Source of the DNA: an uncultured Gemmatimonadales bacterium
GTDB taxonomy: Bacteria; Gemmatimonadota; Gemmatimonadetes; Gemmatimonadales; GWC2-71-9
Reading direction: 5' to 3'
Length of the DNA stretch: 64,000 nucleotides
Assembly (NCBI GenBank): GCA_963695185.1
Contig: CAVOGH010000003.1
Span: 270,499-334,498, forward strand
Shown: one piece after another, positions 1 to 64,000 of the stretch
Position numbering within the stretch: the stretch's first letter is position 1
How the letters are laid out: each line of letters begins with the position of its first letter
Program-made: the position numbers and the translations under genes
The notes under the pieces: model-generated
The model's database searches: none
What the model saw: only the letters and a program-made list of their open reading frames with translations
Told to the model about the DNA's origin: nothing

Positions 1-1
1 A

Positions 2-154
2 GCGGGGCGTCTGCGCCACCGCGCCTGGCAGGGAGTCTGGGCAGCGCTGGTGCTGGCCATCGGCATCGACATCGGGTTGTTCTATCGTCTGACCCCGGCG
101 GACCGGGCGCCGGCGGCGCACCATCATGAGGCAGCGGAACACGGAGCGCCCTGA
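2..154 (+). CDS. 3' end of an upstream gene (C-terminal fragment, product unknown)
   Basis: Frame starting at nt 2 is open from the window edge to TGA 152-154. It encodes ..AWQGVWAALVLAIGIDIGLFYRL.. (one hydrophobic helix). No family recognised. Confidence 0.25.
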   Translation, partial: AGRLRHRAWQGVWAALVLAIGIDIGLFYRLTPADRAPAAHHHEAAEHGAP

Positions 155-236
155 CTCGCCCGCACCGCCGGTCCGTGTGGGGACACGCGGGTCGCCACGG
201 TCTCATGCATCAATCGTTACTCGGGAGAACGGCATC

Positions 237-1394
237 ATGCGCGTCCTTGTGCTTGGCTGCGGCGAGATGGCCAAGGTGGCCATCAGAGACCTGGTGGATC
301 ATCCGGTGTTCAATCACGTGACGATCGGTAGCCGGCACCCGCGTGCCGCCGAAGAGTTCCTCGGGACGTTCGACCATGGTGTCGTGCATGCGCGGGTGGT
401 GTCCGTGGATGTGCAGGACCATGCGTCCCTCGCGGGGCTGATGAAGCAGCACGACGTGGTATGTAATCTCGCGGGGCCGAACTACCTCAACGCGGTCCCG
501 GTGGCCCGGGCCGCGATCGCGGCCCAGCGAAGCCTGGTGGATGTGTCGGACGATTTCGCCGCGACACTCGAGCTGCTCGACATGCATGAGGATGCCGTCC
601 GGGCGGGGATCACCATTGTGGTCGGACTCGGCGCCAGTCCGGGCGTGACCAACATCCTCGCGCGGTACGGGGCGGATCGCCTCGACCGGGTCGAGGAAGT
701 GCGCACCTCCTGGATCATGCGCGGCTCGGACATGGGTGGCCTGGCGTTGTGCAAGCACTTGCTGTTCTCCAACACCCACCGGGCGTTCGTCTTCGAAGAA
801 GGCCAGATGCACGAGGTCCGCCCCTTCGTGGACGGACGTGAGACGATCGAATACCCCATCCTGGGGCCGGTCGAGGTGATGCACATCGGGCACCCCGAGC
901 CGTTCACGCTGTCACGCTACATTCCGGGCGTCCGATACGCCGATGACAAGGCGACATTCCTGCCGGTCGAAGTCAACGACCTGCTCATGGAGCTCGGCCG
1001 CGTGGCCCGGTCAGGGCACCCGGTGACGGTGGATGGAGGGCCGGTGGACCCGATGGAATTTGCGGCCAGCTACGTGCTGCAAACCTGCCGTCGGCTGGAG
1101 GGTGTGTCCCAGACCGGCGCACTCCGCACCGAGGTGAGAGGTGAGCTGGCGGGCCGGCCGGTGCGCCTGGTCTATTCCGCGGCGGGCCGCATCGGGATCG
1201 GCACCGGGGTGCCCGCCGCGATCGGCGCGATGCTCCTGGCCATCCGCAAGATCGACAAGCCGGGCGTGTGGCCGCCGGAGGCCTGCATCGAGCCCGAATG
1301 GTTCCTGGCGGCGGTGCAGCGGCGTAACATCGCCACGATCGACGAGCAGCTGTTCGACTGGGAGCGGGAGCCAGTAGCGAGCGCGGCTCGATGA
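237..1394 (+). CDS. Saccharopine dehydrogenase-family NAD(P)-binding oxidoreductase
   Basis: ATG 237 is preceded by GGGAGA and followed by the Rossmann motif MRVLVLGCGEMAKV. Overall resemblance to the saccharopine dehydrogenase / homospermidine-synthase-like family. The stop overlaps the next start (ATGA 1391-1394). The 126 start in the track adds an Arg/Pro-rich extension that looks non-coding. Confidence 0.75.
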   Translation: MRVLVLGCGEMAKVAIRDLVDHPVFNHVTIGSRHPRAAEEFLGTFDHGVVHARVVSVDVQDHASLAGLMKQHDVVCNLAGPNYLNAVPVARAAIAAQRSLVDVSDDFAATLELLDMHEDAVRAGITIVVGLGASPGVTNILARYGADRLDRVEEVRTSWIMRGSDMGGLALCKHLLFSNTHRAFVFEEGQMHEVRPFVDGRETIEYPILGPVEVMHIGHPEPFTLSRYIPGVRYADDKATFLPVEVNDLLMELGRVARSGHPVTVDGGPVDPMEFAASYVLQTCRRLEGVSQTGALRTEVRGELAGRPVRLVYSAAGRIGIGTGVPAAIGAMLLAIRKIDKPGVWPPEACIEPEWFLAAVQRRNIATIDEQLFDWEREPVASAAR

Positions 1395-2671
1395 CCGGCC
1401 TGCTGCAACTGGCCATTCCAGTGTTCCTCGCCGCCGCCGTGGTCGAGTGGCTCATCAGCCGGAGGCGTGGGTGGGTCGTGCACCGGTTGGCGGATAGCAT
1501 CACCGACCTGGGGTGTGGCATGCTGAGCCAGCTGACGGAACTGTTCCTCGTGGTGCTTTCCGTTGGAGGGTATCGTTTCGTTCAGGAGCAGTGGACCCTG
1601 CAGCTGCTGACCGGTGCGCCGCCTTGGCCCACGGGTCCGGGCGGCTGGGTGCTGGCGTTTCTCCTCGCGGATGTCGGCCAGTACGTGGTGCACCGCATTT
1701 CCCACCGAATGAGCTTCCTGTGGGCCTGTCACGTCGTGCATCATTCCAGCGAAGAGCTGAACTACACTGTCGCGATGCGAAATACCAGCCTGCACGGGCT
1801 GTTCATCTGGGTATTCACCCTTCCGCTCGCCTTCATCGGGCTTCCCTGGCAGATGTTTGCCGCGTCGTATGGCCTGAACGTGCTCTACCAGTTCTGGCTC
1901 CACACCCGGCTTGTCGGTCGACTGGGTCCCCTCGAGTGGGTGCTCAATACCCCATCCCACCACCGCGTTCACCACGGCCGCGATCGGGAATACGTGGATC
2001 GCAACTTCGGCGGAGTCCTGATCATCTGGGACCGCCTCTTCGGTACCTTCGCGGAAGAACGACAGGAGCCGGAGTACGGAGTCCAACCGCGATTCAGAAG
2101 CAGCAATCCGGTGTGGGCAAATCTCGATGGATGGGTGGAGATCGGCCGCGCGTGGCGGCGTGCTGGTGACTGGCGAGGGCGGGCTCGCGCGGTGTTCGGT
2201 CCCCCCGACTGGAAGACCGGTCCCGACCCCGAACGGGACTCCAAGTTCGCCATTGCCCCTGCCGCGCTGGGTTACGCCCTTGCGCAGCTTGGCGTCGCGA
2301 TCGTGCTGACGCTCCTGGTGCTCCGGCATGCGCCGCAGCTGTCGTGGGCCGAGCGGTTCGTGGCGCTCGTGGTCATCGCCGCCACGGTCGGGTCGGTCGG
2401 AGGCCTTCTTGATGGCCGGGCATGGGTCCCGCGGATCGAGCGATTGCGGCTTGGCGCCCTCGGCTTGGGCGGCCTCGCCGCCCTGCGACTCGAGCGGACC
2501 ACTCCCACCAGTGTGCTGGTGGCCGTCACCGCCTATGTCCTGCTAAGCGCCGGTTGGTTCTGGCTCGTCCGCCGGGAGAGCCCATCCCCCGCACGCCAGT
2601 CTTCGGGGCAGCTGACTGCACAGGTCAGCGGATCACGAGGCATGTCAGCGGCATCACCGCCGCCAAGGTGA
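1391..2671 (+). CDS. Fatty acid hydroxylase / sterol desaturase-family membrane protein
   Basis: His boxes HRISH, HVVHH and HHRVHH with N-terminal TM helices. An extra hydrophobic C-terminal domain is present. Translationally coupled to the upstream gene. Confidence 0.75.
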   Translation: MTGLLQLAIPVFLAAAVVEWLISRRRGWVVHRLADSITDLGCGMLSQLTELFLVVLSVGGYRFVQEQWTLQLLTGAPPWPTGPGGWVLAFLLADVGQYVVHRISHRMSFLWACHVVHHSSEELNYTVAMRNTSLHGLFIWVFTLPLAFIGLPWQMFAASYGLNVLYQFWLHTRLVGRLGPLEWVLNTPSHHRVHHGRDREYVDRNFGGVLIIWDRLFGTFAEERQEPEYGVQPRFRSSNPVWANLDGWVEIGRAWRRAGDWRGRARAVFGPPDWKTGPDPERDSKFAIAPAALGYALAQLGVAIVLTLLVLRHAPQLSWAERFVALVVIAATVGSVGGLLDGRAWVPRIERLRLGALGLGGLAALRLERTTPTSVLVAVTAYVLLSAGWFWLVRRESPSPARQSSGQLTAQVSGSRGMSAASPPPR

Positions 2672-3215
2672 GGACGCTGCCGGGTCCTGGAGCTTCAGCC
2701 GTAGATTCGGGTCCTTCACTTCTGCTACAAGGTCATCAAGGCGTGCCATGTATGCTGCCAGTTCATTATGAGATTCTTTTTGTGTTCCGGTGAAGTGTGG
2801 CGTCCATTCCACTCGCCCGGATGATTCCTAGGACCGTCTCGCAACGGCCCTGGCGGAGGTGACACGGAACTGCAATGCAGCTTGCTGTCTGTGAAAAGGA
2901 TTTGGGCGTGCTTCTATGACGAACCCTCTGCAGGAGTAGGCCTGCTCACGGCGATTTCGGAGCGGTATTCGCGCACAGGTCTTTCTTAGCAGGCTTTCTC
3001 GACTAGATCAACTCAGCGCTGTGTTCAAGAATGTCATTGGGTATCCATCGGAGACCGATAATCCGCGCCTGATCAGATGATAGTAAGCCACGATTGATCG
3101 TAACCTGATGTTGAGCAAGCGGTTCGGCAAGTCACGGATCATCGCCCTTCAGCTTGCGCTGCGACGAGTATCCGGTGAACAGCCCAGCTCTTCCTATCTC
3201 TTATCCCCCCCCTTC

Positions 3216-3246
3216 TTGACCTCCCCAATCTTCGGTGTATCTTCGG
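3216..3246 (+). promoter_or_regulatory. Conserved promoter with direct-repeat operator, copy 1 (TTGACC-N16-TATCTT; ATCTTCGGTGTATCTTCGG)
   Basis: -35 TTGACC at 3216-3221, 16-nt spacer, -10 TATCTT at 3238-3243. ATCTTCGG occurs at 3228-3235 and 3239-3246 (11-bp phasing), and the second unit overlaps the -10. The same architecture recurs at 5427-5457 and 7616-7646. Confidence 0.6.
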
Positions 3247-3289
3247 TTTCACGCACCTGCTCCACCGGACCGACGGCCCCGAGGACCCC

Positions 3290-3451
3290 ATGACCACCAC
3301 CCCCAGACCCCAGCTCCTGCCCACCCGGTACCAGGTCACTAACCCGTTGATCAGCAACCAGATCCGGGTCTGCCCCGAGTGCGCCGGCCCGGTGGCCCAC
3401 AACTCCGGCTGCGTCTCCTGCCGGCAGTGCGGCTGGGGGAAGTGCGGGTAG
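3290..3451 (+). CDS. Small zinc-ribbon protein (53 aa), hypothetical
   Basis: Not in the ORF track (<60 aa). ATG 3290 to TAG 3449-3451 encodes MTTTPRPQLLPTRYQVTNPLISNQIRVCPECAGPVAHNSGCVSCRQCGWGKCG, with CPEC..C..CxxC cysteines. It lies ~45 nt downstream of promoter copy 1. A degenerate homologue of its 5' part lies in the rSAM leader (7660-7740). Confidence 0.45.
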   Translation: MTTTPRPQLLPTRYQVTNPLISNQIRVCPECAGPVAHNSGCVSCRQCGWGKCG

Positions 3452-3453
3452 AC

Positions 3454-3589
3454 GGTTGGGCGATTCGACGACTCGGCGACTTGCGTAAGGTCGGGGTCGG
3501 TGCCGACGAGGAAATGCTGGTACTCTCATCAGGCTGAGCAGCCCGGAGTCCGCGCCGAGCCCCTTCACTTAGCGAATCACCCAACCACC
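3454..3589. repeat. MITE-like palindromic element, subfamily A1 (octamer-array termini)
   Basis: Terminal inverted repeats GGTTGGGCGATTCG / CGAATCACCCAACC. The reverse complement aligns over most of its length with 10190-10336 inside imuB; shared blocks include CTAAGTGAAGGGCTCGGCGCGGA, GAGAGTACCAG, TCGTCGGCACCGA and ACCTTACGC-AGTCGCCGAGTCG. It starts 2 nt after the small-ORF TAG. Confidence 0.75.
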
Positions 3590-3713
3590 TTGCACCCCGA
3601 GCACCCCATGTCCGACTTCGCCAATCCATCCGGTAGCGCTGACGCCCAAGGCCCAGGCCCGCGCCTACACCACCGCGATCCTCGCCGCACTCGGCGACCG
3701 GGACCCGCTCCAG

Positions 3714-4154
3714 GTGCTGCATGAGACGCCCGATGCCCTGCGCCAGCTGGTCGCCGGCAAGAGCCCCGGCTCGCTGGCCCGCGCCGAGGCGCCCGGCAAA
3801 TGGTCGGTGCGCCAGGTGCTGCAGCACCTGGCCGACAGCGAAATCGTCGGTGGGTTCCGCTTCCGCATGGCCATCGCCCAGGACCGGACCACCGTCACCG
3901 GCTACGACCAGGATATCTGGGCCCAGCAGCTCCGCTACCAGGACACCGATCCCGCCGCCGCCATCGCCGACTTCAGCGCCGTCCGCCGCATGAACATGGT
4001 ACTGTTCGATCGTGCCACCCCGGCCGAACTGGCCCGCGCCGTCATCCACGCCGAACGGGGCGAGGAAACCCTGGCCCACATGATCCGGATGTACGCCGGC
4101 CACGACCTGGTGCACCGGCGGCAGATCGAGCGGATCCTGAAGTCGGGCAGCTAG
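3714..4154 (+). CDS. DinB-superfamily (DinB_2-like) metal-dependent protein
   Basis: Motifs ..WSVRQVLQHLADSE.. and C-terminal ..YAGHDLVHRRQIERIL are typical of the DinB four-helix-bundle family. GTG 3714 is the first start after the in-frame TGA 3639-3641. An ATG at 3608 is in another frame, so the 5' end is uncertain (possible indel). Confidence 0.7.
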   Translation: MLHETPDALRQLVAGKSPGSLARAEAPGKWSVRQVLQHLADSEIVGGFRFRMAIAQDRTTVTGYDQDIWAQQLRYQDTDPAAAIADFSAVRRMNMVLFDRATPAELARAVIHAERGEETLAHMIRMYAGHDLVHRRQIERILKSGS

Positions 4155-4375
4155 ACGATTCGGCTCTTCGGTCTCAGGGCGAGGGCGGAGGACGGAGGAC
4201 GGTTACCCACGTGAAGTTGACGTCGCCGGCCGGGCGAGGGCGGAGGACGGTTACCCGGCCGCGTGGGGTTGGCGGGGCATGGCCACGCGGCCGGGAACCG
4301 TTCGATGCCCGAGCCGACTCGCAATAGCTGAATCACCAGGTCATTGAAGTGCCGAATACCCAAAGGAGCTCCACC

Positions 4376-4861
4376 ATGGACCCCCGTCTCGCACCACTCG
4401 CCGAGATGCTCCGGCTCAACGATCGCCTGTTCCACAACTGCCTGGCCGATCTCTCCGACCAGAAGGCCCGGGTACGCCCCACCGACGGCACCAACTGCGC
4501 CGCCTTTGTCGCCGCGCACCTGGTGGACTCCCGCTACTACCTGCTCAACGTCCTGGGCACCAAGGACACCACCCCGCTCACCGGCGCCGAGGGGGGCTTC
4601 AACAACATCAACAAGGTGAGCAGCTATCCCTCGCTCGCCGAGATCCGCACGGCGTGGACCGACGCGGGGAAAGCCCTCGCGCAGCGGCTCGGCAAGCTGA
4701 CCAAGGCCCAGCTCGATGCCCCGCTCGATCCCGGCTTCCCGATCGAGAACAAGAGCATGCTGGGCGTGCTGGTCTTCCTGGTGCAGCACGAGGGCTACCA
4801 CCTGGGCCAGCTGGGCCTGCTCCGCAAGCACGCCGGGCTGCCGGCGATGGCGTATGACTAG
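4376..4861 (+). CDS. DinB-superfamily protein (second paralogue type)
   Basis: AAGGAG RBS at 4362-4367, 8 nt before ATG 4376. Motifs ..AAHLVDSRYYL.. and ..LVQHEGYHLGQLGLL.. are typical of DinB/DUF664-like proteins. Confidence 0.7.
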   Translation: MDPRLAPLAEMLRLNDRLFHNCLADLSDQKARVRPTDGTNCAAFVAAHLVDSRYYLLNVLGTKDTTPLTGAEGGFNNINKVSSYPSLAEIRTAWTDAGKALAQRLGKLTKAQLDAPLDPGFPIENKSMLGVLVFLVQHEGYHLGQLGLLRKHAGLPAMAYD

Positions 4862-4862
4862 G

Positions 4863-4935
4863 CGGTTGGGCGGTTCGTTCTCAGGGCCTTGTCGCGGCTC
4901 GCCTGGGTGGGTCCAATGTCGGGGCGAATTGGGAG
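4863..4935. repeat. Octamer-array element, subfamily B (GGCGGTTGGGCGGTTCG..TCTCAGGGC)
   Basis: Starts directly after the TAG of the DinB gene. It shares the TAG-GCGGTTGGG..TCTCAGGGC layout with 4152-4180 and 14364-14400. It overlaps the 3' end of the convergent HTH gene. Confidence 0.45.
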
Positions 4936-5228
4936 ACCCTCGTCTCACCAAAGGGGAATCGTGCCGTGATGACGAGTTCCCCACCCATCGCCTCGATATA
5001 GCGACGCAGGGTGCTCACGAACACGTCGGAGCGCTGTTCGATCTGGGCAATGCCGGATTGCGTGAGACCACTGCTCTCCGCAAGCTGTTCCTGCGTCAAA
5101 GTGAGTGCGCGCCGTAGCGCCTGCAGGGGCATTTCCTCCAGGAGCTGGCGCGTCAGGATCTCGGAGCGCCCCCGGGACTCGGCGGGCATGCGTGCGACGA
5201 GATCACGAAACTTCTTTGTCTTGGGCAT
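4881..5228 (-). CDS. XRE-family helix-turn-helix protein (antitoxin-like)
   Basis: Central HTH LTQEQLAESSGLTQSGIAQIEQ. Its ATG overlaps the stop of an upstream toxin remnant (TAATG), the classic toxin-antitoxin arrangement. Confidence 0.65.
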   Translation of the reverse strand: MPKTKKFRDLVARMPAESRGRSEILTRQLLEEMPLQALRRALTLTQEQLAESSGLTQSGIAQIEQRSDVFVSTLRRYIEAMGGELVITARFPFGETRVSQFAPTLDPPRRAATRP

Positions 5229-5371
5229 TATATGAGCCCTTCCTTCCGTAGTTCAGCGAGATGCCCGTCAAACAGCTCTTCGGCCCGAGGGACGTTCGCG
5301 TCATACCAGCTATCATCGCCGGTCTTGTTCCCCTGAGCAGAAGGATCGCCATTCGACTTCGTAATATTACG
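5228..5371 (-). pseudogene. RelE/ParE (Gp49-like) toxin remnant, C-terminal third only
   Basis: 47 codons ..GNKTGDDSWYDANVPRAEELFDGHLAELRKEGLI* resemble toxin C-termini of this family. An in-frame TGA lies at 5372-5374, there is no start codon, and the local sequence is AT-richer. Confidence 0.5.
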
Positions 5372-5426
5372 TCAAGCTAATATGTTGCTCCCCGAGAAAG
5401 GCCTCCCCGCTGGTCATCATCCTCTT

Positions 5427-5457
5427 CTTGGCCTCTTTAATCTGCGGTGTATCTTCG
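5427..5457 (+). promoter_or_regulatory. Conserved promoter with direct-repeat operator, copy 2 (TTGGCC-N16-TATCTT; ATCTGCGGTGTATCTTCGG)
   Basis: Same geometry as copy 1: -35 at 5427-5432, -10 at 5449-5454, motif at 5439-5457, then GGTCAC and an AGGAG RBS. Confidence 0.5.
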
Positions 5458-5476
5458 GGTCACAGGAGATGACTTC

Positions 5477-5716
5477 ATGTTCCAACTGACCCGGGATGAG
5501 GCTGCAAACTTGAAGTCACAATTTGTGACCTCAAGTTTGGCGACTCAGGCTGAGGCGGCAATCTTGAAATCACAAACTGTGATCTCAAGTTCTGGCTGGG
5601 GTGGCCAGCGGTTCTCGCCCCGCTATCGGGTTCCGGTGATGAGGGCCGGGGACCCGACCGTTCACCGGCGCTCCCCGGTGAGACGCGCGAGAGCGTCCCT
5701 GGCCTCCGCCACATAG
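5477..5716 (+). pseudogene. ORF6N/KilA-N-like domain protein remnant
   Basis: MFQLTRDEAANLKSQFVTSS..LKSQTVISSSGWGGQRF matches the conserved C-terminal half of ORF6N-domain proteins (FMFQLT.EE..NL[RK]SQ[IF]VTS..WGG.R). The N-terminal half is absent and the LKSQxVxS unit is duplicated. The 3' end runs into the convergent gene. Confidence 0.45.
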
Positions 5717-6681
5717 GGCTGGAGCTCTGGATCGGCGCGCCGCCAGGAATCCACCACATACTGGTAGGACCGGATGGCCGTCTCGCGGTCGCCGAGCCGC
5801 TCGGCGATCCGCCCCTGCTCGAGCCGCGCGAGCACGGCGATCGGGCCGAGAACCATCGTCAGCAGGTGGTCGAGCTGGCTAGCGGCCAGCGTCTCCTGCC
5901 CGCGCGCCGCCAAGAGAGTCGCCTGCTTCAGGACATAGAAGCAGTCGATGCTACTGCACGCGCTGGTGGGCACCGCGCCGAATTGGCGGAGGGCCTCAGT
6001 GGTGTCACCGAGGGCGAGCGCCAGATACGCCGCCGACGCCTGCTCGAGGTAACCGGCCCGGAGCCGGCGCACCGGATCTCCGGCCCGCGCGCCGGCATCC
6101 CGCATGCGGCGACCAAAGAGCGCGAGCGCCGCGGTGTCTTGCTGCATTGTCCACCACCCGAGGCCCTTGAGGCTGCGGGAGGAGCCGTCGCCAAAAGCGA
6201 AACCGGGCTGCAGTGAGGGGGCGAAAGCGCGGGCCGCCTCGTCCCGAGGTATCGCGCGGAGCAGCGCCAGGTCACGGAAGGGGTCCTGGAACCAGGACCA
6301 GGGCGAGAGGGTGGGATCGGCGAGGAGCGCCCGGTTGGTGCGATAGGCCTCCGCCAGATGGCCCCGTCTCGCGAGCGCCATCGCCACGAACTGCAGGCGC
6401 ATCAGGGAATCCACCACCCAGGGAGTGGATTCCCCCTCGCGCATCCGCCGCGCCGCCAGCCGCCGGAACAGCATCACGGCGGTTTCCGCAGAGTCCGGAA
6501 TGTAGATGAATACCTCGATCGCCGCGGTGAACAGCACGCCTGCCGCGGCCGCATCGAGTTGTCCGGCCAGGTCCTTCTCTCGCCGGTCCTCCGGAGTCAG
6601 CAGGAGGCGGCTGGTGAGTCCCAGGGCGGAGCTGGTCACGCCGGGCAGGGCCAGGCGAGTTACCGCTCGCGCGTAGGGCAA
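5662..6681 (-). CDS. Helical-repeat (TPR-like) protein, hypothetical
   Basis: 339-aa Ala/Leu-rich all-helical ORF. It resembles the TPR-like C-terminal regions of multidomain regulators, but no catalytic domain is seen. Its 5' end abuts the pseudogene at 6700, so it may be truncated. Confidence 0.45.
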   Translation of the reverse strand: MPYARAVTRLALPGVTSSALGLTSRLLLTPEDRREKDLAGQLDAAAAGVLFTAAIEVFIYIPDSAETAVMLFRRLAARRMREGESTPWVVDSLMRLQFVAMALARRGHLAEAYRTNRALLADPTLSPWSWFQDPFRDLALLRAIPRDEAARAFAPSLQPGFAFGDGSSRSLKGLGWWTMQQDTAALALFGRRMRDAGARAGDPVRRLRAGYLEQASAAYLALALGDTTEALRQFGAVPTSACSSIDCFYVLKQATLLAARGQETLAASQLDHLLTMVLGPIAVLARLEQGRIAERLGDRETAIRSYQYVVDSWRRADPELQPYVAEARDALARLTGERR

Positions 6682-6699
6682 GGCGCGTTCCGGCCCGCC

Positions 6700-7604
6700 C
6701 AGCTGCGCCGGAGGCCCGGGCGGTCATTGACGCGGGCAGGAGCCTGGTGGACGTCTCGGATGAACTCTCCGCAACGCTCGAGCTGCTCGACCTCCACGCC
6801 GACGCCGCTCGCGCCGGCATCACCATCGCGGTCGGCCTCGGCGTCGGCCCGGGCATCACCAACATCCTCGCGCGGTACGGGGCGGACCGCCGGGACCGGG
6901 TCGAGGAGGTGCACACCTCCTGGATCAGGCGCGCCTCGGACATGGGCGGACGGGCCCTGGCCATGCACCTGCTCTACTCGAACGCCCACCGCGCGTTCGA
7001 CTTCGCGGACGCCGCGATGCGTGAAGTCCGGCCCTTCGAGGATGGCCGGGAGACCATCGACGACCCGGTCCTGGGTCCCGTCGAGGTGACCCAGATCGGC
7101 CACTCGAACCCTCGCCCTGTCGCGCTACCTCCCGGGACATCCGGCATGCGGACGACGAGGCCACGTATCCTCCCGATGCAGGTGAACGACCTCCTCAAGG
7201 AGCTGGGGCGCGTTGCCCGGTCGGGGCATCCGGTCATGGTCGAAGGACGGCCGGTGGACCGGATGGCCTTCGCGGCCAGCTCTGTGCAGCAGAGCGCCGC
7301 GCCTGGCGGGAGAATCGCAGACCGGCGCGCTGCGCACCGAGGTGCGGGGGGAACTGGCCGGCCGGCCGGTGCGCCTCGTCGATGCCTCCGCGGCCGGATC
7401 GGCATCGGGACCGGAGTGCCGGCCTCGATCGGCGCGATGCTGCTCGCCATCGGCAAGATCGACAAGCCCGGCGTCTGGCCGCCGGAAGCCTGCATCGACC
7501 TCGGAGTGGTTCCTGTCCGCCATCGAGCGGCGGCACATCGGCAATATCGAGGAACAGGTGTTCGACTGGGACCGGCCGGGGAGCCCAGCGCCGTGTCGAG
7601 ATAG
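6700..7604 (+). pseudogene. Saccharopine dehydrogenase-family paralogue, 5'-truncated and multiply frameshifted
   Basis: Homologous to residues ~135-420 of the 237-1394 gene. Compare VDVSDELSATLELLD..GITNILARYGADR.. with VDVSDDFAATLELLD..GVTNILARYGADR... Homologous segments alternate between two frames (e.g. ESQTGALRTEVRGELAGRPVRLV and EWFLSAIERRHIGNIEEQVFDW lie in the 7213 frame). The Rossmann N-terminus is missing. Confidence 0.8.
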
Positions 7605-7615
7605 ACCAGCCATCC

Positions 7616-7646
7616 TTGCCCTCCCTGATCTTCGGTATATCTTCGG
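7616..7646 (+). promoter_or_regulatory. Conserved promoter with direct-repeat operator, copy 3 (TTGCCC-N16-TATCTT; ATCTTCGGTATATCTTCGG)
   Basis: -35 at 7616-7621, -10 at 7638-7643, motif at 7628-7646. It sits ~150 nt upstream of the rSAM-imuB genes. The downstream leader is homologous to the copy-1 leader and small ORF. Confidence 0.6.
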
Positions 7647-7795
7647 GTCACACGCCACCCGAGGACCCGATGCCGCCTCCCCCAACTCCATCTCGTCCAG
7701 GCCCAGCATCAGGCCGCTAACTCGTTGATCGGCAACCAGATCCATACGTGTACGCGGGGTCGGCAGGACGCCGACTCCACCGAGGCCCGGCCCAC

Positions 7796-8884
7796 ATGAC
7801 AAGGCCCGCCCAGCTCCCCCTGCTCGAGGCCCCGGCCCAGGCCCCGCTGCCGGTGCTCGACACCCGTGCCCGCGGCGCCTCGTTCCACGAGATCCCGGTC
7901 AAGGCGATCCTCAACTCCCCCGCCTCCACCGGCATGGGGTTCTGGTCGCTCAATCCGTACGTGGGCTGCGAGTTCGGCTGCACCTACTGCTACGCTCGTG
8001 AGACCCATAAGTGGGTAGTCGAGCGAGAGACGGCGAAAGGGACGGCTTCCGGCGCGGAGGGTAGCCCTGAGATCGAGTCGCCGAGTCGCCGAGTCGCCGA
8101 GTCGCCCAGCGACGCCTTCGAACGCCGCATCCTGGTCAAGACCTCCGCCGCGGCGGTGCTCAAACGCACCCTCTTTCCCGCCAAGCTCGACGGCTGCACC
8201 CTGGTCATCGGCACCGCCACCGATCCCTACCAGCCCGCCGAACGGCAGTTCCGCCTGACTCGGCAGATCCTCGAGGCGCTGCTCAGCTGGAAGGGGCTGG
8301 CGCTGGGGATCATCACCAAGTCGCCGCTCATCATCCGCGACATCGACCTGCTGGTGCAGCTCAAGGAACGGCACGACCTGTCGGTCAACATCTCCATCGC
8401 CTCCACCGACGCCGCCCTGCTCCGGCGCATCGAGGCCCGCTCGCCGGCGCCCCACGCCCGGCTCCGGGCCCTGTCCCGGCTCACCGATCAAGGCATTCAC
8501 GCGGGGCTGCTCATCGCCCCGGTCCTCCCCGGCATCACCGACAGCCGGGAATCACTGGCCGCCCTCATGGCGGCGGGGAAGGCAGCGGGCGCCCGCTACG
8601 CGGTCGGGTCGGCGCTCCGGCTCGGACCCGCAACCCGGTCCCGCTTCCTTCCTCACCTTGCCCACGAATTCCCGGAGCTGGCCGGCCGCTACGCGCGGCG
8701 CTACGAAAACCGCCAGATGCCGGGACGCGACTATACCGAGGCGCTCTCCGCCCGGATCCGCTCGCTGCAGGCGGAGTACGGCTTCCCCATCCCCGACAGC
8801 CGCCACCGCGAACGGCTGCTCAAGGGCCAGGCGCGGGAAGACGCGGTGCCCGAGGCGGCGGCGCAGTGGTCGCTGGGGTTGTGA
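7796..8884 (+). CDS. Radical SAM protein (SplB/COG1533-like, DNA-repair-photolyase family)
   Basis: CEFGCTYC (CxxxCxxC) cluster motif near the N-terminus, followed by ..ILVKTSAAAVLKR.. and ..ITKSPLIIRDIDLL.. typical of this family. ATG 7796 was chosen (MTRPAQLPLL). It carries an in-frame repeat insertion at 8014-8110. Confidence 0.75.
   Translation: MTRPAQLPLLEAPAQAPLPVLDTRARGASFHEIPVKAILNSPASTGMGFWSLNPYVGCEFGCTYCYARETHKWVVERETAKGTASGAEGSPEIESPSRRVAESPSDAFERRILVKTSAAAVLKRTLFPAKLDGCTLVIGTATDPYQPAERQFRLTRQILEALLSWKGLALGIITKSPLIIRDIDLLVQLKERHDLSVNISIASTDAALLRRIEARSPAPHARLRALSRLTDQGIHAGLLIAPVLPGITDSRESLAALMAAGKAAGARYAVGSALRLGPATRSRFLPHLAHEFPELAGRYARRYENRQMPGRDYTEALSARIRSLQAEYGFPIPDSRHRERLLKGQAREDAVPEAAAQWSLGL
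8014..8110. repeat. Octamer-array element, subfamily A2, in-frame inside the rSAM gene
   Basis: CCGGCGCGGAGGGTAGCCCTGAGATCGAGTCGCCGAGTCGCCGAGTCGCCGAGTCGCCC aligns with 15110-15166 in dnaE2. It encodes ..SPEIESPSRRVAESPSRRVAESPS.. in a loop right after the Fe-S motif. Confidence 0.7.
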
Positions 8885-9022
8885 GCCCCGCCCTGGAGCT
8901 ACAGGCTGCGAAGCCGTGGGCCCCTCCGGGGGCGACCGTTTTGGCAAGGCTGCCTGATATGTGCCGCCAGCCAACGGCAGCGCCCCCGTCGGGGCCCACC
9001 GGCTCCGCAGCCCGCACACACC

Positions 9023-10426
9023 ATGCAGCCACGCCACGTCCTGTTCGTTGACCCGCCGGCCTTCTGCACCACCCTCGAAGGCCTGGTCGCGCCCGCGCTC
9101 CGGGATCGGCCCCTCGTCGTCGCCGCCCCCGGCGCCGACCGCGCCACCGTGCTCGCCCTCTCCCCCGAAGCCCGCGCCGCCGGGATCACCCCCGGCATGG
9201 CGGTGAACCAGGCCAGGAAACGCTGCCCCGATCTCATCGTCCGCCCCCCCAACCCCCGGCTCTACGCCCGCGCCTCCCGCGCCCTGCACCAGATCCTGGC
9301 CCGCTACGCGCCCATCATCGAACCCCACGGCTGGGGCCACGCCTTCCTCGACGTGACCGGCACCGAACGGCTGCTGGGAAAATCGGTCGATATCGCCTGG
9401 AAGATCCACCAGGAATCGCGCGAGCGGCTGCACCTGCCGCTCGCCGTCGGCGTCGCCCAGAACAAGCTGGTGAGTCAGGCGGCGTCGGAGGTGGTCAAGG
9501 GACGACTCGGCGACTCGGCGACTCGGCGACTCGATCTGCTCGAGGTGACTCCGGGGTCCGAAGCAACGTTCCTCGCACCGGAAAGCGTGGCACTGCTCCC
9601 CGACCTCGAGCCCCGCATGCGGGAGCGGCTGGACGACTACCAGCTCGACATCATCGGAGAGATCCAGGCCATCACCGACGACGAGCTGGCCCGGGTGTTC
9701 GGGCTCCCCGGCCGCACCCTCGGCGCCCACGCCCGCGGCATCGACCCCCGGCCGGTGCTGCCGGCGGCGGTCAAGGCGGAGTTCCGCGTCACCCACACCC
9801 TCGGCAACGACAGCAACGACATCGCCCTGCTGCACCGGGTGCTCCGCCACCTGACCGAACGGCTGGGCGCCCGGCTCCGCGCCCGCCACCTCACCGCCCG
9901 ACGGCTCACGGTGCAGATCGCCTACGTGGACTACGCCACCGCCCGTCGCAGCCTGGCGCTGGCCCCCGCCGCCCTCGACGTGGAGCTGCTCGACGCCGCC
10001 CGCCGAGGCCTGGCCCTGGCGCAGCAGCGCACCGTGGCGCTCCGGGCACTGAGCGTGACGGTGGATCGGTTCGTGGAGGAGGATTGTCAGTTGGAGTTGT
10101 TCGGCGGCTCGGCGGCTCGATGGTTCGGCGACTCGGCGACTCGATGGTTCGGCGACTCGGCGACTCGATGGTTCGGCGACTCGGCGACTCGGCGACTCGG
10201 CGACTCGCTAAGTGAAGGGCTCGGCGCGGACCATAGGCTTGCTCTCTCCGAGGAGAGTACCAGTGCTTCATCGTCGGCACCGAACCTCACCTTACGCGAG
10301 TCGCCGAGTCGCCGAGTCGCCGAGCCGCCCAACAACGCGTCCATGCGCCACATCGCCCTCCAGCGTGCCCTCGACCGCATCCGCACCCGCTGGGGGGCCC
10401 GCACCATCGGGGCGGCGACGAGATAG
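9023..10426 (+). CDS. imuB: Y-family DNA polymerase homologue lacking catalytic carboxylates (ImuB-like)
   Basis: Y-family fold motifs are present (VLFVDPPAFCTTLE; IEPHGWGHAFLDVTG; AVGVAQNKLVSQAAS). The position of the SxDEAxLD catalytic Asp-Glu reads GH. QLELF and a C-terminal LDRIRTRWG tail are present. It follows the rSAM gene and lies in the same locus as dnaE2. Two in-frame repeat insertions. Confidence 0.8.
   Translation: MQPRHVLFVDPPAFCTTLEGLVAPALRDRPLVVAAPGADRATVLALSPEARAAGITPGMAVNQARKRCPDLIVRPPNPRLYARASRALHQILARYAPIIEPHGWGHAFLDVTGTERLLGKSVDIAWKIHQESRERLHLPLAVGVAQNKLVSQAASEVVKGRLGDSATRRLDLLEVTPGSEATFLAPESVALLPDLEPRMRERLDDYQLDIIGEIQAITDDELARVFGLPGRTLGAHARGIDPRPVLPAAVKAEFRVTHTLGNDSNDIALLHRVLRHLTERLGARLRARHLTARRLTVQIAYVDYATARRSLALAPAALDVELLDAARRGLALAQQRTVALRALSVTVDRFVEEDCQLELFGGSAARWFGDSATRWFGDSATRWFGDSATRRLGDSLSEGLGADHRLALSEESTSASSSAPNLTLRESPSRRVAEPPNNASMRHIALQRALDRIRTRWGARTIGAATR
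9500..9535. repeat. Short GGCGACTC octamer array, in-frame in imuB
   Basis: GACGACTCGGCGACTCGGCGACTCGGCGACTCGAT encodes ..GRLGDSATRRLD.. between conserved Y-family blocks. Confidence 0.65.
10096..10336. repeat. MITE-like palindromic element, subfamily A1, in-frame in the imuB 3' region, with 3 x 24-bp tandem units
   Basis: TIRs GTTGTTCGGCGGCTCGGCGGCTCG / CGAGTCGCCGAGCCGCCCAACAAC. TCGGCGACTCGATGGTTCGGCGAC is repeated 3x (SATRWFGD x3). The core matches 3454-3589 in reverse complement. The reading frame stays open and the native C-terminus resumes after it. Confidence 0.8.
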
Positions 10427-10472
10427 GACCGATCAGGAACCCGGCTTCACGGCGACACCCGCTCCGCCGGAG

Positions 10473-10862
10473 TCACGCCTCGGCATCGAGACCGTCGGGG
10501 TCCTGCCCCCTCACATACAGGACGGTTGGCCTCGGCTTGACGGTCGGGGACATGATCTCGAGGTACGCCTGTGGATTGATGCCCAGCTCCTGCTCCATCG
10601 GCCCGAAGAGCTTGGCGAAGCCCGGGCTGTCCTCCGGGATCGCAATGACCCCGTACTTGAGGTTCAGGAGCTCGACCAGCAGCACCACCTGGGTGCGAGT
10701 GCCCAGGTCCAGCTTGTACGCCGCAACCTTGCTGACCACCACCCAGGCCACCGCGCGGGTACGATTGCGCACGGTGAGGGTAAAGCCGGTCGCGTCGGCG
10801 GAGATCGTCGGCAGCGGAGGGTTCGGGCCTCGGCCCAGCAGCCGCTCAAGCCATGGCATCAC
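10473..10862 (-). CDS. Hypothetical protein
   Basis: 129-aa ORF with ordinary composition on the strand opposite imuB. No family recognised. Confidence 0.4.
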   Translation of the reverse strand: MMPWLERLLGRGPNPPLPTISADATGFTLTVRNRTRAVAWVVVSKVAAYKLDLGTRTQVVLLVELLNLKYGVIAIPEDSPGFAKLFGPMEQELGINPQAYLEIMSPTVKPRPTVLYVRGQDPDGLDAEA

Positions 10863-10910
10863 GGGAGCCCCCGGGGGTCATCGGTGTCGCACCGCCGCAA
10901 CCGGAATGCC

Positions 10911-11282
10911 TCACACGTGCTGGTCCACCAGGATGGGGTTGCCGTCGGGGTCCAGCGCGGTGAAGCTGGCGGGCCCCGTGGTGGTCTCGTCGGCCTCGGT
11001 GGTGAGCTTCACGCCCTTCGCCTTGAGCTGCCGCTGCAGCTCACGGACGTCGGTGAAGCCGGGGACCAGCTTCGCGTCCTGGTCCCAGCCGGGATTGAAG
11101 GTCAGGATGTTCTTGTCGAACATCCCCTGGAAGAGGCCGATGATATGGTCGCCGTTCTTGAGGATCAGCCACTTCTGGGCGGCATTGCCGCCGAAGACAG
11201 TGAAACCGAACTTCTCGTAGAAGGCCTTGGACGCCGCGATATCCTTGACGGCCAGGCTGATGGAAAACGCGCCGAGTTGCAT
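10911..11282 (-). CDS. VOC/glyoxalase-family protein
   Basis: Internal ATG at 11282 gives a 123-aa protein, [40 protein letters not shown], typical of the glyoxalase/bleomycin-resistance fold. The longer track ORF (to 12083) is an Arg/Pro-rich extension. Confidence 0.7.
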
Positions 11283-11335
11283 GTCGAGTCTCCGGGTGAA
11301 AAGAAGAGGTGCCCGCCTGATCGAGGGCGGGCCGG

Positions 11336-11872
11336 CTACGTGGCGGCGAGGACCTCGGGCTTTCGCTTCCGGCTCAGCAGCCCCGCCGACACCAGCGCAA
11401 ACAGCAGTCCCACCGGCAGCGGCTCGAGAAACGTCAGCGAGATGTTCACCAGCGGATTCTTGTACATCTCCGCGAACTCCGCCATCTCCTGCTTCTTCTC
11501 GGCGAGCTGCGCCTCCGTGGCGCCGGACGCTGCCTCCTTCTCCAGGGCGTAGGCCGAGTATTTCTCCAGGTAGTCGGGAGCGATCTTGCGGTAGACCACC
11601 TGCCAGGTAGCCACGTAACAGACGCACCCGATCAGCATGATCAGGCCACCCACCTGGAAGGCTCGGCCGAACGACACGTTGCCACCCGCCACGTTGTCGC
11701 GGTAGCTCTTCACCCCGACATACACCATCAGGAAGGCGATCACCATCGTGGTGTAGCCGATGATGAGGCCCTTGTCGAAGCCGATCTGGTCGTGGAACGG
11801 GATGGTGAGGAGCATCATCGCCGACAGGATGGCGCCGGCAATCAGTCCGAAGGTCAGCACGATCTTCCGCAT
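11336..11872 (-). CDS. DUF4199-like membrane protein
   Basis: 178 aa with four TM helices and the central SYRDN..GG.(I/V)SF motif typical of DUF4199. Confidence 0.6.
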
Positions 11873-12096
11873 GGCAGCTCCCAGGAGGTTGAGGACGGCC
11901 GATACTACTGCCGGAACGGGCTCCGCGCGTCACCCGAAAGGGTGATTCGGGGGAATTGGCAGGGAAATCATACGAACGGGGGACACAAAACGACCGCAGT
12001 GACCGCCGCCAGGGCTCGGCGCCCGAGACCGGGAGAGGGCGCCGGAGAAGGGGAAAACGGAAACGAGTGGCAGCACGAGGCATCGCAGGCGACCGA

Positions 12097-12186
12097 GACC
12101 GGGGGAGGGTCGGAGGGCGCGTAGGTGCGAGACGGGGACTCGCCCGGCCACCCGCACCTCCAGCGCCTGGAGACCCTCCTCCGGGC
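12097..12186. repeat. Long imperfect palindrome, family C (intergenic copy)
   Basis: GACCGGGGGAGGGTCGGAGGGCGCGTAGGTGCGAGACGG..CCCGCACCTCCAGCGCCTGGAGACCCTCC. The reverse complement of 17190-17265 inside dnaE2 is near-identical over ~75 bp. Confidence 0.75.
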
Positions 12187-12219
12187 GAGGGCGCCGGAGA
12201 AGAGAGGGGAGGACGACCC

Positions 12220-12666
12220 TCAGGGGATGAGCCGCAGTTCCTTGCCCAGCTGCACCGCCTGCGTCCGCCGCCTGGCGCCCAGTTTGTCGAACACTCGGCT
12301 CGAATGGGTCTTGACCGTGTTTTCGCTCACCGACACCCGCTCGGCGATCTCCTTGTTGCTCAGGCCTTCGGCGATCAGCGCCAGGATCTCCAGCTCGCGT
12401 GGCGTGATGCCGAGCGACTCCAGCCTGGCCTCGTCCCGGACAAAGGTGGCCGGCGCCGGCACCAGCACCTCCCGCACCACCACCGTTTCGGCGCGCCGAG
12501 TGAGGCGGAGGCCCAGCCAGATGCCCAGCGCGGCGAACACCGCGGCCACCAGCCCGCCGTAGATCTCCACCGAGTGCTGCACCACCAGCCAGCGGTACTC
12601 GATGAGCCGGAGCCCGGCGATCAGCACCCCGGCGAGGAGTCCGAAGAGGAGCACATGTCGGCGCAT
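12220..12666 (-). CDS. Membrane-anchored LuxR-family HTH transcriptional regulator
   Basis: ATG at 12666 ([19 protein letters not shown]..). Two to three TM helices are followed by the C-terminal LuxR/Ger[48 protein letters not shown]. Confidence 0.75.
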
Positions 12667-12712
12667 GCCCAAGTCTAAGAGCACCTGGCGGAGGGCGGAA
12701 CGGCGCGGCCCG

Positions 12713-13693
12713 CTACCATGTGAGGACGATTTTCCCGAACACCTCGTCGCGCTCCATGACGCCGTGGGCCTCGGCGACGTCGGCAAAGGGCGCGGTGGCG
12801 CCGACGACGGGGCGGAGGCGCCGCGTGCCGCCATCGCCGAATCCCGGCAGCACCTGCGCGCTGAAGGCCGCCACCAGCTCGATGCGCTCTTCCAGCGTCC
12901 GGGTCCGCATCACGCTGCCGATGACCTCCAGCCGCTTGCGGAGAATCGGTTCGAGGCTCAGCTCGGCGGTCGGGCCCTGGAGAAAACCGAGCAGCACCAG
13001 CCGGCCGCGCGGGGCCAGCGCCGCGAGGTTGCCGGCGAAGGCGGGGCCGCCCAGGACGTCGATGATCACATCGAATTCGGCGACTCGGCGACTCGGCGAC
13101 TCGGCGACTCGGCTGCCGAGTTCGAATACTTCGTCGAGCCCGAGCTCCCGGGCGCGTTCGAGCTTGGCGGGCGTCCGGGAGGTGCCCGCCACCGTGGCGC
13201 CGAGCCACTTGGCGAGCTGCACCGCCGCGGTGCCGACGCCGCTGCCGACGGCATGAATCAGCACCCGCTCGCCTGACTTGAGCCTGCCGCGGGTGACCAG
13301 CGCATCCCATGCCGTCAAGAACACCTCGGGGATGGCGGCGGCCTCCGCCAGCTCCATGCCCGGCGGCACCGCCAGCGCCTCGTCCTCGTGCACCACCACG
13401 TATTCGGCGTGGGCGCCGCCGCCCACCAGGCCCATGACCCGGTCCCTGGCGCGCCACCGGGTCACGCCCGACCCCGTCTTCTTCACCACACCCGCATACT
13501 CGAGCCCCGGAATGTCCGCCGGCCAGCCGGATGGCGCGGGATAGCGGCCCTTTCGCTGCAGGATGTCGGCGCGATTCAGGCCCGCGGCCTCAACCCGCAC
13601 CAGGATCTGGTGCGCTGCCGCCTTCGGGGTCGGGACTTCACGGAGTTGCAGGACTTCGGGACCGCCCGCGGCGGTGTTCACAATGGCGCGCAT
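12713..13693 (-). CDS. NADPH:quinone oxidoreductase (zeta-crystallin-like MDR family)
   Basis: MRAIV..GGPEVLQL.EVP.P..GQ(H)ILVRVEAAGLNRADILQRKGRYP..; GSGVGTAAVQLAK nucleotide-binding motif; C-terminal FGKIVLTW. Contains an in-frame octamer array. Confidence 0.8.
   Translation of the reverse strand: MRAIVNTAAGGPEVLQLREVPTPKAAAHQILVRVEAAGLNRADILQRKGRYPAPSGWPADIPGLEYAGVVKKTGSGVTRWRARDRVMGLVGGGAHAEYVVVHEDEALAVPPGMELAEAAAIPEVFLTAWDALVTRGRLKSGERVLIHAVGSGVGTAAVQLAKWLGATVAGTSRTPAKLERARELGLDEVFELGSRVAESPSRRVAEFDVIIDVLGGPAFAGNLAALAPRGRLVLLGFLQGPTAELSLEPILRKRLEVIGSVMRTRTLEERIELVAAFSAQVLPGFGDGGTRRLRPVVGATAPFADVAEAHGVMERDEVFGKIVLTW
13071..13126. repeat. Short hairpin-flanked GGCGACTC array, in-frame in the quinone oxidoreductase gene
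   Basis: TCGAATTCGG-(CGACTCGG)x4-CTGCCGAGTTCGAA encodes ..GSRVAESPSRRVAEF.. on the minus strand, between conserved blocks. Confidence 0.65.
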
Positions 13694-13754
13694 GGGCTGG
13701 TAAGGTATCGCCGGACGCCGGACTTGCGCCCTGCGGGCCCAGGCCGTAGCATAC

Positions 13755-13773
13755 CCGAAGAAATACCGAAGCT
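13755..13773 (-). promoter_or_regulatory. Direct-repeat operator motif, copy 4 (AGCTTCGGTATTTCTTCGG on the minus strand)
   Basis: One mismatch per half-site relative to copies 1-3. It is centred in the 138-bp divergent region between the qor-like gene (start 13693) and tag-dnaE2 (start 13832). No copy of the TTGNCC -35 element is present. Confidence 0.5.
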
Positions 13774-13831
13774 AGAAGGGCTGCCGGGGACCCAGACCGG
13801 CCACACCCCTCACCCTCCATCCTGCGCCCGC

Positions 13832-14363
13832 ATGTCCAGCTACTGCGATATCGCCCCCGGGCACGAATGGCACGGCCCCTACCACGACCGGGAGTACGGC
13901 GTCCCGCTCCGGGAGGACGACGAGCTGTTCGAGCGGCTGATCCTGGAGATCAACCAGGCCGGCCTGTCGTGGCTCACCATCCTCAAGAAAGCGGGAGGGC
14001 TTCCGCCGAGCCTATCACGGCTTCGAGGTGGCGCGGGTGGCGCGCTACGGGGCCCGGGACCGGGCTCGGCTGCTCAAGGACGCCGGGATCATCCGCAACC
14101 GGCTCAAGGTGGAGGCGGCGGTGGCCAACGCGAAGACCGTTCTCTCGCTCCGGAAGAGCCACGGCAGCTTTCATGGCTGGATCGAGGCGCATCACCCGCG
14201 GAGCAAGGGGGAGTGGGTGAAGCTGTTCAAGGGGACGTTCCGGTTCACCGGCGGGGAGATCGTGGGCGAGTTCCTGATGAGCATCGGGGTGCTGCCGGGC
14301 GCGCACCGGGAGTCGTGCCCGGCGTACGCGCGGATCCGGCGGCTCAAGCCGATGTGGATGTAG
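13832..14363 (+). CDS. tag: DNA-3-methyladenine glycosylase I (Tag), interrupted by a 1-nt insertion in this assembly
   Basis: MSSYCDIAPGHEWHGPYHDREYGVP..ELFERLILEINQAGLSWLTILKK, then a shift to ..FEVARVARYGARDRARLLKDAGIIRNRLKVEAAVANA..FTGGEIVGEFLMSIG. Removing one A from AAA 13988-13990 restores ILKKREGFRRAYHGFEV. Confidence 0.8.
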
Positions 14364-14369
14364 GCGTAT

Positions 14370-14448
14370 AGGCGGTTGGGTGGTTGGATCTCAAGGCGAC
14401 CATCCGCGCGGAACACTGAGTTCACACACCAACCGTCTAACCGCCTGT
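14370..14448. repeat. MITE-like element, subfamily B, between tag and dnaE2
   Basis: TIRs AGGCGGTTGGGTGGTTGG / CCAACCGTCTAACCGCCT, with a central TCTCAAGGCGACC core. It starts a few nt after the tag TAG and ends 6 nt before the dnaE2 ATG. Confidence 0.65.
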
Positions 14449-14454
14449 CCGCCC

Positions 14455-17400
14455 ATGTTCACCCACCTCCACGTTCACAGCTGGTTCTCCATGGGAGAGG
14501 GTGTCTCGAGTCCCGAGGCGCTGGCCTCGGCCGCGGTGCGGCGGGGGTTCGGCGCGCTGGCCTGCACCGACACCAACGGGGTGTACGGCGCGGTGGAGTT
14601 CCAGCAGGCGGCCGAGGCCCACGGGCTCAAGCCGATCCTCGGCGCGCACCTGGTGCACGGGACCGAGGAGGCGGTGGCGCTGGCGACAGACGAGCGGGGC
14701 TGGGGCGCGCTCTGCCGGGCGATCACGGCGATTCATTGGGTGGAGGGACGGACGGGTAGACGGACGGACGGGCGGGCGAACGGAGCGACGGGCCGCCGGA
14801 CCGTCCGACCGTCCGACTACCTCTCCACCCTCCTCGCCGCCGACCGCGACGGCCTGCTGCTCCTCTCCCGCGATGCGACGCTGCTGGAGCGGGTGGCCGA
14901 TCTCTCGGGGACGCGGGATCTCTACGCCGAACTCCGGCCCGGCAAGGAGCGCCACGCGGTGGGCCGGGCGGCCCGACGGCTGGGGATTTCGCCGGTGGTG
15001 ACCAACGCGGTGATGTTCGCCAACCCCGAGGAGCACGCGCTGCACCGGCTCCGGGTGGCGATCGGCGACTCGGCGACTCGGCGACTCGGCGATTCGTTCG
15101 CAAGGCCGGGGTCCGGCGCGGAGGGTTACGGTGAGATCGAGGCGCCGAAGCGCCGAGTCGCCGAGCCGACCTCCTGGCTCCGCCCCGGCGCCGACCTCGC
15201 CCGCCACTTCCCCGACTGTCCCGAGGCGATCGGCCGCACCATGGAGCTGGCGGAGCGGTGCGGCTACCGCATTCCCATCGGCCAGCGCACCGTGGCGCCG
15301 AGGATCGCGGCGGCGGAGGAGTCGTTCGCGCGGCTCCGGGCGCTGGCGTACGAGGGCGCGGCCCGGCGCTACGGCACGGTGGCGCCGCTCACCCGGGACC
15401 GGATCGAGCACGAGCTGGCGATCATCGCCCAGAAGAACTTCGCCGACTACTTCCTGGTGGTGCACGATATCGTCCGCCACGGCCCCACCCACTGCGGCCG
15501 GGGCTCGGTGGCCAACTCCATCGTGAGCTACTGTCTGGGCATCACCCACGTGGATCCGCTGGGCGCGGGGCTCCTGTTCGAGCGGTTCCTCAATCCCGAG
15601 CGGAAGGACCCGCCCGACATCGACCTCGACTTTCCCTGGGACGAGCGCGACCAGGTGCTGGCCTGGGTGTTCCAGAAGTATCCCCTGCCCCGCGCGGCGA
15701 TGGTGGCCAACCACAACTGCTTCCGGCTCCGGGGCGCGCTCCGGGAGGTGGCCAAGGTGCACGGCCGCCCGCCGGGAGAGATCCGCGAACTCACCCGCCG
15801 CTTCCCCTGGTTCATGGCGGATGAATCCATGGAAGAGGTCATCGCGCACCACCCCAACTTCAAGGGCCTGGAATTGCCGGCGGTCTGGCAGGACCTGATG
15901 CGGCTGGCGCAGCCGCTGGTGGGGGTGCCCCGGCACCTGTCGCTGCATCCCGGCGGAGTGGTGATCGTGCCGACGGCGCTGACCGACTACGTCCCCATCG
16001 AGCCGGCGGCCAAGCAGCTGGACGGCCATCCCGACCTCACCGTGCCGGTGATCCAGTTCGAGAAGGACGGCACCGAGGACGCGGGGCTGGTGAAGATCGA
16101 CCTGCTGGGGAACCGCTCGCTGGCGGTGATCCGTGACGCGATCGCCGCGGTGGCGGTCAACACCGGCCGGCAGATCGACTACACCTCCGACGATCCCGAC
16201 GACGACGAGGCCACGCACGCGCTCTTCCGCACCGGCCAGACCATGGGCGTCTTCTACACCGAGAGCCCGGCCTCGCGGCTCCTGTGCGCCAAGTCCCGGG
16301 CCGACACCTTCGAGCTGCTGGTGCTCAACACCAGCATCATCCGGCCCGCCTCCAACCGCTACATCCGGGTGTACCTCGAACGGCTGCACGGCGCGCCCTA
16401 CGCGCCGCTCGACCCGTCGCTCCGGGATACCCTCGCCGAGACCTACGGGGTGATGGTCTACCAGGAGGACGTGGTCAATGTGTGCGCCACCTTTGCGGGG
16501 ATGTCGCTCGCCGCGGGCGACGGGCTCAGGAAGGCGCTCTCCAAGAAGCGGCCGGTCAAGGCGCTGGCGTCGTACGTGGAGGATTTCTTCGCCGGCGCCG
16601 CCCGGCTGGGCCGGGACCCGGAGATCGCCAGGCAGGTGTGGGAGATGGTCATGTCCTTTGCGGGCTACAGCTTCTGCAAGGGGCATTCGTGTTCCTATAT
16701 CAAGGTGGCGCAGCACTCCTGCTATCTCCGGGCCCACTACCCGGCGGAGTTCATGGCCGCGGTGCTGGCCAACGGCGGCGGGTTCTATCATCCCTTTGCG
16801 TATGTCTCCGAGGCGATGCGCATGGGGCTCACGGTGCGCCCGCCGGACGTGAATGCCAGCGAGTTCCGGACGACCGGCCGGGGGCGGGAGGTGCGGATCG
16901 GGTTCCAGTTCATCAAGGGGTTGTCGGGGGAGGCGGTCAGGCGGTTGGACGAGGCGACTCGCGGATTCCGGGATCTGGCTCACTTCCGAGTGGAGACCGG
17001 CATCGGGCGGGAGGACCTGCGGCTGCTCATCAAGGTGGGTGCGCTGGACTCGATTGCCCGGGGGATGACCCGGCCGATGCTGCTGTGGGCGGTGGACGCG
17101 GAGTCCCACGCGCCGCCGGCGCCGGCGCCGCTGCTCGACGCTTCGGAGTCGAGTGCTCCGAGCCGTCGAGGCGGGGAAGGGTCTCCGGGCGCTGGAGGTG
17201 CGGGAGCCCGGGTGGGTTCCCGTCTCGCACCTACGCGCCCTCCGACCCTCCCCCGCCTCGACGGCTCGCCTGCCCTCGTTTCTCCGCGGGCGGCAATCCA
17301 ACCGCCCAGCCGCCAAACCGCCCAACCGCCTCACGAATCACCCAATCGCCCAATCGCCCAATCGCCTGCACCTCCCCCCCTCCGCGACTACGACACCGCC

Positions 17401-17802
17401 CGTCGCCGCCGGATCGAGTACCAGCTGCTGGGTTTCACCACCGACTGCCACCCGATGTCGCTCTACCGGGCGGAGCTCAAGCGGTTCCGGATCGTGCCGA
17501 GCACCGAGCTGGGACAGCATGTGGGCCGCACGGTGCTGGCGGCGGGGATGCTCACCACCGCCAAGCCGGTGTCCACCGCCAGGGATGAGCCGATGGAGTT
17601 CGCCACGTTCGACGACGGCCTGGGCCTCATCGAGACGGTGCTCTTTCCCGACGTGTACCGGAAGCGGGCGCACGTGCTGTTCGACCAGGGGCCGTTCATC
17701 TTCCGGGGCAGGGTGGAGGAGGAATTCGGGGCGGTGACGCTCACGATCACCCATCTGGACCGGCTGGAGCGGATGCTGGAGAAGGTGGCCGGACGGCGGT
17801 AG
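14455..17802 (+). CDS. dnaE2: Error-prone DNA polymerase III alpha-subunit paralogue DnaE2
   Basis: ATG 14455 (MFTHLHVHSWFSMGEGVSSPEAL, PHP domain). Pol III alpha core motifs GRGSVANSIVSYCLGIT, DIDLDF, FEKDGTEDAGLVKIDLLGNRSL and C-terminal OB-fold region. Size (about 1,000 aa once the ~280 bp of repeat insertions at 15064-15166, 17160-17267 and 17294-17366 is discounted) and linkage to the imuB-like gene fit DnaE2 rather than DnaE1. Confidence 0.9.
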   Translation: MFTHLHVHSWFSMGEGVSSPEALASAAVRRGFGALACTDTNGVYGAVEFQQAAEAHGLKPILGAHLVHGTEEAVALATDERGWGALCRAITAIHWVEGRTGRRTDGRANGATGRRTVRPSDYLSTLLAADRDGLLLLSRDATLLERVADLSGTRDLYAELRPGKERHAVGRAARRLGISPVVTNAVMFANPEEHALHRLRVAIGDSATRRLGDSFARPGSGAEGYGEIEAPKRRVAEPTSWLRPGADLARHFPDCPEAIGRTMELAERCGYRIPIGQRTVAPRIAAAEESFARLRALAYEGAARRYGTVAPLTRDRIEHELAIIAQKNFADYFLVVHDIVRHGPTHCGRGSVANSIVSYCLGITHVDPLGAGLLFERFLNPERKDPPDIDLDFPWDERDQVLAWVFQKYPLPRAAMVANHNCFRLRGALREVAKVHGRPPGEIRELTRRFPWFMADESMEEVIAHHPNFKGLELPAVWQDLMRLAQPLVGVPRHLSLHPGGVVIVPTALTDYVPIEPAAKQLDGHPDLTVPVIQFEKDGTEDAGLVKIDLLGNRSLAVIRDAIAAVAVNTGRQIDYTSDDPDDDEATHALFRTGQTMGVFYTESPASRLLCAKSRADTFELLVLNTSIIRPASNRYIRVYLERLHGAPYAPLDPSLRDTLAETYGVMVYQEDVVNVCATFAGMSLAAGDGLRKALSKKRPVKALASYVEDFFAGAARLGRDPEIARQVWEMVMSFAGYSFCKGHSCSYIKVAQHSCYLRAHYPAEFMAAVLANGGGFYHPFAYVSEAMRMGLTVRPPDVNASEFRTTGRGREVRIGFQFIKGLSGEAVRRLDEATRGFRDLAHFRVETGIGREDLRLLIKVGALDSIARGMTRPMLLWAVDAESHAPPAPAPLLDASESSAPSRRGGEGSPGAGGAGARVGSRLAPTRPPTLPRLDGSPALVSPRAAIQPPSRQTAQPPHESPNRPIAQSPAPPPLRDYDTARRRRIEYQLLGFTTDCHPMSLYRAELKRFRIVPSTELGQHVGRTVLAAGMLTTAKPVSTARDEPMEFATFDDGLGLIETVLFPDVYRKRAHVLFDQGPFIFRGRVEEEFGAVTLTITHLDRLERMLEKVAGRR
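15064..15166. repeat. Palindromic octamer-array element, subfamily A2, in-frame in dnaE2
   Basis: GGCGACTCGGCGACTCGGCGACTCGGCGATTCG..CCGGCGCGGAGGGTTACGGTGAGATCGAGGCGCCGAAGCGCCGAGTCGCCGAGCC. The arms are inverted copies and the right half aligns with 8050-8108. It encodes GDSATRRLGDSFARPGSGAEGYGEIEAPKRRVAEP. Confidence 0.75.
17160..17267. repeat. 108-bp long palindrome, family C, in-frame in dnaE2
   Basis: A perfect 16-bp outer stem GAGCCGTCGAGGCGGG / CCCGCCTCGACGGCTC extends to ~50-bp imperfect arms. The inner part is near-identical (reverse complement) to 12097-12186. The length is 36 codons, encoding ..[35 protein letters not shown]... Confidence 0.8.
17294..17366. repeat. Octamer array, subfamily B (CCAATCGC/CCAACCGC units), in-frame in dnaE2
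   Basis: CAATCCAACCGCCCAGCCGCCAAACCGCCCAACCGCCTCACGAATCACCCAATCGCCCAATCGCCCAATCGCC is the complement-orientation version of the GGCGATTGGGCGATTGG arrays seen after stop codons. It encodes ..QPPSRQTAQPPHESPNRPIAQSPA... Confidence 0.7.
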
Positions 17803-17841
17803 GATTAGCCCAAGCCATCCTGCCATCACAAAGGACATCTC

Positions 17842-18738
17842 ATGCGATTCTCGACCCTGCTCGCCCTCTCGCTGGCCCTGGCCACCCCGGCCGCCGCTCA
17901 GAACCCCGATTCCGTCACCATCCGGACCATCCCGGTCCGCGGCAACGTCAGCATGCTGATGGGCCAGGGCGGCAACATCGGCGTCTCCACCGGGGCGGAC
18001 GGCAGCTTCGTGATTGACGACGAATATCCGGCGCACACCGCCAAGGTCCAGGCGGCGCTCACCGCGCTCTCCCCGAAGCCCATTCGCTTCGTGATCAACA
18101 CCCACTGGCATGGCGATCATACCGGCGGCAACGCGGCCATGGCCGGCGGCGGGGCGATCATCGTCGCCCACGACAACGTGCGCAAGCGGATGAGCAGCGA
18201 GCAGTTCCTGGAGGCGTTCAAGGCCACGGTGCCCCCCTCACCGGCGGCGGCGCTGCCGGTGGTGACCTTCGCGGACCAGCTCAGCTTCCACTGGAACGGC
18301 GAGGAGATCCGGGTCTTCCACGTGAAGCCCGCCCACACCGACGGCGATGCCATCGTGTATTTCACTCGCTCGAACGTGATCCACACCGGTGACATCTTTT
18401 TCAACGGGATGTACCCGTTCATTGACGGCTCCAGCGGCGGCAGCGTGGCCGGCATGCTCCAGGCGGTGGACCAGGTGCTGGTCCTGGCCAATGCGGACAC
18501 CCGGATCATCCCTGGCCACGGGCCGCTGGGCACCCGGGCCGACCTGGTGAATTTCCGCAGCATGCTGGTCACCGTGACCGAACGGATCAGTGCGCTGATC
18601 CGCCAGCAGAAGACGCTCGACGAGGTGGTGGCCGCCAAGCCCACCGCCGAGTTTGATGCCGCGTGGGGCAAGGGATTCCTCAATCCCGAGTCGTTCATCG
18701 CGATCACCTATAACGTCCTCGGCAAGAGCGCCAGGTGA
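17842..18738 (+). CDS. Secreted MBL-fold metallo-hydrolase
   Basis: Signal peptide MRFSTLLALSLALATPAAAQ. HWHGDH zinc motif, then later His/Asp ligands (..HTDGD.., ..PGHGP..). Confidence 0.8.
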   Translation: MRFSTLLALSLALATPAAAQNPDSVTIRTIPVRGNVSMLMGQGGNIGVSTGADGSFVIDDEYPAHTAKVQAALTALSPKPIRFVINTHWHGDHTGGNAAMAGGGAIIVAHDNVRKRMSSEQFLEAFKATVPPSPAAALPVVTFADQLSFHWNGEEIRVFHVKPAHTDGDAIVYFTRSNVIHTGDIFFNGMYPFIDGSSGGSVAGMLQAVDQVLVLANADTRIIPGHGPLGTRADLVNFRSMLVTVTERISALIRQQKTLDEVVAAKPTAEFDAAWGKGFLNPESFIAITYNVLGKSAR

Positions 18739-20288
18739 TGCGACGTCTCTCCGCCGCCCTCCTCTTCGCCGCGCTCGTGCCGGCGGGGCTCGACGCCCAG
18801 GCCGCGCCGCGCGACGTGGACGCCTACGTCACCCAGGCGCTGAAGCAGTTCGGCCAGCCCGGCGTGGCGATCGCCGTGGTGCAGGACGGCAAGATCCTGT
18901 TCCAGCAGGGGTGGGGCATGCGGCGGGTAGGTGAGGCGGCCCGGGTGGATGCCAACACCCTCTTTCAGGTGGCCTCCAACACCAAGGCGGTCACCGCGGC
19001 GGCGCTCGCCATCCTGGTGAGCGACGGCAAGCTCCGCTGGGATGATCCAGTCACCGACTACCTGCCCTGGTTCCAGCTGGGCGGCGATCCCTACGTCACC
19101 CGGGAGATGACCGTCCGCGATCTGCTGGTGCACCGGAGCGGGCTCTCCCTCGGCGCCGGCGACCTGATGTGGTGGTTCGGCGACTTCAGCCGGGAGGAGA
19201 TCGCCCGGCGGCTCCGCTACATCACCCCCGCCACCAGCTTCCGGAGCCACTACGCCTACGACAACGTGCTGTACGTCGTGGCGGGAGAAGTGGTCAGGGC
19301 CGCCAGCGGCATGGAGTGGGACGACTTCGTCCGCACCCGCATCTTCCAGCCGCTGGGCATGAGCCGCACCCAGACCACGGTGCGGGAGTTCCAGCCCGGC
19401 GACAACATCGCCACCCCGCACGCGCGGGTGAACACGGCGGGCACGATGGCGCCCATCGCCTGGGACACGGTGGACAACATCGGCCCCGGGGGGAGCATCA
19501 ACTCGAGTGTCGCCGACTGGGCCAGGTGGCTCATGGTGCAGCTCGACTCGGGCCGCACCCAGAGCGGCAGCCGGCTCTGGCCGGAGCAGCAGACCCGGAT
19601 CATGTGGAATCCGGAGATCAATATTCCGGTGGGCGTCCCCAGTGCCCCGTTCGCCGCGCTCCGCGCCAATTTCAGCGGCTACGCCCTCGGCTGGGGAGTG
19701 CGGGACTATCGCGGGCTCAAGCTGATGCAGCATACCGGCGGGCTGGCGGGGATGCTGTCGCGGGTGTTCCTGGTGCCGGAGAAGCGGATCGGCGTGGTGG
19801 TGCTGACCAACGGAGAGACCAACGCCTTCAACGCACTCGGCTGGTGGATACTGGACTACGCCCTCAAGGCGCCGAGGACCGACTGGGTGAGCGCCTATGC
19901 TCAAGCGGGGGATGCCACGCTGGCCGCCGATCGCGCCTTCGAGGACTCCGCCAGCGCCGCCCGACGGAGTGATGTGGGCCCCTCGCTCCCGCTCAGCGCG
20001 CTGGCGGGTCGGTACAGCGACGCCTGGTACGGCGAGGTGACCCTGGCCGAGGCAGGCGGGCACCTGGTCCTGACGTGGAGCCGCTCACCCGGCCTGACGG
20101 CGGACCTGGAGCACTGGCAGTACGACACCTTCCGGGCCCGGATGCGGGTGCCGTTCGCGGCGGATGCGTTCGTCACCTTCCAGCTCAAGCACGACGGCAC
20201 GATAGACCGGATGCTGATGGTGCCGGTGCTGCCGTCCACCGACTTCAGCTTCAACTATCAGGACCTGGTGTTCCGGCCGGTGCGGTGA
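18735..20288 (+). CDS. Secreted serine hydrolase (class C beta-lactamase/penicillin-binding-protein family) with C-terminal lipocalin-like domain
   Basis: Signal peptide and the SxxK motif (VASNTKAVTAAA). YAYDN (YxN) motif. The C-terminal ~100 aa resemble DUF3471. The start overlaps the upstream stop (GTGATG). Confidence 0.75.
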   Translation: MMRRLSAALLFAALVPAGLDAQAAPRDVDAYVTQALKQFGQPGVAIAVVQDGKILFQQGWGMRRVGEAARVDANTLFQVASNTKAVTAAALAILVSDGKLRWDDPVTDYLPWFQLGGDPYVTREMTVRDLLVHRSGLSLGAGDLMWWFGDFSREEIARRLRYITPATSFRSHYAYDNVLYVVAGEVVRAASGMEWDDFVRTRIFQPLGMSRTQTTVREFQPGDNIATPHARVNTAGTMAPIAWDTVDNIGPGGSINSSVADWARWLMVQLDSGRTQSGSRLWPEQQTRIMWNPEINIPVGVPSAPFAALRANFSGYALGWGVRDYRGLKLMQHTGGLAGMLSRVFLVPEKRIGVVVLTNGETNAFNALGWWILDYALKAPRTDWVSAYAQAGDATLAADRAFEDSASAARRSDVGPSLPLSALAGRYSDAWYGEVTLAEAGGHLVLTWSRSPGLTADLEHWQYDTFRARMRVPFAADAFVTFQLKHDGTIDRMLMVPVLPSTDFSFNYQDLVFRPVR

Positions 20289-20321
20289 GGTGGTAGGCGA
20301 TTGGGCGATTGGGTGGTGAGG
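20289..20321. repeat. Octamer array, subfamily B, after a stop codon
   Basis: TGA is followed directly by GGTGGTAGGCGATTGGGCGATTGGGTGGTGAGG. Confidence 0.55.
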
Positions 20322-20353
20322 CGGGGGGCCGTGCAAGCGAGGGGAGGAAACCG

Positions 20354-20878
20354 GTGAAGCGATTCCTGCTGTGGACCTGTGGCGTGTTGATCCTGGTCTG
20401 CGCGGCGCTGTTTGCCACGGGCATGGCCCTGCCCCGGGAGCACCGGGCGCGGAGCTGCGTCACGCTGGCGCAGCCGGCGGAGAGCCTCTGGACGGTGATG
20501 CGGGACATCGGCGGCACCACCGCCTGGTGGCCAGAAATGAAGGAAGCGGTGCGGGCCGACAGCGGGGGCCACGAGCGCTGGCGGGAGACCGTGGACGATT
20601 TCTCCATGACCGTACGGGTCGAGGAGGTCGAGCACGGCGCCGAGTTCCATACGCTGATCGAGAGCGGGCCGGACGATGTCTTCGGCGGGAAGTGGATCTA
20701 CCGGGTGGAGCCGTCGCCGGCGGGGCACACCGCCTGCGTCACCGAGGAGGGATGGATCAGCAACCCGGCGTTCCGGGCCATGTCGAGCCTCATGGGCCAG
20801 CACGGGTCGCTCGACAGCTACCTCACCGCCCTCGCGGCGCGTTTCGGGACGGCGTACCGGCCCGAGCATCTCGACTGA
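20354..20878 (+). CDS. SRPBCC-superfamily (polyketide cyclase/dehydrase-like) protein with N-terminal TM/signal segment
   Basis: GTG 20354 was chosen because upstream codons lie in the repeat. The hydrophobic N-terminus FLLWTCGVLILVCAALFATG is followed by a ~150-aa START-like domain with W-rich beta-strands. Confidence 0.55.
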   Translation: MKRFLLWTCGVLILVCAALFATGMALPREHRARSCVTLAQPAESLWTVMRDIGGTTAWWPEMKEAVRADSGGHERWRETVDDFSMTVRVEEVEHGAEFHTLIESGPDDVFGGKWIYRVEPSPAGHTACVTEEGWISNPAFRAMSSLMGQHGSLDSYLTALAARFGTAYRPEHLD

Positions 20879-20991
20879 GGGTGACCACCGTCACGGGCCG
20901 GGCCGGCGCCGGGGGGCCATAGTTGGCGTTCAAACCGGCACCGCCTCAACGACATCCGACAGGTATACCCTTGCCACGGTCACGACCCGGC

Positions 20992-22425
20992 ATGCCCTTC
21001 TTCCTGATCCTCTCGGCGGCACTCGGCGCCGGCTGCGCCCGTGATTCCAGCGGGCCGGCGGTGGTGAACCTCCTGCCGCAGGCCGCCATCACCTCGCCTG
21101 CATCCGGTGGCAGCGTCACCCAGGGCGCCGAGGTCGTGCTCGTGGGCACCGCGGCCGATCCGGAAGACGGAATCCTGACCGGCCCGGCGCTCACCTGGCT
21201 CAGCTCACTGGACGGCACCCTGGGCCAGGGGGACAGCCTCTCCCTCTACAGTCTCTCCCCGGGAAACCATACCATCACGCTCAGGGCCACCGACCAGCAC
21301 GGCGGCCATGGCACCGCCACGGTGCAGCTCACCGTGACGACCGTGGTGGTCGGCGTCGGGCTGCAGGAGGTGGTGCGCGGCCTGAGCGAGCCGGTGTTCC
21401 TTACGCACGTGCCGGGCGACGCGACCCGGCTGTTCGTGGCGGAAAAGACCGGCCGGATCCGGATCATCCAGAATGGGGCGATCCTGCCGGCCGCCTTTCT
21501 GGATCTGCGCGATTCGGTCTCCCGGGGCGGTGAACAGGGGCTGCTGGGGATGGCCTTCGCGGGGGACTACGCCACCTCGGGGCGATTCGTGGTGAGCTAC
21601 ACCGCGCCCCGTGGGCGGCTGAGCGGCGGCACCTCGGTCATCGCGCGCTACAACGTCTCCAGCGGCAACCCCAACGTGGCGAACTCCGCCAGCGGCCACA
21701 CGCTGCTGGAGGTGGACCAGCCCTACGACAACCACAACGGCGGCATGGTCACCTTCGGCCCCGATGGGTTTCTCTACATCGGCCTGGGGGATGGCGGCGG
21801 CGGCGGCGATCCGCTCGACACCGGCCAGGACCGGACCGATCACCTCGGGTCGCTGCTCCGGATCGATGTCAGTGGCGCCTCGGGGTACGCGGTGCCGCCA
21901 TCGAATCCGTATGCCGGCAACGCGCAGTTCGCTCCCGAGGTGTGGAACTGGGGCCTCCGCAACCCGTGGCGGTTCAGCTTCGACCGGAGCACCGGCGACC
22001 TCTACATCGGCGACGTGGGCCAGAGCAGCCGGGAGGAGATCAACGTCGTCCCGGCATCGAGCACCGGGGGAGAGAACTACGGGTGGAATGAGCTGGAGGG
22101 CACGATCTGCTACCAGCCGGGCTGTGACCCGACCGGGACGCTGCTGCCGGTCCTCGACTACACCCACGGGATCGGCTGCTCGGTCACCGGTGGCTACGTC
22201 TACCGCGGGTCGGCGATCCCTTCGCTGGTGGGCCACTACCTGTACGCGGACTACTGCAGCGGCTGGGTGCGGAGCTTCCAGTACCTGGGGGGACAGGCGG
22301 TGAACCGGCAGGACCAGCCGACGCTGTCCCCGGGCGTATCCATCACCAGCTTCGGTGAGGACGCCACCGGCGAGTTGTACGTGCTGACCCAGAACGGGAT
22401 CGTGTATCGGATCGTGCCGCGCTGA
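20992..22425 (+). CDS. PQQ-dependent sugar (glucose/sorbosone) dehydrogenase-family lipoprotein with N-terminal Ig-like domain
   Basis: ATG 20992 gives MPFFLILSAALGAGC (lipobox). Beta-propeller motifs GLLGMAF, NHNGGMVTFGPDGFLYIGLGDGGGGGDP and NPWRFSFD are typical of soluble glucose/sorbosone dehydrogenases. Confidence 0.8.
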   Translation: MPFFLILSAALGAGCARDSSGPAVVNLLPQAAITSPASGGSVTQGAEVVLVGTAADPEDGILTGPALTWLSSLDGTLGQGDSLSLYSLSPGNHTITLRATDQHGGHGTATVQLTVTTVVVGVGLQEVVRGLSEPVFLTHVPGDATRLFVAEKTGRIRIIQNGAILPAAFLDLRDSVSRGGEQGLLGMAFAGDYATSGRFVVSYTAPRGRLSGGTSVIARYNVSSGNPNVANSASGHTLLEVDQPYDNHNGGMVTFGPDGFLYIGLGDGGGGGDPLDTGQDRTDHLGSLLRIDVSGASGYAVPPSNPYAGNAQFAPEVWNWGLRNPWRFSFDRSTGDLYIGDVGQSSREEINVVPASSTGGENYGWNELEGTICYQPGCDPTGTLLPVLDYTHGIGCSVTGGYVYRGSAIPSLVGHYLYADYCSGWVRSFQYLGGQAVNRQDQPTLSPGVSITSFGEDATGELYVLTQNGIVYRIVPR

Positions 22426-22448
22426 GCCCGGCGGCGGTAGCTTTCCGC

Positions 22449-23390
22449 ATGGACTCGCCCACCGAGCGCGCGGAATTCGAGTCGCTGGCCGGCCGGCTGC
22501 CGCCCCAGGTGCTGTTCGGGACCTCCTCCTGGACCTATCCGGGCTGGCAGGGCCTGATCTACCAGCAGGACTATCCCAAGTCGGGGGCCGCGGCGCGGAT
22601 GCTGGCGGAGTACGCCCGGTTTCCGCTGTTCCGCACCGTGGGCATCGATTCCACCTTCTACCGCCCCGCCTCTCCCGCCACCCTCGCCTCCTACGCCCGG
22701 GCGCTGCCGCCCGGCTTCCGCTGTGCCAGCAAGGTGTGGGACCGGATCACGGTGCACACCTTTCCGACCCAGCGCTACAAGAGCGAGGGCGGTGAGCTCA
22801 ACCCCGACTTCCTGGACCCCGGCCTGTTCCGCCAGGAGGTGCTGGACCCCTGCCTGGAGCACTTCGCGGAGCATACCGGTCCGTTCATCTTCGAGTTCCA
22901 GACCATCGCGCGGAGCGCGGGCTTCACGGCCCAGTCCTTTGCCGACCAGCTGGACCGCTTCTTCAGCCAGCTCCCCCGTGAGCCGATGTACGCGGTGGAG
23001 CTCCGTAACGCCGAGTTTCTCACCCCGCCGTACTTCGCGGTGCTGCGCGAACACAACGTGGCGCACACGTTCAACTCGTGGACCCGCATGCCGCCGGTGG
23101 GCGAGCAGGCCGGGCTGCCGGGGGCGTTCAGCGCGCCGTTCGTGGTTGCCCGGATCCTGCTGCGACCGGGGCGGACCTACAACGAGGCGGTGGACGCCTT
23201 CGCGCCGTATGACCGGATCCAGGACCCCAACCCCGAGCTGCGACGGGACGTGGCGCGCCTGATCGAGGCAGCGGTGAAGCTGCGGATCCCGGCCTATATC
23301 CTGGTGAACAATCGCGCGGAGGGGAGCGCGCCGCACACCATCGCGGCGATCGCCAGACTGCTGCTGCCGAAGGAAGACGGCGGAGCCTGA
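22449..23390 (+). CDS. DUF72 (UPF0759) family protein
   Basis: FGTSSWTYPGWQGLIY.., ..FYRP.., ..ELRN..F.. and ..N.RAEGSAP.. blocks are characteristic of DUF72. Confidence 0.7.
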   Translation: MDSPTERAEFESLAGRLPPQVLFGTSSWTYPGWQGLIYQQDYPKSGAAARMLAEYARFPLFRTVGIDSTFYRPASPATLASYARALPPGFRCASKVWDRITVHTFPTQRYKSEGGELNPDFLDPGLFRQEVLDPCLEHFAEHTGPFIFEFQTIARSAGFTAQSFADQLDRFFSQLPREPMYAVELRNAEFLTPPYFAVLREHNVAHTFNSWTRMPPVGEQAGLPGAFSAPFVVARILLRPGRTYNEAVDAFAPYDRIQDPNPELRRDVARLIEAAVKLRIPAYILVNNRAEGSAPHTIAAIARLLLPKEDGGA

Positions 23391-23394
23391 CGGC

Positions 23395-23805
23395 TCAGCT
23401 TTCGGAGGCCGCCTTGCGACGGGAGGGGCCGCGACGCTTGGGTGCGTGGCGCCGCTGGCGGGGGCCGTCGTGATGGGGACTCTGGGCCAGCGCGTGGGCC
23501 GATGCGGCGAACTGGATGGCGCGGGAGGCGGCTTCGCTGCCCTGGATCGTGGCTTCCACCCAGCGGCCGAAGGGCGCGTTCTCGTGGGTCAGGAACGGCC
23601 GGGCGGCGCGGGTGTCGAGGACCGACTGGCGATCCGATTCCGGCAGCTTGAGCACAATGGCTTCATCGAACAGGAACGCGAACATCCGGCCGTTGGTGAA
23701 GAACGCCTCGGCGCCGAACATCCGCTTGGCCGTGACGGCCGGCATCGCACGGATGGCCGCGTCCACGACCATGTGCTTGTCGTTCCTGCTCCGGGCCGAC
23801 GGCAT
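23395..23805 (-). CDS. TfoX/Sxy N-terminal-domain protein
   Basis: ..VTAKRMFGAEAFFTNGRMFAFLFDEAIVLKLPE.. matches the TfoX_N core. ATG 23805 was chosen (MPSARS..). The C-terminal tail is basic. Confidence 0.6.
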   Translation of the reverse strand: MPSARSRNDKHMVVDAAIRAMPAVTAKRMFGAEAFFTNGRMFAFLFDEAIVLKLPESDRQSVLDTRAARPFLTHENAPFGRWVEATIQGSEAASRAIQFAASAHALAQSPHHDGPRQRRHAPKRRGPSRRKAASES

Positions 23806-23926
23806 GCGGTGATCCTCCCCAAGGGAGCCGACCAAAGGCCGGCTAACGTATCACCCGGGCAAGACTCGCGCTAGCCGCACCGGCACCCCGAACAGGCCCC
23901 GTACCGCCGCCCCGGAACGAGCTGCA

Positions 23927-23945
23927 GGCGGGTCATGGACCCGCC
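23927..23945 (-). terminator. Short GC hairpin downstream of ispH
   Basis: GGCGGGTC-ATG-GACCCGCC, a perfect 8-bp stem, 36 nt past the ispH stop. No U-tract. Confidence 0.3.
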
Positions 23946-23980
23946 CGCGACAGCCCGGCCCGCCTGCCCCGATCCGAAGC

Positions 23981-25177
23981 CTATCCCAGGTCCGGCTCCA
24001 CCCCGGCCACGGCGCAGATCCGCAACACCGTCTCGCCGATCTTGTTGTTCGGAGTCGACGCCCCGGCGGTGATCCCGATGGCCGAAGCGCCCTCCAGCCA
24101 GCCGGTAACCGTTTCCTCCGGCGTCTTGATCGCGGGCTGGTGGCGCAGGGTGCCACCGCCGACATCCACCGCGTCGGCGTCCTCGATGTGATAGGTGCGC
24201 ACTCCGCGGCTGCGGCACAGCGCCGCGAGATGGGCAGTGTTGGAGGAGTTGTAACCGCCCACCACGATCATGACATCCGGCGGCTGCTCCAGCAGCTGCA
24301 GCACGGCATCCTGCCGCTCCTGGGTGGCGGAGCAGATCGTGTCGAAGCTGCGGAAGTGCTGCTCGGCGCTCTCGGCGCCCCGGCGGCGGACCACGCTCTG
24401 CCGGACCTCCTCCGCGATGGCCAGCGACTCGCCCGAGAGCATGGTCGTCTGATTGGCGATGCCCACCCGCAGCAGGTCGCGCTGGAAGTCGAATGCCGGT
24501 GACATGGCGTGCCGGAACCGGTCGGCCAGGGCGGCGGCATCGCCGCGGCCTTCGATGAAGTCACACACGGTGCGGGCTTCGGCCATGTCGAATACGACCA
24601 GATACCGGCCGCCGGGGTACTTGGTGACCTGGCTGGCCGTGGCCCGGGTCTCCTCGTGGTAGTGCTTGCCGTGGATCAGCGCGGTGAAGCCGTCCCGGGC
24701 GTAACTCTCCACCCGCTTCCAGACGTTGAGCACCGAGCCGCAGGTGGTGTCCACCAGCACGCAGCCGATCGCCTTGAGCCGGGTGAAGTCGGCCATGGTA
24801 ACCCCGAAGGCCGGCATGATCACCACGTCCTCCGGGGTGATGGCGGAGAAATCGAACTCCTCGCCGGCCCGCCCCAGGATGGTGACTCCCATGGCGATCA
24901 GCTTCAGGTTGACATGCGGGTTGTGGATGATCTCGCCCACCAGGAACAGCCGGCGGTTGGGAAACTGGCGGCGGGTCTCGTAGGCGTACTCCACCGCCCG
25001 GTCCACTCCGTAGCAGAACCCGAACTCACGGGCCAGGCGGAAGGTGAGCGGCCCCGCGGACAGGGTGTAGTCCCCGTTGCGGAGGGCGTCGATCACCGCG
25101 CTGGAATAGTCGGCGGTGAGCTGCCCTTCGATGGCGGCCTTGAGCCCGAAGCCCTTGCGGTAGTAGGTGGAATCCAT
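23981..25177 (-). CDS. ispH: 4-hydroxy-3-methylbut-2-enyl diphosphate reductase (long form)
   Basis: FGFCYGVDRAV.., ..HNPHVN.., ..TCGSVLNVW.. and ..VVGGYNSSNT.. are conserved IspH/LytB blocks including the three Fe-S cysteines. The N-terminal extension is typical of the long-type enzyme. Confidence 0.9.
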   Translation of the reverse strand: MDSTYYRKGFGLKAAIEGQLTADYSSAVIDALRNGDYTLSAGPLTFRLAREFGFCYGVDRAVEYAYETRRQFPNRRLFLVGEIIHNPHVNLKLIAMGVTILGRAGEEFDFSAITPEDVVIMPAFGVTMADFTRLKAIGCVLVDTTCGSVLNVWKRVESYARDGFTALIHGKHYHEETRATASQVTKYPGGRYLVVFDMAEARTVCDFIEGRGDAAALADRFRHAMSPAFDFQRDLLRVGIANQTTMLSGESLAIAEEVRQSVVRRRGAESAEQHFRSFDTICSATQERQDAVLQLLEQPPDVMIVVGGYNSSNTAHLAALCRSRGVRTYHIEDADAVDVGGGTLRHQPAIKTPEETVTGWLEGASAIGITAGASTPNNKIGETVLRICAVAGVEPDLG

Positions 25178-25186
25178 GGCGGGAAA

Positions 25187-25705
25187 CTACCCGGTCGGGA
25201 CGGCGCTGGGCAGCGAATCCGACGGGCACGCCCCCGGGAGGATCTCCTTCAGCGTGCCGGTGAGGCGGATCCGCTTGGCACCGTCCAGCGATTGCAGCCG
25301 GAAGCCGAAGCGCGCCGAGAGGCGGGCCCCCGTGGTCTCGAGCACCATGGCGCCGGAGTCACTCCGGTACCCATCGATAGCCTGCTCGGTGAACCAGCGC
25401 ACCGCCGCGGCGACGGCGGGGCGTACCACCGTATCGGTCCCGGGGTTGAAGACCGGGAACTCGCCTGCAAGGAGCGTGTCCACCGGGTAGAGCACAAACC
25501 CGATTCCGAAATCATCCTGCACCAGGGTCACCTCCAGCCGCTGGGCATCCCGGCACCAGACCGTGACCGGGGACGCGGAGACCTTGCCGGTGTCCGCCCC
25601 GATCCACGAGGCAGATAGTTCTCCCTTGCCGGCGGATGCGCCGCACGCGGCCAGCAGCGCGGCCAGCGCGGCCGGCACGGCGGCGGGGTGGAGGCGAAGC
25701 GTCAT
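25187..25705 (-). CDS. Lipoprotein, hypothetical
   Basis: Signal peptide plus lipobox ALLAAC. No family recognised. Confidence 0.5.
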   Translation of the reverse strand: MTLRLHPAAVPAALAALLAACGASAGKGELSASWIGADTGKVSASPVTVWCRDAQRLEVTLVQDDFGIGFVLYPVDTLLAGEFPVFNPGTDTVVRPAVAAAVRWFTEQAIDGYRSDSGAMVLETTGARLSARFGFRLQSLDGAKRIRLTGTLKEILPGACPSDSLPSAVPTG

Positions 25706-25760
25706 GGCGGTGAACCTAGGCGCTGGCCTTGAGTGACGGTAGGCCCGGACGAGCCGTCAC

Positions 25761-26348
25761 TCAAAAGCGATAGCCGAGCCCGGCGCCGATCACCCAGGGG
25801 TTGATCTCGAGCTGGTACACCGTGCTTCCGCCGGATTCGATCTCGGTCTGGACACCCAGGTACTTGAGATCCACGTTGAACACGCCGCGGCGGCCCAGCG
25901 GCACATCCACACCACCCTGGAGCGCCCAACCGAGGCTGCTGCCGAGGTCGAGGGTTTCGAGGCCGCCGCTGTGGGCGTAGAAGATGGCCAGGTTGGCGCC
26001 GGCGCCGAGGTAGGGCCGAAAGCGGCCGTCGCGGAGCGGGCGGACCTGCAGCAGCAGGGTTGGCGGCAGGAGGCGGACAGAGCCGAGACTATTGTCTCCC
26101 ACCCGCAGCTCGTGGCCCAGGGTGGCAACGGCCAGCTCCAGCGCCAGCAACGGCGACAGGTGTCGGGTCACGTCAAGCTCGATGGTCGCGTCGGTGCCGA
26201 CATCGAGGCCGGACGGATCCGAGGAGGCGTCGGGGGCCACGACGATCACCCGGGAGCGCACCAGCCAGCCGGTGTCCTGTGCGGCGGCGGTCGCGATGCC
26301 CAGCACCATGAGCAGGGCCACGGCCGCCCCGATACGATAGGAGCGCAT
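25761..26348 (-). CDS. ompW: OmpW-family outer-membrane protein
   Basis: ATG 26348 (MRSYRIGAAVALLMVLGIATAAAQ signal peptide). Eight-strand-barrel pattern with C-terminal ..NPWVIGAGLGYRF. Confidence 0.8.
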   Translation of the reverse strand: MRSYRIGAAVALLMVLGIATAAAQDTGWLVRSRVIVVAPDASSDPSGLDVGTDATIELDVTRHLSPLLALELAVATLGHELRVGDNSLGSVRLLPPTLLLQVRPLRDGRFRPYLGAGANLAIFYAHSGGLETLDLGSSLGWALQGGVDVPLGRRGVFNVDLKYLGVQTEIESGGSTVYQLEINPWVIGAGLGYRF

Positions 26349-26410
26349 CGTTCTCACTTGCCAAATGGTAGCTGCCACACACGCACTCGCACCAGCCCGA
26401 GTCGCCGAGT

Positions 26411-28612
26411 CTAGAACAGCCCCCGGACGCTCAGATCAAACCGCAGTCCGTCCCCGCCGTCGGTGATCGGATGGCTCAGGTCCATGCGCAGGAGGCCACC
26501 GAAGAAGGCCACGCCCACGCCGCCGCCCGCAATCACCGGGGATTCGAACAGCCGGGCCGTGGTCGCGGCCTGCCCGGCGTCCACGAAGGCGACCGGCCGC
26601 ACCAGTCCCCGGGTGAGCGGCAGGTCCAGCTGGGCGGCCCAGAAGGCCTGCCCCCGGCGCTCGCCATAGCCGAAGCCGCGAACCGTGCCAATCCCGCCGG
26701 CCCGGAACGCCTGCTGCGGCATCGGCTGATCGGTGGTGATCCCCGCCCGCAGCCCGAGCGACGGACTCGCGCGGCGGCGGAGCAGCGCGTGATCCACACT
26801 GGCGAAGAGCCGGGCGGTGCCATCCCGGGCGTTGCCGAGCGCATCGGCGCCCACCCGCCAGCGGGTGCGCAGCGCGCCGCCGTCCACGGTGACCGCGGCT
26901 CCCCAGAAGCCGCCTTCGGTCACCGGCGGGTTACCGGGGAACCGTCCGCTGCCACCGAGAAAGTCGTTGACGGGCGATCCCGCATCCCGCCTCACACTCC
27001 GCTGGTCTTCGAAGAAGGCCGAGGTGCGGAGCTCGACGCCCCGGCCGAGCGAGCCTTCCCGCAGCAAGCGGACGCCGTGGGTCAGGTGGTAATCGGCGTC
27101 GTCGTGCGCCACGAAGATGGCATTGAGGCTGTTGCCGAGGGCGTTGCCCCGGCCGAAGGGATCGGCGGACCTCACCTCGCGCCAGCCCATGAGTGACCAG
27201 CGGGCCCCCGGCGCCTCCCGCACTACGGTGAGGCCTCCCACCAGCCGCTGGTCGCCCAGCCCGAAACGCAGCTCTCCCTTGAGATGGGTGAAGGGATCCC
27301 AGGGGAGCTGCACCTGATAGTTAAGCCCGGGGACGGAGCCCTGCACCCGGTTGTACCGCAGCATGTCGGGGATCCGCTCCCAGCTGAAGCCGTGGCGCGG
27401 GCGGCCGGTGAGTTCCGCCGGCAGCCCCGCCGCCATCCGCTCGAGGTCCGACTGCAGCTCCCGCACCGCCCGATCGTCGGCGGGGTCCTCGTTGAGGACC
27501 ATGGCATCCTCCCACGCGGCGTACGCCTGCAGGGAATCTCCGGGCGCGCGATGGATCTCGTAGCGGCCATCCGACCACGCGCCCCAATCATCGCGCGCCG
27601 GCAGCTGCTCCGGGCGGTCTCTCTCCTCGCGCCGGTGCCGGCGCCGGCGCTCCACGCGCAGTGAGTCGCGCGCGGCCTCCGATAGCGCCACCATGGTGTC
27701 GGGATCGGCCGGTGACGGATTCTGAAAGATGATGCTCCGGCCGGTGTTGATCTCGTAGTGGTCGAAGGTGGTCCGGGCTTCGAAGGGGACCACCAGCTCT
27801 CCCAGCCACGGCAGCTCCAGGCGGCCTGCCACGACCTGCCGGTAGGGCATCCAGTGCCGCTCTTCCTGGAGGGCGTACTCGAGGTCGGCATCCAGGGTGA
27901 GCACCCGGCTGAGGATCCGGTTGATGCGCCGGTCCTCGCCGCTCACCGCTTCGCCCTCATCGGGATCGAGCCAGAGCGCGGTGCCGACAAAGCGGAAGCT
28001 GAATCGGACCAGTGCCGAGCTCTCGGCATCGAGCCACAGCCGGCCGGCCACCTGCGATGGGCCGTTCTTTCGCGGACGGACTTCCACCGCGAGGAGCCGG
28101 ATGCGGCGGCCCTCGGGCGTACTGATCTGCACGCTGTCGCTCAGCCGGTAGCTGTACCAGCTGGCGCCATCCGCGGCGAGCGGATGCACGGCCGCCTGGG
28201 GTGGGATCTCGTTGCCGAAGACCCGGATGGAATCGCCGAGCGCGCGGGGCACAAACCAGGGCCGGTCGAAGCTGCTCATGAGGCGGATGTCGCGTGAGCG
28301 GGCCGCCGCGCGCCGGCCCAGGATCTCGACCCGGAGATCGTTGGGCGCGGTCCACTGGACGGTGCCCTCCTGCTCCTCCGCCGCCGCGTTGGGAACCTCG
28401 GCCCAGCGCCGCCGCCCCAGCCCGAACGACAACCGGTAGCGGAACTTGGCCTGGTAGTCCTTCAGGCTCGAGTCGGCGCTGCCGTGGCGGGCCACCGCGC
28501 GCTCGATGAGCTGCCGGGTGGCGGCATTGGCGTAGGGCAGCGTATCGGCCGGGAGCGCCGCGCTCGCGGCCGCGGCCGCCAGCAGGAGTGCAATCACGGG
28601 CGGGGTCGCCAA
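26411..28612 (-). CDS. Omp85/surface-antigen (D15)-family outer-membrane beta-barrel protein
   Basis: Signal peptide MATPPVIALLLAAAAASAA. The C-terminal ~300 aa have alternating beta-strand patterns, Gly/aromatic girdles and a terminal ..DLSVRGLF. Its TAG stop is followed directly by an ACTCGGCGACTCGGG array. Confidence 0.55.
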   Translation of the reverse strand: MATPPVIALLLAAAAASAALPADTLPYANAATRQLIERAVARHGSADSSLKDYQAKFRYRLSFGLGRRRWAEVPNAAAEEQEGTVQWTAPNDLRVEILGRRAAARSRDIRLMSSFDRPWFVPRALGDSIRVFGNEIPPQAAVHPLAADGASWYSYRLSDSVQISTPEGRRIRLLAVEVRPRKNGPSQVAGRLWLDAESSALVRFSFRFVGTALWLDPDEGEAVSGEDRRINRILSRVLTLDADLEYALQEERHWMPYRQVVAGRLELPWLGELVVPFEARTTFDHYEINTGRSIIFQNPSPADPDTMVALSEAARDSLRVERRRRHRREERDRPEQLPARDDWGAWSDGRYEIHRAPGDSLQAYAAWEDAMVLNEDPADDRAVRELQSDLERMAAGLPAELTGRPRHGFSWERIPDMLRYNRVQGSVPGLNYQVQLPWDPFTHLKGELRFGLGDQRLVGGLTVVREAPGARWSLMGWREVRSADPFGRGNALGNSLNAIFVAHDDADYHLTHGVRLLREGSLGRGVELRTSAFFEDQRSVRRDAGSPVNDFLGGSGRFPGNPPVTEGGFWGAAVTVDGGALRTRWRVGADALGNARDGTARLFASVDHALLRRRASPSLGLRAGITTDQPMPQQAFRAGGIGTVRGFGYGERRGQAFWAAQLDLPLTRGLVRPVAFVDAGQAATTARLFESPVIAGGGVGVAFFGGLLRMDLSHPITDGGDGLRFDLSVRGLF

Positions 28613-28672
28613 AACGCCCCGGCCCCGCGGCGAGGTGCCGTGGGGCCGGGGGTGGGACGCGAACAGGATGCG

Positions 28673-29146
28673 TCAGGCGATTTCTTCGACATCGGCTCCG
28701 TTGCGGGCCCAGCGGGTCCGGCCGTCCCGGTGCAGGCCGTAGGCCTTGAGCCGCCGCCATAGCGTGGTGCGGCTGATGCCGAGGTGCTTGGCGGTCTCCG
28801 CCAGCTTCCAGCCATGGGCATCCAGCGTCCGGACAATGGCGTCCTTCTCCCGGTCTGCCAGGGTGGTGGGACCTTCCAGCCCGGGGATGAATATCGCTTC
28901 TCCCAGCTCCATGGCCCCGATGCGCAGGGGCCGCAGCCGGCCGCCCATGGCGGCCAGGCGGGGCATCAGGGTCTGGGCCTCTTCCTCGGATTGCTCCAGG
29001 GTGGCAAGCGCCTCCCGGGCCGGGGCGTTTGCGTAGACCACCTTGCCCTGGGGATCAAATACGACGACGCCTTCACTGAAACCGTCCAGCAGGGCCTTGG
29101 CCAGCGGGGAGAACACCGAAGGGGTGGACGTATGTGTATCCGGCAT
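28673..29146 (-). CDS. PAS-like sensor fused to Fis-type HTH DNA-binding domain
   Basis: N-terminal ..LLDGFSEGVVVFDPQGKVVYANAPAREAL.. is PAS-like. C-terminal ..EKDAIVRTLDAHGWKLAETAKHLGISRTTLWRRLKAYG is the HTH_8/Fis type. Confidence 0.7.
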   Translation of the reverse strand: MPDTHTSTPSVFSPLAKALLDGFSEGVVVFDPQGKVVYANAPAREALATLEQSEEEAQTLMPRLAAMGGRLRPLRIGAMELGEAIFIPGLEGPTTLADREKDAIVRTLDAHGWKLAETAKHLGISRTTLWRRLKAYGLHRDGRTRWARNGADVEEIA

Positions 29147-29192
29147 ATGGTCGGCCTACGGCTCGGGTTTGGCAGGGGTTTCAGACAACGCC

Positions 29193-30134
29193 CTATGCCC
29201 CCATAGACGAGTGAGGTGGTGGGGGATTGGACAACACCCCCCGTTCACCGCCCCTCCCCCCCACGGGCTCCTCGGCCGCCTCGGCCCGGATCACCAGGCC
29301 CAGGCCCAGGAAGATCGTGAGCCCGGCCATGATGGTCCGCGCCGACAAACCCTCGTTCGGGAGGACGAAAGGAGCGGCCATCGAGGCCAGGAACGGCTGC
29401 AGGTAGACGAACGCCGCGACGGTATTTGACGACGTCCGGCGGAGGGCCCAGAGGTTCAGGAAATAGGCGGCGACGGTGGGACCCAGCACAAGGTACGCCG
29501 CCAGCCACCAGATGGTTCGGCTGGCCTCGACCGGTGCCGCCAGCGCCGGTACCGCCAGCGGCGCCACCCCGATGGAAGCAAAGATCATGACGTAGGTGCC
29601 CACGGTCACGGAGTCGTGCCTGACCAGGAGCGGCTTGGAGACGAGGAAGTAGGCGGCATAGCAGATCATGCCGAGCAGGATCGCCAGATTGCCGAGCGCC
29701 ACTCCGGGGGCGAAGGTCAGCCGGTCGGGGCCGACCAGATAGATGGCCCCCGCCGCCGCCAGCCCGATTCCGGCCAGCTTACCCGGAGAGGGACGCTCCA
29801 GCCCGAGCAGCAGTGACCCGAGCACGGTGAACACCGGGACGGTGGTCACCAGGATCGTGGCATTGACCGCGGTCGAATGGGCCAGCCCATAGAGGAACAG
29901 GGCCTGATTCATGGTCACGCCCAGGAGACCCGAGACCGCCAGCCGCCACAGGGTGCCGCGGTCCCTGATCCAGGGTCCACGGCGGATCAGCTGAACCAGG
30001 ATCAGGGCGCCGGCCGCGCCGAAAATCCGGATGCCCACCAACCGGGCCGGGCCCAGCTCGGGCAGGACCAGCCGGCCGATGACGGCCAGGCTGGCGAAGA
30101 ACACCTGCACTACCACGAGGGCGAAGGCGGTCAC
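29193..30134 (-). CDS. EamA/DMT-superfamily transporter
   Basis: Ten predicted TM helices as two EamA repeats. The start overlaps the upstream stop by 4 nt. Confidence 0.75.
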   Translation of the reverse strand: MTAFALVVVQVFFASLAVIGRLVLPELGPARLVGIRIFGAAGALILVQLIRRGPWIRDRGTLWRLAVSGLLGVTMNQALFLYGLAHSTAVNATILVTTVPVFTVLGSLLLGLERPSPGKLAGIGLAAAGAIYLVGPDRLTFAPGVALGNLAILLGMICYAAYFLVSKPLLVRHDSVTVGTYVMIFASIGVAPLAVPALAAPVEASRTIWWLAAYLVLGPTVAAYFLNLWALRRTSSNTVAAFVYLQPFLASMAAPFVLPNEGLSARTIMAGLTIFLGLGLVIRAEAAEEPVGGRGGERGVLSNPPPPHSSMGA

Positions 30135-32693
30135 CGCCGCCGCCGATGCTTGGGGGAGCGGAGTCGCGCCCGCCGCTCTTCCCGGCCGGCCCCCTCCATG
30201 GCCTCGGCCAGGCCTTCGAGCGTGTCCGCCTCGAGCGACGGCCGGCTCCCCCGCACCACCGCAAACCGGAGCGGCCGGTCGAGCCGGGGCAGGTCCTGCG
30301 GCTTGAGCCGGCGGGCCTGTCCCTCTCGGAGGTGGAGGCGGACCACCCCGGTCCCGTTCTCCACCTCATAATGAAGGGGGAGGGTGTCACCGAACAGCCG
30401 GATGCTGCCCGGTAGGCCCGCCAGCCGGACTCGCTCGGTCTCCGGGACTGCCGCGACCGGATCCACCTCGAGCGAGGTGCCGAGAAAGGTCTGCCAGCCG
30501 GTCACGCCGCCGAGCTGCTCGACCAGCCGGGCGCGAACGGCCGCGGGGGCGAGCCCGTCCAGCCGGCCGCCCGATCGGCGCCACAGCTCACCGGCCTCCG
30601 CGGCGGCGCGGCGCACCCGGGCCTGGCTGGGATGGGTGGTCTCGCCGGCGAGGAGGGCGGCGGCCAGTGCGTCGCGAAGGGCCGGCTGCAGCTCCGGTGG
30701 AGCATCACCCTCGAGCGGCTCCACCAGCGTGTCCAGCTCGAAGCCGAAGTACCACAGCCGCTGGCGCTGCACGACGTGCTGGTGTTTCCTGGGACCGGCC
30801 ACCGCGAACTCCGCGGCCCCGCGCCGGGCATAGCGCCGGACCAGCTCGTAGGGGATGGTGGTGCCCTCGATGGCGGCGCGCGCCACCCCGAAGCGGTCGG
30901 CGAAGAACCGGAGGTTGCCCGCCACCGCGCCCCAGCTGCCCGCCACCGAGTTGCGCGAGACCCGCGCCTCCTGGCCGTCCGCGGTATGCTCATCCATGAC
31001 CAGGCTGAAGGGCATGAAGCGGGCGAGCAGGTCCGTCCACGCCTCACGCAGTTCGCGCCCGGCGTAGGGCAGCTTGAGCGGCAGCGACTCATCCAGCGCG
31101 CGGTAGACCGAGGCGGTACCCAGCGCGATATCCTCGATCGCCTTGACCAGCACACCCCGGCCCTCGGCCCACTCGGCGAGGCCCTCCTCGTCGAAGAGGT
31201 GCCGCGGCAGGCCGTACACCGAGCCCAGCCGGCCGTGCCGGTTCACCGCCTCGGCGAAGAGATTGTAGGCGGTCAGGTGGTCGCTGCCGTTGACCCGCAC
31301 GCCCTCGATGTCGCGCTCCTCGCGCGTCATGCGGTGCAGCGAGTCGATGTTGGAGCAGACGGCGACGACCGGGGTGAGGTCCGCCCCGGCGTGCACCAGC
31401 AGCTCACCCCAGGCCCGGTCCACCGGCAGCGCCTCGACCTCCCGGCCGTACGGGGTGAGCCGGCCGTCCTCCACCAGGCCGCGATCGGTGAGCAGCGCCA
31501 GGGACTTGCGGTAGGCGGTGCGATCGAGCGCCACCGGCAGGTCCAGCTCGGTGGCGTCCACCCCGAGGGCCGCACAGGTGACCGCCACCCGCTCCGCGTC
31601 GCCGGCGAGCTGGAATTCCGGCGGCGTCGGCCGGAGCTTCTCGAAGACCAGGTCGCGGTCGGTCAGGATGTAGACCTCGCCCCCCGCCACCCGGCCGTGC
31701 ACCCGCCCGGCCATCTGCAGGATCTCGTTGGGGCCGAGGTACAGCCGGTGCAGCACGTTGCGGCCGCGGTCCACCACGTTGGCGTAGCGGGCGTCGTAGA
31801 TCACCACGGTGTCCAGCCCACGCACATTCAGCGCGGACTGCCCCGCCGCGGTCATGGCCAGCAGGAAGGGATGCGCCACCTCCCCTTCGAGGAAGGGGCG
31901 GATCACCCGGATCGGCTCGCCGCCGTGATAGAACGCGGCGCTGAGCCTCGGCCAGCGTGCCCCAAGACCCCGCGCCAGCTGCTCCACCTCCGCCCGGGTG
32001 GGCACGAACACGGCGACGCCGCGCTTCTCCTTGATCATGTGCCGCATGAAGCGGTCGTCGAAGAACTCCTCGGCCCGCTTCGGCATCACCCGGACGCGGG
32101 CCCGGAGCCTCGGGTCGAAGGCGGTGGTCTCCAGGACCTCGGCCGAGTCGAGGTAGTTGGCGTAGAAGGCCGGGTCCACGGTGGCGGAGAGCCAGATGAA
32201 GCGGCAGCCGGCGCGCTTGCCGAGCGCCAGGCAGAGCTCGAGCTCCGCGGAAGTCTGGTGGATCTCGTCGGCGATGATCGTGTCCAGGCGCGTGATCAGG
32301 TTGTCCTCGAACCAGCGGCGGGCGATGCCGGTGGTGACGATGACGACGTTCCAGCTCGGGCGTCTCGGGGGTGGCCTCGCGCTCGCGGTTGACCACCCCG
32401 ACCCGCAGCGGTGCCTGCAGGATGGACTCGGCGATGGGGCGGATGCCCAGGGTCTTGCCGGTCCCGGTGCCCGCCACGATGCCGAAGCCCTTGCCCGAGG
32501 CGGCGAGGGCCCGCAGCTCGGCGCCATGTTCCTTTTCCAGAGTGGTCTCGATGCCGGTGAGGCCCAGCGCGAGCTCGATGGTCTCGCAGGCGGCGCGGGT
32601 GGGGGCGATGACGATCACCCGGCCACGGGGGTGATCCGCCCGGCGGTAGGCCTCGGGGTCGGGCGGCAGGAGGTGGTCGCGGGACGGATGCAC
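30131..32693 (-). CDS. DEAH-box ATP-dependent helicase (HrpA/HrpB-like), one frameshift in this assembly
   Basis: The N-terminal part lies in the 31404-32969 track frame (..GFGIVAGTGTGKTLG.., Walker A). The rest lies in the 30131-32527 frame (..IIADEIHQTS.. DEIH box, ..LSATVD.., ..AMTAAGQSALNV.., ..QMAGRVHGR..). The frames join near 32335-32350. GTG start at 32693 after an AAGGAGG-free leader, so the 5' end is approximate. Confidence 0.75.
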
Positions 32694-32792
32694 ACTTGAA
32701 TGTAAGGAGGACCGCCACCCCCGTGTCCGGACCGCCGGGGCCCGGCTATCTTTTTTGAACCTCCTGCCCCGAAGGCGACCCCAGGCCTTTTC

Positions 32793-33254
32793 ATGCGTCG
32801 GATTCTCCCCGTTGTCGCAATCGTGCTGCTTGGGAGCGTCCAGCCCCTGGCGGGGCAGTCCACCGTCACCGGCGTCCGCGACCTGGCCTTCGGGGCTGTG
32901 ATCCGAGGGATTCCCACTGCAGTGTCGCCCAACGATCCGATCCGCAGCGGCCGGTTCTACGTGCGGCATCGCATCAACCGGCAGGTCCAGGTGCGCTTCA
33001 CCCTGCCGACCCAGCTGGCCCGGGTGGGCGGCGGCGGCAACCTCCCCATCAGCTTCTCGACGACCGACGCGATCGCGCAGGGCACCGCCCCGACCAGCAA
33101 TCCCGTCACCTTCAATCCGAACGTTGCCCGCACCTTCAACCTGGTCACCAGCGCCGACTTCTTCGTGAACCTCGGTGGCCGGGTTTCCCCGGCTGCCAAC
33201 CAGGCGACCGGGAATTACCGCGGGACGATCGTCCTCACCTGCACCTTCTACTAG
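32793..33254 (+). CDS. Secreted pilus-subunit-like protein (DUF4402 / spore-coat-U-like), paralogue 1
   Basis: Signal peptide MRRILPVVAIVLLGSVQPLAGQ. DLAFG.. N-terminal strand and C-terminal ..GNYRGTIVLTCTFY. Roughly 65% identical by eye to 34536-34997. Confidence 0.55.
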   Translation: MRRILPVVAIVLLGSVQPLAGQSTVTGVRDLAFGAVIRGIPTAVSPNDPIRSGRFYVRHRINRQVQVRFTLPTQLARVGGGGNLPISFSTTDAIAQGTAPTSNPVTFNPNVARTFNLVTSADFFVNLGGRVSPAANQATGNYRGTIVLTCTFY

Positions 33255-33334
33255 ACATCAGCTGATTGGCGGGCGCACCAAAGTGACGGCGGAGGCGCCG
33301 TTGGCGGCCGCACGCGCTGCAGCCGGCCCGGCGG

Positions 33335-33631
33335 CTAGTTGCGCAGGAACTCGATGGAGACCACGACCGTCGAATCGCCCGGTGCGGTCGGCCGCCGGAC
33401 CCGGAGCTGGGCGAGCGGGGGCCGTTCCGGCTGGGCGGCGCCCGCCGGCGCGGGTGTGCCGGCGGCCAGGCGGAGCGCAGCGCCGAGCGCCCCTTGGGAC
33501 GGCTCCGCAGGAAGGACGGTGGCGGTGGCCCGGACCGTCGAGCGGTCTTGCGCGCTGAGCGACAGGGGGGCGAGAAGCAAGAACAGGAGCGCCGACAGGG
33601 GTCGGCGGAGTGTCCCGGTCAGGCTGGCCAT
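33335..33631 (-). CDS. Small secreted protein, hypothetical
   Basis: ATG 33631 gives MASLTGTLRRPLSALLFLLLAPLSLSAQ.. (signal peptide). 98 aa, Ala/Pro-rich. Coding status uncertain. Confidence 0.3.
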   Translation of the reverse strand: MASLTGTLRRPLSALLFLLLAPLSLSAQDRSTVRATATVLPAEPSQGALGAALRLAAGTPAPAGAAQPERPPLAQLRVRRPTAPGDSTVVVSIEFLRN

Positions 33632-33763
33632 CGAGCCGCACGGGGCTGGACGTGCCCCGATGTGACCCGGCTCACCGCCGGGGCCTGGAAATGAGGGGAC
33701 AAGTCGCTGTGACATAAGGTCTTGGACCTTCCGGCCGCGCCGAAGGGAGGTGCCAAAAACCAG

Positions 33764-33796
33764 CTTCAAGGTGTACAAGAGATAGACACCTTGAAG
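33764..33796. promoter_or_regulatory. Perfect 11-bp inverted repeat in the AT-richer pilus-locus intergenic region
   Basis: CTTCAAGGTGT-ACAAGAGATAG-ACACCTTGAAG, ~145 nt upstream of the 33941 subunit gene. Confidence 0.35.
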
Positions 33797-33940
33797 TCCT
33801 CTAGGAGCAACTACTTACCGCATGTGGATAACGAGACCTCGACACGCGGCACGTTGGTTGCCCTCCCCCCTGCCAGGGAGCTGGCACTCCCTGGAACTCG
33901 CAGTCTCTGACGACCACACCTACATCCAGAGGGAAGGGCA

Positions 33941-34435
33941 ATGCGAACTCTCACCCGAGTATCGGCCATCACGGCCGCGTTCTTGAGCCTGGCCAGTGTC
34001 GCCCAGGCACAGAGCGCCAACATCAATGCGACCGCGACCGTCTTTCAGGCCATGACCGTCACCGGCGCCCGCGACCTCGACTTCGGGAACGTCTTCCCGG
34101 GCGTGGCGAAGGCGGTCGGCGTGGCGGCTGCGACCAGCGGCCGGTTCGACCTGGCCGGTCAGGCCAGCGCCAACGTGGACCTGACGTTCACGCTGCCGGC
34201 CAACCTCACCAGTGGTGCCAACAACCTGCCGATCGGCACCTGGACCGGCTGCAGCAACGGCACCAACACCACCACGGGCTGCACGGCGTTCACGCCGTCG
34301 GCGTCGGCGAGCTCGACCGCGTTCAGCGGCGCGGGCGCCCTGTTCGTGTGGGTGGGCGGCACCGTCTCTCCGGCGGCGAACCAGGCCGCGGGGAATTACA
34401 TCGGCACGGTCACCATGACCGCGGCCTACTTCTGA
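33941..34435 (+). CDS. Secreted pilus-subunit-like protein (DUF4402 / spore-coat-U-like), divergent major-subunit candidate
   Basis: AGGGAAGGG precedes ATG 33941. Signal peptide ..LSLASVAQAQ. DLDFGNVFPG.. strand, Thr/Ser/Ala-rich middle, C-terminal ..GNYIGTVTMTAAYF. Confidence 0.55.
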   Translation: MRTLTRVSAITAAFLSLASVAQAQSANINATATVFQAMTVTGARDLDFGNVFPGVAKAVGVAAATSGRFDLAGQASANVDLTFTLPANLTSGANNLPIGTWTGCSNGTNTTTGCTAFTPSASASSTAFSGAGALFVWVGGTVSPAANQAAGNYIGTVTMTAAYF

Positions 34436-34535
34436 GTTGCGATTTCCAGGGCTATCCGGATGGCGCACGGGTCGGGCGGACACGGCTATCTTGCTCGTGT
34501 CCCTCGCCCGTGAGGCCTCCCCGGGGATCCCCCCA

Positions 34536-34997
34536 ATGCACCGATGCCGTCGCCTGCTCCTCTTCGCCCTGTTCGCGCTCGCGCCGCCGCTCACCGCGCA
34601 GTCCACGGTCACCGGCATCAGGGACCTGGCGTTCGGGGTCGTAATCCGGGGCGTCGCGACCACCGTCTCGCCCGACGATCCGATCCGCAGCGGGCGTTTC
34701 TACATCCGCCATGTCCTCGGCCGGCAGGTACAAGTCCGCTTCACCTTGCCGACCCAGCTGGCCCGCGTGGGCGGTGGTGGGACGCTGGCGATCAGTTTCC
34801 GGAACGGGGATGCCAAGGCACAAGGCACCGCCCCGAGCAGCCCTCCGATCTATTTCAACCCGAAGGCGAACAAGAAGATCGACCTGACTACCAGCGCCGA
34901 CCTGTTCGTGAACCTCGGCGGGCAAGTCTCGCCGACCGCCGCCCAGCCAGCCGGGGCATACGTCGGCACCGTCGTTCTGACCTGCACCTTCTTCTAG
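34536..34997 (+). CDS. Secreted pilus-subunit-like protein (DUF4402 / spore-coat-U-like), paralogue 2
   Basis: ATG 34536 gives MHRCRRLLLFALFALAPPLTAQ (signal peptide). C-terminal ..GAYVGTVVLTCTFF. Confidence 0.55.
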   Translation: MHRCRRLLLFALFALAPPLTAQSTVTGIRDLAFGVVIRGVATTVSPDDPIRSGRFYIRHVLGRQVQVRFTLPTQLARVGGGGTLAISFRNGDAKAQGTAPSSPPIYFNPKANKKIDLTTSADLFVNLGGQVSPTAAQPAGAYVGTVVLTCTFF

Positions 34998-35005
34998 GGA
35001 TCGCG

Positions 35006-35839
35006 ATGCCACAGCGCCGCACCGGAACGATTCTGGTCCTTCTGCTGGGCCTGACCCAGGCCGCCCTTGCCCAGGGGGTAGTCGTCGCGCCGCACGCCAT
35101 CTACCTGGATCACCGCACCCGGAGCGCGTCCATCACGCTCTACAATCCGGGCGCCGATCCGGCCGAAGTAACGATCTCCTCCATGTATGGCTACCCGGTG
35201 ACCGACTCGCTCGGTCACTTCACCCTCCGCCTGCCCGACTCGGTAGACGCCTCGATGCCGGCCGCCACGGCGTGGATTGACGCCTTTCCCCGGCGGATGA
35301 CGATCCCCCCGCTACAGCGTCAGACCGTGCGCCTGCTGGCCCGGCCGCCGCTGAGCCTGGCCGACGGGGAGTACTGGTCCCGGATCATGGTCTCGGCCAA
35401 GGGCGCCGCGCTACCGGTCGCCTCCAGCGACACCAGCGGGATCCAGATCGGCCTCTCGCTCGAGGTCCGCACCATCATCCCGCTCATCTACCGCAAGGGC
35501 CCGTTGCACACCGGCGTGGTCGTCTACGACCTCCGGGCGGTGCCCCAGGGCGATTCGATCGCCGTTCGCGTCCGACTGGAGCGCCGGGGCACCTCCGCCT
35601 ACATCGGGACCGCGACCGGCACCCTGGCGAACGCCGCCGGGACCAAGGTTGCCGGTTTCCAGCAGCCCGTGGCCGTCTACTACGACGCCGAGCCGTCCTT
35701 CATGCTGCCCAGTGCCGGACTCCCTGCCGGGAGCTATCGCCTGCACCTGGTGCTCAGCAGCGAGCGGCCCGACATCGCTCCGGAGCTGCTCCTGCGGGCA
35801 CCGGTGTCCCGCGACTCCATCACCGTGGTGCTGCCGTGA
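35006..35839 (+). CDS. Putative periplasmic pilus chaperone (PapD-like)
   Basis: ATG 35006 lies 9 nt after the preceding stop. Signal peptide ..LLLGLTQAALAQ. The opening GVVVAPHAIYLDHRTRSASITLYNPGADPAEVTIS resembles the first strands of PapD-like chaperones. Two beta-rich halves. The stop overlaps the next start. Confidence 0.5.
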   Translation: MPQRRTGTILVLLLGLTQAALAQGVVVAPHAIYLDHRTRSASITLYNPGADPAEVTISSMYGYPVTDSLGHFTLRLPDSVDASMPAATAWIDAFPRRMTIPPLQRQTVRLLARPPLSLADGEYWSRIMVSAKGAALPVASSDTSGIQIGLSLEVRTIIPLIYRKGPLHTGVVVYDLRAVPQGDSIAVRVRLERRGTSAYIGTATGTLANAAGTKVAGFQQPVAVYYDAEPSFMLPSAGLPAGSYRLHLVLSSERPDIAPELLLRAPVSRDSITVVLP

Positions 35840-38755
35840 GACGGACCGGACGGCGTCGCCGCGCCCTGCTGCTCTTCGCCCTGGTGGCGTTGAGCGGTGG
35901 AGCACGGACCGACGCCGGTCCGGTGCGGTTCCCTGGCCATATGCCCACGGCCACCGGTCAGCCCGCGACGCGGACCGCTGGCGCCAGCCAGCCGAAGGCG
36001 CCATCTACTCCATCTGCCAAGCTCCGCACCCTGCGGGTCGCCAGCGACCATCGCCGCGCTCCGGCGTCCCGTCACGACGCGGCCACCAGCGCCGGCGAGT
36101 CCAGCCCGAGCGGCCGCGCGGTCCTGCGGATGGTGCTGGCGCAGGCCGAGCGGGTGGCGATCGCGGTAGGCGAGTGGCTCCAGCCCAGGACCGCCGAGGC
36201 GCAGGAGCCACGCCGGGATGGTGCCGCCGGGCAGACGCAGGCCAGGGGCGCCGCCTTCCGGACCATCGCCCCGCTTCCGGGGCTCGAGCCGGTGCTGATC
36301 GAACTCATGCTGGGCCGCATCGCCAGCCGCACCGTCGAGGCCTACCGGGCCGGCGACGAGGCGCTGGTACCGCTCGGCGCCTTCTTCGAGCTGGCGGAGA
36401 TTCGCACCTTCCGCCGCCCCGGTGGCATCCTCGAAGCGATGGTCCAGCCGGGGAATGTGCCGCTGGTTCTCGATCCCGCAAGTCGCTCCCTCCGGGTCGG
36501 CAAGGACGTGCTGCCGCTCGGACCGGAGGAGATGGTCGCCGCCCGGGGTGAGGTCTTCCTGAGCACGGCCGTGCTGGCGCGGATCTTCGCCCTCGAATGG
36601 GACATCAGCTGGCCGGACCTGCAGGTCGCGGTGCTGGAGCCGGGCACGCTGCCGGTCGCCCGCCGCATCCGGCGGGAGTCCATGATCCGCGCGCAGCTCA
36701 TGAGTTCGGGCGCCCCGGATCAGGCGGGGCTCCACCTCGGCGTACAGCGCTCCCAGCTCAAGGGACTGATCCTGGACTATTCGTTCCTCACGCCTACCAA
36801 CGGACTCGATGCGGGCGCCTACGCCACCACGATGGGCCTCGATCTCTTCGGCGGGTCGCTGGCCGTCGGGGTCCAGAGCCAGAACGGGACCGGGCGTCCA
36901 CCGCGGACCGAGGCCTCCTGGACCGGCATCTGGCGCGAGAACCGCTGGCTCTCGCAGGCGACAGATCGGTGACGGCATCAGCACCGGGCCCCGGTCGCGC
37001 AGCCTGCGCGGCGTCTCGCTCTCCAACAGCCCCTATGCCCGTCCGTCCATCCTGGGCCACGTCCCCTTCGAGGGCCAGCTGGGCGCCGGCTGGACCGTGG
37101 AGGCCTACCGGGGCGGCCGGCTGATCGGGTTCGACTCCGTCAACTCGCTGGGCCAGTACTCCTTCGATGTGCCGATCCAGTACGGCGAGAACCCGGTGGA
37201 CTTCGTGGCCTATGGGCCGTTCGGCGAAGTACGCGAGTTCAACCAGACCTATCGCCTGCGCACCGAGGGACTGCCGGCGCGGCGGCTCGAGTATGGCATC
37301 TCGGCCGGCGAGTGCCGGACCGAGCGCTGCACCAACACCGCCAACGTGGACGTCCGCTACGGCATCAACACCCGGTGGACGGCGCGGGCCGGGCTCGATC
37401 AGTTCGGGCGCGACAGCCTGGGCGACCTCACCCACCCCTACGTCGGGCTGCTCGGCAACGTCACCAACTCGATCGCGCTCGAAGCCGAGGCGGTGGGAAA
37501 CGCCGTACTGCGGGGAGCGCTGCGCTACGAGCCCTCGGTCAACCTCGCGGTGCAGGCGGAAGGCCACCGCTTTGCCCGGAGCCCGCGCGACCCGATCCTC
37601 ACTCCCGAGGGCCGGCTGAACCAGCTCACCCTCTCCGCCTTTCTCCGACCGCTGGGCCAGGCGAGCGGGCTGTTGTTCGAGGGCAGCGTGGACCGGGTCC
37701 ACGCCGCCACCAGCGACCTGACCAGCGCCAGGCTGGGTGCATCGTTCCAGGTGTCCGAGGTGCGGGTGCTGCCCGCAATGCGCATGCAGCAGACCTCCGG
37801 CGCGGGACCGGTGTTCCGCCAGACGTTCTTCAGCCTGAACACCTTTGTGCTGCCCCAGCCGTCGCTGGGCCGGCTTCTCGGCCGGCTGACCGCTCGCACC
37901 AGCCTGGACGTCGAAAGCGGCGTGGGTCCGGCCAGTGCCTCGGCCTTTGTCAGCGCCCCCCTGCTCCGCGGCCTGCGCGCCGAGACCGGCGTGACCTGGA
38001 TGCGGGGCACCGACGGACCCGGACTGTCGCTCCTCATCGCCGCCGAATTGCCCAGCATCCGGTCGTATACCACCGTGACGGCCGGGGGCGGCCGGGAGGC
38101 GATGGGCACCCAGTACGTCACCGGCTCCGCGATCTACAATCCGGCCCGTGGCGGGGCGGATTTCTACGGCAATTCGTCCCTCTCCCGCGGCGGCGTGACG
38201 GGGCGGGTCTTCCTCGACCTCAACGGCAATGGCAAGTTCGACCGGGACGAGCACCCACTTCCGGGCGTGCGCGTCGTGGTGGGACCGACGTTCGATTTCT
38301 CGGACGAGAACGGCGCGTACCGGGTCTGGGACGTGCTCCCTTACGAACCGGCGCAGGTGACGGTGGATTCCGCCTCCATCCCCTCTCCGCTGTGGGTCCC
38401 CGGCTTCGCCATGGCGCTGATCGAGCCGTCGCCCAACCGCTACCGCACCCTCGACGTGCCGATCGTGCCGGCGGGCGTCATCGAGGGCCGGCTGGCAGGA
38501 CCCGCGGCCCACCGGGTGGGGTCGGCGGCGGTCACGCTGATACTGCACAACAAGAAGACCGGTGAGAAGCGGCGGATTGACACCTTCTCCGACGGGACGT
38601 TCTACGCGATGGGGGTACGCGCCGGCGAGTGGCAGCTGTCGGTGGATCCCTCCTGTCTCACCCTGCTCGGCGCGGCGTCCGCTCCCATTTCCTTCGTCAT
38701 GAAGGCCAGCGCCGAGGGCGAGACCGTCAGCGGCCTGGAGCTGATTCTGGACTAG
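35836..38755 (+). CDS. Putative outer-membrane pilus usher with C-terminal CarboxypepD_reg-like domains, one frameshift in this assembly
   Basis: The two track ORFs (35836-36972 and 36809-38755) join near 36950-36965 (+1). ..QIGDGISTGPRSRSLRGVSLSNSPY..ILGHVPFEGQLGAGWTVEAYRGGRLIGFDSV..GQYSFDVP.. resembles the usher motif (lGD..t.g..f....rGv.l.sd / V.V..nG). A long beta-barrel-like region follows. The C-terminal ..GRVFLDLNGNGKFDRDE.. repeats are also present. Confidence 0.5.
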
Positions 38756-38781
38756 CGAGACGCCCCGGCCCGGACAAACAA

Positions 38782-38806
38782 ACACCCCCACTCCTCGTGG
38801 GGGTGT
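38782..38806. terminator. Bidirectional GC hairpin between convergent genes
   Basis: ACACCCCCAC-TCCTC-GTGGGGGTGT, a perfect 10-bp stem between the usher gene (+) and the 38899 gene (-). Confidence 0.5.
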
Positions 38807-38898
38807 CGGCCAGGGCGGGGAGCCCTGACCTGCTGGGCAACCGGTTTGGAGAGGCCGTAGGAAGGGCCGGTTCACCCCATTCGATTGAATCGATCAGG

Positions 38899-39354
38899 TC
38901 AGTCGCGATCCCACCGATCATCGTTCCTGCCACCGTGGCCAGTCCGGTCGTACCGATCGTACCCCGCGTCCCGGCCGTCACTGTAGTACCGCCCACTCCG
39001 CTCGTACACCACAACTGCGCGCAGCCCTTGCTGGTTCCGGTCGTGGCCGTCGTAGTAGCGGCGGTGGTCGTAGTCGTACCAGATGCGCACCGGCCGGTAT
39101 CCGTGGCGGCGGTACCAGCCTTGTCCCCGTGGCCGGTGGACGACCACGACCTCGTGGTACACCGGCCGGTGGCGATAGCGGGGACGGACTTCCAGCAGGG
39201 TGTGTGGGGAGTAGTGGTAATGGTCTCCCAGGATGACTCGGCCACTGACCGGACCGTGCCCGATGGAGATGTCGGCGGTGACGCGCTGGGCCGCCAGGGT
39301 GCCCGGCAGCACAAGCAACAGCGCCAAGGCCGGCCACGAACGACGAACTGACAT
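38899..39354 (-). CDS. Secreted His/Arg/Tyr/Asp-rich protein, hypothetical
   Basis: ATG 39354 after GAGGA. Signal peptide MSVRRSWPALALLLVLPGTLAAQ. The mature part is dominated by R/H/Y/D (..RPRYRHRPVYHEVVVVHRPRGQGWYRRHGYRPVRIWYDYDHRRYYDGHDRN..). Confidence 0.5.
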   Translation of the reverse strand: MSVRRSWPALALLLVLPGTLAAQRVTADISIGHGPVSGRVILGDHYHYSPHTLLEVRPRYRHRPVYHEVVVVHRPRGQGWYRRHGYRPVRIWYDYDHRRYYDGHDRNQQGLRAVVVYERSGRYYSDGRDAGYDRYDRTGHGGRNDDRWDRD

Positions 39355-39555
39355 GGAGATCCTCACAGGATTGAGGTACAGGGAGACCACAATGCCAGCT
39401 GCGTGCCAAAGTCGGAAACGGATGGGAGACATTGAGTTGCGCGATTCCGCCAAGCTCGGGAGTGTCCTCGATTGGAGACGGCGGGCAGGAAAAGTGTCCT
39501 CCCGGGAGACACTGTCGGCAGGAGAGGGGTCACATAAAAATGCGAAGGGATCACC

Positions 39556-39584
39556 TTGACACTGCCTTGGGGGGCCAGCATACT
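39556..39584 (+). promoter_or_regulatory. Sigma70-like promoter candidate for fae (TTGACA-N17-CATACT)
   Basis: TTGACA at 39556-39561, 17-nt spacer, CATACT at 39579-39584 (alternatively TACTAT at 39581-39586). Lies in an AT-richer region and implies a ~175-nt leader. Confidence 0.4.
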
Positions 39585-39766
39585 ATGGCCTCCCATGGTG
39601 CCGAGGCTGGCGCTTGGGTCCTTGCCGGACGGTGCTCTCCCAGTACGCCACATCGGACCGTTCGCGCTGATTCGCGGGATTCCCCTTGCCCCCGTGGAAG
39701 CTGCATATGTCTATGTGGCAACAGATACTCACCTTCCTTACAACTTCCTCGCAATCGGAGGGCAGC

Positions 39767-40279
39767 ATGGCAGCGGATTTCTTCTTGGGCGAGTCACTCG
39801 TAGGTGAGGGCAATGAAATCGCCCACATCGATCTGATTATCGGCAGCAAGAGCGGTCACGCCGGCGCGGCCTTCTGCAACGCGCTCACGAACAACAAGGA
39901 CGGCTTCACCACGCTGCTCGCGGTGGTGGCGCCGAACCTGCCGGCCAAGCCGGACACCATCATGTTCAACAAGGTGACCATCAAGGGCGCCACGCAGGCG
40001 GTGCAGATGTTCGGCCCGGCCCAGGCGGCCGTGGCCCGCGCCGTCGTGGACAGCGTGGCCTCCGGGGTCATCCCGAAGGACAAGGCCAACGACTGGTGCG
40101 TGATGGTCGGGGTGTTCATCCACTGGCAGGCCGCAGACGACAAGAAGATCTATCAGTTCAACTACCAGGCGACCAAGGAATCCATCGAGCGGGCGCTCAA
40201 GGGCCTGCCGACGGTGGATTCGGTGGTCAGTGGCTCCAAGACCGCGCGTCACCCGTTCTCGGGCGTGGATAACGCCTGA
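39767..40279 (+). CDS. fae: Formaldehyde-activating enzyme (5,6,7,8-tetrahydromethanopterin hydro-lyase)
   Basis: GGAG RBS at 39757-39760, ATG 39767. [71 protein letters not shown] and HPF are near-colinear with Methylorubrum Fae as I recall it. Confidence 0.9.
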
Positions 40280-40300
40280 GTCCCGGCCCACTCGCGGGAG

Positions 40301-40332
40301 ACAGAGGGGCGGGGCGATCCCCGCCCCTCTGT
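40301..40332 (+). terminator. Strong GC hairpin downstream of fae
   Basis: ACAGAGGGGCGGGG-CGAT-CCCCGCCCCTCTGT, a perfect 14-bp stem 22 nt after the fae stop. No clear U-tract. Confidence 0.6.
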
Positions 40333-40400
40333 CATGTCAGGCTCTCACGCCGTGACGGGCGGCTCCGGCCGCCCGGACGGACCCTCAGGGACTTGCCGAT

Positions 40401-41270
40401 ATGCGTAAACTCCTCCTCCAGCTCGACTCCTCCCGGCACCCCAGCGTCTTCGACCAGGTCGTCGCCTACGACGGCGGCGCCGATGAAATCATGAGTTACG
40501 GCGGCGTCACGCCGGAGGACGTCCGCGACCTGGTACATGGCTGCATCTTCACCCGGGGCCCCAAGGACCTGCACCGGACCGCCATCTGGATCGGCGGCAA
40601 CAACATGTCCCAGGGGGAGCAGCTGCTGGCCATGGCGGTGGACGCGATGTTTCCGCCCTTCAACGTCTCGGTCATGCTGGACTCCAACGGCTCCAACACC
40701 ACGGCGGTGGCCGCGGTGGTGAAGATCGAGCAGACCCTCGGCGACCTGAAGGACAAGAACGTCCTGGTGCTGGCCGGTACCGGACCGGTCGGCCAGCGGG
40801 CCGCCGGGCTGCTGGCCCGCGACGGCGCCAGGGTCACGATCACCTCCCGGAAGCCGGAGCAGGGCGAGAAGGCCCGCCAGTTCATCAGCGCCCGGTTCAA
40901 TGTCCAGGTGGAGGCGGTCACGCTATCGGATCCGGCCCAGGCCGGGGAGCTGCTCGAGGGCGTGGACGTGCTGCTCAACTCGGGCCCGGCCGGGGTCCAG
41001 ATGGTTCCCAAGTCCGCCTGGACCGCGCACAAGTCCATCAAGGTGGCGGTAGACCTGAACGCCGTGCCGCCGCTGGGGATCGAGGGGATCGAGGTCAACG
41101 ATGCCGGGAAGGAACGCCACGGCGTGGTGATGTTCGGCGCCTTCGGCGTCGGGAACTTCAAGACCAAGCTCCACAAGCGCTGCGTGGCCTGCCTGTTCGA
41201 GAAGAACGATCTGGTCCTGGACGCCGAGCACATCGCGGAGATCGCCCGGGCACTGGTCAAGACCGAGTGA
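40401..41270 (+). CDS. mtdB: NAD(P)-dependent methylene-tetrahydromethanopterin dehydrogenase (MtdA/B/C family)
   Basis: ..PSVFDQVVAYDGGAD.., ..WIGGNN.., ..LAGTGPVGQRAA.. (Rossmann) and ..VAVDLNAVPPLGIEGIEVND.. match the Mtd family. The subtype (A/B/C) is not resolvable by eye. Confidence 0.8.
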   Translation: MRKLLLQLDSSRHPSVFDQVVAYDGGADEIMSYGGVTPEDVRDLVHGCIFTRGPKDLHRTAIWIGGNNMSQGEQLLAMAVDAMFPPFNVSVMLDSNGSNTTAVAAVVKIEQTLGDLKDKNVLVLAGTGPVGQRAAGLLARDGARVTITSRKPEQGEKARQFISARFNVQVEAVTLSDPAQAGELLEGVDVLLNSGPAGVQMVPKSAWTAHKSIKVAVDLNAVPPLGIEGIEVNDAGKERHGVVMFGAFGVGNFKTKLHKRCVACLFEKNDLVLDAEHIAEIARALVKTE

Positions 41271-41306
41271 GCCATTCCGGATCACCGCCCCGGGCTGACA
41301 GCCCTC

Positions 41307-42340
41307 ATGCCACGCGCCATCGGGGTTGATCCGGGCACCGTCTCGATCGACGTCTGCGGGCTGGCGGACGGCGAGATCTTCCTCGACGCCAGCCTGCCCA
41401 CCGCCGAGGCTCTGGCCGAGCCCGACACCTTCCTGCAGCTCCTCTCCAGTCACGGGCCGCCCGACCTGATCGCCGGCCCGTCCGGGTACGGCCTTCCACT
41501 GCTCCCCGCCGACCGCACCACCGAGGACGACCTGCGCCTGGCCTTCCTTGCCGCCGACGGCGAAGCCGGCGGCATCGGAGGGCTGCGCCGGATGGCCATG
41601 CTGCTGGCCGGGTCCGGGCTGCCGGTGGTCTTCACCCCGGGGGTGATCCACCTCCCCACGGTGCCGGAGCACCGCAAGCTCAACCGGGTGGATCTCGGGA
41701 CGGCGGACAAGGTGGCGGCGGCGGCGCTGGCTGTGTGGCAGGAATCCCAGCGGCGAGCAACCAGCGCGGACCGGACCTCGTTCTGGCTGCTGGAACTGGG
41801 TGGCGCGTTCACGGCCGCGATGGCGGTTCGGGACGGGGCGATCGTGGACGGCCAGGGAGGCAGCAGCGGACCGATGGGATGGCAGGCGGCGGTGGGTGGG
41901 ATGGCGAGGTCGCGTTTCTGGCCCGGGAGGTCACCAAGGACCTGCTGTTCCAGGGGGGCCGGGTTTCACGGCCCGGGCCGGTAGGCCTCGCCGCGTACGT
42001 CGAGGGGGTGCACCGGGCGGCGCTGAGTCTCTCCGCCGCGCACCCGAAGCCGGAGGTCATCCTGCTGTCCGGCCGGCACGCCGGCGACCCGGATGTCCGG
42101 GGCGCGCTGGAACCGAGGCTGCGGTCGCTCGCCCCCGTGGCAGACCTCACCGGGTTCGCCCGGGTGGCGAAGAGCGGGGCGCAGGGCGCGGCGCTCATCG
42201 CGGACGGGCTGGCCGGGGGCCGGCACGCGGACATCGTGGCGGCGCTGCGACTGCGGGAGGCACGTGGCACGGTACTCGACTACCTGACGGTGATCACCCC
42301 GGCCGCCGCCCGCCAGCGCCTGGGCATGACGGACCGCTAG
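41307..42340 (+). CDS. DUF1464-family (acetate/sugar-kinase-fold) protein of H4MPT clusters, one frameshift in this assembly
   Basis: MPRAIGVDPGTVSIDVCGL.. in the 41307 frame continues as ..DGEVAFLAREVTKDLLFQGG.. in the 41735 frame. The junction (-1) lies around 41880-41905. Confidence 0.6.
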
Positions 42341-43377
42341 GGCCCGCCCGCGTCTCCCGCGAGCCAGGCGACGGCCACCGCCGGCGCGCAGTCCGAAACC
42401 AGCTCCCGCAGGCCGGCGGCGGCCGGGGTGAGGCTGGAAAACTCGCGGATCGGCCGGCCAAGCGACGAGGCTACGCGGGCCGCCACGAATCGCCCGGCCC
42501 CGGCGCTGATCACGGGGGCATCCGGCGGAACCATCGCCCGCCTCGCAACCTCTGACATGGCCGCCGCGATCTGTGCCGCCTGGCGACGGGCCAAGTCGCG
42601 CGCGAGGCCCACCCACACGCCGAGCGAGGCGGAGGCGGCGTCGCGACCGACCATGCGGGCCAGGCGCCGGGCGCTCGCCTCCGGGCTCTTGTCGCCGCCA
42701 TCGGCCGTGGAATGCAGATCGGCGCCGCCGGGAAGTTCCCCAGTCAGCCGATAGACGTCCGCCGCGGTGGCGAAGTACTCCGCCATGAGGGGAATCTCCA
42801 CATCCTCCACCCGTGCCGCCGGGGCCAGTGCCATGACCGGGGTGCGAACCACGCCGGTGTAGACCAGTTCGCGGCTGACCAGTCGTTCGGCGTCGGTGCT
42901 GCCCTGCGCCACGACCTTGCCCCCGAGAATGGCGATGACGTCGGTCGTCGTGCTGCCGATATCCACCAGCAGCGCCGCCGGCGTGTGGCGTGCCACCAGT
43001 TCCGCGCTCGCCCGCCAGTTGGCGGAGGCGATTTCGGCGGTCCGCGTCGCAATGGCCGCAGGCGGCACGAACCCACGCAGCCCGTAGTAACGGCACTCCG
43101 CTCCGGCGAGGAGTTCCCGCATTCGGCCGGCGATCCGCACGACCCCCTCGCCCCGATCGGGGAAGAGATCCACCATCTCGCCGGTCATCGTGACGGCATG
43201 CACCGGCGCCGAGCCGAGCCGCTCCCGCGCCTCCAGGATCCCGGCATCGAGATGCTCCATGCCCCGCCACAGCGGGCAGGGGAGCTGCACCACCCGCTCC
43301 ACCACACCTTCATGGTCGAGCCGTGCGGCCTTGATGTGGGCTCCGCCCAGGTCCCAGCCGATGACCGGGTCACGCAT
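42337..43377 (-). CDS. Hydantoinase-A-like 'H4MPT-linked C1 transfer pathway' protein
   Basis: ..VIGWDLGGAHIKAARL.., ..LLVDIGSTTTDVI.. and ..ELVYTGVVRTPV.. are ASKHA/hydantoinase_A-type motifs. ATG 43377 was chosen; it overlaps the upstream stop (ATGCGTGA). Confidence 0.7.
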   Translation of the reverse strand: MRDPVIGWDLGGAHIKAARLDHEGVVERVVQLPCPLWRGMEHLDAGILEARERLGSAPVHAVTMTGEMVDLFPDRGEGVVRIAGRMRELLAGAECRYYGLRGFVPPAAIATRTAEIASANWRASAELVARHTPAALLVDIGSTTTDVIAILGGKVVAQGSTDAERLVSRELVYTGVVRTPVMALAPAARVEDVEIPLMAEYFATAADVYRLTGELPGGADLHSTADGGDKSPEASARRLARMVGRDAASASLGVWVGLARDLARRQAAQIAAAMSEVARRAMVPPDAPVISAGAGRFVAARVASSLGRPIREFSSLTPAAAGLRELVSDCAPAVAVAWLAGDAGGP

Positions 43378-44368
43378 GGGCTGCGGCACCAAGCGTGACT
43401 TCGTGGGTCAGGGCGGTGCGCTCGGGCTGGGGCCGGGCATCGTCAGACCCATCCGCCTGGGCAAGCACCATCCCGGCCACGTTGATCCCCAGCGCGGGGC
43501 GGAGTCCGCAGTAGGAGGTGGTGAGCCGCGGATTCACTTCCAGCACCACCGGGCCGCCGCTGGTCATGATGTAGTCCACACCCACGTAGCCCCAGAGCCC
43601 GGGGATGGCCCGTGCCACCTCCTGCCCGAGTGCAGCGAGGCGCCCCCCGGCATCGGGGAGGGCGTTGACGAGCAGCCGTGTGAGGGTGGGCCGGTCGTCC
43701 GCAACGTGCATGACCTGACGGTTGGCCGCCAGCAACCGGGCCCCCGCCGCCGTACAGAGGAGTGACAGGCTGGCCGGTTCTCCCTCGATCCACGGCTGGG
43801 CCACACACTCCTTGCCGGAGCCGGCGATGGCCCGTTCCGCCGCCCACCAGTCGGTCACCAGCCGGATGCCCTCGCAGCCGGCACCGTCGTCCGGCTTGAC
43901 CACCCACCGCCCGGGCAGTGGCGGGGTCGAGTCGCCGGCTCCGAAGGTCGGCACTACCGCGACGCCGGCCCGGGCCAGCGCCTGGGAGGTGGCGCGCTTG
44001 CTGGCCGCCACCCGTACCGCGGCCGGACGGCAGCCCAGCAGGACCCGGTCCTGCAGCGCCACATGTTCCGCCAGGCGGACGAGAACGCCGCCGGTTTCCG
44101 GGGCGGTGGGCCAGACCGCGTCGGCCCACGCCACGCCGCGCGCGAAGAGGGCGTCGGGGCTCTCGGCTCCGCCGGGAAGGAGCGGCTCGGCACCGGGGAT
44201 CGGCGGGAGCCTGGGGTCTCTGCCACAGCGGACGCGGATTCCGGGGAGATCCAGCAGGTCGCCGACCAGGGCGCGGACCATCATGTCCGCCTCGTGCGTC
44301 AGCGACGGCGGGAGTGGCGCCCCCAGGAGTCCTCCCCCGGTCAGGTACTCGAAGACGAAGACTTTCAT
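43370..44368 (-). CDS. ATP-grasp enzyme of the H4MPT/MFR cofactor cluster
   Basis: ATG 44368 (MKVFVFEYLTGGG..) overlaps the upstream stop (ATGA). The C-terminal ..GLWGYVGVDYIMTSGGPVVLEVNPRLTTSY.. is an ATP-grasp signature. Confidence 0.7.
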   Translation of the reverse strand: MKVFVFEYLTGGGLLGAPLPPSLTHEADMMVRALVGDLLDLPGIRVRCGRDPRLPPIPGAEPLLPGGAESPDALFARGVAWADAVWPTAPETGGVLVRLAEHVALQDRVLLGCRPAAVRVAASKRATSQALARAGVAVVPTFGAGDSTPPLPGRWVVKPDDGAGCEGIRLVTDWWAAERAIAGSGKECVAQPWIEGEPASLSLLCTAAGARLLAANRQVMHVADDRPTLTRLLVNALPDAGGRLAALGQEVARAIPGLWGYVGVDYIMTSGGPVVLEVNPRLTTSYCGLRPALGINVAGMVLAQADGSDDARPQPERTALTHEVTLGAAAHA

Positions 44369-45504
44369 CCCTGGATCATCCGATGGAGTTCCTGTTCCCG
44401 CTCGCGAACCAGGCCGATGGCGTCCGCCGGGTGGTCGGCCTCGGCGTGCACGGTGCAGACCGGGTCGCCCGGCTGGATGGTCGTTCCCGGATTGGGAATG
44501 TCGCGACACCAGGAGGGGAAGGCGAACCCCGGCGCTGCCCGCCAGCCGGCCCCGGCGTGGACGATTCCCTGCGCCCGGGCCGGCCCGGTGCGGGCAGCCG
44601 GCGGCAAGGCAGCGCGGCAGGCCTCGATATGATGATGCAGCAGACCGTCGTCATAGTCGGGATCGTAGAGGTCCAGGGTGGCGGTCGGCCGCGGGTTGAG
44701 TTCGAGCACCGACCAACGCTCTCCATCAAGGAGAAAGTCGAGCCCGTTGAGTCCTGCGAGCCCGGTCCCGGCCACGAGCGCGTCGAGCCGGTCACCGATG
44801 TGCGCCGCGACGGGCACCGGAATGGGTACCCGCCCCACCGCGCCGCCGAAGAGGTAGGGCAGCCCCGCCCGGGCGCGGCTGGTCCACTGTTCGTTGAAGC
44901 CGAGGATCAGTGCCCGCCGGCCATCGGCGAGAAAGAGCGCTGACAGCGGCCGGCCGGGCTCCAGCCGCTGGAAGTAGTCTCCCCGGCGTGGCGGGCGCGA
45001 CCCCGCAGGCTGGACGTGGGTGCCCCCCGCCCCGCCGCCGTGCTTGACCAGCCACCCCTCGGGCGACGAGGGGGGATCGAGACGGACCTCGGGATGAGGA
45101 ATGGCGAGTCCATCCAGCAGGGGAAAGAAGCGGCGCGGGTCCTTCACGGAGCCGACTACCGCCGGTGGATTGCCCAGGATTTCATGCTGTTGCGCCAGCC
45201 GGGAGAGCAGGCCGGGACGGGCTTCGAAGCCGGAGCCGTAGACCAGCGGGGCCGCCGGGGCCAGCTCGGCCGCGGCATCGAGCAGGGCCCGGCGGTCGAG
45301 GCGGAGCGACCCCGGGGCGGCCACCGTGCGCCACTGGTGCGCCGCGGCCCGGGTATCCCGGTCGGCGAAGCAGTCGAGCACGGTGGCACGATATCCGCCG
45401 CGGCGGGCCGATTGCGCCAGGGCCCGGCCGGAGACGGCCGCAACGAGCAGCGGCGGAGCGTCGGCGCGGGAGATCGGACGCGCCATCGCGGTGTAATTAT
45501 GCAT
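44365..45504 (-). CDS. ATP-grasp (COG2232-like carboligase) protein of the H4MPT/MFR cofactor cluster
   Basis: ..GLAGLNGLDFLLDGERWSVLELNPRPTATLDLY.. is an ATP-grasp C-terminal motif. Divergent from fhcB. Confidence 0.65.
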   Translation of the reverse strand: MHNYTAMARPISRADAPPLLVAAVSGRALAQSARRGGYRATVLDCFADRDTRAAAHQWRTVAAPGSLRLDRRALLDAAAELAPAAPLVYGSGFEARPGLLSRLAQQHEILGNPPAVVGSVKDPRRFFPLLDGLAIPHPEVRLDPPSSPEGWLVKHGGGAGGTHVQPAGSRPPRRGDYFQRLEPGRPLSALFLADGRRALILGFNEQWTSRARAGLPYLFGGAVGRVPIPVPVAAHIGDRLDALVAGTGLAGLNGLDFLLDGERWSVLELNPRPTATLDLYDPDYDDGLLHHHIEACRAALPPAARTGPARAQGIVHAGAGWRAAPGFAFPSWCRDIPNPGTTIQPGDPVCTVHAEADHPADAIGLVREREQELHRMIQG

Positions 45505-45539
45505 TGATGGATGGTAGCAGCTATAATGTCCTTCAGACC

Positions 45540-46811
45540 ATGCCCGCGTCCTCCAAACCCCAAGCAGATGTGCTGAACGTCGCCTGTCCCTTCTGCGGAC
45601 TGGTGTGCGACGACCTCACCGTGCGACTGGGCGATCCACTCGAAGTGCGGGCCAACGGCTGCCCCATCGCCGGGCCGGCCTTTGGGCGCGCGCCGGGTGA
45701 CGCCACCCCACGCATCGCGGGCAAGCCGGCCACCCTGGACGCGGCCGTGGCCGAGGCGGCGCGACTGCTGGGCTCGGCGCGGCTGCCGCTGGTCGCGGGG
45801 CTGGCCACCGACGTGGCGGGCGCCCGGGCGGCGGGCCGGCTGGCCGATCGGACCGGCGGCGTGCTGGATCACATGAATGCCACCGCCATGCTGCGCAACG
45901 TCATGGTGCTGCAGGACTCCGGCTGGATCACCACTACCCTCTCCGAAGTGCGCAACCGGGCCGACCTGCTCATCGTGGCCGGCGGAGACCTGGTCAGCCG
46001 CTTCCCGCGGTTCTTCGAGCGCTGCATCGCAAACGAGGAGACCCTTTTCGACGGCAAACGGCGGTGTGAAGTGGTCTTTCTCGGATCCCCGGTCCCGGCG
46101 GGGCTCGACCTACCCGGGCCGGTGCGGTCGGTCAGTTGTGAGGTGTCCCGGCTGGGGGAGGCCTTCGGGGTGATGCGCGCCCTGCTGGCGGGCCAGCGGC
46201 TCGGCGCGGAGCAGGCGGCGGGTGCGCCGCTGGCGACCTGGCAGGCGCTGGCCGACCGGATGCGGGCGGCTCGCTACGGCGTGGTGGCGTGGGCGGCCGC
46301 CGATTTTGACTTCCCGCACGCGGAACTGACCATCCAGACGGTGTGCGAGCTGATCCGCGACCTGAACCGGGACACCCGCTTCGCCGGCCTGCCGCTGGGA
46401 GGGAGCGAAGGGGACATCACCAGCGACAGCGTCCACGTCTGGCAGACCGGGTACGGCTCGCGCACCTCGTTCGGGGCCGGCTACCCGACGCAGGACCTGT
46501 ATCACCACGCTGCCGCCGGCCTGCTGGAATCCGGCGCCGCCGACGCGATGCTCTGGATCTCCAGCTTCAACGAGACCCGCACCCCGCCGGACGCCGCGAT
46601 CCCGGTGATCGTGCTCGGCCGGACCGGCATGCGCTTCGGGCGGGAGCCCGCGGTGTTCATCCCGGTGGGCACGCCGGGTGTGGACCACGCCGGCCATCTC
46701 TTCCGCACCGACCGGGTGGTGGCCCTGCCGCTCGGCCAGCTCAGGAACTCGGATCTGCCGAGCGTGGCCCAGGTGATCGAGGCCATCGAAGCCGCGCTCG
46801 GGGAGGCCTGA
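45540..46811 (+). CDS. fhcB: Formyltransferase/hydrolase complex subunit B (FmdB/FwdB homologue lacking the active-site Cys)
   Basis: ATG 45540 (ATG 45507 is an alternative). N-terminal CPFCGLVCDD Fe-S-like motif. The position equivalent to the ..TSVCHG.. of the paralogue at 49958 reads ..LDHMNATAM.. with no Cys-His. Confidence 0.8.
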   Translation: MPASSKPQADVLNVACPFCGLVCDDLTVRLGDPLEVRANGCPIAGPAFGRAPGDATPRIAGKPATLDAAVAEAARLLGSARLPLVAGLATDVAGARAAGRLADRTGGVLDHMNATAMLRNVMVLQDSGWITTTLSEVRNRADLLIVAGGDLVSRFPRFFERCIANEETLFDGKRRCEVVFLGSPVPAGLDLPGPVRSVSCEVSRLGEAFGVMRALLAGQRLGAEQAAGAPLATWQALADRMRAARYGVVAWAAADFDFPHAELTIQTVCELIRDLNRDTRFAGLPLGGSEGDITSDSVHVWQTGYGSRTSFGAGYPTQDLYHHAAAGLLESGAADAMLWISSFNETRTPPDAAIPVIVLGRTGMRFGREPAVFIPVGTPGVDHAGHLFRTDRVVALPLGQLRNSDLPSVAQVIEAIEAALGEA

Positions 46812-46814
46812 CCG

Positions 46815-48485
46815 ATGCTCCTCAAGCTGGCGGGCGGGCGGGTCTATGATCCGGCGCACGGCGTGGACGGCACGGTGCGTGACGTCTACATCCGGGACGG
46901 GAAGATCGCCCCCGCGCCGGCGGGCGACGAGCGGATTGACCGGGTCTATGATCTGTCCGGCCGGGTGGTCATGGCGGGGGCGATCGACATGCACACCCAC
47001 ATCGGCGGCGGCAAGCTGAACATCGCCCGGGCGATGCTGCCGGAGGATCACCGGGGCGACCCGGTGGCGCGCACGGCCCTGACCCGGTCCTCTTCCGGCC
47101 GGGCGGCACCGGGGACCTTCGCCACCGGCTACCGCTACGCCGAGATGGGGTACACCGCCTGTTTCGAGCCGGCCATCCTGCCCATCAACGCCCGCCAGGC
47201 CCACCTCGAGATGGGTGACACGCCGATGGTGGACAAGGGCGGGTATGTCATGCTGGGGAGCGATGACTTCCTGCTGCGGATGATGGCGGCGGGCGAGGAC
47301 CAGCAGCGCATCAATGACTATGTGGCGTGGACCCTCAACGCCACGCGCTGTATCGGCATCAAGGTGGTGAACCCCGGCGGGATCAGCGCGTTCAAGTTCA
47401 ACCGGCGCATGCTGGACCTGGACGAGCCCAATCCCCATTACGGCGTGCGGCCGAGGGACATTCTCCGGGTCCTGAGCCGGGCGGTGTACGAACTCGGGGT
47501 GCCGCACCCGCTGCACGTGCACGGCAGCAATCTCGGCGTCCCCGGCAATGTGGAATCGACCCTCGGCACCATCCGGGCCGCAGAGGGGCTGCCGATTCAC
47601 CTGACCCACATCCAGTTCCATTCCTATGGGACCGAGGGAGACCGCAAGTTTTCCTCGGCCGCGACCCGCATCACCGAGGCGATCAACGGCACCCCCAACG
47701 CCACCTGTGACGTGGGGCAGATCCTCTTTGGCCAGACGGTGACCGCCTCGGGCGACAGCATGGCCCAGCACCGCCAGGCCGCGCATGCCAGCCCGCGGAA
47801 GTCGGTGATCATGGACATCGAGTGCGATGCCGGCTGCGGCGTGCTGCCGTTCCGGTACCGCGACACGAACTTCGTGAACGCCCTCCAGTGGGCCATCGGC
47901 CTGGAGATCTTCCTGCTGGCCAGCGACCCCTGGCGGGTCTTCCTGACGACTGACCACCCCAACGGGGCGCCGTTCACTACCTATCCCCACCTGATCCGGC
48001 TGCTGATGGACCGGACCTTCCGGAACGACCGGCTGGCCCAGCTCAATCCCGAGGCCCGGGCCATGACCACGCTGGGGAGCATCGACCGCGAGTACTCGCT
48101 GTACGAGATCGCCACTCTTACCCGGGCCGCCCCGGCGCGGCTGCTGGGGCTGGCCGACCTGGGGCACCTGGGTCCGGGCGCCGACGCCGACGTCACGGTG
48201 TACCGGGAGGACCCGGACCGGGAGCGGATGTTCACGACGCCGGAGTATGTCTTCAAGGCGGGCGAGCCGGTGGTGCGGGACGGCAAGATCATCAAGGTGA
48301 CCTGGGGCCGCTATCACACGGTGCAGCCGGCGTACGACCGTGGCATCGAGCGGCGGCTGCAGCAGTATTTCGCCCGCTACCAGACGGTCCGGGCCGAGCA
48401 CCTAGTGATTTCGGACGAGGAGATGCACAGCTTCGGCCACGGCGGCGCGGTACTCGTCCATCCCTGCCGGGGAGGCCGGCGATGA
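46815..48485 (+). CDS. fhcA: Formyltransferase/hydrolase complex subunit A (FwdA-type amidohydrolase)
   Basis: ..GRVVMAGAIDMHTHIGGGK.., ..HPLHVHGSNLGVPGN.., ..HLTHIQFHSYG.. and ..TTDHPNGAPF.. are FwdA/FhcA motifs. The frame is intact. Confidence 0.9.
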   Translation: MLLKLAGGRVYDPAHGVDGTVRDVYIRDGKIAPAPAGDERIDRVYDLSGRVVMAGAIDMHTHIGGGKLNIARAMLPEDHRGDPVARTALTRSSSGRAAPGTFATGYRYAEMGYTACFEPAILPINARQAHLEMGDTPMVDKGGYVMLGSDDFLLRMMAAGEDQQRINDYVAWTLNATRCIGIKVVNPGGISAFKFNRRMLDLDEPNPHYGVRPRDILRVLSRAVYELGVPHPLHVHGSNLGVPGNVESTLGTIRAAEGLPIHLTHIQFHSYGTEGDRKFSSAATRITEAINGTPNATCDVGQILFGQTVTASGDSMAQHRQAAHASPRKSVIMDIECDAGCGVLPFRYRDTNFVNALQWAIGLEIFLLASDPWRVFLTTDHPNGAPFTTYPHLIRLLMDRTFRNDRLAQLNPEARAMTTLGSIDREYSLYEIATLTRAAPARLLGLADLGHLGPGADADVTVYREDPDRERMFTTPEYVFKAGEPVVRDGKIIKVTWGRYHTVQPAYDRGIERRLQQYFARYQTVRAEHLVISDEEMHSFGHGGAVLVHPCRGGRR

Positions 48486-49392
48486 TCCTCAACGGCGTGA
48501 CGATCGACGACGCGTTCGCGGAGGCCTTCGCGATGAAGGCCACGCGCATCCTGATTACGGCCCACAACCTGGAATGGGCGTACCACGCGGCGAACGCCGC
48601 CACCGGGTTTGCCACGTCGGTCATCGCCTGCGGCTGCGAAGCCGGGCATCGAGCGCGAGCTGGGCCCCGACGAGACCCCCGACGGGCGGCCCGGGGTGTC
48701 GGCGCTGCTGTTTGCCGTCTCCACCAAGGAGCTGACCAAGCAGCTCACCCGCAGGGTCGGCCAGTGCGTGCTGACCTCGCCGACCAGCGCGGTGTTCTCC
48801 GGCATCGAGAAGGGGGAGCGGCTGCCCCTCGGGAAGCACCTGCGCTACTACGGCGACGGTTTCCAGACGTCCAAGGTGATCGGCGGGCGGCGGTACTGGC
48901 GCATTCCGGTGATGGATGGCGACTTCCTGATCGAGGACATGACCACGATGGTCAGCGGCGTGGGTGGCGGCAATTTCCTGGTGCTGGCGGAGTCGCAGGA
49001 GCAGGCGCTGCGGGCCTGTGAGGCATCGGTCCGGGTGATGCGGCAACTGCCGAATATCATCCTGCCCTTCCCCGGAGGGGTGGTCCGCTCCGGATCCAAG
49101 ATCGGCTCCAAGTATGCGGGGCTGCAGTGCGTCGACCAACGACGCCTTCTGTCCCACGATCAGAGGTGTCACCGCCTCGCAGCTTACCCCGGAGATCGAG
49201 GCGGTGATGGAGATCGTCATCGATGGGCTGACCGCCGCGGACGTCGCCGGGGCCATGCGCGTCGGGGTCCAGGCGGTCGTCGACATGGGCGCGGCCTGCG
49301 GCATCCGGCGGATCAGCGCGGGGGACTATGGCGGCAAGCTGGGCAGGCATCATTTCCGGCTGCATGAGATCATGGCCGGCGCGCGCGGGTGA
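48482..49392 (+). CDS. fhcD: Formylmethanofuran:H4MPT formyltransferase (Ftr/FhcD), copy 1, two frameshifts in this assembly
   Basis: Three successive frames: MILNGVTIDDAFAEAFAMKATRILITA..TGFATSVIACGCEAG | IERELGPDETPDGRPGVSALLF..PFPGGVVRSGSKIGSKYAGLQ | ASTNDAFCPTIRGV..GDYGGKLG. The first shift is an extra G in the 48644-48646 run. The second is near 49118-49122. Confidence 0.85.
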
Positions 49393-49582
49393 CGGGCGGC
49401 GGCACCCCCGGGACGCGCCTCGCGTGGGGGCGGGCGGGCCGGGACAACGCAGGGGACATCGCCGCCGGCGGTCCCTCTTGCTAAGACCCCCGCTGACGTG
49501 TAGGTAACAAGGACTGACGGGCAGTCCGGGGCTCGAGGCAGCACCTTCCCTTGTTCACTCTTTTCGGTTGCGTCGTGCTCCC

Positions 49583-49930
49583 ATGGCTGAGAAGATGATG
49601 CTGATCGGCGGTCGCTCCACCAAACAGGGCACAGCCCTGTGCGCCGGCAAGCTCGAGGCTGAATACCTTGATGTGTCCTCGACGGTGGAAATGAACGTCG
49701 AGGACATGGCGCGTCTGGGCCTTCAGAATGACAGCAAGGTGCGGCTCACGACCCCGGTCGGGGAGGCCGTGCTGCGCTGCAAGGGCCGGGAAACCAAGGA
49801 CCTGCCGAAAGGCCTCCTGTTCATGGCCTACGGACCACACTCGAGCCGGCTGATGGCCGGGGACACCGCCGGCAGCGGCATGCCGCTGTCGAAGAACCTG
49901 GACGTCGAGGTGGAGCCGATCCGGGAGTAG
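49583..49930 (+). CDS. fwdD: Formylmethanofuran dehydrogenase subunit D (molybdopterin-dinucleotide-binding beta-barrel)
   Basis: ATG 49583. ..MMLIGGRSTKQGTA..VEMNVEDMARLGLQNDSKVRLTTPVGEAVLRCK..GLLFMAYGP.. is typical of FwdD/FmdD. Confidence 0.8.
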   Translation: MAEKMMLIGGRSTKQGTALCAGKLEAEYLDVSSTVEMNVEDMARLGLQNDSKVRLTTPVGEAVLRCKGRETKDLPKGLLFMAYGPHSSRLMAGDTAGSGMPLSKNLDVEVEPIRE

Positions 49931-49957
49931 GGCGCACCACTTGAGGAGGGCGACATC

Positions 49958-51304
49958 ATGAGCGACGACCACATCAAGGTCATCCCGAACGCCACCTGCA
50001 CCTTCTGTGGCTGCGTCTGCGATGACATGATCCTCACCGTCGACACGCATGAGCACCGGATCACCAAGTCGCAGAACGCCTGCGTCCTCGGCAAGGCGTG
50101 GTTCAAGGAGCACGCCATCGAGGAGCGCCCGTTCGCCCTGGTCGGCGGCCGGGAGGCGAGCACCGAGGAAGGCATCGAGGAGGCGGCCCAGATCCTGGCC
50201 AATGCGCGCTTTCCGATCATCTACGGGCTCTCGGACACGACCTGCGAGGCACAGCGTGTGGCGGTGTCCATCGCGGACATGATCGGCGGCAACATCGACA
50301 CCACGACGTCGGTCTGCCACGGCCCATCGGGGATCGCGTTCCAGGGGGTGGGGGAGAGCACCGCCACCCTGGGCGAGATCAAGAACCGGGCGGACCTGGT
50401 CATCTTCTGGGGCGGCAACCCGGCGGAGGCGCATCCGCGGCTGTTCACCCGGTATGCGGTGACCGCCAAGGGCATCAACATCCCCAACGGCCGGAAGGAC
50501 CGGACCGTCGTCCTGGTGGATGTGCGGCGCACCGCCAGCACGCCGGTGGCGGACATCTTCCTGCAGGTGAAGCCGCGTTCCGACTTCGAGGTCCTGTGGG
50601 CGCTGCGGGCGCTGGTCAAGGGGCAGAAGGTCGATGCGTCCATCGAAGAGCGGACCGGCATCTCCCTGGCCGTTCTGGAGGACCTGGTCGACCGGATGAA
50701 GCGCTGCCAGTTCGGGGCCTTCCTGTTCGGCATGGGGCTCACGATGAACCGCGGCCGGCACTTCAACGCCGGCGCGTTGCTGGCGCTCGCCACCGACCTC
50801 AACGAGTTCACCCACTTCGTCGCCGCGCCGGTGCGCGGCCACGGCAACGTGACCGGCGCGGACAACGTGGTCTCGTGGCAGACGGGCTACCCGTTCGGCG
50901 TGAATTTCAGCCGCGGCTTCCCGCGCTTCGGTCCCGGGGAGTTCACCACGGTGGACGTGCTCGCCCGGGGCGATGCCGACGCGGCGATGATCATCGCGAG
51001 CGACCCCGCCTCCAACTTCCCCCAGGCGGCGATCGAGCACCTCAAGCGGATCCCGGTCATCACGCTCGACCCCAAGACCACGATCACCAGCCAGCTCGCC
51101 CGGGTGGCCTTCACCACCGCGACCTACGGCATCAACACGCCCGGCACGGTCTACCGCATGGACAACGTGCCGATCACGCTGCGCCCCGCGTTCGACTCGC
51201 CCTACCCCAGCGACGAGGAGATCCTGACCGGCATCCGCACCCGGGTGCACGAGCTGCTTGGCGGCAACCGGCTGCCCGTGGACACTTCGGCCGCGCTGCA
51301 GTAG
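49958..51304 (+). CDS. fwdB: Formylmethanofuran dehydrogenase subunit B with conserved Cys-His active-site pair
   Basis: [11 protein letters not shown]-terminal CTFCGCVCDD. ..IDTTTSVCHGPSG.. with Cys120 (nt 50315-50317) in the xCHG context of Mo/W bis-PGD formate-dehydrogenase-type enzymes. The frame is intact. Confidence 0.85.
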   Translation: MSDDHIKVIPNATCTFCGCVCDDMILTVDTHEHRITKSQNACVLGKAWFKEHAIEERPFALVGGREASTEEGIEEAAQILANARFPIIYGLSDTTCEAQRVAVSIADMIGGNIDTTTSVCHGPSGIAFQGVGESTATLGEIKNRADLVIFWGGNPAEAHPRLFTRYAVTAKGINIPNGRKDRTVVLVDVRRTASTPVADIFLQVKPRSDFEVLWALRALVKGQKVDASIEERTGISLAVLEDLVDRMKRCQFGAFLFGMGLTMNRGRHFNAGALLALATDLNEFTHFVAAPVRGHGNVTGADNVVSWQTGYPFGVNFSRGFPRFGPGEFTTVDVLARGDADAAMIIASDPASNFPQAAIEHLKRIPVITLDPKTTITSQLARVAFTTATYGINTPGTVYRMDNVPITLRPAFDSPYPSDEEILTGIRTRVHELLGGNRLPVDTSAALQ

Positions 51305-51329
51305 ATCCACGCCGCCGGGAGAACCGCTC

Positions 51330-53016
51330 ATGGCCCCGATGCTGCGCATCGTCAACGGCAGAGTGTACGACCCGGCCAACGGGCTCGACGGCGAGGTGCA
51401 GGACATCTGCATCCGGGACGGCCGCATCGTCGCCGACGTGCCGCCCGACGCCCGGACAATCGACGCCCGCGGGATGGTCGTGATGCCGGGGGGCGTCGAC
51501 ATCCACTGCCACATCGCCGGCTCGAAGGTCAACCTCGCCCGCAAGCTGCAGCCGGACGACCATCGCCGTGACCCGCACCTGCGCACCCGGTTCACCCGGT
51601 CGGGGACGGGCGGCACCGTGCCGTCCACCTTTGCCACCGGGTACCGCTACGCGGCCCTCGGCTACACCACGGCGATGGAAGCCGCGATTTCGCCGCTGGG
51701 CGCCCGGCACACGCTGGAAGAGTTTCACGATACGCCGGTCATCGACAAGGGATTCTTCATCCTGATGGGCAACAACGTGCTGCTCTACCGGCTGCTCCAG
51801 GAGGGCCGGCACGAGGAGTTCCGCCACGCGCTGGCCTGGTGGCTCAGTGCCACGAAGGCCTACGCCCCCAAGCTGGTGAACCCGGGGTCGGATGAACTCT
51901 GGAAGGGCCAGCGCAACGCCAACATCGCGCTGCTGGACGACAAGATCGGCCCGTTCGACCTCACGCCGAGAAAGGTGATCGACGCCTTCATCGGGACCGC
52001 CAACGACCTGGGCCTCCCCCACCCGGTGCACATCCACTGCAACAACCTGGGCCACACCGGGAACTACGACGACCACCCTCGAGACGATGAAGATCGCCGG
52101 CGACCGGCGGGCCCACATCACCCATATCCAGTTCCACAGCTACGGATCGGTGGCCGGGAAGAGCGGCGACAACCCGACCTCCCGGGCGCGCGACATCTCC
52201 GAGTACGTCAACACCCACCCCAACATCAGCGCCGACGTCGGCGCCGTGATGTTCGGCCGCTCCACCAGCATGACGGCCGACGCGCCGCTGGCCTATATGC
52301 TCCGCCGTTTCGGGGGCGGGAGGTGGGTGAGCGCCGACACCGAGCATGAGAGCGGCTGCGGCATCGTGCCGTTCACGTACCAGGATCACGTCTATACCAA
52401 CGCGCTCCAGTGGGCGATCGGCCTGGAGCTGTTCCTGCTGTCGGAAGACCCCTGGCGGATGGTGTTTTCCACCGACCACCCCAACGGCGGGTCCTTCATG
52501 AGCTATCCGAAGCTCATCCGGCTGCTGATGGACCGCGAATTCCGCAAGGAGGAGATGGCCAAGGTGAACCAGTCGGCGATCGAGCACAGCGGGCTGCGCG
52601 ACTGCCAGGAGCGCGAGTACTCCCTGTTCGAGATCGCGATCATCACCCGCGCCGGCCCGGCCCGACTCCTGGGCCTCACCGCGAAGGGCCACCTCGGCGT
52701 GGGGGCCGATGCCGACATCACGATCTATGAGGACGACGCGGACAAGGAGAAGATGTTCTCCGCCCCGCGGTACGTGATCAAGGACGGCGAACTCATCATC
52801 GAGGACCACGAGTTCCGCGTGGACCACCTGGGCCGCGTCCTGCACGTCGCGCCGGACTACGACCAGGGCATCGAGCAGGTGATTCAGCCCTTCTTCGAGG
52901 ACTACTACACCATCCAGTTCGAGAACTACCCGGTCGACCCCAGCTACCTGCATCACCACCAGACCATCCCCACCACGTTGCAGGCGGCCGCGACCGCCCC
53001 GTCGGCCGGCGCCTAG
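51330..53016 (+). CDS. fwdA: Formylmethanofuran dehydrogenase subunit A, copy 2, one frameshift in this assembly
   Basis: MAPMLRIVNGRVYDP..GGVDIHCHIAGSK..HPVHIHCNNLGHTGNYD | (T)TLETMKIAGDRRAHITHIQFHSYG..TDHPNGGSF... A single extra nt near 52068-52072 separates the 51258 and 52087 track frames. Confidence 0.85.
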
Positions 53017-53019
53017 GCC

Positions 53020-53929
53020 ATGGCCCCGTTGCGCATCCGCGAGACCGAGATCGCCGACACCTTCGCCGAAGCCTTCGCCATGTGGGGGGCCCGGGTGGTG
53101 ATCACCGCCGAGACCGCCGAATGGGCCATGGCGGCCGCCCAGTCGATGACCGGGTTCGCCACGTCGGTCATCGGCTGCAAGTGCGAAGCGGGCATCGAGG
53201 CCAGCCTGCCACCGGACGCGACCCCGGACCACCGCCCCGGTGTGAGCGTCCTGCTTTTCTCCATGAACGCCGAAGGCGTGGGCAAGCGGCTGGTCGAGCG
53301 GGTCGGACAATGCGTGATGACCTGCCCGAGCACGGCGTGCTACAACGGCCTGGTCGGGGCCGAGCAGGTGACGGTCGGCGGCCAGCTGCGCTACTTCGGG
53401 GACAAGCACCAGATCGCCAAACGGCTCGAGGGCAGGCGGATGTGGCGCGTCCCGGTGATGGACGGCGAGTTCCTCGTGGACGATCAGTTCGGCATCCAGG
53501 CGGCGGTGGGCGGCGGCAACATCCTGATCCTGGGCCGGGATGAGCGGGCGACGCTCGCGGCCGCGGCGGCCGCCGCGGCCGCGATGCGAGGGATTCCGGG
53601 GCACGATCCTGCCGTTTCCCGGCGGAGTGGTGCGGAGCGGGAGCAAACCCAAGTCCCGCTACAAGTTCCTCTTCGCGTCCACCAACGATGCGTTCTGCCC
53701 CACCCTGCGCAGCATCTCGGCGGACACCCAGGTGGCCGACGGCGTCGGCTCCGTCCTGGAGATCGTCATCGACGGCCTCGACCTCGCCTCGGTCGAGACC
53801 GCGATGCGCCGCGGCATGCACGCCGCCGCCGAGGCGGGCGCACTTCAGATCAGCGCCGGGAACTACGGCGGCGGACTGGGCCAATACCAGATCGGCCTCC
53901 ACTCGCTTCTCGAAGGCGTGAAGGTATGA
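53020..53929 (+). CDS. ftr: Formylmethanofuran:H4MPT formyltransferase (Ftr), copy 2, one frameshift in this assembly
   Basis: ..FAEAFAMWGARVVITA..TGFATSVIGCKCEAGIE.. then ..ILPFPGGVVRSGSKPKSRYKFLFASTNDAFCPTL... The shift is an extra G in the G-run 53598-53601. Confidence 0.85.
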
Positions 53930-53960
53930 GGCGGTCCGCGGCGTGTCCGGACGCACAGCC

Positions 53961-54791
53961 ATGAGCCTCGACCTCACGCTGTACGCGGCGCCGGCGGTGC
54001 CGCTCGAGGCCGATGTGCTCAGCCCACAACGACTGGCCGGTCTGTCCGCCCTCCAGGCCGCGAAGCTGGGCGTCGCCCACGGCAATCAGCGAGCCGAGCT
54101 GGGGGAGTTCTTCCGGATCTCCGGGACGGCGGACGGCGAAGTCCACGTCACCGGCGACCTCTCCAGGGTCAAACAGGTCGGCACGGGAATGTCGGAGGGC
54201 CGGCTGGTGGTGCACGGCCCGGTCGGCATGCACCTGGGCGCCGGCATGACGGGCGGCGAGATCCGGGTGGAGGGCGACGCTGGCGACTGGGTGGGTCCCG
54301 AGATGACCGGTGGCCTCATCGTGGTCACCGGGAACGCCGGCCACCTGGTCGGAAGCTCCCTCCGCGGGGACGCGACCGGCATGCGCGGCGGCGAGATCAT
54401 GATCTTCGGCAACGCCGGGAATGAGGTGGGCAGCGGGATGCGCCGGGGGCTGATCGCCATCGGCGGCGACTCCGGGGATTTCACCGGCGTGAACATGCTC
54501 GCCGGCACGGTCGTCGTGCTGGGCCACCTGGGCTGGCGCACCGGGGCCGGGATGAAGCGGGGCACGATCGTCTCGATGCACCCGGTGGAGATGCTGCCGA
54601 CCTTCAGCTACGCCTGCACCTATCGTCCGGTCTTTCTCCGGCTGTATCTTGCGCGGCTTCGCCGACTGGGGCTGCCGATCAGCGAGCCCCAGCTGGACGG
54701 CCTCTACCGCCGCTGGTGCGGCGACGCGATCGAGCTGAACCGGGGCGAGGTGCTGCTGCTCGAAACCGGGGAGACCCCGATCCCCCGCTAG
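53961..54791 (+). CDS. fwdC: Formylmethanofuran dehydrogenase subunit C family (FwdC/FhcC), copy 1
   Basis: Repeated GxxGG turns (..GAGMTGGEIRVEGDAGDWVGPEMTGGLIVVTGNAG..GMRGGEIMIFGNAG..) of the GXGXG beta-helix typical of FwdC/FhcC. ATG 53961 was chosen over GTG 53943. Confidence 0.85.
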   Translation: MSLDLTLYAAPAVPLEADVLSPQRLAGLSALQAAKLGVAHGNQRAELGEFFRISGTADGEVHVTGDLSRVKQVGTGMSEGRLVVHGPVGMHLGAGMTGGEIRVEGDAGDWVGPEMTGGLIVVTGNAGHLVGSSLRGDATGMRGGEIMIFGNAGNEVGSGMRRGLIAIGGDSGDFTGVNMLAGTVVVLGHLGWRTGAGMKRGTIVSMHPVEMLPTFSYACTYRPVFLRLYLARLRRLGLPISEPQLDGLYRRWCGDAIELNRGEVLLLETGETPIPR

Positions 54792-54857
54792 GGAGCCCCT
54801 CGCCGCCACCGAGGCAGATGCAGTCGCCGCAGGTGATCATCCACCAGGAAATGCCGC

Positions 54858-55673
54858 ATGAGCACGCTCCGCCTCACCCTCCGCGAGCCTCCCGCCCAGC
54901 GGGTCGACATGTCACCGCTGGCCATCGACCGTATCGCGGGAAAGACCATTGCCCAGGTGAAGGCGACCGAGCTCACAAGCGGCAACCGCACGGTGCGGGC
55001 AGACAGCCTCTTCGAAATCACCGGCGACTACACCGCGGAGCTGGAGATCCGCGGCGGGTCCGACCGGCTGGACCGTATCGGAGAAGGCATGACCCGCGGA
55101 CGGGTGGTCGTCCGGGGTGACGTGGGGGCGTATCTCGGAGCCGGCATGACGGGCGGTCATGTCGAGGTCCACGGCGCCGCCGGTGCCTACGCCGCGACCG
55201 GGATGCAGGGCGGCATGATTCACATCACTGGGCGTGCCGGCGACTTCCTGGCCGGGGCGATCCCGGGCGACCACCAGGGAATGCGGGGCGGTACCGTCGT
55301 CGTCGCCGGAGATGCCGGCGACCGCACCGGCGACCGCATGCGACGGGGGATGCTCCTCATCGAGGGAGGCGTCGGTGACTACTGCGCCTCCCGCATGGTG
55401 GCCGGCACCATCGCGGTGCTGGGGAAGGCGGGCGCGTTTCCCGGGTTCGCCATGCGCCGCGGCACCCTCCTGCTGCGGCACGCCCCTGACCCGGCGCTCC
55501 CGACCTTCAGTGACTGCGGTGAGTACGCCCTCGGCTTTCTCACGCTCCTGGCGCGTTCCTGGCGCACCCTTCCCGGCAAATTCGCGGGCTTCCCGGACAC
55601 GGGCCTGCGGGTCCGGCGCCTGATGGGCGACCGGGCCAACGGGGGCATGGGGGAAATCCTGATCCTGGTCTGA
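54858..55673 (+). CDS. fhcC: Formylmethanofuran dehydrogenase subunit C family (FwdC/FhcC), copy 2
   Basis: Same GXGXG beta-helix repeats (..GAGMTGGHVEVHGAAG..GMQGGMIHITGRAG..GMRGGTVVVAGDAG..). Paralogue of the preceding gene. Confidence 0.85.
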   Translation: MSTLRLTLREPPAQRVDMSPLAIDRIAGKTIAQVKATELTSGNRTVRADSLFEITGDYTAELEIRGGSDRLDRIGEGMTRGRVVVRGDVGAYLGAGMTGGHVEVHGAAGAYAATGMQGGMIHITGRAGDFLAGAIPGDHQGMRGGTVVVAGDAGDRTGDRMRRGMLLIEGGVGDYCASRMVAGTIAVLGKAGAFPGFAMRRGTLLLRHAPDPALPTFSDCGEYALGFLTLLARSWRTLPGKFAGFPDTGLRVRRLMGDRANGGMGEILILV

Positions 55674-55776
55674 GCCACAGCGGGTCCGCCGCCCGGAAGC
55701 TGTTCGCGCAAGTGCCGCCACCGCCTTATCTTCACGCCCCTCAGGCAGATCCCGCCCCTACCAGACGGACGATCGA

Positions 55777-56736
55777 ATGACCAGCCTCAACATGAACGAG
55801 CGTGCCCGCGACCTCGCAGACGTGATGACCGAGGATCCGGCAGGACTCCGCATCGCTGAGCAGCTGCTCCCCGGCGGGGCGCGGGTCATTGACGCCGGTG
55901 TCAACATGGATGGCGGCTACAACGCCGGCCTGCTCCTGAGCGAGATCTGCATGGGCGGGCTGGGCGATGTCGAGTACTGCCCGGTGTCCCTCGGCGGAAC
56001 CAACTGGCCGGCGGTGCAGGTCCGCACGGACTTCCCCGCGCAGGCCTGCATGGCGTCGCAGTATGCCGGCTGGGCCATCCAGGTGGACAAGTTCTTCGCC
56101 ATGGGATCGGGGCCGCTCCGGGCCCATGCCCGGGTGGAGAAGGAGCTGTTCGAGAAGCTGGGCTACGCCGAGGAGGCAACGGTCGGTGTCCTGGTGCTGG
56201 AGGGCCGGGAGCTGCCCACGGACGCGGTGGCGGAGTGGGTGGCCAGGAAGGCGGGGCTCTCCCCCGGACAGCTGATCTTCATCGTGGCGCCGACGGCCAG
56301 CCTGGCCGGCGGGGTACAGATCTCGGCGCGGATCCTCGAGACGGGCCTCCACAAGATGGAGACGCTCGGGTTCGAGGTCAGCAAGGTGATGAGCGGGATC
56401 GGTACGGCGCCGGTGGCTCCCCTGGCCAAGAACGACCTGCGGGGCATCGGCCGGACCAACGACTGCATTCTGTACGGCGGCCAGGCGCACTACACCCTCA
56501 AGGCGAGCGACACCGAACTGGCGGACCTGGCGGCCCGGCTGCCGGCCAGCGCCTCCAAGGACTACGGCACGCCGTTCTACGACATCTTCGAGCGTTACGA
56601 CCGGGACTTCTACAAGATCGACCCGCTGCTCTTTTCTCCGGCCGAGGTGTGGCTGACCAGCGTGAGCTCCGGCAAGACATACCATGCGGGCCGCACCGAT
56701 CCGGACGTGCTGCGGCAATCGCTGTACCCGGAATGA
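55777..56736 (+). CDS. mch: Methenyl-tetrahydromethanopterin cyclohydrolase
   Basis: ..MASQYAGW..FAMGSGP.R.., ..APTASLAGGVQISARILETGLHKM.. and ..GRTNDCILYGG.. are Mch family blocks. The frame is intact. Confidence 0.9.
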   Translation: MTSLNMNERARDLADVMTEDPAGLRIAEQLLPGGARVIDAGVNMDGGYNAGLLLSEICMGGLGDVEYCPVSLGGTNWPAVQVRTDFPAQACMASQYAGWAIQVDKFFAMGSGPLRAHARVEKELFEKLGYAEEATVGVLVLEGRELPTDAVAEWVARKAGLSPGQLIFIVAPTASLAGGVQISARILETGLHKMETLGFEVSKVMSGIGTAPVAPLAKNDLRGIGRTNDCILYGGQAHYTLKASDTELADLAARLPASASKDYGTPFYDIFERYDRDFYKIDPLLFSPAEVWLTSVSSGKTYHAGRTDPDVLRQSLYPE

Positions 56737-56831
56737 CCGGCCGCCGGTCACTGCATGAGTCAGGCAGCACCGGGCACCGCGCCGCCCGACATCAATTCCT
56801 GCTCGCCCTTTCCCCGTCACCTGGAGTCAGT

Positions 56832-57599
56832 ATGCGTCGCCTTACCGTTGTACCGCTGCTTGTTCTCGCCGCTGCCTGCTCGAAGCCCGATTCCAAGCCC
56901 GCCCAGGATACCACCGCCCAGGCGCCGGCCGGGCCGATGGCGTTCGTCACGGTCATCTACAACCAGCCCAAGGATGCCGCGGCCTTCGAGCGGTACTACT
57001 GGGATACCCATCTCCCGCTTCTCGACACGAAGCACCAGGAGATCGGGTTCGTCCATGGCGAACTGACCAAGTTCGACGCGACGCTCGACGGCAAGAAGCC
57101 GACGCACTACCGGCAGGCGGTGCTCTGGTTCAACAACATGGCGGACCTCCAGAAGGGCATCGCCACCGCCGGATTCAAGACCATCGGGGACGACTTGGCC
57201 AACTTCGCCTCCGGTGGGATCACGGCGCTGATCGGCGAGCAGACCGGCGAGGCCTCCCCATTTGTCACCGATAGCAGCGTCCACTTCGTGACGGTGCTCT
57301 ACAATCAGCCCAAGGATCCCGCGGCGTTCGAGGCGTACTACGCGGCCACCCACCTCCCGCTCCTGGGCCGAGGCGCCGCGGAGATCGCCTTTACCCGGGG
57401 GGAGCTGACGAAGTTCTCCTCCAACCTCGACGGTTCACCGGCCGCTTTCTACCGGCAGGCGAAGCTCTACTTCCCCAGCCAGGCCGCGCTCAAGACCGGC
57501 ACGGCGACCGCGGGCTTCACGGCGGTCGGAGGCGACCTGGGGAACTTCGCCGACGGTGGGCTGGTCGCCCTGGTGGGACACATGACGGTGAGCAAGTAG
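56832..57599 (+). CDS. Lipoprotein with two tandem EthD-like domains
   Basis: ATG 56832 gives MRRLTVVPLLVLAAC (lipobox). Two ~100-aa repeats each start (F)VTV(I/L)YNQPKD(A/P)AAFE.YY...HLPLL and end ..GG(I/L).AL(I/V)G. The track start at 56235 overlaps mch and was rejected. Confidence 0.6.
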   Translation: MRRLTVVPLLVLAAACSKPDSKPAQDTTAQAPAGPMAFVTVIYNQPKDAAAFERYYWDTHLPLLDTKHQEIGFVHGELTKFDATLDGKKPTHYRQAVLWFNNMADLQKGIATAGFKTIGDDLANFASGGITALIGEQTGEASPFVTDSSVHFVTVLYNQPKDPAAFEAYYAATHLPLLGRGAAEIAFTRGELTKFSSNLDGSPAAFYRQAKLYFPSQAALKTGTATAGFTAVGGDLGNFADGGLVALVGHMTVSK

Positions 57600-57611
57600 G
57601 CTACCCGTCGT

Positions 57612-57690
57612 CCGCTATCCGTGGCTGGTCCGTCGCACACGATGGATGTTCCACGGATAGCGGATCAGCGGACGCGGCGTAGCGGATAGC
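57612..57690. promoter_or_regulatory. GCGGATAGC motif cluster (13-bp inverted repeat plus a third copy) upstream of mptN
   Basis: CCGCTATCCGTGG at 57612-57624 and CCACGGATAGCGG at 57651-57663 form a perfect inverted repeat. GCGGATAGC occurs again at 57682-57690, 8 nt before the mptN ATG. Confidence 0.35.
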
Positions 57691-57697
57691 CACCCTC

Positions 57698-58561
57698 ATG
57701 CACCTCATCATTCTCACCTCCGCCACCGGCTGGCACACCGACGAGCTGCTCCGGGCCGCCCGCGAGGCTGGGGTGGAGCCGGCGTTGCTGCCGTGGGAGG
57801 CGAACGTCGGACGGATGGGGGAAGCGCCGGGGGTTTCCAACTCGGGGAAGATGCTGGGCCGCACCGTGGCTGTCCTGCCCAGGATCATCCCGAATGGTTC
57901 GCTGGAGCAGATCATCTACCGGGTCAATACCCTGCACCGGCTGGAGGAGTCCGGCGTCCGGGTGATGAACAGCGCCCGCGCCATCGAGCGCACCGTGGAC
58001 AAGGCGTGGACCTCCGCCATTCTCGACCAGGCCGGCCTGCCCACCCCCGATACCGTGGCCTGCGAGCGGGCGGAGGACGCCTTCGAGGCCTTCCGTCGCC
58101 TGGGTGACGTGGTGGTCAAGCCACTGTTCGGCTCCATGGGGCTGGGGATGTCGCGGGTGTCGGACGAGGACATGGCCTGGCGGGTCTTCCGGACCATCGA
58201 GACGATCAGCGGGGTCTACTACCTGCAGCGCTTCATCCCGCACGGTGGACGGGATCTCCGCGCCTTCGTGGTCGGCGGGCGGGTGCTCGGCGCCATCGCC
58301 CGGAGCGCCCCGGGCTGGCGCACCAACTTCTCCCGCGGCGGCGCGGTGGAGGTGGTGCAGCTGACGGAGAAGCAGGAGGAGTTCGCGCTGCGGGCCGCGG
58401 CCGCCGTCGAGGCCGAGTACGCCGGAGTGGATCTCCTTCCCGCCGAGGATGGCACCACGTACGTGCTGGAGGTGAACGGCATCCCCGGCTGGGAGGGATT
58501 GCAGCAGGCCACGGGCATCGACGTGGCCGGGGCGGTCATCCGCCAGCTGATGGGCCGCTGA
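57698..58561 (+). CDS. mptN: RimK-type ATP-grasp ligase (tetrahydromethanopterin:alpha-L-glutamate ligase-like)
   Basis: RimK-family motifs ..VVVKPLFGSMGLGM.., ..YYLQRFIPHGGRDLRAFVVGGRV.. and ..GVDLLP..DG..YVLEVNGIPGW... Located in an H4MPT cluster. Confidence 0.75.
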   Translation: MHLIILTSATGWHTDELLRAAREAGVEPALLPWEANVGRMGEAPGVSNSGKMLGRTVAVLPRIIPNGSLEQIIYRVNTLHRLEESGVRVMNSARAIERTVDKAWTSAILDQAGLPTPDTVACERAEDAFEAFRRLGDVVVKPLFGSMGLGMSRVSDEDMAWRVFRTIETISGVYYLQRFIPHGGRDLRAFVVGGRVLGAIARSAPGWRTNFSRGGAVEVVQLTEKQEEFALRAAAAVEAEYAGVDLLPAEDGTTYVLEVNGIPGWEGLQQATGIDVAGAVIRQLMGR

Positions 58562-58570
58562 GCCGCAACC

Positions 58571-59469
58571 ATGACCCCGGCTGAGATTTCAAAGACGATC
58601 ACCGCCGCCTGCGTGCTCGAGGCGACGCGCACCCAAACCCGGCAACGTCTCTCCGGGCCGTCCATTCGGGGACATGACGTTCGAGGACTTCGTGGCCAGC
58701 GCCGTCGCCATCGGACCACCACTCGGCGAAGCCGGCCAGCGCGCGCTGGGCGAGACGCATCCTGGCCGCTGTCCAGGCCACCCGGACCGTCACGAGCTGC
58801 AACACGAACCTCGGCATCATCCTGCTCCTGGCGCCGCTGGCGAGGGCGGCCCGGCACCTGGGCGATGCAGCGACCCGGCCCAGTGCCGATCAGTTGCGGG
58901 AGATGCTGGCGTCGGTGCTGGCCGAGACCACGGTCGAGGACGCGCGGCTCACCTACCGGGCAATCCGGGAAGCCGACCCGAGCGGGATGGGAGTGGCCAA
59001 GGAACAGGATGTGGGTGGCGAGCCGACGGTTACGCTTCGACAGGCGATGGCGCTGGCCGCGGAGCGGGACCTGGTGGCCCGGGAGTACGTGACCGGGTAT
59101 GCACTGACCTTCGAGACCGGAGTGCCGGCGCTCCGGCGTGCCCGGGCGGCGGGGAAGGACTGGGAGGAGGCGGTGGTCGAGGCGTTCCTGACCCTGCTGG
59201 CGCGGGAACCCGACACCCTGATCTCCCGCAAGCTGGGATCCGCCGCCGCGCTGGAGGTCACCGCCGAGGCGCGGGCGATCGTGGCGCTGGGGGACCTCAC
59301 CGCGGCGCCCGCCCGCGACCGCCTGGCCGCGTTTGACGCGAGGCTGCGCGAGAGCGAGAATTCACGCAATCCCGGCACCACCGCCGACCTGACCGCTGCC
59401 GCCATTTTCGTTGAGCTGGTAGAGGCCGGCGGGACCGCCGATTACCCAAGGAACCCTCGTGCGCAGTGA
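58571..59469 (+). CDS. Triphosphoribosyl-dephospho-CoA synthase (CitG/MdcB)-family protein of H4MPT/MFR clusters, two frameshifts in this assembly
   Basis: Three successive frames: ..ACVLEAT | (A)PKPGNVSPGRPFGDMTFEDFVASAVAIGP | ..ILAAVQATRTVTSCNTNLGIILLLAPL..NPGTTADLTAAAIF... The shifts lie near 58625-58640 and 58755-58770. Confidence 0.7.
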
Positions 59470-59959
59470 TTTCAAGGTGTCGGTCAGCAAGGACTACCTG
59501 GTCTTCAGCTCGGCTCATTTCATCACCTTCCGGGGCCACCAGTGCGAGACCCTGCACGGCCACAACTACCGGGTCGGCGTGACGGTGGAAGGGAGCGTGG
59601 ATGATGAGACGATGTTCGTGGTGGACTTTTCCATCCTGAAGAAGTGCGTCCGCAAGCTGGTGGACGAGATCGACCACAAGGTGCTGCTGCCGCTCAAGAA
59701 CCCCAAGCTCGCCTTCCGGGATGCCGGCGCCCACCGCCACGTGGACTATTTCGGCGCGCACACCTACACCTTTCCGGTGGTGGACTGCGCCATGATGCCG
59801 ATCGAGAACACCACGGCAGAGATGCTCGCACAATACTTCGCCTGCCGCACCCGCGATGACCTCCTCGGCATGGGAATCGGGAATCTCACCGCCCTCGAGA
59901 TCGAGATGGAGGAGAGCTTCGGCCAGGCCGCGACGTACCGGATGGGAATGGGGGACTAG
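59459..59959 (+). CDS. 6-pyruvoyl-tetrahydropterin synthase (PTPS/QueD)-family protein
   Basis: ..FSSAHFI....CE.LHGHNYRV.V.V.G.. His triad and ..DHKVLLP... GTG start 59459 overlaps the preceding gene. Confidence 0.8.
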   Translation: MRSDFKVSVSKDYLVFSSAHFITFRGHQCETLHGHNYRVGVTVEGSVDDETMFVVDFSILKKCVRKLVDEIDHKVLLPLKNPKLAFRDAGAHRHVDYFGAHTYTFPVVDCAMMPIENTTAEMLAQYFACRTRDDLLGMGIGNLTALEIEMEESFGQAATYRMGMGD

Positions 59960-60001
59960 GAGCTGGAAGGTGGGAGCCTGAAGGGCCGGCTTTCAGCTCC
60001 T
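59958..60001. terminator. Hairpin between convergent genes
   Basis: AGGAGCTGGAAG-20 nt-CTTTCAGCTCCT (12-bp stem with one G-U). It spans the two facing stop codons. Confidence 0.35.
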
Positions 60002-60735
60002 ACCGCATCACCGCGCCGGAATGGAGCGCCGTGCCCACCAGGGCGCCATCGCAGCCCGCCTCAGCGAGCACATCGAGATCTGCCTGCGAGCGCACACCGC
60101 CGCCGGAGTAGACCGTCACTCCGATGAGCCGCTTGACGCCGGCAACCAGACCGAGGCTTCGGGGACCGGCCTCACTTCCCACGGCTGCCAGATCCAGCAC
60201 CACGATGCCAGCAATGCCGGTCTCCGCCGCACGAGCACCAAGCTCGAGCCCGACCGCCTCCTGCGTGGCCATGCGCCCGGTCCGACGGCGGATGGGCAGG
60301 CCATTCATCAGGTCCAGGCTGAAGAGCACCCGCTCGCCGCCGACCGCCGTGACGATGCGTTTGAGATCGGAAAAGGTTCCCAGGGTCTCCAGTCCCACGA
60401 CCACCATGGTGGCTCCAGGCTCGAGCAGCGTCGCGCGCCGCGGTGACCGTCGCCACGCCGCCGTCCACCAGGAGCCCCGGACCAAAGCCCGCGTCGGGAT
60501 CGGCCAGGCGACTGATCAGCTGGAGCTGCGGGGCCCAGCCCTCGATGGCATCGAGGTCCGCGACGTAGCAGCGCCCGGCGGCGAGCTGGTGTGGTAGGCG
60601 CGGGCCAGCGCCACCGCGTCGCCCGCCTGGCCCGGCAGGAGCACCGACTCGACCGGCCGATAGGCGCTCCGGACGCCGCGCACGGGCATGGACGGCTTGC
60701 CCGCGGAGCAGGTCGAGAACGGGGATGACTCGCAT
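60000..60735 (-). pseudogene. HisA/HisF-like TIM-barrel protein of H4MPT clusters, at least 3 frameshifts as assembled
   Basis: MRVIPVLDLLRGQAVHA | ..RSAYRPVESVLLPGQAGDAVALARAY.. | ..CYVADLDAIEGWAPQLQLISRLA..GLLVDGGV.. | ..TMVVVGLETLGTFSDLKRIV..VYSGGGVRSQADLDVLAEAGCDGALVGTALHSG lie in different frames. Confidence 0.65.
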
Positions 60736-60839
60736 GGCGGTGGGAAGAATCACGGTCCCGGCGACGGCGGGCGAGCGCCTGCGAGGACTGTCCCCGCGCA
60801 GGACGCGGATGCGGCACACCACCCGGAAGGCAGGACAGC

Positions 60840-61401
60840 CGGCTCGGCGGATCACCGCTGGTCGTCAAGGTCGGAGGGGGACTGCTCGTACCGACCGGAC
60901 GCTGCTCGACGCGGTGGGGCGGGCGCTGGCCCGGCTGGCGGGCGGAGCGGCCGGTGGTGATCATCCCGGGTGGCGGGCCGTTCGCCGACCGGTGCGCGTT
61001 ACGACCAGCGCCATGGCCTCCGCCCACCGCGGCACACTGGATGGCGATCCTGGCGATGGATCAGTACGCCTGGGTGATCGCCGACGGAGATCACCCGACA
61101 GCCGGATCGTGGAGGACCGGGCGGGTATCCTGCAGGCGCACCGGGCGGGGCCAGGTTCCCGGTGCTCGCGCCGTCCCGCTGGCTCCGGGCCACCGACGAA
61201 CTGCCGCACCGGTGGGAGGTGACCAGCGACAGCCTGGCCGCCTATCTGGCCACGCTGCTCGGCGCGGGAGCGCTGCTCCTGGTCAAGCCGGTGAGCGGCG
61301 GGACGGAGCTGGTGGACGACTGGTTCCTGCGGGTGGCACCGACGGACCTGCGAGTGCGGATCGTGGGCGCGGGGGAATTTGCGAGCGAGAGGCTGGAATA
61401 G
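60840..61401 (+). pseudogene. Amino-acid-kinase-family (uridylate/aspartokinase-fold) protein of H4MPT clusters, heavily frameshifted as assembled
   Basis: Recognisable pieces LVVKVGGGLL, TLLDAVGRALARLAG, RPVVIIPGGGPFAD, TAAHWMAILAMDQYAWVIAD, SRIVEDRAGILQAHRAG and LAPSRWLRATDELPHRWEVTSDSLAAYLA..LLLVKPV are spread over all three frames. The 5' end is approximate. Confidence 0.5.
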
Positions 61402-61419
61402 GCGAGGCGTTGACAGGCG

Positions 61420-62141
61420 CGGTCCGCGGGCCCGCTGGCCGAGCCGTACCGCCTGGGCCAGGTCCCGCACCAGGCCATCATCCACGATCCCGTTTCTTCC
61501 CCCGCGACACACCGCCCCCCGCACCCCGAAGATCTGGGCCCCGGCCTCGCTGGCCGCCCGCACATGCTGCAGCCCGAGGCTGCCACCGACGGCCAGCGGG
61601 ATCTCGTCGGCGGCGAGGGCGCTCGCGAGGGAGTCGCCAGCGCCGCGGGCTCGATGAAATCGAAGAGGGTCTTGCCGTCCTTGAGGCAGGTGTCCACCAG
61701 CACGCCGTCGGCGCCGGCCTCCGGGGCGAGGTACTGAAAGGCATCGGGGGGGAGGGAGTGGACCGCGCGCGGCATCGGCGTACGCCACCGCCACCACTCG
61801 TGGCCGCCCGGGAAGCCGTGCCGCGCGGCGCACCGCCTCGCGGAGCAGGGCCTCCGCCTGCCCGGCATCGCGCAGGCCGTGGAAGCCGAGCTTGATGAAG
61901 CCGAGGGGCACCGTGATCCGCTCCATGGCGGTGGCGATGTCCTCGAAGGTGGCGACGTCGCCGAGGGCCGCGCTCAGCCGGAGCGTGGTGGGCACCGCGA
62001 GCCGGATCCCCTGCAGCGCCTCGGAGCTGACCGCACCGATGCGAGCCCCGCGCGGGGTCCTTCGCATCCACGATTTCGGCGCCGCCGGCCAGGGCGGCCC
62101 GCGCGCTCTCCCGCGTCCCGCACACTCACCAGCAGTCGCAC
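61420..62141 (-). pseudogene. mfnB: (5-formylfuran-3-yl)methyl phosphate synthase (MfnB, DUF556) for methanofuran biosynthesis, at least 4 frameshifts as assembled
   Basis: GTG 62141 after AAGGGA. The pieces run VRLLVSVRDA | RESARAALAGGAEIVDAKDPARGS | LGAVSSEALQGIRLAVP..GFIKLGFHG.. | ..PPDAFQYLAPEAGADGVLVDTCLKDGKTLFDF.. | ..LAVGGSLGLQHV..GAQIFGVRGAVC... No nearby stop remains, so the 3' end is approximate. Confidence 0.6.
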
Positions 62142-62192
62142 GTCCGGCGCTCCCTTGTTCGGTCCCGCTACCCCCGTATGTTACGCCCTGCC

Positions 62193-62986
62193 ATGACCGC
62201 CGACAACGCTCCTCCCGCCGCAGGCATCTCCCTCGCCGGCAAGCGGGTCCTGGTCACCGGCGGTTCCAGCGGCATTGGCCGGGCGATCGCCCTGGCCGCG
62301 GCCCGGCCGGCGCCGATGTCGCCTCTGCTACCGCGCCAATGAGGCCGGGGCCAGCGCCGTGGCCGCGGCAGATCCGGGCGACCGGCCGCCGCGCGGCGAT
62401 CCTCCCGGCGGATGTGAGGCCGGCAGGATGAACTCACCCGGCTGGCCGCCACGGTGCGTGACGCCTTCGGCGGTGTGGACGCCTGGATCAACAATGCCGG
62501 GGCCGACATCCTCACCGGCGAGCGGCGCGAGCGCTCTCCCGGCTGGAGAAGCTGGACCTGCTGCTGCAGCGTGGATCTCCGGGGGACCATGCTCGCCTCG
62601 TGGACCGCGGCGGAGCTGATGGCCGGGCCAGCCCGGGGGCGGCGTGATCATCAACATGTCCTGGGACCGGGTGCTGCAGGGCATGCCCGGTGAGAATCCC
62701 CGAGCTGTTCTCCGCCGTGAAGGGCGGCATCCTCAGCTTCAGCCGCTCGCTGGCGAGGAGCCTCGCGCCGACGATCCGGGTGAATGTGCTGGGGCCGGGC
62801 TGGATCGATACCTCGTTCGGCCAGGGCGCCCCGGACCGCTTCCGGGCCCGGGTCGCGGAGCAGATCCCCTGGGCCGGTGGGGCACGCCGGAGGATGTGGC
62901 CGGCGCCGCGGTGTACCTGGCGTCGGACCAGGCGCGATACGTGACCGGGACAGCTGCTGATGGTGAATGGCGGGGATGTGATGTAG
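62193..62986 (+). pseudogene. Short-chain dehydrogenase/reductase (SDR), about ten frameshifts as assembled
   Basis: ATG 62193. Pieces: GKRVLVTGGSSGIGRAIALAAAR, GADVA, CYRANEAGASAVAA, IRATGRRAAILPADV, VRDAFGGVDAWINNAGADILTGE, LSRLEKLDLLL, VDLRGTMLASWTAAELMAG, IINMSWDRVLQGMPGENP, LFSAVKGGILSFSRSLARSLAPTIRVNVLGPGWIDT, PLGRWGTPEDVAGAAVYLASDQARYVTG and QLLMVNGGDVM*. They alternate among all three frames. Confidence 0.7.
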
Positions 62987-63058
62987 GCGATTGGGATTCG
63001 GCGGGGCGGAGGCTCAGCGGCCAGAGCACCGACCCAGGAGACCCGGCAGGAGAAGACC

Positions 63059-63421
63059 ATGGCCACGAAGGAACGTACCTACACCGAGCCAGAGATCGCC
63101 GAGAAGCTCACGGCCCTCCCCGGCTGGTACTACGAGGACGGCTTCATCCGGCGTCAGTTCAAGACCGACGGCTGGCTCACCACGCTCACCGTGGTCAACA
63201 CCATCGGCTTCCTGGCCGAGGCGGCGTATCACCACCCGGACCTCACCGTGACCTGGGCCAAGCTGTGGGTACGGCTGCAGACCCACTCCGCCGGCGGGAT
63301 CACGGACAAGGACTGGGAGTTGGCCCGCAAGATCGAGGACCTCGTGCTGTGGAAGCCGGCCGGTGGCGCGCTCGAGGGCACGCCGAACAAGTGGGTGCGG
63401 GGGGGAGATCCGAAGTACCGA
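63059..63421 (+). CDS. Pterin-4a-carbinolamine dehydratase (PCD/DCoH), 3' end unresolved
   Basis: ..LPGWYYEDGFIRRQFKTDGW..FLAEAAYHHPDLTVTWAKLWVRLQTHSAGGITDKDWELARKIEDL is a full PCD domain. The frame then stays open to 63790 with no credible stop. A G7 run at 63399-63405 is a likely indel site, so the end is arbitrary. Confidence 0.7.
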
Positions 63422-64000
63422 AGGGACGGGGTGGCCCGGCCTCGCACGCGGTCCTCTTCGTCACCGGCAAGCTCGCGGAGCCGGCGCTGCGCCGGGTGCT
63501 CGAGGGCATGGCGGCCGCCATTCGCCGCCGACATCGCGGTCATGAAGATCACGGTCGCGGCGCTGATGACGACGGCGTGGATTGCGCGCTTCCTCACGGT
63601 GCCGGCCGGGCACCGACCTGATCCTGCTGCCCGGACTCGTGGAGGGCGAGACACCGCGGCCTGGCCGAGCGGCTCGGCGTCGCGGTGGAGAAGGGGCCCA
63701 AGGACCTGCGCGAGATCCCGCAGTACTTCGGGCAGGCGGCGCTGGCGCGGGAGTACGGCGCGTTCGATATCGAGATCCTGGCCGAGGTGAACAACGCGCC
63801 CAAGCGGAGCCGCGGAGGAGGTCCTCGCGGAGGCGCGGCACTACCGGGCCGCCGGCGCCGATGTCATTGACGTCGGCTGCACCCCCGGGGTGCCCTTCCC
63901 GCGACCTCGCCGCGGTGGTGCGCGAGCTGCGCGAGCCGCCGGGCATGCGGGTGAGCGTGGATTCGTTCGACCCGGACGGAGATCCGTACCGCGGTGGCCG
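63391..64000 (+). pseudogene. Dihydropteroate-synthase-like pterin-binding protein of H4MPT biosynthesis (partial at window end, multiply frameshifted as assembled)
   Basis: Pieces AVLFVTGKLAEPALRRVLEGMA, FAADIAVMKITVAALMTTAWIARFL, DLILLPGLVEG, VEKGPKDLREIPQYFGQAALAREYGAFDIEILAEVNNAPK and RVSVDSFDP lie in different frames. The start (GTG 63391) is tentative. Confidence 0.55.

Follow-up and report, generated by a model that had tools for sequence, protein, structure and literature searches.

A 19-base direct repeat, ATCTTCGG-N3-ATCTTCGG, precedes SOS-type genes in a 64-kb stretch of Gemmatimonadales DNA (the window) and does so in dozens of further Gemmatimonadota genomes; it is more than a local repeat. 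We consider it very likely that it serves an SOS-type regulon of Gemmatimonadota as a conserved regulatory operator, and we read it, with a probability of about 0.6, as the operator of a phylum-wide DNA-damage (SOS-type) regulon that is fused to its promoter. The initial annotation had matched the motif to no published LexA box, and a literature search likewise turned up no description of it.

A search of the window with ATCTTCGGNNNATCTTCGG, allowing up to three mismatches, returned exactly four matches (0.34 expected), a number reached by none of 100 shuffled controls. These are the four copies first noted, with the position of the second corrected by one base (5440–5458, not 5439–5457): copy 1, ATCTTCGGTGTATCTTCGG (3228–3246, plus strand, no mismatch); copy 2, ATCTGCGGTGTATCTTCGG (5440–5458, plus strand, one mismatch); copy 3, ATCTTCGGTATATCTTCGG (7628–7646, plus strand, no mismatch); and copy 4, AGCTTCGGTATTTCTTCGG (13755–13773, minus strand, two mismatches), which has a perfect TTCGG-N6-TTCGG core. 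Beyond these four, the window contains no further occurrence of this core (≤1 mismatch, T-rich spacer). Copies 1 and 3 are paralogous and lie, as had been noted, in a duplicated segment (3209–3365 matches 7609–7743 at 75–82%); copy 2 has just ~38 nt of promoter in common with them. Copy 1 has an identical counterpart in the same context in relative L061, and copy 3 has an orthologous site in L156.

The repeat is embedded in a promoter. The initial annotation placed copies 1 to 3 inside a TTGNCC-N16-TATCTT promoter, and all three plus-strand −35 hexamers were found at this spacing: TTGACC (copy 1, 3216–3221), TTGGCC (copy 2, 5428–5433) and TTGCCC (copy 3, 7616–7621), the last two identified by sequence reading and alignment, each positioned 6 nt 5′ of the motif and 16 nt 5′ of TATCTT (bases 3238–3243 in copy 1). 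The sole promoter detected by a generic σ70 scan of 3000–14500 (11.5 kb) was that of copy 1 (TTGACC-16-TATCTT). Among 93 unique high-GC sites, the −35 bases at −13 to −10, numbered from the motif, are T (68/93), T (60/93), G (57/93) and C (58/93), yielding the consensus TTGCNC-N17-TATCTT. This −35 element keeps a fixed distance from the motif, so that the −10 (TATCTT) comes from the second half-site, which supports the proposal of a lineage-specific cis-regulatory element that lies within a promoter and lends it its −10. A σ70-type promoter has its −35 and −10 hexamers 16–18 nt apart; copy 1 fits this, as do the TTGC bases at their positions in 57–68 of the 93 sites. The complete module is TTGC(N)C, 6 or 7 nt, then ATCTTCGG TNT ATCTTCGG, such that the first half-site fills the spacer and the repeat spans spacer and −10 in TTGCNC-N16/17-TATCTT. 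High-GC sites always contain exactly two in-phase units, two half-sites as for a dimer. The start codons of 12 dnaE2 and imuB genes are positioned 2–6 nt past the motif, or 5–9 nt past TATCTT, as expected of leaderless mRNAs, and this speaks for TATCTT being the real −10; judged from these positions, many transcripts from the motif promoters appear to be leaderless.

When 185,579 species genomes were scanned for the exact pattern, 69 matches came up, 39 of them in records titled Gemmatimonadota, Gemmatimonadales or Longimicrobiales; the other ~30 are in line with the ~35 expected by chance (596 Gb, uniform base composition). A metagenome scan added 117 matches, about half of which are high-GC and have the same promoter context. 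Within the high-GC DNA flanking the sites (786 kb), the core TTCGG-N6-TTCGG is confined to these operators and window copy 4. As all sites except the secondary ones described below were chosen by an exact 18-base pattern, the apparent conservation of the ATC flanks is partly circular.

Genes downstream of the sites include dnaE2 (at least 21), imuB-like genes (16, plus ~6 truncated), radical SAM (rSAM)/Zn-ribbon genes (~12), imuA-like genes (4) and RND efflux genes (5), together with DinB_2, glyoxalase, SDR and ABC transporter genes, recX after imuB, and a divergent LigD phosphoesterase gene. Canonical SOS genes (imuA-imuB-dnaE2, splB, Y-family polymerases) are found downstream across related genomes. 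One site (L138) drives a stand-alone 62-aa LuxR-type HTH gene.

In the window, copy 1 is followed on the plus strand by a 53-aa Zn-ribbon ORF (3290–3451) resembling the Zn-finger tail at the C terminus of B12-dependent ribonucleotide reductase; homologues of this ORF follow the operator in L060, L061, L094, L095, L126 and L156. Then come a DinB_2 superfamily gene (3714–4154, plus strand; PF12867, E = 1.7e-20), in the same order in L061, and a second DinB_2/mycothiol-S-transferase-like gene identified by domain search (4349–4861, plus strand). A degenerate Zn-ribbon ORF follows copy 3, and homology identifies beyond it an SplB-type rSAM gene of the Rv2578c/PA0069 family (7748–8884, plus strand; true start probably the ATG at 7796) and an ImuB-like inactive Y-family polymerase (9023–10426, plus strand). 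The latter keeps D8 but has G-H where E. coli DinB has the catalytic D103-E104, upholding its annotation as imuB-like. Copy 4 lies in the spacer between a gene for a PIG3-type NAD(P)H quinone oxidoreductase (12713–13693, minus strand) and the divergent, apparently frameshifted tag gene (3-methyladenine glycosylase I; 13832–14371, plus strand), all assigned by homology, as is the DnaE-family polymerase that follows (14380–17802, plus strand; syntenic in L030 and L156). This gene had been called dnaE2; the protein is a divergent, ImuC-like DnaE paralogue with 31% identity to the usual Gemmatimonadota DnaE2.

Some of these promoters carry additional sites. A second, weaker direct pair, (A/T)TTCGG-N6-(G/A)TTCGG, is located 9–13 nt downstream in imuB promoters (11/16, versus 0/21 dnaE2 promoters), and three rSAM promoters contain an inverted pair. 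These secondary sites are likewise paired 11 bp apart and read (A/T)TTC-N7-GTTC. As they lack promoter features, the sequence is likely recognized by a DNA-binding protein and not by a sigma factor.

We propose that a dimeric repressor binds the two TTCGG half-sites, 11 bp apart on one helix face; such a dimer would cover about −27 to −5 and keep RNA polymerase off the promoter. Promoters needing tighter control would have a second dimer site, the direct pair at imuB and the inverted pair at some rSAM genes. DNA damage would remove the repressor, allowing transcription of the imuA-like, imuB-like and dnaE2 error-prone polymerase genes along with DinB_2 genes, the Zn-ribbon/SplB-type rSAM pair and the RND efflux pumps of some genomes. 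The window units under this control would be the Zn-ribbon ORF and two DinB_2 genes (copy 1), rSAM and imuB-like (copy 3) and, probably, tag and the DnaE paralogue (copy 4), with copy 2 a stranded ancestral promoter.

The most likely repressor is a putative LexA, an assignment we hold at somewhat better than even odds from regulon content and 11-bp geometry, both of which match the alphaproteobacterial system, where LexA binds the direct repeat GTTC-N7-GTTC with 11-bp spacing (PMC8565304). Both elements are direct repeats of tetranucleotides with a 7-nt spacer and an 11-bp centre-to-centre period, contain TTC in the half-site and occur in promoters of imuA-imuB-dnaE2-type genes; the (A/T)TTC-N7-GTTC of the secondary sites is a further likeness. 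The Gemmatimonadota element differs in its phylum, in its primary half-site (CTTCGG, with a conserved CGG and an ATC 5′ flank) and in the fusion of the putative operator to the −10 in fixed register. Counting against LexA, primary sites contain CTTC twice, GTTC being limited to the 3′ half-site of secondary pairs; RND/ABC transporters, glyoxalase and SDR are also not classic SOS genes. None of the ~100 unique exact-consensus sites, a set biased to very strong sites, precedes lexA, recA, uvrA, ruvAB or ssb, and tblastn revealed no lexA or recA in ~1.1 Mb around 188 loci, which the exact pattern likewise draws from strong promoter-embedded sites. The gene content also resembles the core LexA regulon of Verrucomicrobia, composed of lexA, splB (rSAM, COG1533) and imuA-imuB-dnaE2; LexA control of splB is known from several phyla (PMC4951493). 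The two regulons have in common the SplB-type rSAM, the mutagenesis cassette, Y-family polymerases and tandem operators on tightly controlled promoters (PMC4951493). The Verrucomicrobia motif, TGTTC-N4-GAACA, is in contrast a palindrome, with sites at lexA that have no counterpart among the Gemmatimonadota sites found. We regard the motif as most likely the so far undescribed SOS (LexA-type) operator of Gemmatimonadota.

The same operator and regulon may instead be served by a different damage-responsive repressor controlling translesion-synthesis genes, a reading we consider unlikely but the strongest of the alternatives. Such a repressor could be a CI-like S24 "non-canonical LexA" or a winged-helix protein of the OmpR/PhoB type, a family that typically binds 11-bp-phased direct repeats. 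The lack of lexA and recA among the ~100 consensus sites or their flanks argues for such a protein, as do members odd for LexA (RND efflux at 5 loci, ABC transporter, glyoxalase, SDR) and the LuxR-type HTH gene in L138, but the exact-pattern search disfavours weaker operators of lexA and recA, the geometry and half-site are nearest to the known LexA box, and no candidate regulator gene recurs beside the sites. There is precedent in Bacteroidetes, of the same FCB superphylum, where a phylum-specific SOS-type regulon under non-LexA S24 repressors came to light through the same type of comparison, that of translesion polymerase gene promoters (PMC8565304). [quoted passage not shown] We rejected identity with this operator given the direct repeat, the different sequence and the absence of an S24 gene near the sites.

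A second alternative, which we judge improbable, is that the repeat is mainly a positive promoter element, either bound in fixed register by an activator (PafBC/RecA-NDp-like) that recruits RNA polymerase or recognized by an alternative sigma factor. The strictly fixed distance of the motif to the TTGC −35, with TATCTT inside the motif, would also be expected of an activator or promoter-specificity element. Mycobacterial PafBC promoters likewise join a regulator motif to the −10 at fixed spacing; PafBC, an activator, controls DNA-damage genes including imuA′/imuB/dnaE2, and its motif (RecA-NDp consensus TGTCGGTG-N8-TANNNT) replaces the −35. In Gemmatimonadota, by contrast, the motif overlaps the −10, extra sites occur downstream, and the normal −35 (TTGCNC) and 16–17 nt spacer are kept, making an activator superfluous. 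The secondary pairs, downstream of the start site or inverted, are wrongly placed for an activator or sigma factor, and identical half-sites are no requirement of a sigma factor. A PafBC RecA-NDp promoter was rejected on the TTGC −35 and the differing motif sequence. The Deinococcus RDRM/DdrO operator is a 17-bp palindrome (TTATGT-type); it was rejected as well, the window motif being a direct repeat without dyad symmetry.

That the element is a dispersed repeat, MITE or duplicated promoter cassette without a dedicated regulator, its gene association incidental, is largely refuted and very improbable: copies 1 and 3 do belong to a duplication, in a region full of repeats and rearrangements, but copy 2 shares only the short promoter with them, and across dozens of genomes from different orders, with otherwise unrelated flanks, the motif lies 5′ of orthologous gene families, is found nowhere else in the 786 kb of flanking DNA, and has a secondary-site architecture tied to gene class.

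Copy 4 is the weakest site of the four. It has no −35 element in the register of copies 1–3, is absent from L156, the closest syntenic relative, and on its own strand faces the quinone reductase gene, away from tag and dnaE. A possible tag/dnaE promoter, TTGCGC-N17-TAGCAT (13724–13752, plus strand), fits TTGCNC-N17 and ends 3 nt before copy 4; the generic σ70 scan of 3000–14500 did not detect it. Copy 2 had been linked to a mobile-element remnant, and an ORF6N-like remnant or leader does lie 3′ of it (5447–5716, plus strand; PF10543, weak, below cut-off), as it does after the second site in L061. Alignment indicates that copy 2 is more than this, namely the ancestral rSAM/imuB-like promoter, orthologous to that of L061 and L156. 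A 2.1-kb insertion in the window now separates it from the rSAM and imuB-like genes, and MITE-like octamer arrays and rearrangements abound in this region.

The direct repeat carried by the window is most likely a phylum-specific SOS-type operator, unusual in that operator and −10 element are fused. A pattern scan of the 64-kb window for ATCTTCGG-N3-ATCTTCGG with up to 3 mismatches identified four matches (0.34 expected; no shuffle reached four), located at 3228-3246 (+), 5440-5458 (+), 7628-7646 (+) and 13755-13773 (−) and denoted copies 1 to 4. The initial annotation had reported the same four repeats, with copy 2 placed one base off. It had also assigned copies 1-3 to a TTGNCC-N16-TATCTT promoter, and we find 6 nt between the −35 hexamer of each and the repeat, and 16 nt between the hexamer and TATCTT, which falls within the second half-site. 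The copy-1 promoter is the sole match of a generic sigma-70 scan of 11.5 kb. As annotated, copies 1 and 3 are part of one duplication, which also includes the 5′ end of the small Zn-ribbon ORF. A search of the 64 kb for TTCGG-N6-TTCGG (up to 1 mismatch, T-rich spacer) revealed no match beyond the four copies, and neither a regulator nor an additional operator site was seen in the remainder of the window.

The motif, initially proposed as lineage-specific, is conserved in related genomes. An exact search for ATCTKCGGTNTATCTTCGG, an 18-base pattern, in one genome each of 185,579 species revealed 69 loci, 39 of which have Gemmatimonadota, Gemmatimonadales, Gemmatimonadaceae or Longimicrobiales in their titles. 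By our arithmetic, 596 Gb of uniform base composition should contain ~35 chance matches, enough to explain those outside Gemmatimonadota; at ~68% G+C the per-position probability is ~2e-12, so that 39 matches in one small phylum represent an enrichment by orders of magnitude. Metagenomes yielded 117 further loci (L-numbers denote loci from both scans), about half of them high-GC with matching promoter context. L061, which comes from an uncultured member of the Gemmatimonadaceae, shares 86-96% identity with the window across the operator region, which places the window in that family. Within 786 kb of high-GC flanks, the TTCGG-N6-TTCGG core is restricted to these operators and window copy 4. 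The plasmid collection contained no relative of the region, no motif match in any Gemmatimonadota plasmid and no ImuB relative.

Low-GC Bacteroidales matches were set aside as tandem arrays (3-6 units of 11 bp) with an unrelated context, those in Chryseolinea as coding sequence, and viral matches as probably coding. The arrays are built from the 11-bp unit TATCTTCGGTA and occur in Prevotellaceae/Bacteroidales and other low-GC contigs with no DNA-repair context (L001, L004, L043, L062, L085, L088, L100, L107, L124, L129, L135, L167, L170, L180, L183, L185); in six loci the array adjoins a conserved ~265-aa protein (starting MAR..DDLLGIEG) with no assigned function.

Alignment of 93 unique high-GC sites revealed a T-T-G-C preference at positions −13 to −10 before the repeat (68/93, 60/93, 57/93 and 58/93, respectively), which defines a TTGCNC-N17-TATCTT promoter, and a T-rich stretch at positions +19 to +21. 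The start codon of at least 12 dnaE2 or imuB genes lies 2-6 nt past the repeat, equivalent to 5-9 nt past TATCTT. Judged from sequence, this is the spacing expected of leaderless transcripts, and it lends independent support to TATCTT as a real −10 element.

We also identified secondary, weaker half-site pairs. A second pair, (A/T)TTCGG-TNTTT-(G/A)TTCGG, is present in 11 of the 16 imuB promoters and in none of the 21 dnaE2 promoters, positioned 9-13 nt downstream of the first pair and therefore beyond the start site; the second pair is inverted in three rSAM promoters and lies upstream in one imuA promoter. The secondary sites read (A/T)TTC-N7-GTTC. Spacing within pairs is constant at 11 bp and the distance between pairs is variable, which suggests that the binding unit is a dimer contacting two half-sites on one helix face. 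The secondary pairs, the constant 11-bp spacing and the confinement of the core to operators together point to recognition of the repeat by a protein distinct from RNA polymerase. Repression by occlusion is our best reading: a dimer on the spacer and −10 would occlude the promoter and keep RNA polymerase out, and additional dimers would tighten imuB and rSAM control. In one lineage, a conserved leader with hairpin potential (tttccgcgytc...gagggagc...ggctcgg) lies between operator and dnaE2, 60-90 nt after the operator (L017, L089, L091, L173, L175, L176, L177); nothing in Rfam matches it.

To define the predicted regulon, we took a census of the genes downstream of 100 unique high-GC sites. 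DnaE2 follows 21 sites, with 4 others resolved later, ImuB-like proteins 16 sites plus ~6 truncated, SplB-type rSAM proteins, with or without the Zn-ribbon ORF, ~12 sites, and ImuA-like proteins (RecA fold) 4 sites. RND efflux operons account for 5 sites (L055, L073, L109, L118, L154), and there is one case each of DinB_2, glyoxalase, SDR, an ABC transporter and a gene divergent from a LigD phosphoesterase. About 10 matches have no −35 and look like chance. The five RND operons (membrane-fusion protein and/or AcrB-type pump) are independent and carry the full promoter-operator module, so that efflux appears to belong to the damage regulon in some Gemmatimonadota. At four loci (L037, 4530-5243; L042, 5809-6573; L072; L098), recX, recognized by RecX_HTH1/2 domains, is found downstream of imuB in an operator-controlled operon and not beside recA.

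LexA is the protein most likely to bind the operator, by analogy with known regulons. The core LexA regulon of Verrucomicrobia comprises lexA, splB (rSAM, COG1533) and imuA-imuB-dnaE2, closely similar in content to the gene set described here, and splB is under LexA in several other phyla (PMC4951493). GTTC-N7-GTTC of Alphaproteobacteria, the only well-known direct-repeat LexA box (PMC8565304, PMC4951493), shares its 11-bp geometry with the Gemmatimonadota operator, and the (A/T)TTC-N7-GTTC form of the secondary sites points in the same direction. None of the ~100 consensus sites found with the exact pattern precedes lexA, recA, uvrA, ruvAB or ssb. The lack of lexA and recA is a weak argument against LexA, because the exact 18-base pattern picks the strongest, promoter-fused operators and lexA and recA operators are usually weaker; here they would resemble the secondary sites. 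A tblastn search of ~1.1 Mb around the sites, with LexA from E. coli and B. subtilis and RecA from E. coli as queries, found no homologue of either and matched only ImuA-like genes, and a LexA profile search recovered Bacillus and Mycobacterium LexA and no Gemmatimonadota lexA.

The same absence of lexA and recA is also compatible with a different repressor controlling the mutasome (imuA/imuB/dnaE2), SplB-type rSAM, DinB_2 and efflux genes through the 11-bp-phased direct repeat that also serves as the −10; this would be the second SOS-like system of the FCB superphylum to run without LexA, and a different repressor did take over in Bacteroidetes (PMC8565304). We consider this a real but less likely possibility. 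The sites have no linked gene for a candidate regulator. Clustering of neighbouring genes yielded only histidine kinases and sigma-54 activators as recurrent families, at approximately chance frequency. The presence of an OsmC-like neighbour reflects synteny with dnaE2 within one lineage, and the Zn-ribbon ORF was rejected as a regulator on its resemblance to the C-terminal tail of ribonucleotide reductase. Candidate autoregulated small genes, a LuxR-type HTH gene (L138) and a 74-76 aa ORF (L029 and L092), occur once or twice. The latter ORF (MKFSSPPAAHCFRFLRQLRADGRTNMYGAVPYLMKTF...) has no Pfam match and is apparently leaderless, starting 3 nt after the operator.

Gemmatimonadota is a major soil and desert phylum noted for desiccation and radiation tolerance. 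In full-text literature searches we found neither an SOS regulon nor a LexA motif described for Gemmatimonadota, and no account of DNA-damage regulation in the phylum; this operator is not among the 17 LexA motifs counted in 2021. The sites provide a concrete operator and a first regulon draft, in which DinB_2 proteins and RND efflux accompany the error-prone polymerases and an rSAM repair enzyme paired with a Zn-ribbon protein. If LexA binds, the operator adds one more LexA motif and a second well-defined direct-repeat type, useful to the debate on the evolution of LexA specificity since the secondary sites look intermediate towards GTTC-N7-GTTC; if LexA does not bind, a new SOS-like regulator is implied. 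With operator and −10 in one 19-bp module, often on leaderless genes, the element is compact and could serve as a damage-inducible promoter.

Within the window, copy 1 is followed by a Zn-ribbon ORF of 53 aa and two DinB_2 genes, and copy 3 by a decayed copy of the Zn-ribbon ORF, a gene for an SplB-type radical SAM protein of the Rv2578c/PA0069 family, and a homologue of Y-family polymerases. The last was annotated as imuB-like, as its G-H in place of the catalytic D103-E104 of E. coli DinB confirms. Copy 2 had been placed at a mobile-element remnant; its counterpart in L061 and L156 drives rSAM/imuB-like or imuB-like genes, and in the window an insertion of ~2.1 kb (5459-7627), which carries copy 3, sits between this ancestral rSAM promoter and the rSAM gene. 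The insertion consists of a duplicated saccharopine dehydrogenase gene fragment (498-1367 versus 6708-7575, ~80% identity), joined to an operator-promoter copy, and a 339-aa minus-strand ORF. Directly preceding copy 2 is an antitoxin-like XRE-type HTH gene (4881-5228, −) of toxin-antitoxin-like character, with a palindrome, CGTAATATTACG, just upstream of it at 5360-5371; the same module precedes the copy-2 equivalent in L156 and L061.

Copy 4 has a perfect core and mismatched flanks. Its neighbour on one side is a minus-strand gene for a PIG3-type quinone reductase and on the other an apparently frameshifted tag, after which comes a gene for a divergent polymerase of the DnaE family. The initial annotation had listed tag and dnaE2 downstream of it. 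Copy 4 has no in-register −35, and its own strand faces the quinone reductase gene. A candidate plus-strand promoter, TTGCGC-N17-TAGCAT, ends 3 nt before copy 4, which could therefore block the tag/dnaE start site. The corresponding spacer of L156, the closest syntenic relative, has no operator site, and L030 has a consensus site past the 3′ end of the quinone reductase gene, facing tag/dnaE. As the motif accompanies the module and its position is not conserved, copy 4 is a probable rather than a secure operator. In the first frame of tag (13832-14371) only residues 14-54 fit Tag models; the C-terminal part lies in another frame (ORF 14028-14363), and the DNA is 77.7% identical to tag of a Xanthomonas sacchari plasmid.

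The rSAM, ImuB-like, quinone reductase and DnaE coding sequences contain MITE-like tandem-octamer elements, (CGACTCGG)n, often with an inverted array, (CGAGTCGC)n, at 8040-8107, 9503-9536, 10099-10330, 13053-13114 and 15054-15171. A two-unit probe gave 21 matches (0.02 expected), all except one inside 8-15.2 kb. The elements keep the reading frames intact and add peptides such as GDSATRRLGDS, which are missing or different in the L061 and L030 orthologues. The right half of the window (39686-41984 on to ~60000) encodes what we take, by eye, to be one-carbon metabolism proteins, presumably including a formaldehyde-activating-enzyme-like ORF at 39686-40279 and formylmethanofuran-dehydrogenase-like ORFs.

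Follow-up and report, generated by a model that had tools for sequence, protein, structure and literature searches.

A radical-SAM gene joined to an ImuA-less inactive Y-family polymerase and DnaE2 module in a putative SOS island of a soil Gemmatimonadales bacterium

Background

What is the role of a radical-SAM gene that stands in front of an inactivated Y-family polymerase gene, in a locus that also carries a DnaE2-like polymerase? The preliminary description of this DNA, a stretch of 64,000 nucleotides (hereafter the window), proposed that the radical-SAM protein (rSAM) acts as the third component of a mutasome without ImuA. We favour, with moderate confidence, a reading of the locus as a damage-response island of the LexA (SOS) type, in which a module of the DnaE2B–iPolY–RecA kind has merged with rSAM and Tag-like lesion enzymes. 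In other bacteria these parts share their regulation but are usually not linked, and the merger would be specific to the Gemmatimonadales. The locus would thus join an already-described combination of dead Y-family polymerase and DnaE2 to a radical-SAM repair enzyme.

Organization of the locus

The gene elements of the preliminary description were each located in the window, in the order rSAM, PolY, five minus-strand genes (10473–13693), tag and the DnaE2-like gene:

7796–8884, plus strand, COG1533/SplB-like radical-SAM gene (362 aa; a GTG start is also possible at 7748)
8864–8881, plus strand, QWSLGL at the rSAM C-terminus, candidate beta-clamp-binding motif (motif conservation)
9023–10426, plus strand, Y-family gene (iPolY; 467 aa; IMS and IMS_C domains)
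10355–10411, plus strand, RecA-NT-like tail ALQRALDRIRTRWGARTIG of PolY (hhalign)
10473–10862, minus strand, ORF without family match (coding-like GC3)
10911–11282, minus strand, glyoxalase (coding-like GC3)
11336–11872, minus strand, DUF4199 (coding-like GC3)
12220–12666, minus strand, LuxR-type regulator (coding-like GC3)
12713–13693, minus strand, PIG3 quinone oxidoreductase (coding-like GC3)
13832–14363, plus strand, tag (3-methyladenine DNA glycosylase I-like; three-frame translation, +1 frameshift)
14455–17802, plus strand, DnaE2-like C-family polymerase (1115 aa from the ATG at 14455; alternative GTG at 14380)

The pairing of dnaE2 with a (frameshifted) tag, about 4 kb away behind five opposite-strand genes, was thereby borne out. 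Only the PIG3 oxidoreductase among the five inserted genes is widely kept at its position (62 loci), all five are absent from six compact loci, and rSAM, PolY, tag and dnaE2 are contiguous in L034, L036, L041, L046, L056 and L076. DnaE2 lies within 10 kb downstream of PolY in 46 of 54 species. The ancestral form was probably a contiguous rSAM–iPolY–tag–dnaE2 operon, still kept in six species, and the 4-kb split between the two halves would be secondary.

A shared operator

Both halves of the locus carry the same direct repeat, TTCGG-N6-TTCGG, as had been claimed, and two further copies occur in the window:

7630–7648, plus strand, operator CTTCGGTATWTCTTCGGGT / CTTCGGTATATCTTCGGGT, 19 nt, 148 nt upstream of the rSAM ATG
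13753–13771, minus strand, second copy CTTCGGTATTTCTTCGGGT, halfway between the start codons of the divergent oxidoreductase and tag genes
3230–3248, plus strand, copy with 2 mismatches, upstream of the DinB_2-family genes 3573–4154 and 4328–4861
5442, copy with 2 mismatches, within the window

These four sites compare with 0.00 expected from 100 shuffles. Most of 80 related loci have the motif ahead of rSAM or PolY, and its conserved positions across these 80 species loci are those in front of rSAM, PolY, tag–dnaE2 and DinB_2 genes; L001 has a copy with one mismatch in the same oxidoreductase/tag intergenic region, as do further loci. The two DinB_2 genes of the window are in the same regulon, outside the coordinates of the locus treated here. 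In metagenome loci, TTCGGTRTATNTTCGG precedes a recA with a Gemmatimonas-like N-terminus by 26–36 nt, or by 165 nt in one case (11 loci), and lexA by 9–10 nt (4 loci); it also lies upstream of an ORF that appears RuvB-like, judged by eye from its N-terminus. Since the operator also precedes Gemmatimonadota recA and lexA, TTCGG-N6-TTCGG is probably the SOS box of this clade, newly proposed here from sequence.

An inactivated polymerase that is not ImuB

The preliminary description had called the Y-family protein ImuB-like rather than a working DinB. That it is catalytically dead stands: EPHGWGHAFLDVTG aligns with the EPxSxDEAYLDVT of solved Pol IV structures, so that G105 and H106 take the place of the catalytic Asp-Glu (nt 9335–9340), and both residues are invariant in 19 homologues. 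A clamp motif, QLELFG, lies at nt 10088–10105 and is conserved as QLELW/F in homologues. It is not an ImuB in the family sense, as the protein has no ImuB-C domain and was not detected with canonical ImuB proteins as queries; it gives a weak DUF4113 match. At its C-terminus, the pattern ALQxAxDRIRTRWGxRGV matches the RecA N-terminus by hhalign (P = 7.8e-4); the similarity is weak, the PolY of the window falling below shuffled controls in an hmmsearch with a RecA-NT profile. With such a tail and without ImuB-C, PolY points to RecA as the likelier third partner of the module.

ImuA itself was sought by phmmer in all six reading frames of the window, using two ImuA sequences, E. coli RecA and a LexA as queries, and none gave a match (E ≤ 10). 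Likewise, ImuA, RecA, LexA and ImuB had no match within 10 kb on either side of the homologous locus in any of 80 related species. The reported absence of imuA from the window is thus upheld, but it is not new. An inactive PolY-core-like polymerase with DnaE2 and without ImuA, for which RecA was proposed as the missing partner, was described in 2019 (PMC6511836), and DnaE2B–iPolY–RecA was formalised in 2026 (PMC12926913), in genomes without ImuA or ImuB (also PMC6511836). Like these published modules, which are often under LexA, the locus has a dead Y-family polymerase, nearer to DinB/PolY-core than to ImuB, with a clamp motif, a RecA-NT-like C-terminal motif, no ImuB-C and no ImuA, and a linked DnaE2 that does not belong to the ImuA-associated group. 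It differs in that rSAM lies upstream and tag directly before dnaE2, all in one cluster; neither paper mentions a radical-SAM or tag gene ("radical" occurs 0 times in PMC12926913). Among the entries listed in the supplementary tables of PMC6511836, the only Gemmatimonadota genome is G. aurantiaca, with canonical ImuA–ImuB1–DnaE2.

The lexA–imuY–dnaE2 operon of Deinococcus deserti is likewise a LexA-controlled pairing of a Y-family protein with DnaE2, described without imuA (PMC6300522). It mediates UV-induced mutagenesis experimentally, and its induction needs RecA (Dulermo et al. 2009, via PMC6300522); in contrast to the present locus, that operon includes lexA and is not reported to contain a radical-SAM or tag gene. 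With the canonical ImuB/DnaE2 mutasome, the locus shares a dead scaffold of the Y family that bears a clamp motif, an error-prone C-family polymerase and putative damage inducibility, and a split arrangement is also known there (Mycobacterium), but the window locus has neither ImuA nor the ImuB-C domain.

The DnaE2-like protein has intact polymerase aspartates, with the catalytic PDIDLDF at 15613–15633 and KIDLLGN at 16093–16113, and ends after the OB fold, the tau-binding C-terminal domain being absent. Its closest annotated relative (42.5% identical) is encoded on a Desulfosarcina plasmid in a lexA–DUF72–iPolY–dnaE operon; there, the PolY homologue likewise carries GH, together with QRPLF and a tail of the same kind. 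Two canonical DnaE2 proteins (Agrobacterium, Burkholderia) are about 29–31% identical among the plasmid-search matches listed.

The radical-SAM protein and its place beside PolY

The gene ahead of PolY encodes a radical-SAM protein of the SplB/COG1533 type, as first described: the product, identical to database protein P0121, matches Pfam Radical_SAM and carries CEFGCTYC (CxxxCxxC) at residues 58–65 (nt 7967–7990). Its best NCBIfam matches are the Rv2578c family (219.6 bits) and the PA0069 family (199.1 bits), both below the curated cut-offs. In a PDB fold search with a structural model of modest quality (mean pLDDT 64.4), spore photoproduct lyase (PDB 4FHC) came out best, but the match is weak (E ~1e-3, TM ~0.4). 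The two share a radical-SAM TIM barrel, and spore photoproduct lyase acts on DNA; however, on the lyase model (TIGR04070), whose cut-off is 400, rSAM reaches only 17.8 bits and is therefore not an orthologue of that enzyme.

COG1533 radical-SAM genes are known as widespread members of the LexA regulon in many phyla, alongside PolY–DnaE operons (PMC4951493, PMC8565304). Rv2578c of M. tuberculosis, PA0069 of P. aeruginosa and the splB genes of Verrucomicrobia and Bacteroidetes belong to the same family as the rSAM studied here and, similarly, are LexA-regulated together with PolY/DnaE2 cassettes, the difference being that the rSAM of the window heads the PolY cluster itself. Conserved linkage of the two genes, on which the preliminary description had let its proposal depend, was indeed found: rSAM lies at most 1 kb upstream of PolY in 61 of 75 informative Gemmatimonadota species, and a limit of 10 kb raises this number to 67. 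This adjacency is much tighter than membership of a regulon demands, which counts against the explanation that we favour.

Such linkage is what would be expected of a true third mutasome subunit that had taken ImuA's place, bound PolY and/or DnaE2 and was required for induced mutagenesis. In six species, moreover, rSAM and PolY overlap by 4 nt, at the stop of the one and the start of the other, and rSAM lacks its C-terminal clamp-type tail, as if it were recruited by PolY, which would fit a physical rSAM–PolY complex. The absence of ImuA from the window and the 80 loci and the earlier observation of SplB-like COG1533 genes adjoining ImuB-C genes (PMC3765255) point the same way. So do species-specific 8-nt tandem repeats, which are enriched in rSAM, PolY and DnaE2 but not in the interleaved tag and oxidoreductase genes; this pile-up, apparently new, hints at a constraint common to the three genes that our preferred explanation leaves out. 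On the other side, the rSAM family comprises reported SOS genes that accompany canonical or split imuA–imuB–dnaE2 (Rv2578c, PA0069), and four relatives from outside the PolY-linked Gemmatimonadales (Tsukamurella, Legionella, Gemmatirosa and Streptomyces) are stand-alone genes. Furthermore, PolY occurs without an adjacent rSAM in 8 Gemmatimonadales loci, rSAM has a clamp-binding-like tail of its own in most species, the RecA fold of ImuA shares nothing with a radical-SAM TIM barrel, and a PolY tail resembling the RecA N-terminus is read in published work as RecA replacing ImuA. The interpretation given in the preliminary description is supported in part only, and we regard the proposal that rSAM is the third mutasome component as quite improbable.

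A clamp-binding-like tail on rSAM

The rSAM family appears to end in a beta-clamp-binding-like motif, a feature for which no report was found in the literature searched. The C-terminal Qxx[LIM][LIF] is kept in 52 of 67 Gemmatimonadales rSAM orthologues, and 37 of 112 representatives of the family have a strict clamp motif in their C-terminal 30 aa, compared with 5 of 1139 other windows. A clamp-type motif is also present in annotated proteins of the Rv2578c and PA0069 families. Unlike the canonical QL[SD]LF, the tail of the Gemmatimonadales proteins has W, P or A at its second position, and it is a short linear motif, which is a point against the preferred explanation.

One arrangement that would make use of both clamp motifs is a toolbelt, in which rSAM and iPolY–DnaE2 sit at a stalled primer end in the two pockets of one beta-clamp dimer. 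The proteins would cooperate but not be stably bound to each other: rSAM would act first, by error-free radical reversal of the blocking lesion or by its conversion to a bypassable form, and DnaE2 would bypass the lesion upon failure. Clamp-binding-type motifs on both rSAM and PolY, the conserved operon organisation with one type of SOS box over both, and the fact that the nearest solved fold of rSAM is a radical-SAM enzyme that reverses DNA lesions would all be consistent with this arrangement. Nevertheless, it is a wholly inferential construct, many unrelated repair proteins carry clamp motifs without cooperating, and the linkage is confined to one order of one phylum; we consider a toolbelt unlikely.

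In the explanation that we prefer, rSAM would be a co-induced, clamp-tethered repair enzyme beside the mutasome rather than a replacement for ImuA. Damage would relieve repression, presumably by LexA, at the TTCGG-N6-TTCGG boxes before rSAM–iPolY and tag–dnaE2. By analogy with ImuB and published computation, the dead PolY may serve as a scaffold that contacts the beta clamp via QLELF and RecA via its tail, and may thereby recruit DnaE2, whose catalytic residues are intact, to carry out error-prone bypass. The C-terminal Qxx(L)(L/F) motif of rSAM suggests that the protein could reach clamps on damaged DNA by itself, where it might reverse or process a lesion by radical chemistry like that of spore photoproduct lyase, while Tag, judging from its family, would remove alkylated purines.

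Frameshift and repeat arrays

Several 8-nt arrays are found within the rSAM, PolY, oxidoreductase and DnaE2 genes, and tag is frameshifted. A decaying or artefactual locus, in which frameshift and repeat insertions have left the cluster non-functional in its host, would account for both. However, none of the arrays disrupts the reading frame, the remaining ORFs are intact with a GC3 of 0.86–0.89, and catalytic and motif residues are conserved. The +1 frameshift amounts, moreover, to a single added A within a short run of A (AAGAAAG, near 13986–13991), and frame switches in related loci are restricted to long-read MAGs, 32 of 43 lying away from repeats, a pattern as for consensus errors. We find decay very hard to credit, and an error of long-read assembly is the probable source of the frameshift. 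The frame-repaired Tag of 176 aa scores 121.6 bits on TIGR00624, below the cut-off, and tag is intact in L001 and L002.

Layout of the locus

[quoted passage not shown] The window has a G+C content of approximately 70%, and its closest source-named protein relatives are found in Gemmatimonadales metagenome-assembled genomes (MAGs). Gene order was derived from GC3-based ORF selection combined with profile scans, and the genes, motifs and 19-nt SOS-box-like operators were all located where the preliminary description had placed them.

Features of the locus (window coordinates)
7630-7648: operator, upstream of the rSAM gene
7796-8884, + strand: radical-SAM gene, CEFGCTYC at residues 58-65
9023-10426, + strand: Y-family polymerase gene (PolY)
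10473-10862, - strand: unknown ORF
10911-11282, - strand: glyoxalase
11336-11872, - strand: DUF4199
12220-12666, - strand: LuxR-type regulator
12713-13693, - strand: PIG3-type quinone oxidoreductase
13753-13771: operator, between the oxidoreductase gene and tag
13832-14363, + strand: tag, frameshifted near 13986-13991
14455-17802, + strand: C-family polymerase gene (DnaE2)

Promoter and terminator consensus scans around both halves of the locus gave no match. Just upstream, the region 5662-7604 showed weak, partial matches to the saccharopine-dehydrogenase C-terminus in overlapping ORFs on both strands and may represent a disrupted or frameshifted gene of this type; an intact paralogue is present at 93-1394.

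An inactivated Y-family polymerase

The PolY protein has the domains of the Y-family fold (palm, fingers, thumb and little finger), matching Pfam IMS at 123.7 bits and IMS_C at 52.1 bits. Alignment to solved Pol IV structures placed G105-H106 at the position of the catalytic Asp-Glu, and this GH pair is invariant in 19 homologues sharing 61-81% identity with the window protein; the first catalytic Asp (D10) is kept. The little finger is followed by a putative β-clamp motif, QLELFG (residues 356-361), of which the Q is invariant in the family, where the motif reads QLELW/F or near variants (QMDL, QFEL).

At its C-terminus the protein carries a putative RecA N-terminus (RecA-NT)-like motif, ALQRALDRIRTRWGARTIG, and stops 4 residues past it. 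When the C-terminal block was compared with 37 RecA N-termini by hhalign, 23 columns were aligned (P=7.8e-4), pairing the tail with the RecA N-terminal helix-strand KALxxALxQIEKxFGKGSI. In an hmmsearch with a RecA-NT profile, roughly half of the 19 PolYs had their best match at this motif; the window protein scored -4.5 bits, below the 2.6 reached by shuffled sequences. Of the two comparisons, only hhalign lends modest support to a RecA-NT-like tail. A weak match to DUF4113 was also seen.

The protein had been described as ImuB-like and not a working DinB. The loss of the catalytic Asp-Glu bears out the second half of this description, while the first did not hold: no match to DUF6504 (ImuB-C) was found in the window PolY even at E<=10 (Agrobacterium ImuB does match it, weakly, at E 0.0043 and below the cut-off), canonical ImuB proteins from Agrobacterium and Burkholderia used as phmmer queries gave no match in the window at E<=10, and the best NCBIfam matches of the protein were Pol IV models. 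Taken together with QLELFG and the RecA-NT-like tail, these results suggest that the protein fits the published ImuA-less class of inactive PolYs rather than ImuB.

The partner polymerase and the Tag-like glycosylase

DnaE2 scored below threshold and about equally on NCBIfam NF004225 (573.1 bits, cut-off 939) and the DnaE model NF004226 (585.8 bits, cut-off 1002), both scores being depressed by repeat inserts. Its architecture is PHP-Pol3-HhH-OB, without the tau-binding C-terminal domain of replicative DnaE; the protein ends directly past the OB fold, and when aligned with E. coli Pol III alpha it reaches as far as that fold (chain residue ~1078 of 1160). The catalytic aspartates are kept, with PDIDLDF and KIDLLGN aligning with PDFDVDF and KFDFLGL. 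Comparison with two DnaE2A examples gave 355-368 bits, against 738 bits for the lexA-operon DnaE of Desulfosarcina. The latter is the nearest annotated relative (42.5% identity), encoded in a lexA-DUF72-PolY-dnaE operon on a plasmid, and the PolY of that operon has GH for DE, a QRPLF motif and a RecA-NT-like tail. In the Desulfosarcina ovata plasmid locus (L003; plasmid NZ_AP021877.1, 5330-11105 of the locus), this inactive PolY is annotated as 'hypothetical' between DUF72 and dnaE, and its annotated start appears to have been placed too far downstream. L002, one of the related loci, likewise has a DUF72 gene close to the cluster.

One surplus A in AAGAAAG, close to 13986-13991, shifts the tag reading frame. 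On Pfam Adenine_glyco the N-terminal part of the ORF as it stands is above threshold (47.6 against 25), and the repaired protein (176 aa) reached 121.6 bits on TIGR00624 (cut-off 232.5) over profile positions 12-114 of 179, so that the repaired product is, as judged by these profiles, a divergent Tag-like glycosylase. Since frame switches in the genes of the 80 related loci, each from a Gemmatimonadota species-representative genome, occur exclusively in long-read assemblies and in none of the short-read ones, the frameshift is probably a consensus or assembly error rather than the mark of a pseudogene.

Absence of ImuA and relation to known modules

The preliminary observation that the window holds no ImuA was borne out, as two ImuA proteins, E. 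coli RecA and a LexA gave no phmmer match in the six-frame translated window at E<=10. In 80 Gemmatimonadota species, too, these queries gave no match at E<=1e-5 in the homologous locus and 10 kb to either side, the sensitivity of both searches being limited to the reach of single-sequence queries. The absence of ImuA is not in itself a novelty, and the ImuA-less mutasome is the ordinary part of the finding, since such variants have already been published (PMC6511836, PMC12926913). In the ImuA-less variants reported by Timinskas and Venclovas (2019), DnaE2 is coupled to an inactive relative of the PolY core (PMC6511836); such polymerases bear a motif like the RecA N-terminus, 'suggesting that RecA might substitute for ImuA' (PMC6511836). 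[quoted passage not shown] The window pair resembles DnaE2B-iPolY-RecA in being an inactive PolY linked to a DnaE2 that is distant from the two DnaE2A examples.

G. aurantiaca, the sole Gemmatimonadota genome among the 2019 supplementary entries listed, has a canonical ImuA-ImuB1-DnaE2 system (PMC6511836), and both kinds of system therefore occur in the phylum. With the ImuB-C region of G. aurantiaca as query, none of 93 matches, mostly fragments and, where named, from Gemmatimonadaceae, lay on a contig with the rSAM-PolY locus; this is a weak negative on ImuB co-occurrence, because the search also missed G. aurantiaca's own protein.

The radical-SAM gene and its linkage to PolY

The rSAM protein scored 50.7 bits on Pfam Radical_SAM, with the CxxxCxxC core present as CEFGCTYC. 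By sequence profile, the closest families are Rv2578c (NF038135, 219.6 bits, cut-off 430) and PA0069 (NF033668, 199.1 bits, cut-off 360), although the protein is a member of neither by NCBI thresholds. Its score on the spore photoproduct lyase model TIGR04070 was 17.8 bits (cut-off 400). The best PDB matches of a structural model were spore photoproduct lyase structures (E ~1e-3, TM ~0.4), a weak and at most suggestive likeness of fold in a model with a mean pLDDT of 64.4 in which residues 1-74, cluster loop included, are unmodelled.

Whether the rSAM-PolY linkage is conserved in relatives had been proposed as a check, and within the order the linkage is real: in the 80 species-representative genomes, rSAM lies <=1 kb upstream of PolY in 61 of the 75 informative loci and <=10 kb in 67, and DnaE2 lies <=10 kb downstream in 46 of 54 informative loci. 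Six species have an uninterrupted rSAM-PolY-tag-dnaE2 array, which suggests that the 4-kb split in the window is a secondary insertion; in L002 the oxidoreductase alone intervenes. The intergenic gap between rSAM and PolY is often 400-900 nt (e.g. L007-L016, L054-L064), with a median of 465 nt where the C-terminal tail of rSAM is present, which is long for an operon.

Outside the lineage the link was absent in the cases checked, the family members being solitary in Tsukamurella (Rv2578c family), Legionella (PA0069 family), Streptomyces and the cultured Gemmatimonadaceae member Gemmatirosa. In Legionella adelaidensis, the PA0069-family gene on a plasmid (L090, 4194-6942 of the locus) is divergent from an adjoining gene for a PolX DNA polymerase/3'-5' exonuclease. 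COG1533 'splB' genes are LexA-regulated in many phyla, commonly together with PolY-DnaE operons as part of one regulon (PMC4951493, PMC8565304), and rSAM-ImuB-C neighbourhoods are on record (PMC3765255).

A clamp-binding-like tail on the radical-SAM protein

The alignment of Gemmatimonadales rSAM proteins revealed a variable linker followed by a C-terminal EQWTLL or similar sequence, which in the window protein reads AQWSLGL; the C-terminus of E. coli Pol IV is QLVLGL. Such a clamp-type tail is present in 52 of 67 Gemmatimonadales orthologues. In a wider sample of the family (112 full-length representatives of 50% identity clusters), 37 proteins have a strict clamp motif (Q[LM]x[LF] followed by [LFW] or x[LFW]) among their 30 C-terminal residues, compared to 5 of the 1139 remaining 30-residue windows in these proteins and to a mean of 0.6 for shuffled tails. 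Annotated Rv2578c-family (...QESLF) and PA0069-family (...QLDLFAGIV) proteins also carry the motif. No paper combining 'radical SAM' with 'clamp-binding motif' was found in the library searched.

These sequence patterns suggest that rSAM may be recruited to clamps on DNA independently of PolY, and a clamp tail of its own argues against a need for the polymerase. In one sub-clade (L034, L036, L038, L041, L043 and L046), the end of rSAM and the beginning of PolY share 4 nt, stop codon on start codon, and rSAM has lost its clamp tail. The coincidence of tail loss and gene overlap in these six species is one evolutionary event, which is compatible with recruitment of rSAM through PolY in this sub-clade. 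Where downstream sequence exists in these loci, tag directly follows PolY, with no oxidoreductase gene between them.

The proposal that rSAM takes the place of ImuA as the third component of the mutasome should be weighed against these results. Linkage across the order and the tail-less sub-clade are what such a role would lead one to look for, whereas the solitary relatives and the protein's own tail point away from it, and a third mutasome component is less likely than a repair enzyme that acts independently and is co-induced. That rSAM is a true subunit of the complex is improbable, and that it is a cooperating partner of iPolY-DnaE2 on the same clamp is rather unlikely.

The value of the finding lies in a testable function for a long-unexplained SOS gene family. 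COG1533 'SplB-like' genes occur in LexA regulons from Actinobacteria to Bacteroidetes, and the locus offers a handle on their missing substrate or partner. Because rSAM is joined to a dead PolY and DnaE2 across an order and bears a clamp-type tail across phyla, it can be tested as an enzyme that is brought in by the clamp and reverses lesions at the sites where translesion polymerases work.

Tandem 8-nt repeats in the polymerase and radical-SAM genes

The peptides GDSATRRL and SPSRRVAE are products of tandem copies of the octamer GGCGACTC, strong copies of which lie exclusively between 3.4 and 15.2 kb of the 64-kb window. In-frame 8-nt arrays were found at 8074-8106, 9503-9533, 10099-10207, 10297-10329, 13077-13113, 15057-15096, 15138-15165, 17298-17366 and 3459-3482, and octamer arrays in the window are confined to the SOS cluster; the array unit in the DnaE2 linker is CCAACCGC. 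The octamer itself was rejected as a conserved element, since none of the 80 related loci has it and the units differ per species. The density of such species-specific arrays is 7-12 times higher in rSAM, PolY and DnaE2 than in tag, oxidoreductase or flanking DNA.

Density of 8-nt arrays of >=3 copies in the 80 species loci (arrays per kb)
rSAM: 0.82
PolY: 0.59
DnaE2: 0.48
tag: 0.13
oxidoreductase: 0.09
all other DNA: 0.07

This enrichment is the one observation that ties rSAM to PolY and DnaE2 specifically and not to the whole regulon. Tolerance of disordered linkers and selection for switchable genes are both possibilities. Every array keeps the reading frame, and phase variation through the arrays was rejected: the frame switches are confined to long-read MAGs, 32 of 43 lie away from repeats, and no natural OFF alleles were found, so that the survey gives no support to switching. 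A wider scheme would make COG1533 rSAMs clamp-tethered lesion processors and, in Gemmatimonadales, an obligate partner of iPolY-DnaE2, with recruitment via PolY in the overlap sub-clade and the 8-nt repeats marking a shared regime, for example stochastic on/off switching of costly mutagenesis; as a whole it is improbable.

A candidate SOS box and its regulon

The 19-nt operator, present at 4 sites in the window compared to 0.00 expected, consists of two direct TTCGG repeats (TTCGG-N6-TTCGG) with a period of 11 bp, which is also that of the alphaproteobacterial LexA box, GTTC-N7-GTTC. Across the 80 loci, the operator precedes rSAM, tag-dnaE2, DinB_2-family genes and, where rSAM is absent or distant, PolY. 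Metagenome contigs were scanned with the exact pattern TTCGGTRTATNTTCGG, which was found, on high-GC contigs, upstream of recA in 11 loci (at 26-27 nt in nine, at 36 nt in one and at 165 nt in one), the N-termini of the encoded proteins matching Gemmatimonas RecA. In 4 loci it stands 9-10 nt ahead of lexA. The motif also precedes a RuvB-like ORF (N-terminus judged by eye) and further rSAM genes on these contigs. As the operator is common to recA and lexA of the clade, both halves of the locus are most likely LexA-controlled. No paper describing a TTCGG-N6-TTCGG box was found, and as a candidate Gemmatimonadota SOS box it makes the regulon of a little-studied soil phylum mappable.

The two remaining copies in the window each have 2 mismatches. 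The one at 3230-3248 lies upstream of DinB_2-superfamily genes (3573-4154 and 4328-4861), and the one at 5442-5460 precedes a short ORF (5447-5716) with a weak ORF6N/KilA-N-like match. Orphan sites in related loci accompany DinB_2 genes, an IS integrase and miscellaneous genes, with no regulator among them. Upstream of rSAM, two opposed operators ~25 nt apart are often present (L049, L057, L062, L068, L072, L079, L082, L086, L032 and L039), and the full site may therefore comprise four TTCGG half-sites. In four metagenome loci (L114, L128, L134 and L144), the pattern stands before large ORFs with N-termini resembling RND/AcrB-type efflux pumps by eye, two of ~1035 aa and two truncated by contig ends. 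It was likewise seen before a sigma-70-like factor, also judged by eye (L097), and together the two kinds of target hint at a wider regulon.

Follow-up and report, generated by a model that had tools for sequence, protein, structure and literature searches.

Four genes of an uncultured soil bacterium of the Gemmatimonadales, encoding a radical SAM protein (rSAM), an ImuB-like polymerase paralogue (imuB), a quinone oxidoreductase (qor), and a DnaE2-type polymerase (dnaE2), carry tandem arrays of 8-nt units and hairpins in frame within their coding sequences, and related copies lie in the intergenic DNA of the same region. The probable explanation is that these are lineage-specific dispersed repeats of Gemmatimonadales, tolerated in frame and then turned over in place. 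An initial annotation of this stretch of 64 kb (hereafter the window) had placed such repeats in frame in the same four genes, and all four ORFs turned out to be intact, with Pfam domains on both sides of every insert, the conserved family blocks resuming after the inserts as it had claimed. It had also regarded the repeats as dispersed and non-native, which is borne out by pairs of intergenic and intragenic copies and by distant homologues without the segments.

Octamer units and their arrangement in the window

The main 8-nt unit is GGCGACTC, accompanied by variants one or two steps away (GGCGATTG, GGCGGTTG, and GGCGGCTC) and by a second series of units, GGACGGTC. They occur either as an octamer array alone or as two inverted arms flanking a core of 40–90 nt, which gives a MITE/REP-like hairpin. 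The basic module is the tandem octamer array and not the palindrome, the array-core-array forms being a minority outside this lineage. The 16-mer GGCGACTCGGCGACTC, with at most one mismatch, has 20 sites in the 64-kb window against 0.01 expected from shuffles, all of them within 8–15.1 kb, and arrays of the GGCGACTC family are confined to 3.4–20.3 kb of the window, with none in 20.4–64 kb. Period-8 arrays were located by Tandem Repeats Finder at 8074–8106, 9503–9533, 10099–10207 (also resolved as a 24-nt super-unit repeated 4.5 times), 10297–10329, 13077–13113, 15057–15096, 15138–15165, 17298–17366, and 20296–20313. All nine of these sites, like the window's six longest inverted repeats, fall in 3.4–20.3 kb.

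As 8 and 3 share no factor, an octamer array translates to one and the same cyclic octapeptide whichever of the three frames is read, and since the units are also stop-free in all six frames, any copy with a total length that is a multiple of three can be read through. The peptides GDSATRRL and ESPSRRVA, named in the initial annotation, are indeed found in the translations. Its list of positions held for the arrays but had overlooked one copy in dnaE2 (14738–14830) and a degenerate one in qor (12815–12838). Its description of all copies as palindromic octamer elements has to be narrowed, the rSAM copy being a non-palindromic half element, and two of the listed segments (17160–17267 and 12097–12186) belonging to a separate hairpin family without octamer arms. 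All features are collected in Table 1; hairpin potential across the folded elements ranges from z -2.8 to -9.2.

Table 1. Host genes and repeat copies in the window.
Feature	Position	Strand	Description	Basis or remark
Intergenic palindromic element	3454..3589	.	degenerate GGTTGGGCGATTCG arms	terminal stem in DNA fold; core match
rSAM host gene	7796..8884	+	radical SAM protein, Rv2578c/PA0069 family	Pfam, NCBIfam
rSAM half element	8014..8110	+	core + (GAGTCGCC)4; peptide ...GTASGAEGSPEIESPSRRVAESPS	in frame
imuB host gene	9023..10426	+	ImuB-like Y-family polymerase paralogue	Pfam IMS, IMS_C; sub-threshold Pol IV matches
imuB site 1	9501..9535	+	GACGACTC(GGCGACTC)3; peptide RLGDSATRRL	in-frame array
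imuB site 2	10096..10336	+	complete hairpin element, 81 in-frame codons	fold, inverted repeat
Intergenic GC-rich hairpin	12083..12200	.	paralogue of dnaE2 17159-17268	92% to dnaE2 copy; fold z -2.9
qor host gene	12713..13693	-	NAD(P)H quinone oxidoreductase, PIG3 family	Pfam; NCBIfam TIGR02824 above cut-off; PDB 4dup alignment
qor site 2	12815..12838	-	possible degenerate array remnant; peptide GDGGTRRL	weakest call of the set
qor site 1	13071..13126	-	(GGCGACTC)4.6 on + strand, coding strand SRVAESPSRRVAE	period-8 array
Intergenic hairpin	14354..14462	.	GGCGGTTG / CAACCGCC-type arms, between tag and dnaE2	fold z -2.8; inverted repeat
dnaE2 host gene	14455..17802	+	DnaE2-type (error-prone) Pol III alpha homologue, 1115 aa	Pfam, NCBIfam
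dnaE2 element 0	14738..14830	+	hairpin, (GGACGGAC)n / (GGACCGTC)n arms	fold z -3.8; inverted repeat
dnaE2 element 1	15057..15170	+	35 in-frame codons	fold z -5.2
dnaE2 element 2	17159..17268	+	110-nt near-perfect GC-rich hairpin, no octamer arms	fold z -9.2; in frame
dnaE2 element 3	17294..17366	+	CAACCGCC / CAATCGCC array; peptide AIQPPSRQTAQPP...NRPIAQSP	translation
Intergenic array	20296..20313	.	(GGCGATTG)2.2	8 nt past Beta-lactamase stop codon

Intragenic and intergenic copies

The longest rSAM ORF begins at 7748. Its copy, a core with one arm (DNA fold z -0.3), matches dnaE2 at 87% over 54 nt (8048–8101 and 15112–15165), and the L002 orthologue, 92% identical outside the insert, is 18 residues shorter at this position. 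The ImuB paralogue has lost the catalytic DxD and DE motifs, as read from its translation. Its site 1 has no insert in distant homologues (VKP--GL in the ImuB alignment) and a (CCCCGGTC)3 array at the equivalent position in L002. Site 2, the longest inverted repeat of the window (DNA fold z -4.5), is made up of a 24-nt super-repeat, (GGCGACTC)4, an 89-nt core (10208–10296), and (GAGTCGCC)3-4; it aligns with a linker of ~12 residues in distant homologues, and L002 has a different core there.

At site 1 of qor the repeat-derived peptide substitutes for a native stretch of equal length, with nothing added relative to PDB 4dup, a stretch that we take to be a helix of the Rossmann fold as in other quinone oxidoreductases; L001 and L002 have GGCGATTG and GGCGGTTR arrays there in the opposite orientation. 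Site 2 (coding strand GGCGATGG CGGCACGC GGCGCCTC) resembles a native motif of the PDB homologue, with just 2 extra residues, and in relatives it is occupied by a full palindromic element (L001) or an array (L002).

The DnaE2 product is identical to database protein P0001. Element 0, with arms GGACGGAC / GTCCGACC and the peptide EGRTGRRTDGR...RRTVRPSD, lies in a loop that is hypervariable among orthologues and is predicted as coil by AF2 (residues 97–117, pLDDT <50). Element 1 combines (GGCGACTC)3-4, a core of ~45 nt, and (GAGNCGCC)4, for a net gain of ~18 residues over E. coli Pol III alpha; its core is common to four genomes, appearing with other arm units in L001, L002, and L111 (across the four genomes the arms are GGCGACTC, GGCGGTTG, or GGCGATTG). 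The hairpin of element 2 is 92% identical over 78 nt to an intergenic copy (17178–17255 and 12100–12177); L001 retains its first 36 nt, the rest being deleted, and it is absent from L002 and the remaining orthologues. At the site of element 3, L001 has a shorter CAACCGCC array. The structure model proposed as a check in the initial annotation does predict the inserts as low-confidence coil between confident blocks, which is weak evidence in an AF2 model that is poor overall (mean pLDDT 57).

Between genes, the element at 3454 begins 2 nt past the stop of a 53-aa ORF and shares its core family with imuB site 2 (82% over 118 nt between 3459–3575 and 10205–10321, in reverse orientation). The 12083 hairpin is kept at the equivalent position in L001 (98% to L001 719–816), and the array at 20296 is positionally conserved in both L001 and L002. 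The right arm of the 14354 hairpin overlaps the dnaE2 ATG at 14455, and an array occupies the equivalent place in L002 (8148–8168). Each of the three core families has exactly two copies, within 14 kb, with no others in the rest of the window or across ~560 kb of loci from relatives. Two local copies each and none elsewhere make these families odd for a freely dispersing element.

Turnover at shared sites

Alignments show that the repeat segments are absent from distant ImuB homologues, E. coli Pol III alpha, and the PDB quinone oxidoreductases. Outside the inserts the host genes are 82–92% identical to their orthologues. Relatives at 83–85% DnaE2 identity carry repeat-derived DNA in the same loops, differing in unit type, copy number, core, and even orientation. 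The clean insertions expected by the initial annotation are thus not what is seen, since these loops already hold other repeat DNA, and for the same reason the insertion sites are old ones under turnover. Its statement that inserts fall in loops or linkers stands for imuB site 2 (a linker) and the dnaE2 loop, but not for qor site 1.

The two L002 copies are 81% alike, and orthologous copies just 60–67%. That copies within a genome are closer than orthologous ones points to resident elements under turnover, among which in-frame variants alone would survive. The loop sites vary in length in all Gemmatimonadales orthologues, and every orthologue examined (four syntenic genomes and 120 DnaE2 hits) is full-length and in frame, contig-end truncations aside.

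Arrays in other Gemmatimonadales

Octamer arrays recur in many MAGs that were assembled independently, by different projects and with different assemblers. In related Gemmatimonadaceae MAGs they are mostly intergenic and adjoin stop codons; one such MAG has 21 arrays between genes, 8 adjoining gene ends, and 3 within genes. Most are single, with no inverted partner, and where they are paired the order is always forward-then-reverse. Of 67 gene 3' ends next to an array, 41 fall at -3 to +8 nt from it, TAG makes up 59% of the stops next to arrays against a 31% background (p = 0.003), and directly 5' of the arrays there is an excess of TA and TAG, with no matching copy on the distal side. In-frame hosts in relatives also include an amidase, two Ser/Thr kinases, and a second DnaE2-type gene; the latter, in SMAG_U13842, is an independent case, one of just 2–3 intragenic cases sampled there.

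No direct repeat indicating a target-site duplication was seen at the element ends, and no consistent distal flank. No transposase domain was detected in the 20 genes of 0–22 kb, nor among the large genes farther along the window, and the relatives compared gave no empty/filled pair with sharp boundaries.

Host bias and origin of the elements

Relative to orthologues, the repeat hosts have 18–85 gap residues and the syntenic neighbor genes 0–5. Peptides with a period of 8 residues were present in 21 of 120 DnaE2 orthologues and in 2 of 120 control helicases, and in L001 and L002 the arrays likewise keep to imuB, qor, and dnaE2. The set of hosts does not follow from weak constraint alone, because neighbor genes of faster substitution (62–75% identity) have no indels. 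Over-representation in imuB and dnaE2 is supported, as measured against one helicase family and the syntenic neighbors in a window chosen for this cluster; loop tolerance and mechanism are both possible causes. The concentration in mutasome genes proposed by the initial annotation holds in this excess, but qor is not a mutasome gene and rSAM is linked to the mutasome by adjacency alone.

Most copies are found in 3' intergenic spacers, and those landing in permissive loops or linkers persist within the reading frame; this much is shown. Replication slippage may then add or remove units (24-nt in-frame super-units among them), deletion at hairpins may leave half elements or single arms in either orientation, and arm units and cores may be exchanged through ectopic conversion or replacement by other copies of that genome, with purifying selection purging variants that break frame or fold. 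A host function would be unnecessary, and the excess in imuB, dnaE2, and rSAM would be explained most simply if these genes, rarely expressed and induced by damage, have loops of unusual tolerance. As the comparisons above gave no transposase, target-site duplication, or empty/filled pair, the copying mechanism is one that we infer. We consider it unlikely that the mutasome itself is involved, with elements accumulating in imuB, dnaE2, and the damage-response genes nearby either because ImuB-DnaE2, or SOS-time transcription and repair of this operon, would create or copy them locally by hairpin template switching, or because hairpins would be retained for attenuating the expression of a dangerous polymerase. 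Such a link would agree with the clustering of arrays, longest inverted repeats, and both copies of each core family in 3.4–20.3 kb, with the same three hosts recurring in L001 and L002, with the DnaE2 excess over helicases, with the array in the independent SMAG_U13842 gene, and with the element overlapping the dnaE2 start codon. However, qor, the amidase, the two kinases, and other genes host arrays too, the long variable loops and linkers of DnaE2 and ImuB would tolerate insertions anyway, and the controls comprise one family and the syntenic neighbors, in a window selected for the cluster. An undescribed, actively homogenized octamer-array system, tied mechanistically to the SOS mutasome by local seeding or by hairpin attenuators or switches, seems to us quite doubtful; if this tie were true, the stop-codon-adjacent arrays elsewhere would reflect specific targeting or a termination-linked mechanism.

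We regard an active MITE as distinctly improbable, that is, an element with arms acting as terminal inverted repeats for a transposase encoded elsewhere, inserting at TA or stop codons and leaving in-frame copies as rare survivors. The overall form of inverted arms and core (100–240 nt), the forward-then-reverse order of pairs, the tight spacing to gene 3' ends with its TAG enrichment, and the different family members at the same site in close relatives would all suit it, but most arrays in relatives are single and unpaired, neither a target-site duplication nor a consistent distal flank was found, the 21 kb surrounding the elements contain no transposase, the cores are low-copy, and arm length varies continuously, as slippage would give. 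Gain or loss of 8-nt units could also, in principle, shift the frame and switch the mutasome on or off within a population; a unit coprime to 3, the 3–5 perfect units inside imuB, dnaE2, and rSAM, and the varying copy number between relatives are what such contingency loci would have, yet this is very improbable given that the orthologues examined are all in frame, contig-end truncations aside, that imuB has expanded by 24-nt in-frame super-units, and that arrays are mostly intergenic elsewhere, with tracts short for efficient switching. Native low-complexity linkers or repeat misassembly are scarcely credible. Loops of variable length exist at these sites in all Gemmatimonadales orthologues and short-read contigs do break at arrays, but four unrelated genes share identical nucleotide arrays, in either orientation, with one another and with intergenic DNA, the arrays recur in independent MAGs, the reading frames are intact, and distant homologues lack the arrays; this explanation is already contradicted by such data.

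Comparison with known repeat families

Rickettsia palindromic elements (RPEs) are dispersed palindromes of ~100–150 bp, both intergenic and in frame in unrelated genes (Ogata et al., 2000, via PMC10969869), where they add a peptide at fold-compatible positions (PMC10969869). The parallel with RPEs drawn in the initial annotation is sound as regards behavior, with intergenic and in-frame copies of the same family, the latter inside unrelated functional genes, and with hairpins, which are formed by imuB site 2 and dnaE2 elements 0, 1, and 2 (z -3.8 to -9.2); the rSAM, imuB site 1, qor, and dnaE2 element 3 copies are arrays or half elements. Unlike RPEs, which have no tandem short units, the elements described here have octamer-array arms that also occur alone, their hosts are free-living Gemmatimonadales with 65–69% GC, and they exhibit fast turnover of unit, core, and orientation, homogenization within the genome, and a bias to imuB and dnaE2. 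They would thus appear to work like RPEs without being filed as members, and given the tandem-octamer build sequence homology is very unlikely.

Bacterial MITEs (ERIC, BOX, Correia, and those of Anabaena and Coxiella) occasionally give translational fusions with host ORFs (PMC10969869, PMC3184786). The array-core-array copies resemble them in their terminal inverted repeats, short non-coding core, small size (<~300 bp), and hairpin potential, but their arms are tandem arrays of variable length instead of fixed terminal repeats, arrays are mostly single in relatives, and no target-site duplication, parent IS, or transposase was found for them. Dispersed heptamer repeats of cyanobacteria (STRR) and Beggiatoaceae, for which a regulatory role near the DNA-repair genes recF and recO has been discussed, precede start codons or sit in spacers, with no translated in-frame segments reported (bioRxiv 10.1101/2022.06.06.494920). 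They share with the octamers contiguous dispersed units of 7–8 nt, lineage specificity, and a mostly intergenic location near gene ends; the octamer unit differs in being 8 nt long, GC-rich, and stop-free, in standing beside stops and inside ORFs, and in pairing into hairpins. Membership in STRR, which are contiguous repeats of a 7-nt unit in the intergenic DNA of heterocystous cyanobacteria, was rejected given the 8-nt unit, the different phylum, and the intragenic copies, and the likeness is one of analogy only. REP/BIME sequences and the REPINs mobilized by RAYT are GC-rich extragenic palindromes at gene 3' ends, REPs being single imperfect palindromes of 20–40 nt with GTAG or CGTC tags and essentially extragenic (PMC3733652). 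Like REPs, the octamer elements are GC-rich, concentrate at gene 3' ends, and are homogenized inside each genome while close relatives differ in them, but membership was rejected because they are tandem GGCGACTC / GAGTCGCC without GTAG or CGTC; no RAYT/Y1 transposase is found among the annotated genes of the region.

The octamer arrays share with contingency loci a tandem repeat in coding sequence with a unit length not divisible by 3, but no out-of-frame alleles were seen, the tracts are short, and the arrays are mostly non-coding elsewhere. Phase-variable simple-sequence loci of that kind are known from Haemophilus, Neisseria, and Campylobacter, and membership among them was rejected because all orthologues examined are in frame. 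No Rfam family was found for the repeats, nor any published description of repeats of this kind.

Should this hold genome-wide, RPEs would be joined by another, independent case of selfish repeats inside working bacterial genes, one with a different mechanism, in an abundant soil phylum and with a unit whose length, coprime to 3, makes it a frame-independent, stop-free "peptide cassette." It raises the testable question of why error-prone polymerase genes should be preferred hosts. Unit type, copy number, and orientation, which vary at 83–85% DnaE2 identity, offer fast-evolving markers at fixed protein loops. For Gemmatimonadota MAGs there is a practical side: short-read assemblies fragment at the arrays, as at P0041, which is truncated where its contig ends inside one, and gene callers and length models of protein families can be led astray by them.

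Repeat elements and their host genes

The 1115-aa DnaE2-type polymerase of the window (69% GC) is identical to a database protein, and its nearest named relatives are Gemmatimonadales MAGs. The Y-family paralogue has lost the catalytic acidic motifs, as read from its translation, and is therefore considered ImuB-like. Among the neighboring genes are two coding for DinB_2 proteins and one for a glyoxalase/bleomycin-resistance protein, besides tag (3-methyladenine DNA glycosylase, 13833–14363). The latter shows an apparent frameshift, with an extra A in AAGAAAG near 13985–13995, which could be either a genuine pseudogene or a homopolymer sequencing error; the tag orthologue in L002, a contig from a relative, is intact (179 aa). 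Within NCBIfam the rSAM family has a sister model covering a subfamily whose members contain an intein; the window protein matches the HMM in two stretches, the second restarting directly past the repeat insert, and a search of this protein against PDB gave no match.

Host genes (assigned from Pfam and NCBIfam) and repeat elements of the window, with the content of the same sites in the relatives' contigs L001, L002, and L111, z values of the DNA fold, and copies paired by self-BLAST
Feature	Position	Window	Relatives	Fold z	Self-BLAST pair
rSAM gene	7796–8884	radical SAM protein, Rv2578c/PA0069 family			
rSAM copy	8014–8110	half element, no hairpin		−0.3	8048–8101 with dnaE2 15112–15165, 87% over 54 nt
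imuB gene	9023–10426	ImuB-like Y-family polymerase paralogue			
imuB site 1	9501–9535	(GGCGACTC)3	L002: (CCCCGGTC)3		
imuB site 2	10096–10336	hairpin, long core, GGCGACTC arms	L002: rSAM/dnaE2_1-type core	−4.5	core with intergenic 3459–3575, 82% over 118 nt, inverted
qor gene	12713–13693, minus strand	PIG3-type quinone oxidoreductase			
qor site 2	12815–12838	degenerate remnant	L001: full palindromic element; L002: array		
qor site 1	13071–13126	(GAGTCGCC)4, coding strand	L001: (GGCGATTG)4, L002: (GGCGGTTR)4, opposite orientation		
dnaE2 gene	14455–17802	DnaE2-type Pol III alpha homologue			
dnaE2 hairpin	14736–14820	hairpin		−3.8	
dnaE2_1	15057–15170	hairpin, core TCCGGCGCGGAGGGT..GAGATC, GGCGACTC arms	core common to all four genomes; arm units L001 GGCGACTC, L002 GGCGGTTG, L111 GGCGATTG	−5.2	
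dnaE2_2	17159–17268	full 110-nt hairpin	L001: first 36 nt only; L002: absent	−9.2 (17155–17272)	17178–17255 with intergenic 12100–12177, 92% over 78 nt, inverted

Tandem Repeats Finder recovered period-8 arrays wherever the initial annotation had placed them, together with an additional array at 20296–20313. The 16-mer (GGCGACTC)2, allowing up to one mismatch, occurs at 20 sites against 0.01 expected, all 20 within 8.0–15.1 kb. Translation returned the octapeptides GDSATRRL and ESPSRRVA as reported, and peptides spanning the insert junctions include ...GDSATRRLDLLEV and ...ESPSRRVAEFDV. That copies are dispersed both in and between genes was borne out by three pairs found by self-BLAST, and the element hairpins are the longest inverted repeats of the entire 64 kb. 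Two copies had been overlooked, a GGACGGAC/GTCCGACC hairpin at 14738–14830 in dnaE2 and the degenerate remnant in qor. In the left arm of the imuB element (10099–10207) expansion went by a 24-nt in-frame super-unit, GTTCGGCGACTCGGCGACTCGATG, present in 4.5 copies with 92% matches and encoding WFGDSATR three times, so that the frame was kept during growth.

Compared with homologues at 38–42% identity, which read VKP--GL without insert at imuB site 1, the window protein is also much longer at site 2, with 95 residues versus a linker of ~12. The second dnaE2 site has 43 residues versus 25 in E. coli Pol III alpha. In an AF2 model of DnaE2 the inserts (residues 97–117, 189–239, and 886–969) appear as coil with pLDDT <50, flanked by blocks at 80–94, although the model is poor (overall pLDDT 57) and, given this low confidence, counts as weak support only. 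The qor array peptide SRVAESPSRRVAE aligns with a native stretch of PDB 4dup of equal length, and this array is therefore a replacement, probably of a helix, and not an addition.

The same sites in close relatives

Three contigs from relatives, L001, L002, and L111, encode DnaE2 at 85, 84, and 83% identity, respectively. At each insert site the relatives hold repeat-derived sequence too, but a differing one. Orthologous copies are less alike than copies of the same genome: the L002 copies at dnaE2_1 and imuB site 2 are 81% alike, versus 67 and 60% when the former is compared with the dnaE2_1 copies of the window and L001. The repeat DNA at shared sites indicates that these were occupied before the lineages of the window, L001, L002, and L111 split, while the differing contents, together with the likeness within genomes, indicate that site content has turned over and been homogenized within genomes. 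The initial annotation had described insertions into genes; fresh insertion at empty sites does not hold, since the dnaE2, imuB, and qor sites of the relatives already contain other repeat DNA.

Such turnover could proceed by replication slippage acting on resident arrays, by hairpin-mediated deletion of element parts, and by ectopic conversion or replacement between copies, with selection for frame and fold filtering the variants. No transposase was found among the annotated genes of the element region and the large genes of the window, nor any target duplication at the element ends, and the orthologues examined include no out-of-frame alleles. The 859-aa DnaE2 database protein P0041 was considered as a frameshifted allele and discarded, as it is truncated by the contig end inside the dnaE2_1 array arm. 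Independent short-read assemblies break exactly at arrays (L111 1–130 and a Logan contig ending near window position 3440).

Whichever of its three frames is read, an octamer array encodes one cyclic octapeptide; the octamer units of the elements are stop-free in all six frames. This last property was rejected as a special trait, ~74% of composition-weighted octamers being stop-free in six frames at this GC. Variant units bearing TAG (GGCGATTA and CGGATAGC) were seen in spacers or at gene ends only.

Bias toward mutasome genes

The proposed concentration of intragenic copies in mutasome genes was supported by three comparisons, in a window that had been chosen for its cluster. Syntenic control genes (9–12 neighbors common to the window and L001 or L002, 62–96% identity) have 0–5 internal gap residues, versus 18 in rSAM, 49 in imuB, 8 and 40 in qor, and 85 and 77 in dnaE2. 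Intragenic arrays in L001 and L002 are found in imuB, qor, and dnaE2 only. Periodic peptides of 8 residues occur in 21 of 120 DnaE2 orthologues, all at the four variable sites and with many different octamers behind them, versus 2 of 120 in the orthologue set of an HrpA-like helicase that the window also encodes, and the standard deviation of length is 36.6 versus 15.2. The bias is real at the level of these comparisons. It could stem from tolerant loops; arrays also occur in qor and other proteins.

Distribution in other genomes

When 185,579 species genomes were scanned for (GGCGACTC)3, the matches listed came mostly from MAGs of Gemmatimonadaceae and Gemmatimonadales, produced by several projects, with other phyla appearing only sporadically. 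The Gemmatimonadaceae MAG SMAG_U13842 has at least 31 eight-kb blocks with this array. Placement was classed by a simple codon-usage gene caller, which found 21 arrays intergenic, 8 adjoining gene ends, and 3 intragenic among the matches listed for this MAG, and 7 of 7 strict arrays intragenic in the window. Among the matches listed, in-frame hosts elsewhere are orthologous amidases, with arrays at the same site in different copy number, two Ser/Thr kinases, one 169-aa protein, and a second DnaE2-type polymerase. This second DnaE2-type polymerase, of SMAG_U13842 (locus L008, 6092–7999), has its in-frame array (PPSRRAAEPPSRRVAESPSRRVAESP) at a different place, in the loop between blocks HGVEVRPPCL and LRVGWRFVRGIG. 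Forward–reverse palindromic pairs are rare in the relatives, and the reverse–forward order was not seen, among the matches listed.

Across the array-bearing loci of relatives (L003–L110, among the matches listed), for 41 of 67 adjoining gene 3′ ends the intergenic array begins −3 to +8 nt from the stop codon, and start codons are, with one exception, 12 nt or more away; TAG is over-represented among the adjoining stops (59% vs. 31%, p = 0.003). Arrays often share bases with the stop codon (TA/GGCGACTC, TA/ACTCGG), and stop-adjoining starts are also present in the window (3452/3454 and 20288/20296). Searching for GDSATRRL and ESPSRRVA repeat peptides in a 5.8-billion-protein database gave only nine short hypothetical ORFs and did not reveal the host families, and metagenome DNA scans with a 21-mer of the dnaE2_2 hairpin and with an array-N20-50-array pattern gave no match.

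Relation to described repeats

The closest functional counterpart is the family of Rickettsia palindromic elements; in-frame fusions are known from other MITEs as well (PMC10969869), and cyanobacterial dispersed heptamer repeats have a similar tandem-unit build (10.1101/2022.06.06.494920). The Gemmatimonadales repeats work like either of the first two, and are not assigned to any described family. Rfam gave no match at gathering score, weak miRNA-precursor matches reflecting the long hairpins only. In literature full text, taking in few subscription journals, GGCGACTC matched only primers, and such repeats were not found described for Gemmatimonadota.

Other inverted repeats in the window

The hairpin at 14354–14462, between tag and dnaE2, has GGCGGTTG-type arms, the right one covering the dnaE2 ATG (14455), and contains GAAC-N5-GTTC (14411–14423) in its loop; GAAC-N4-GTTC is also found upstream of rSAM (7552–7563). 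These motifs and the start-codon hairpin may be SOS boxes or act in translational occlusion. As a LexA box, GAAC-N4-6-GTTC was rejected, with three sites versus 1.9 expected, which is not above chance. Directly past a TAG stop, the intergenic hairpin 57600–57692 has arms of another octamer (GCTATCCG/CGGATAGC), whose unit includes a stop codon in one frame, and is the sole octamer-type element in 20–64 kb. Two further inverted repeats have no relation to the octamer families: an AT-richer, near-perfect intergenic hairpin of 116 nt (5490–5605, DNA fold z −6.2), with weak miRNA-like Rfam matches, and an intergenic inverted repeat (42294–42431) with 25-nt arms, 92% complementary and 88 nt apart.
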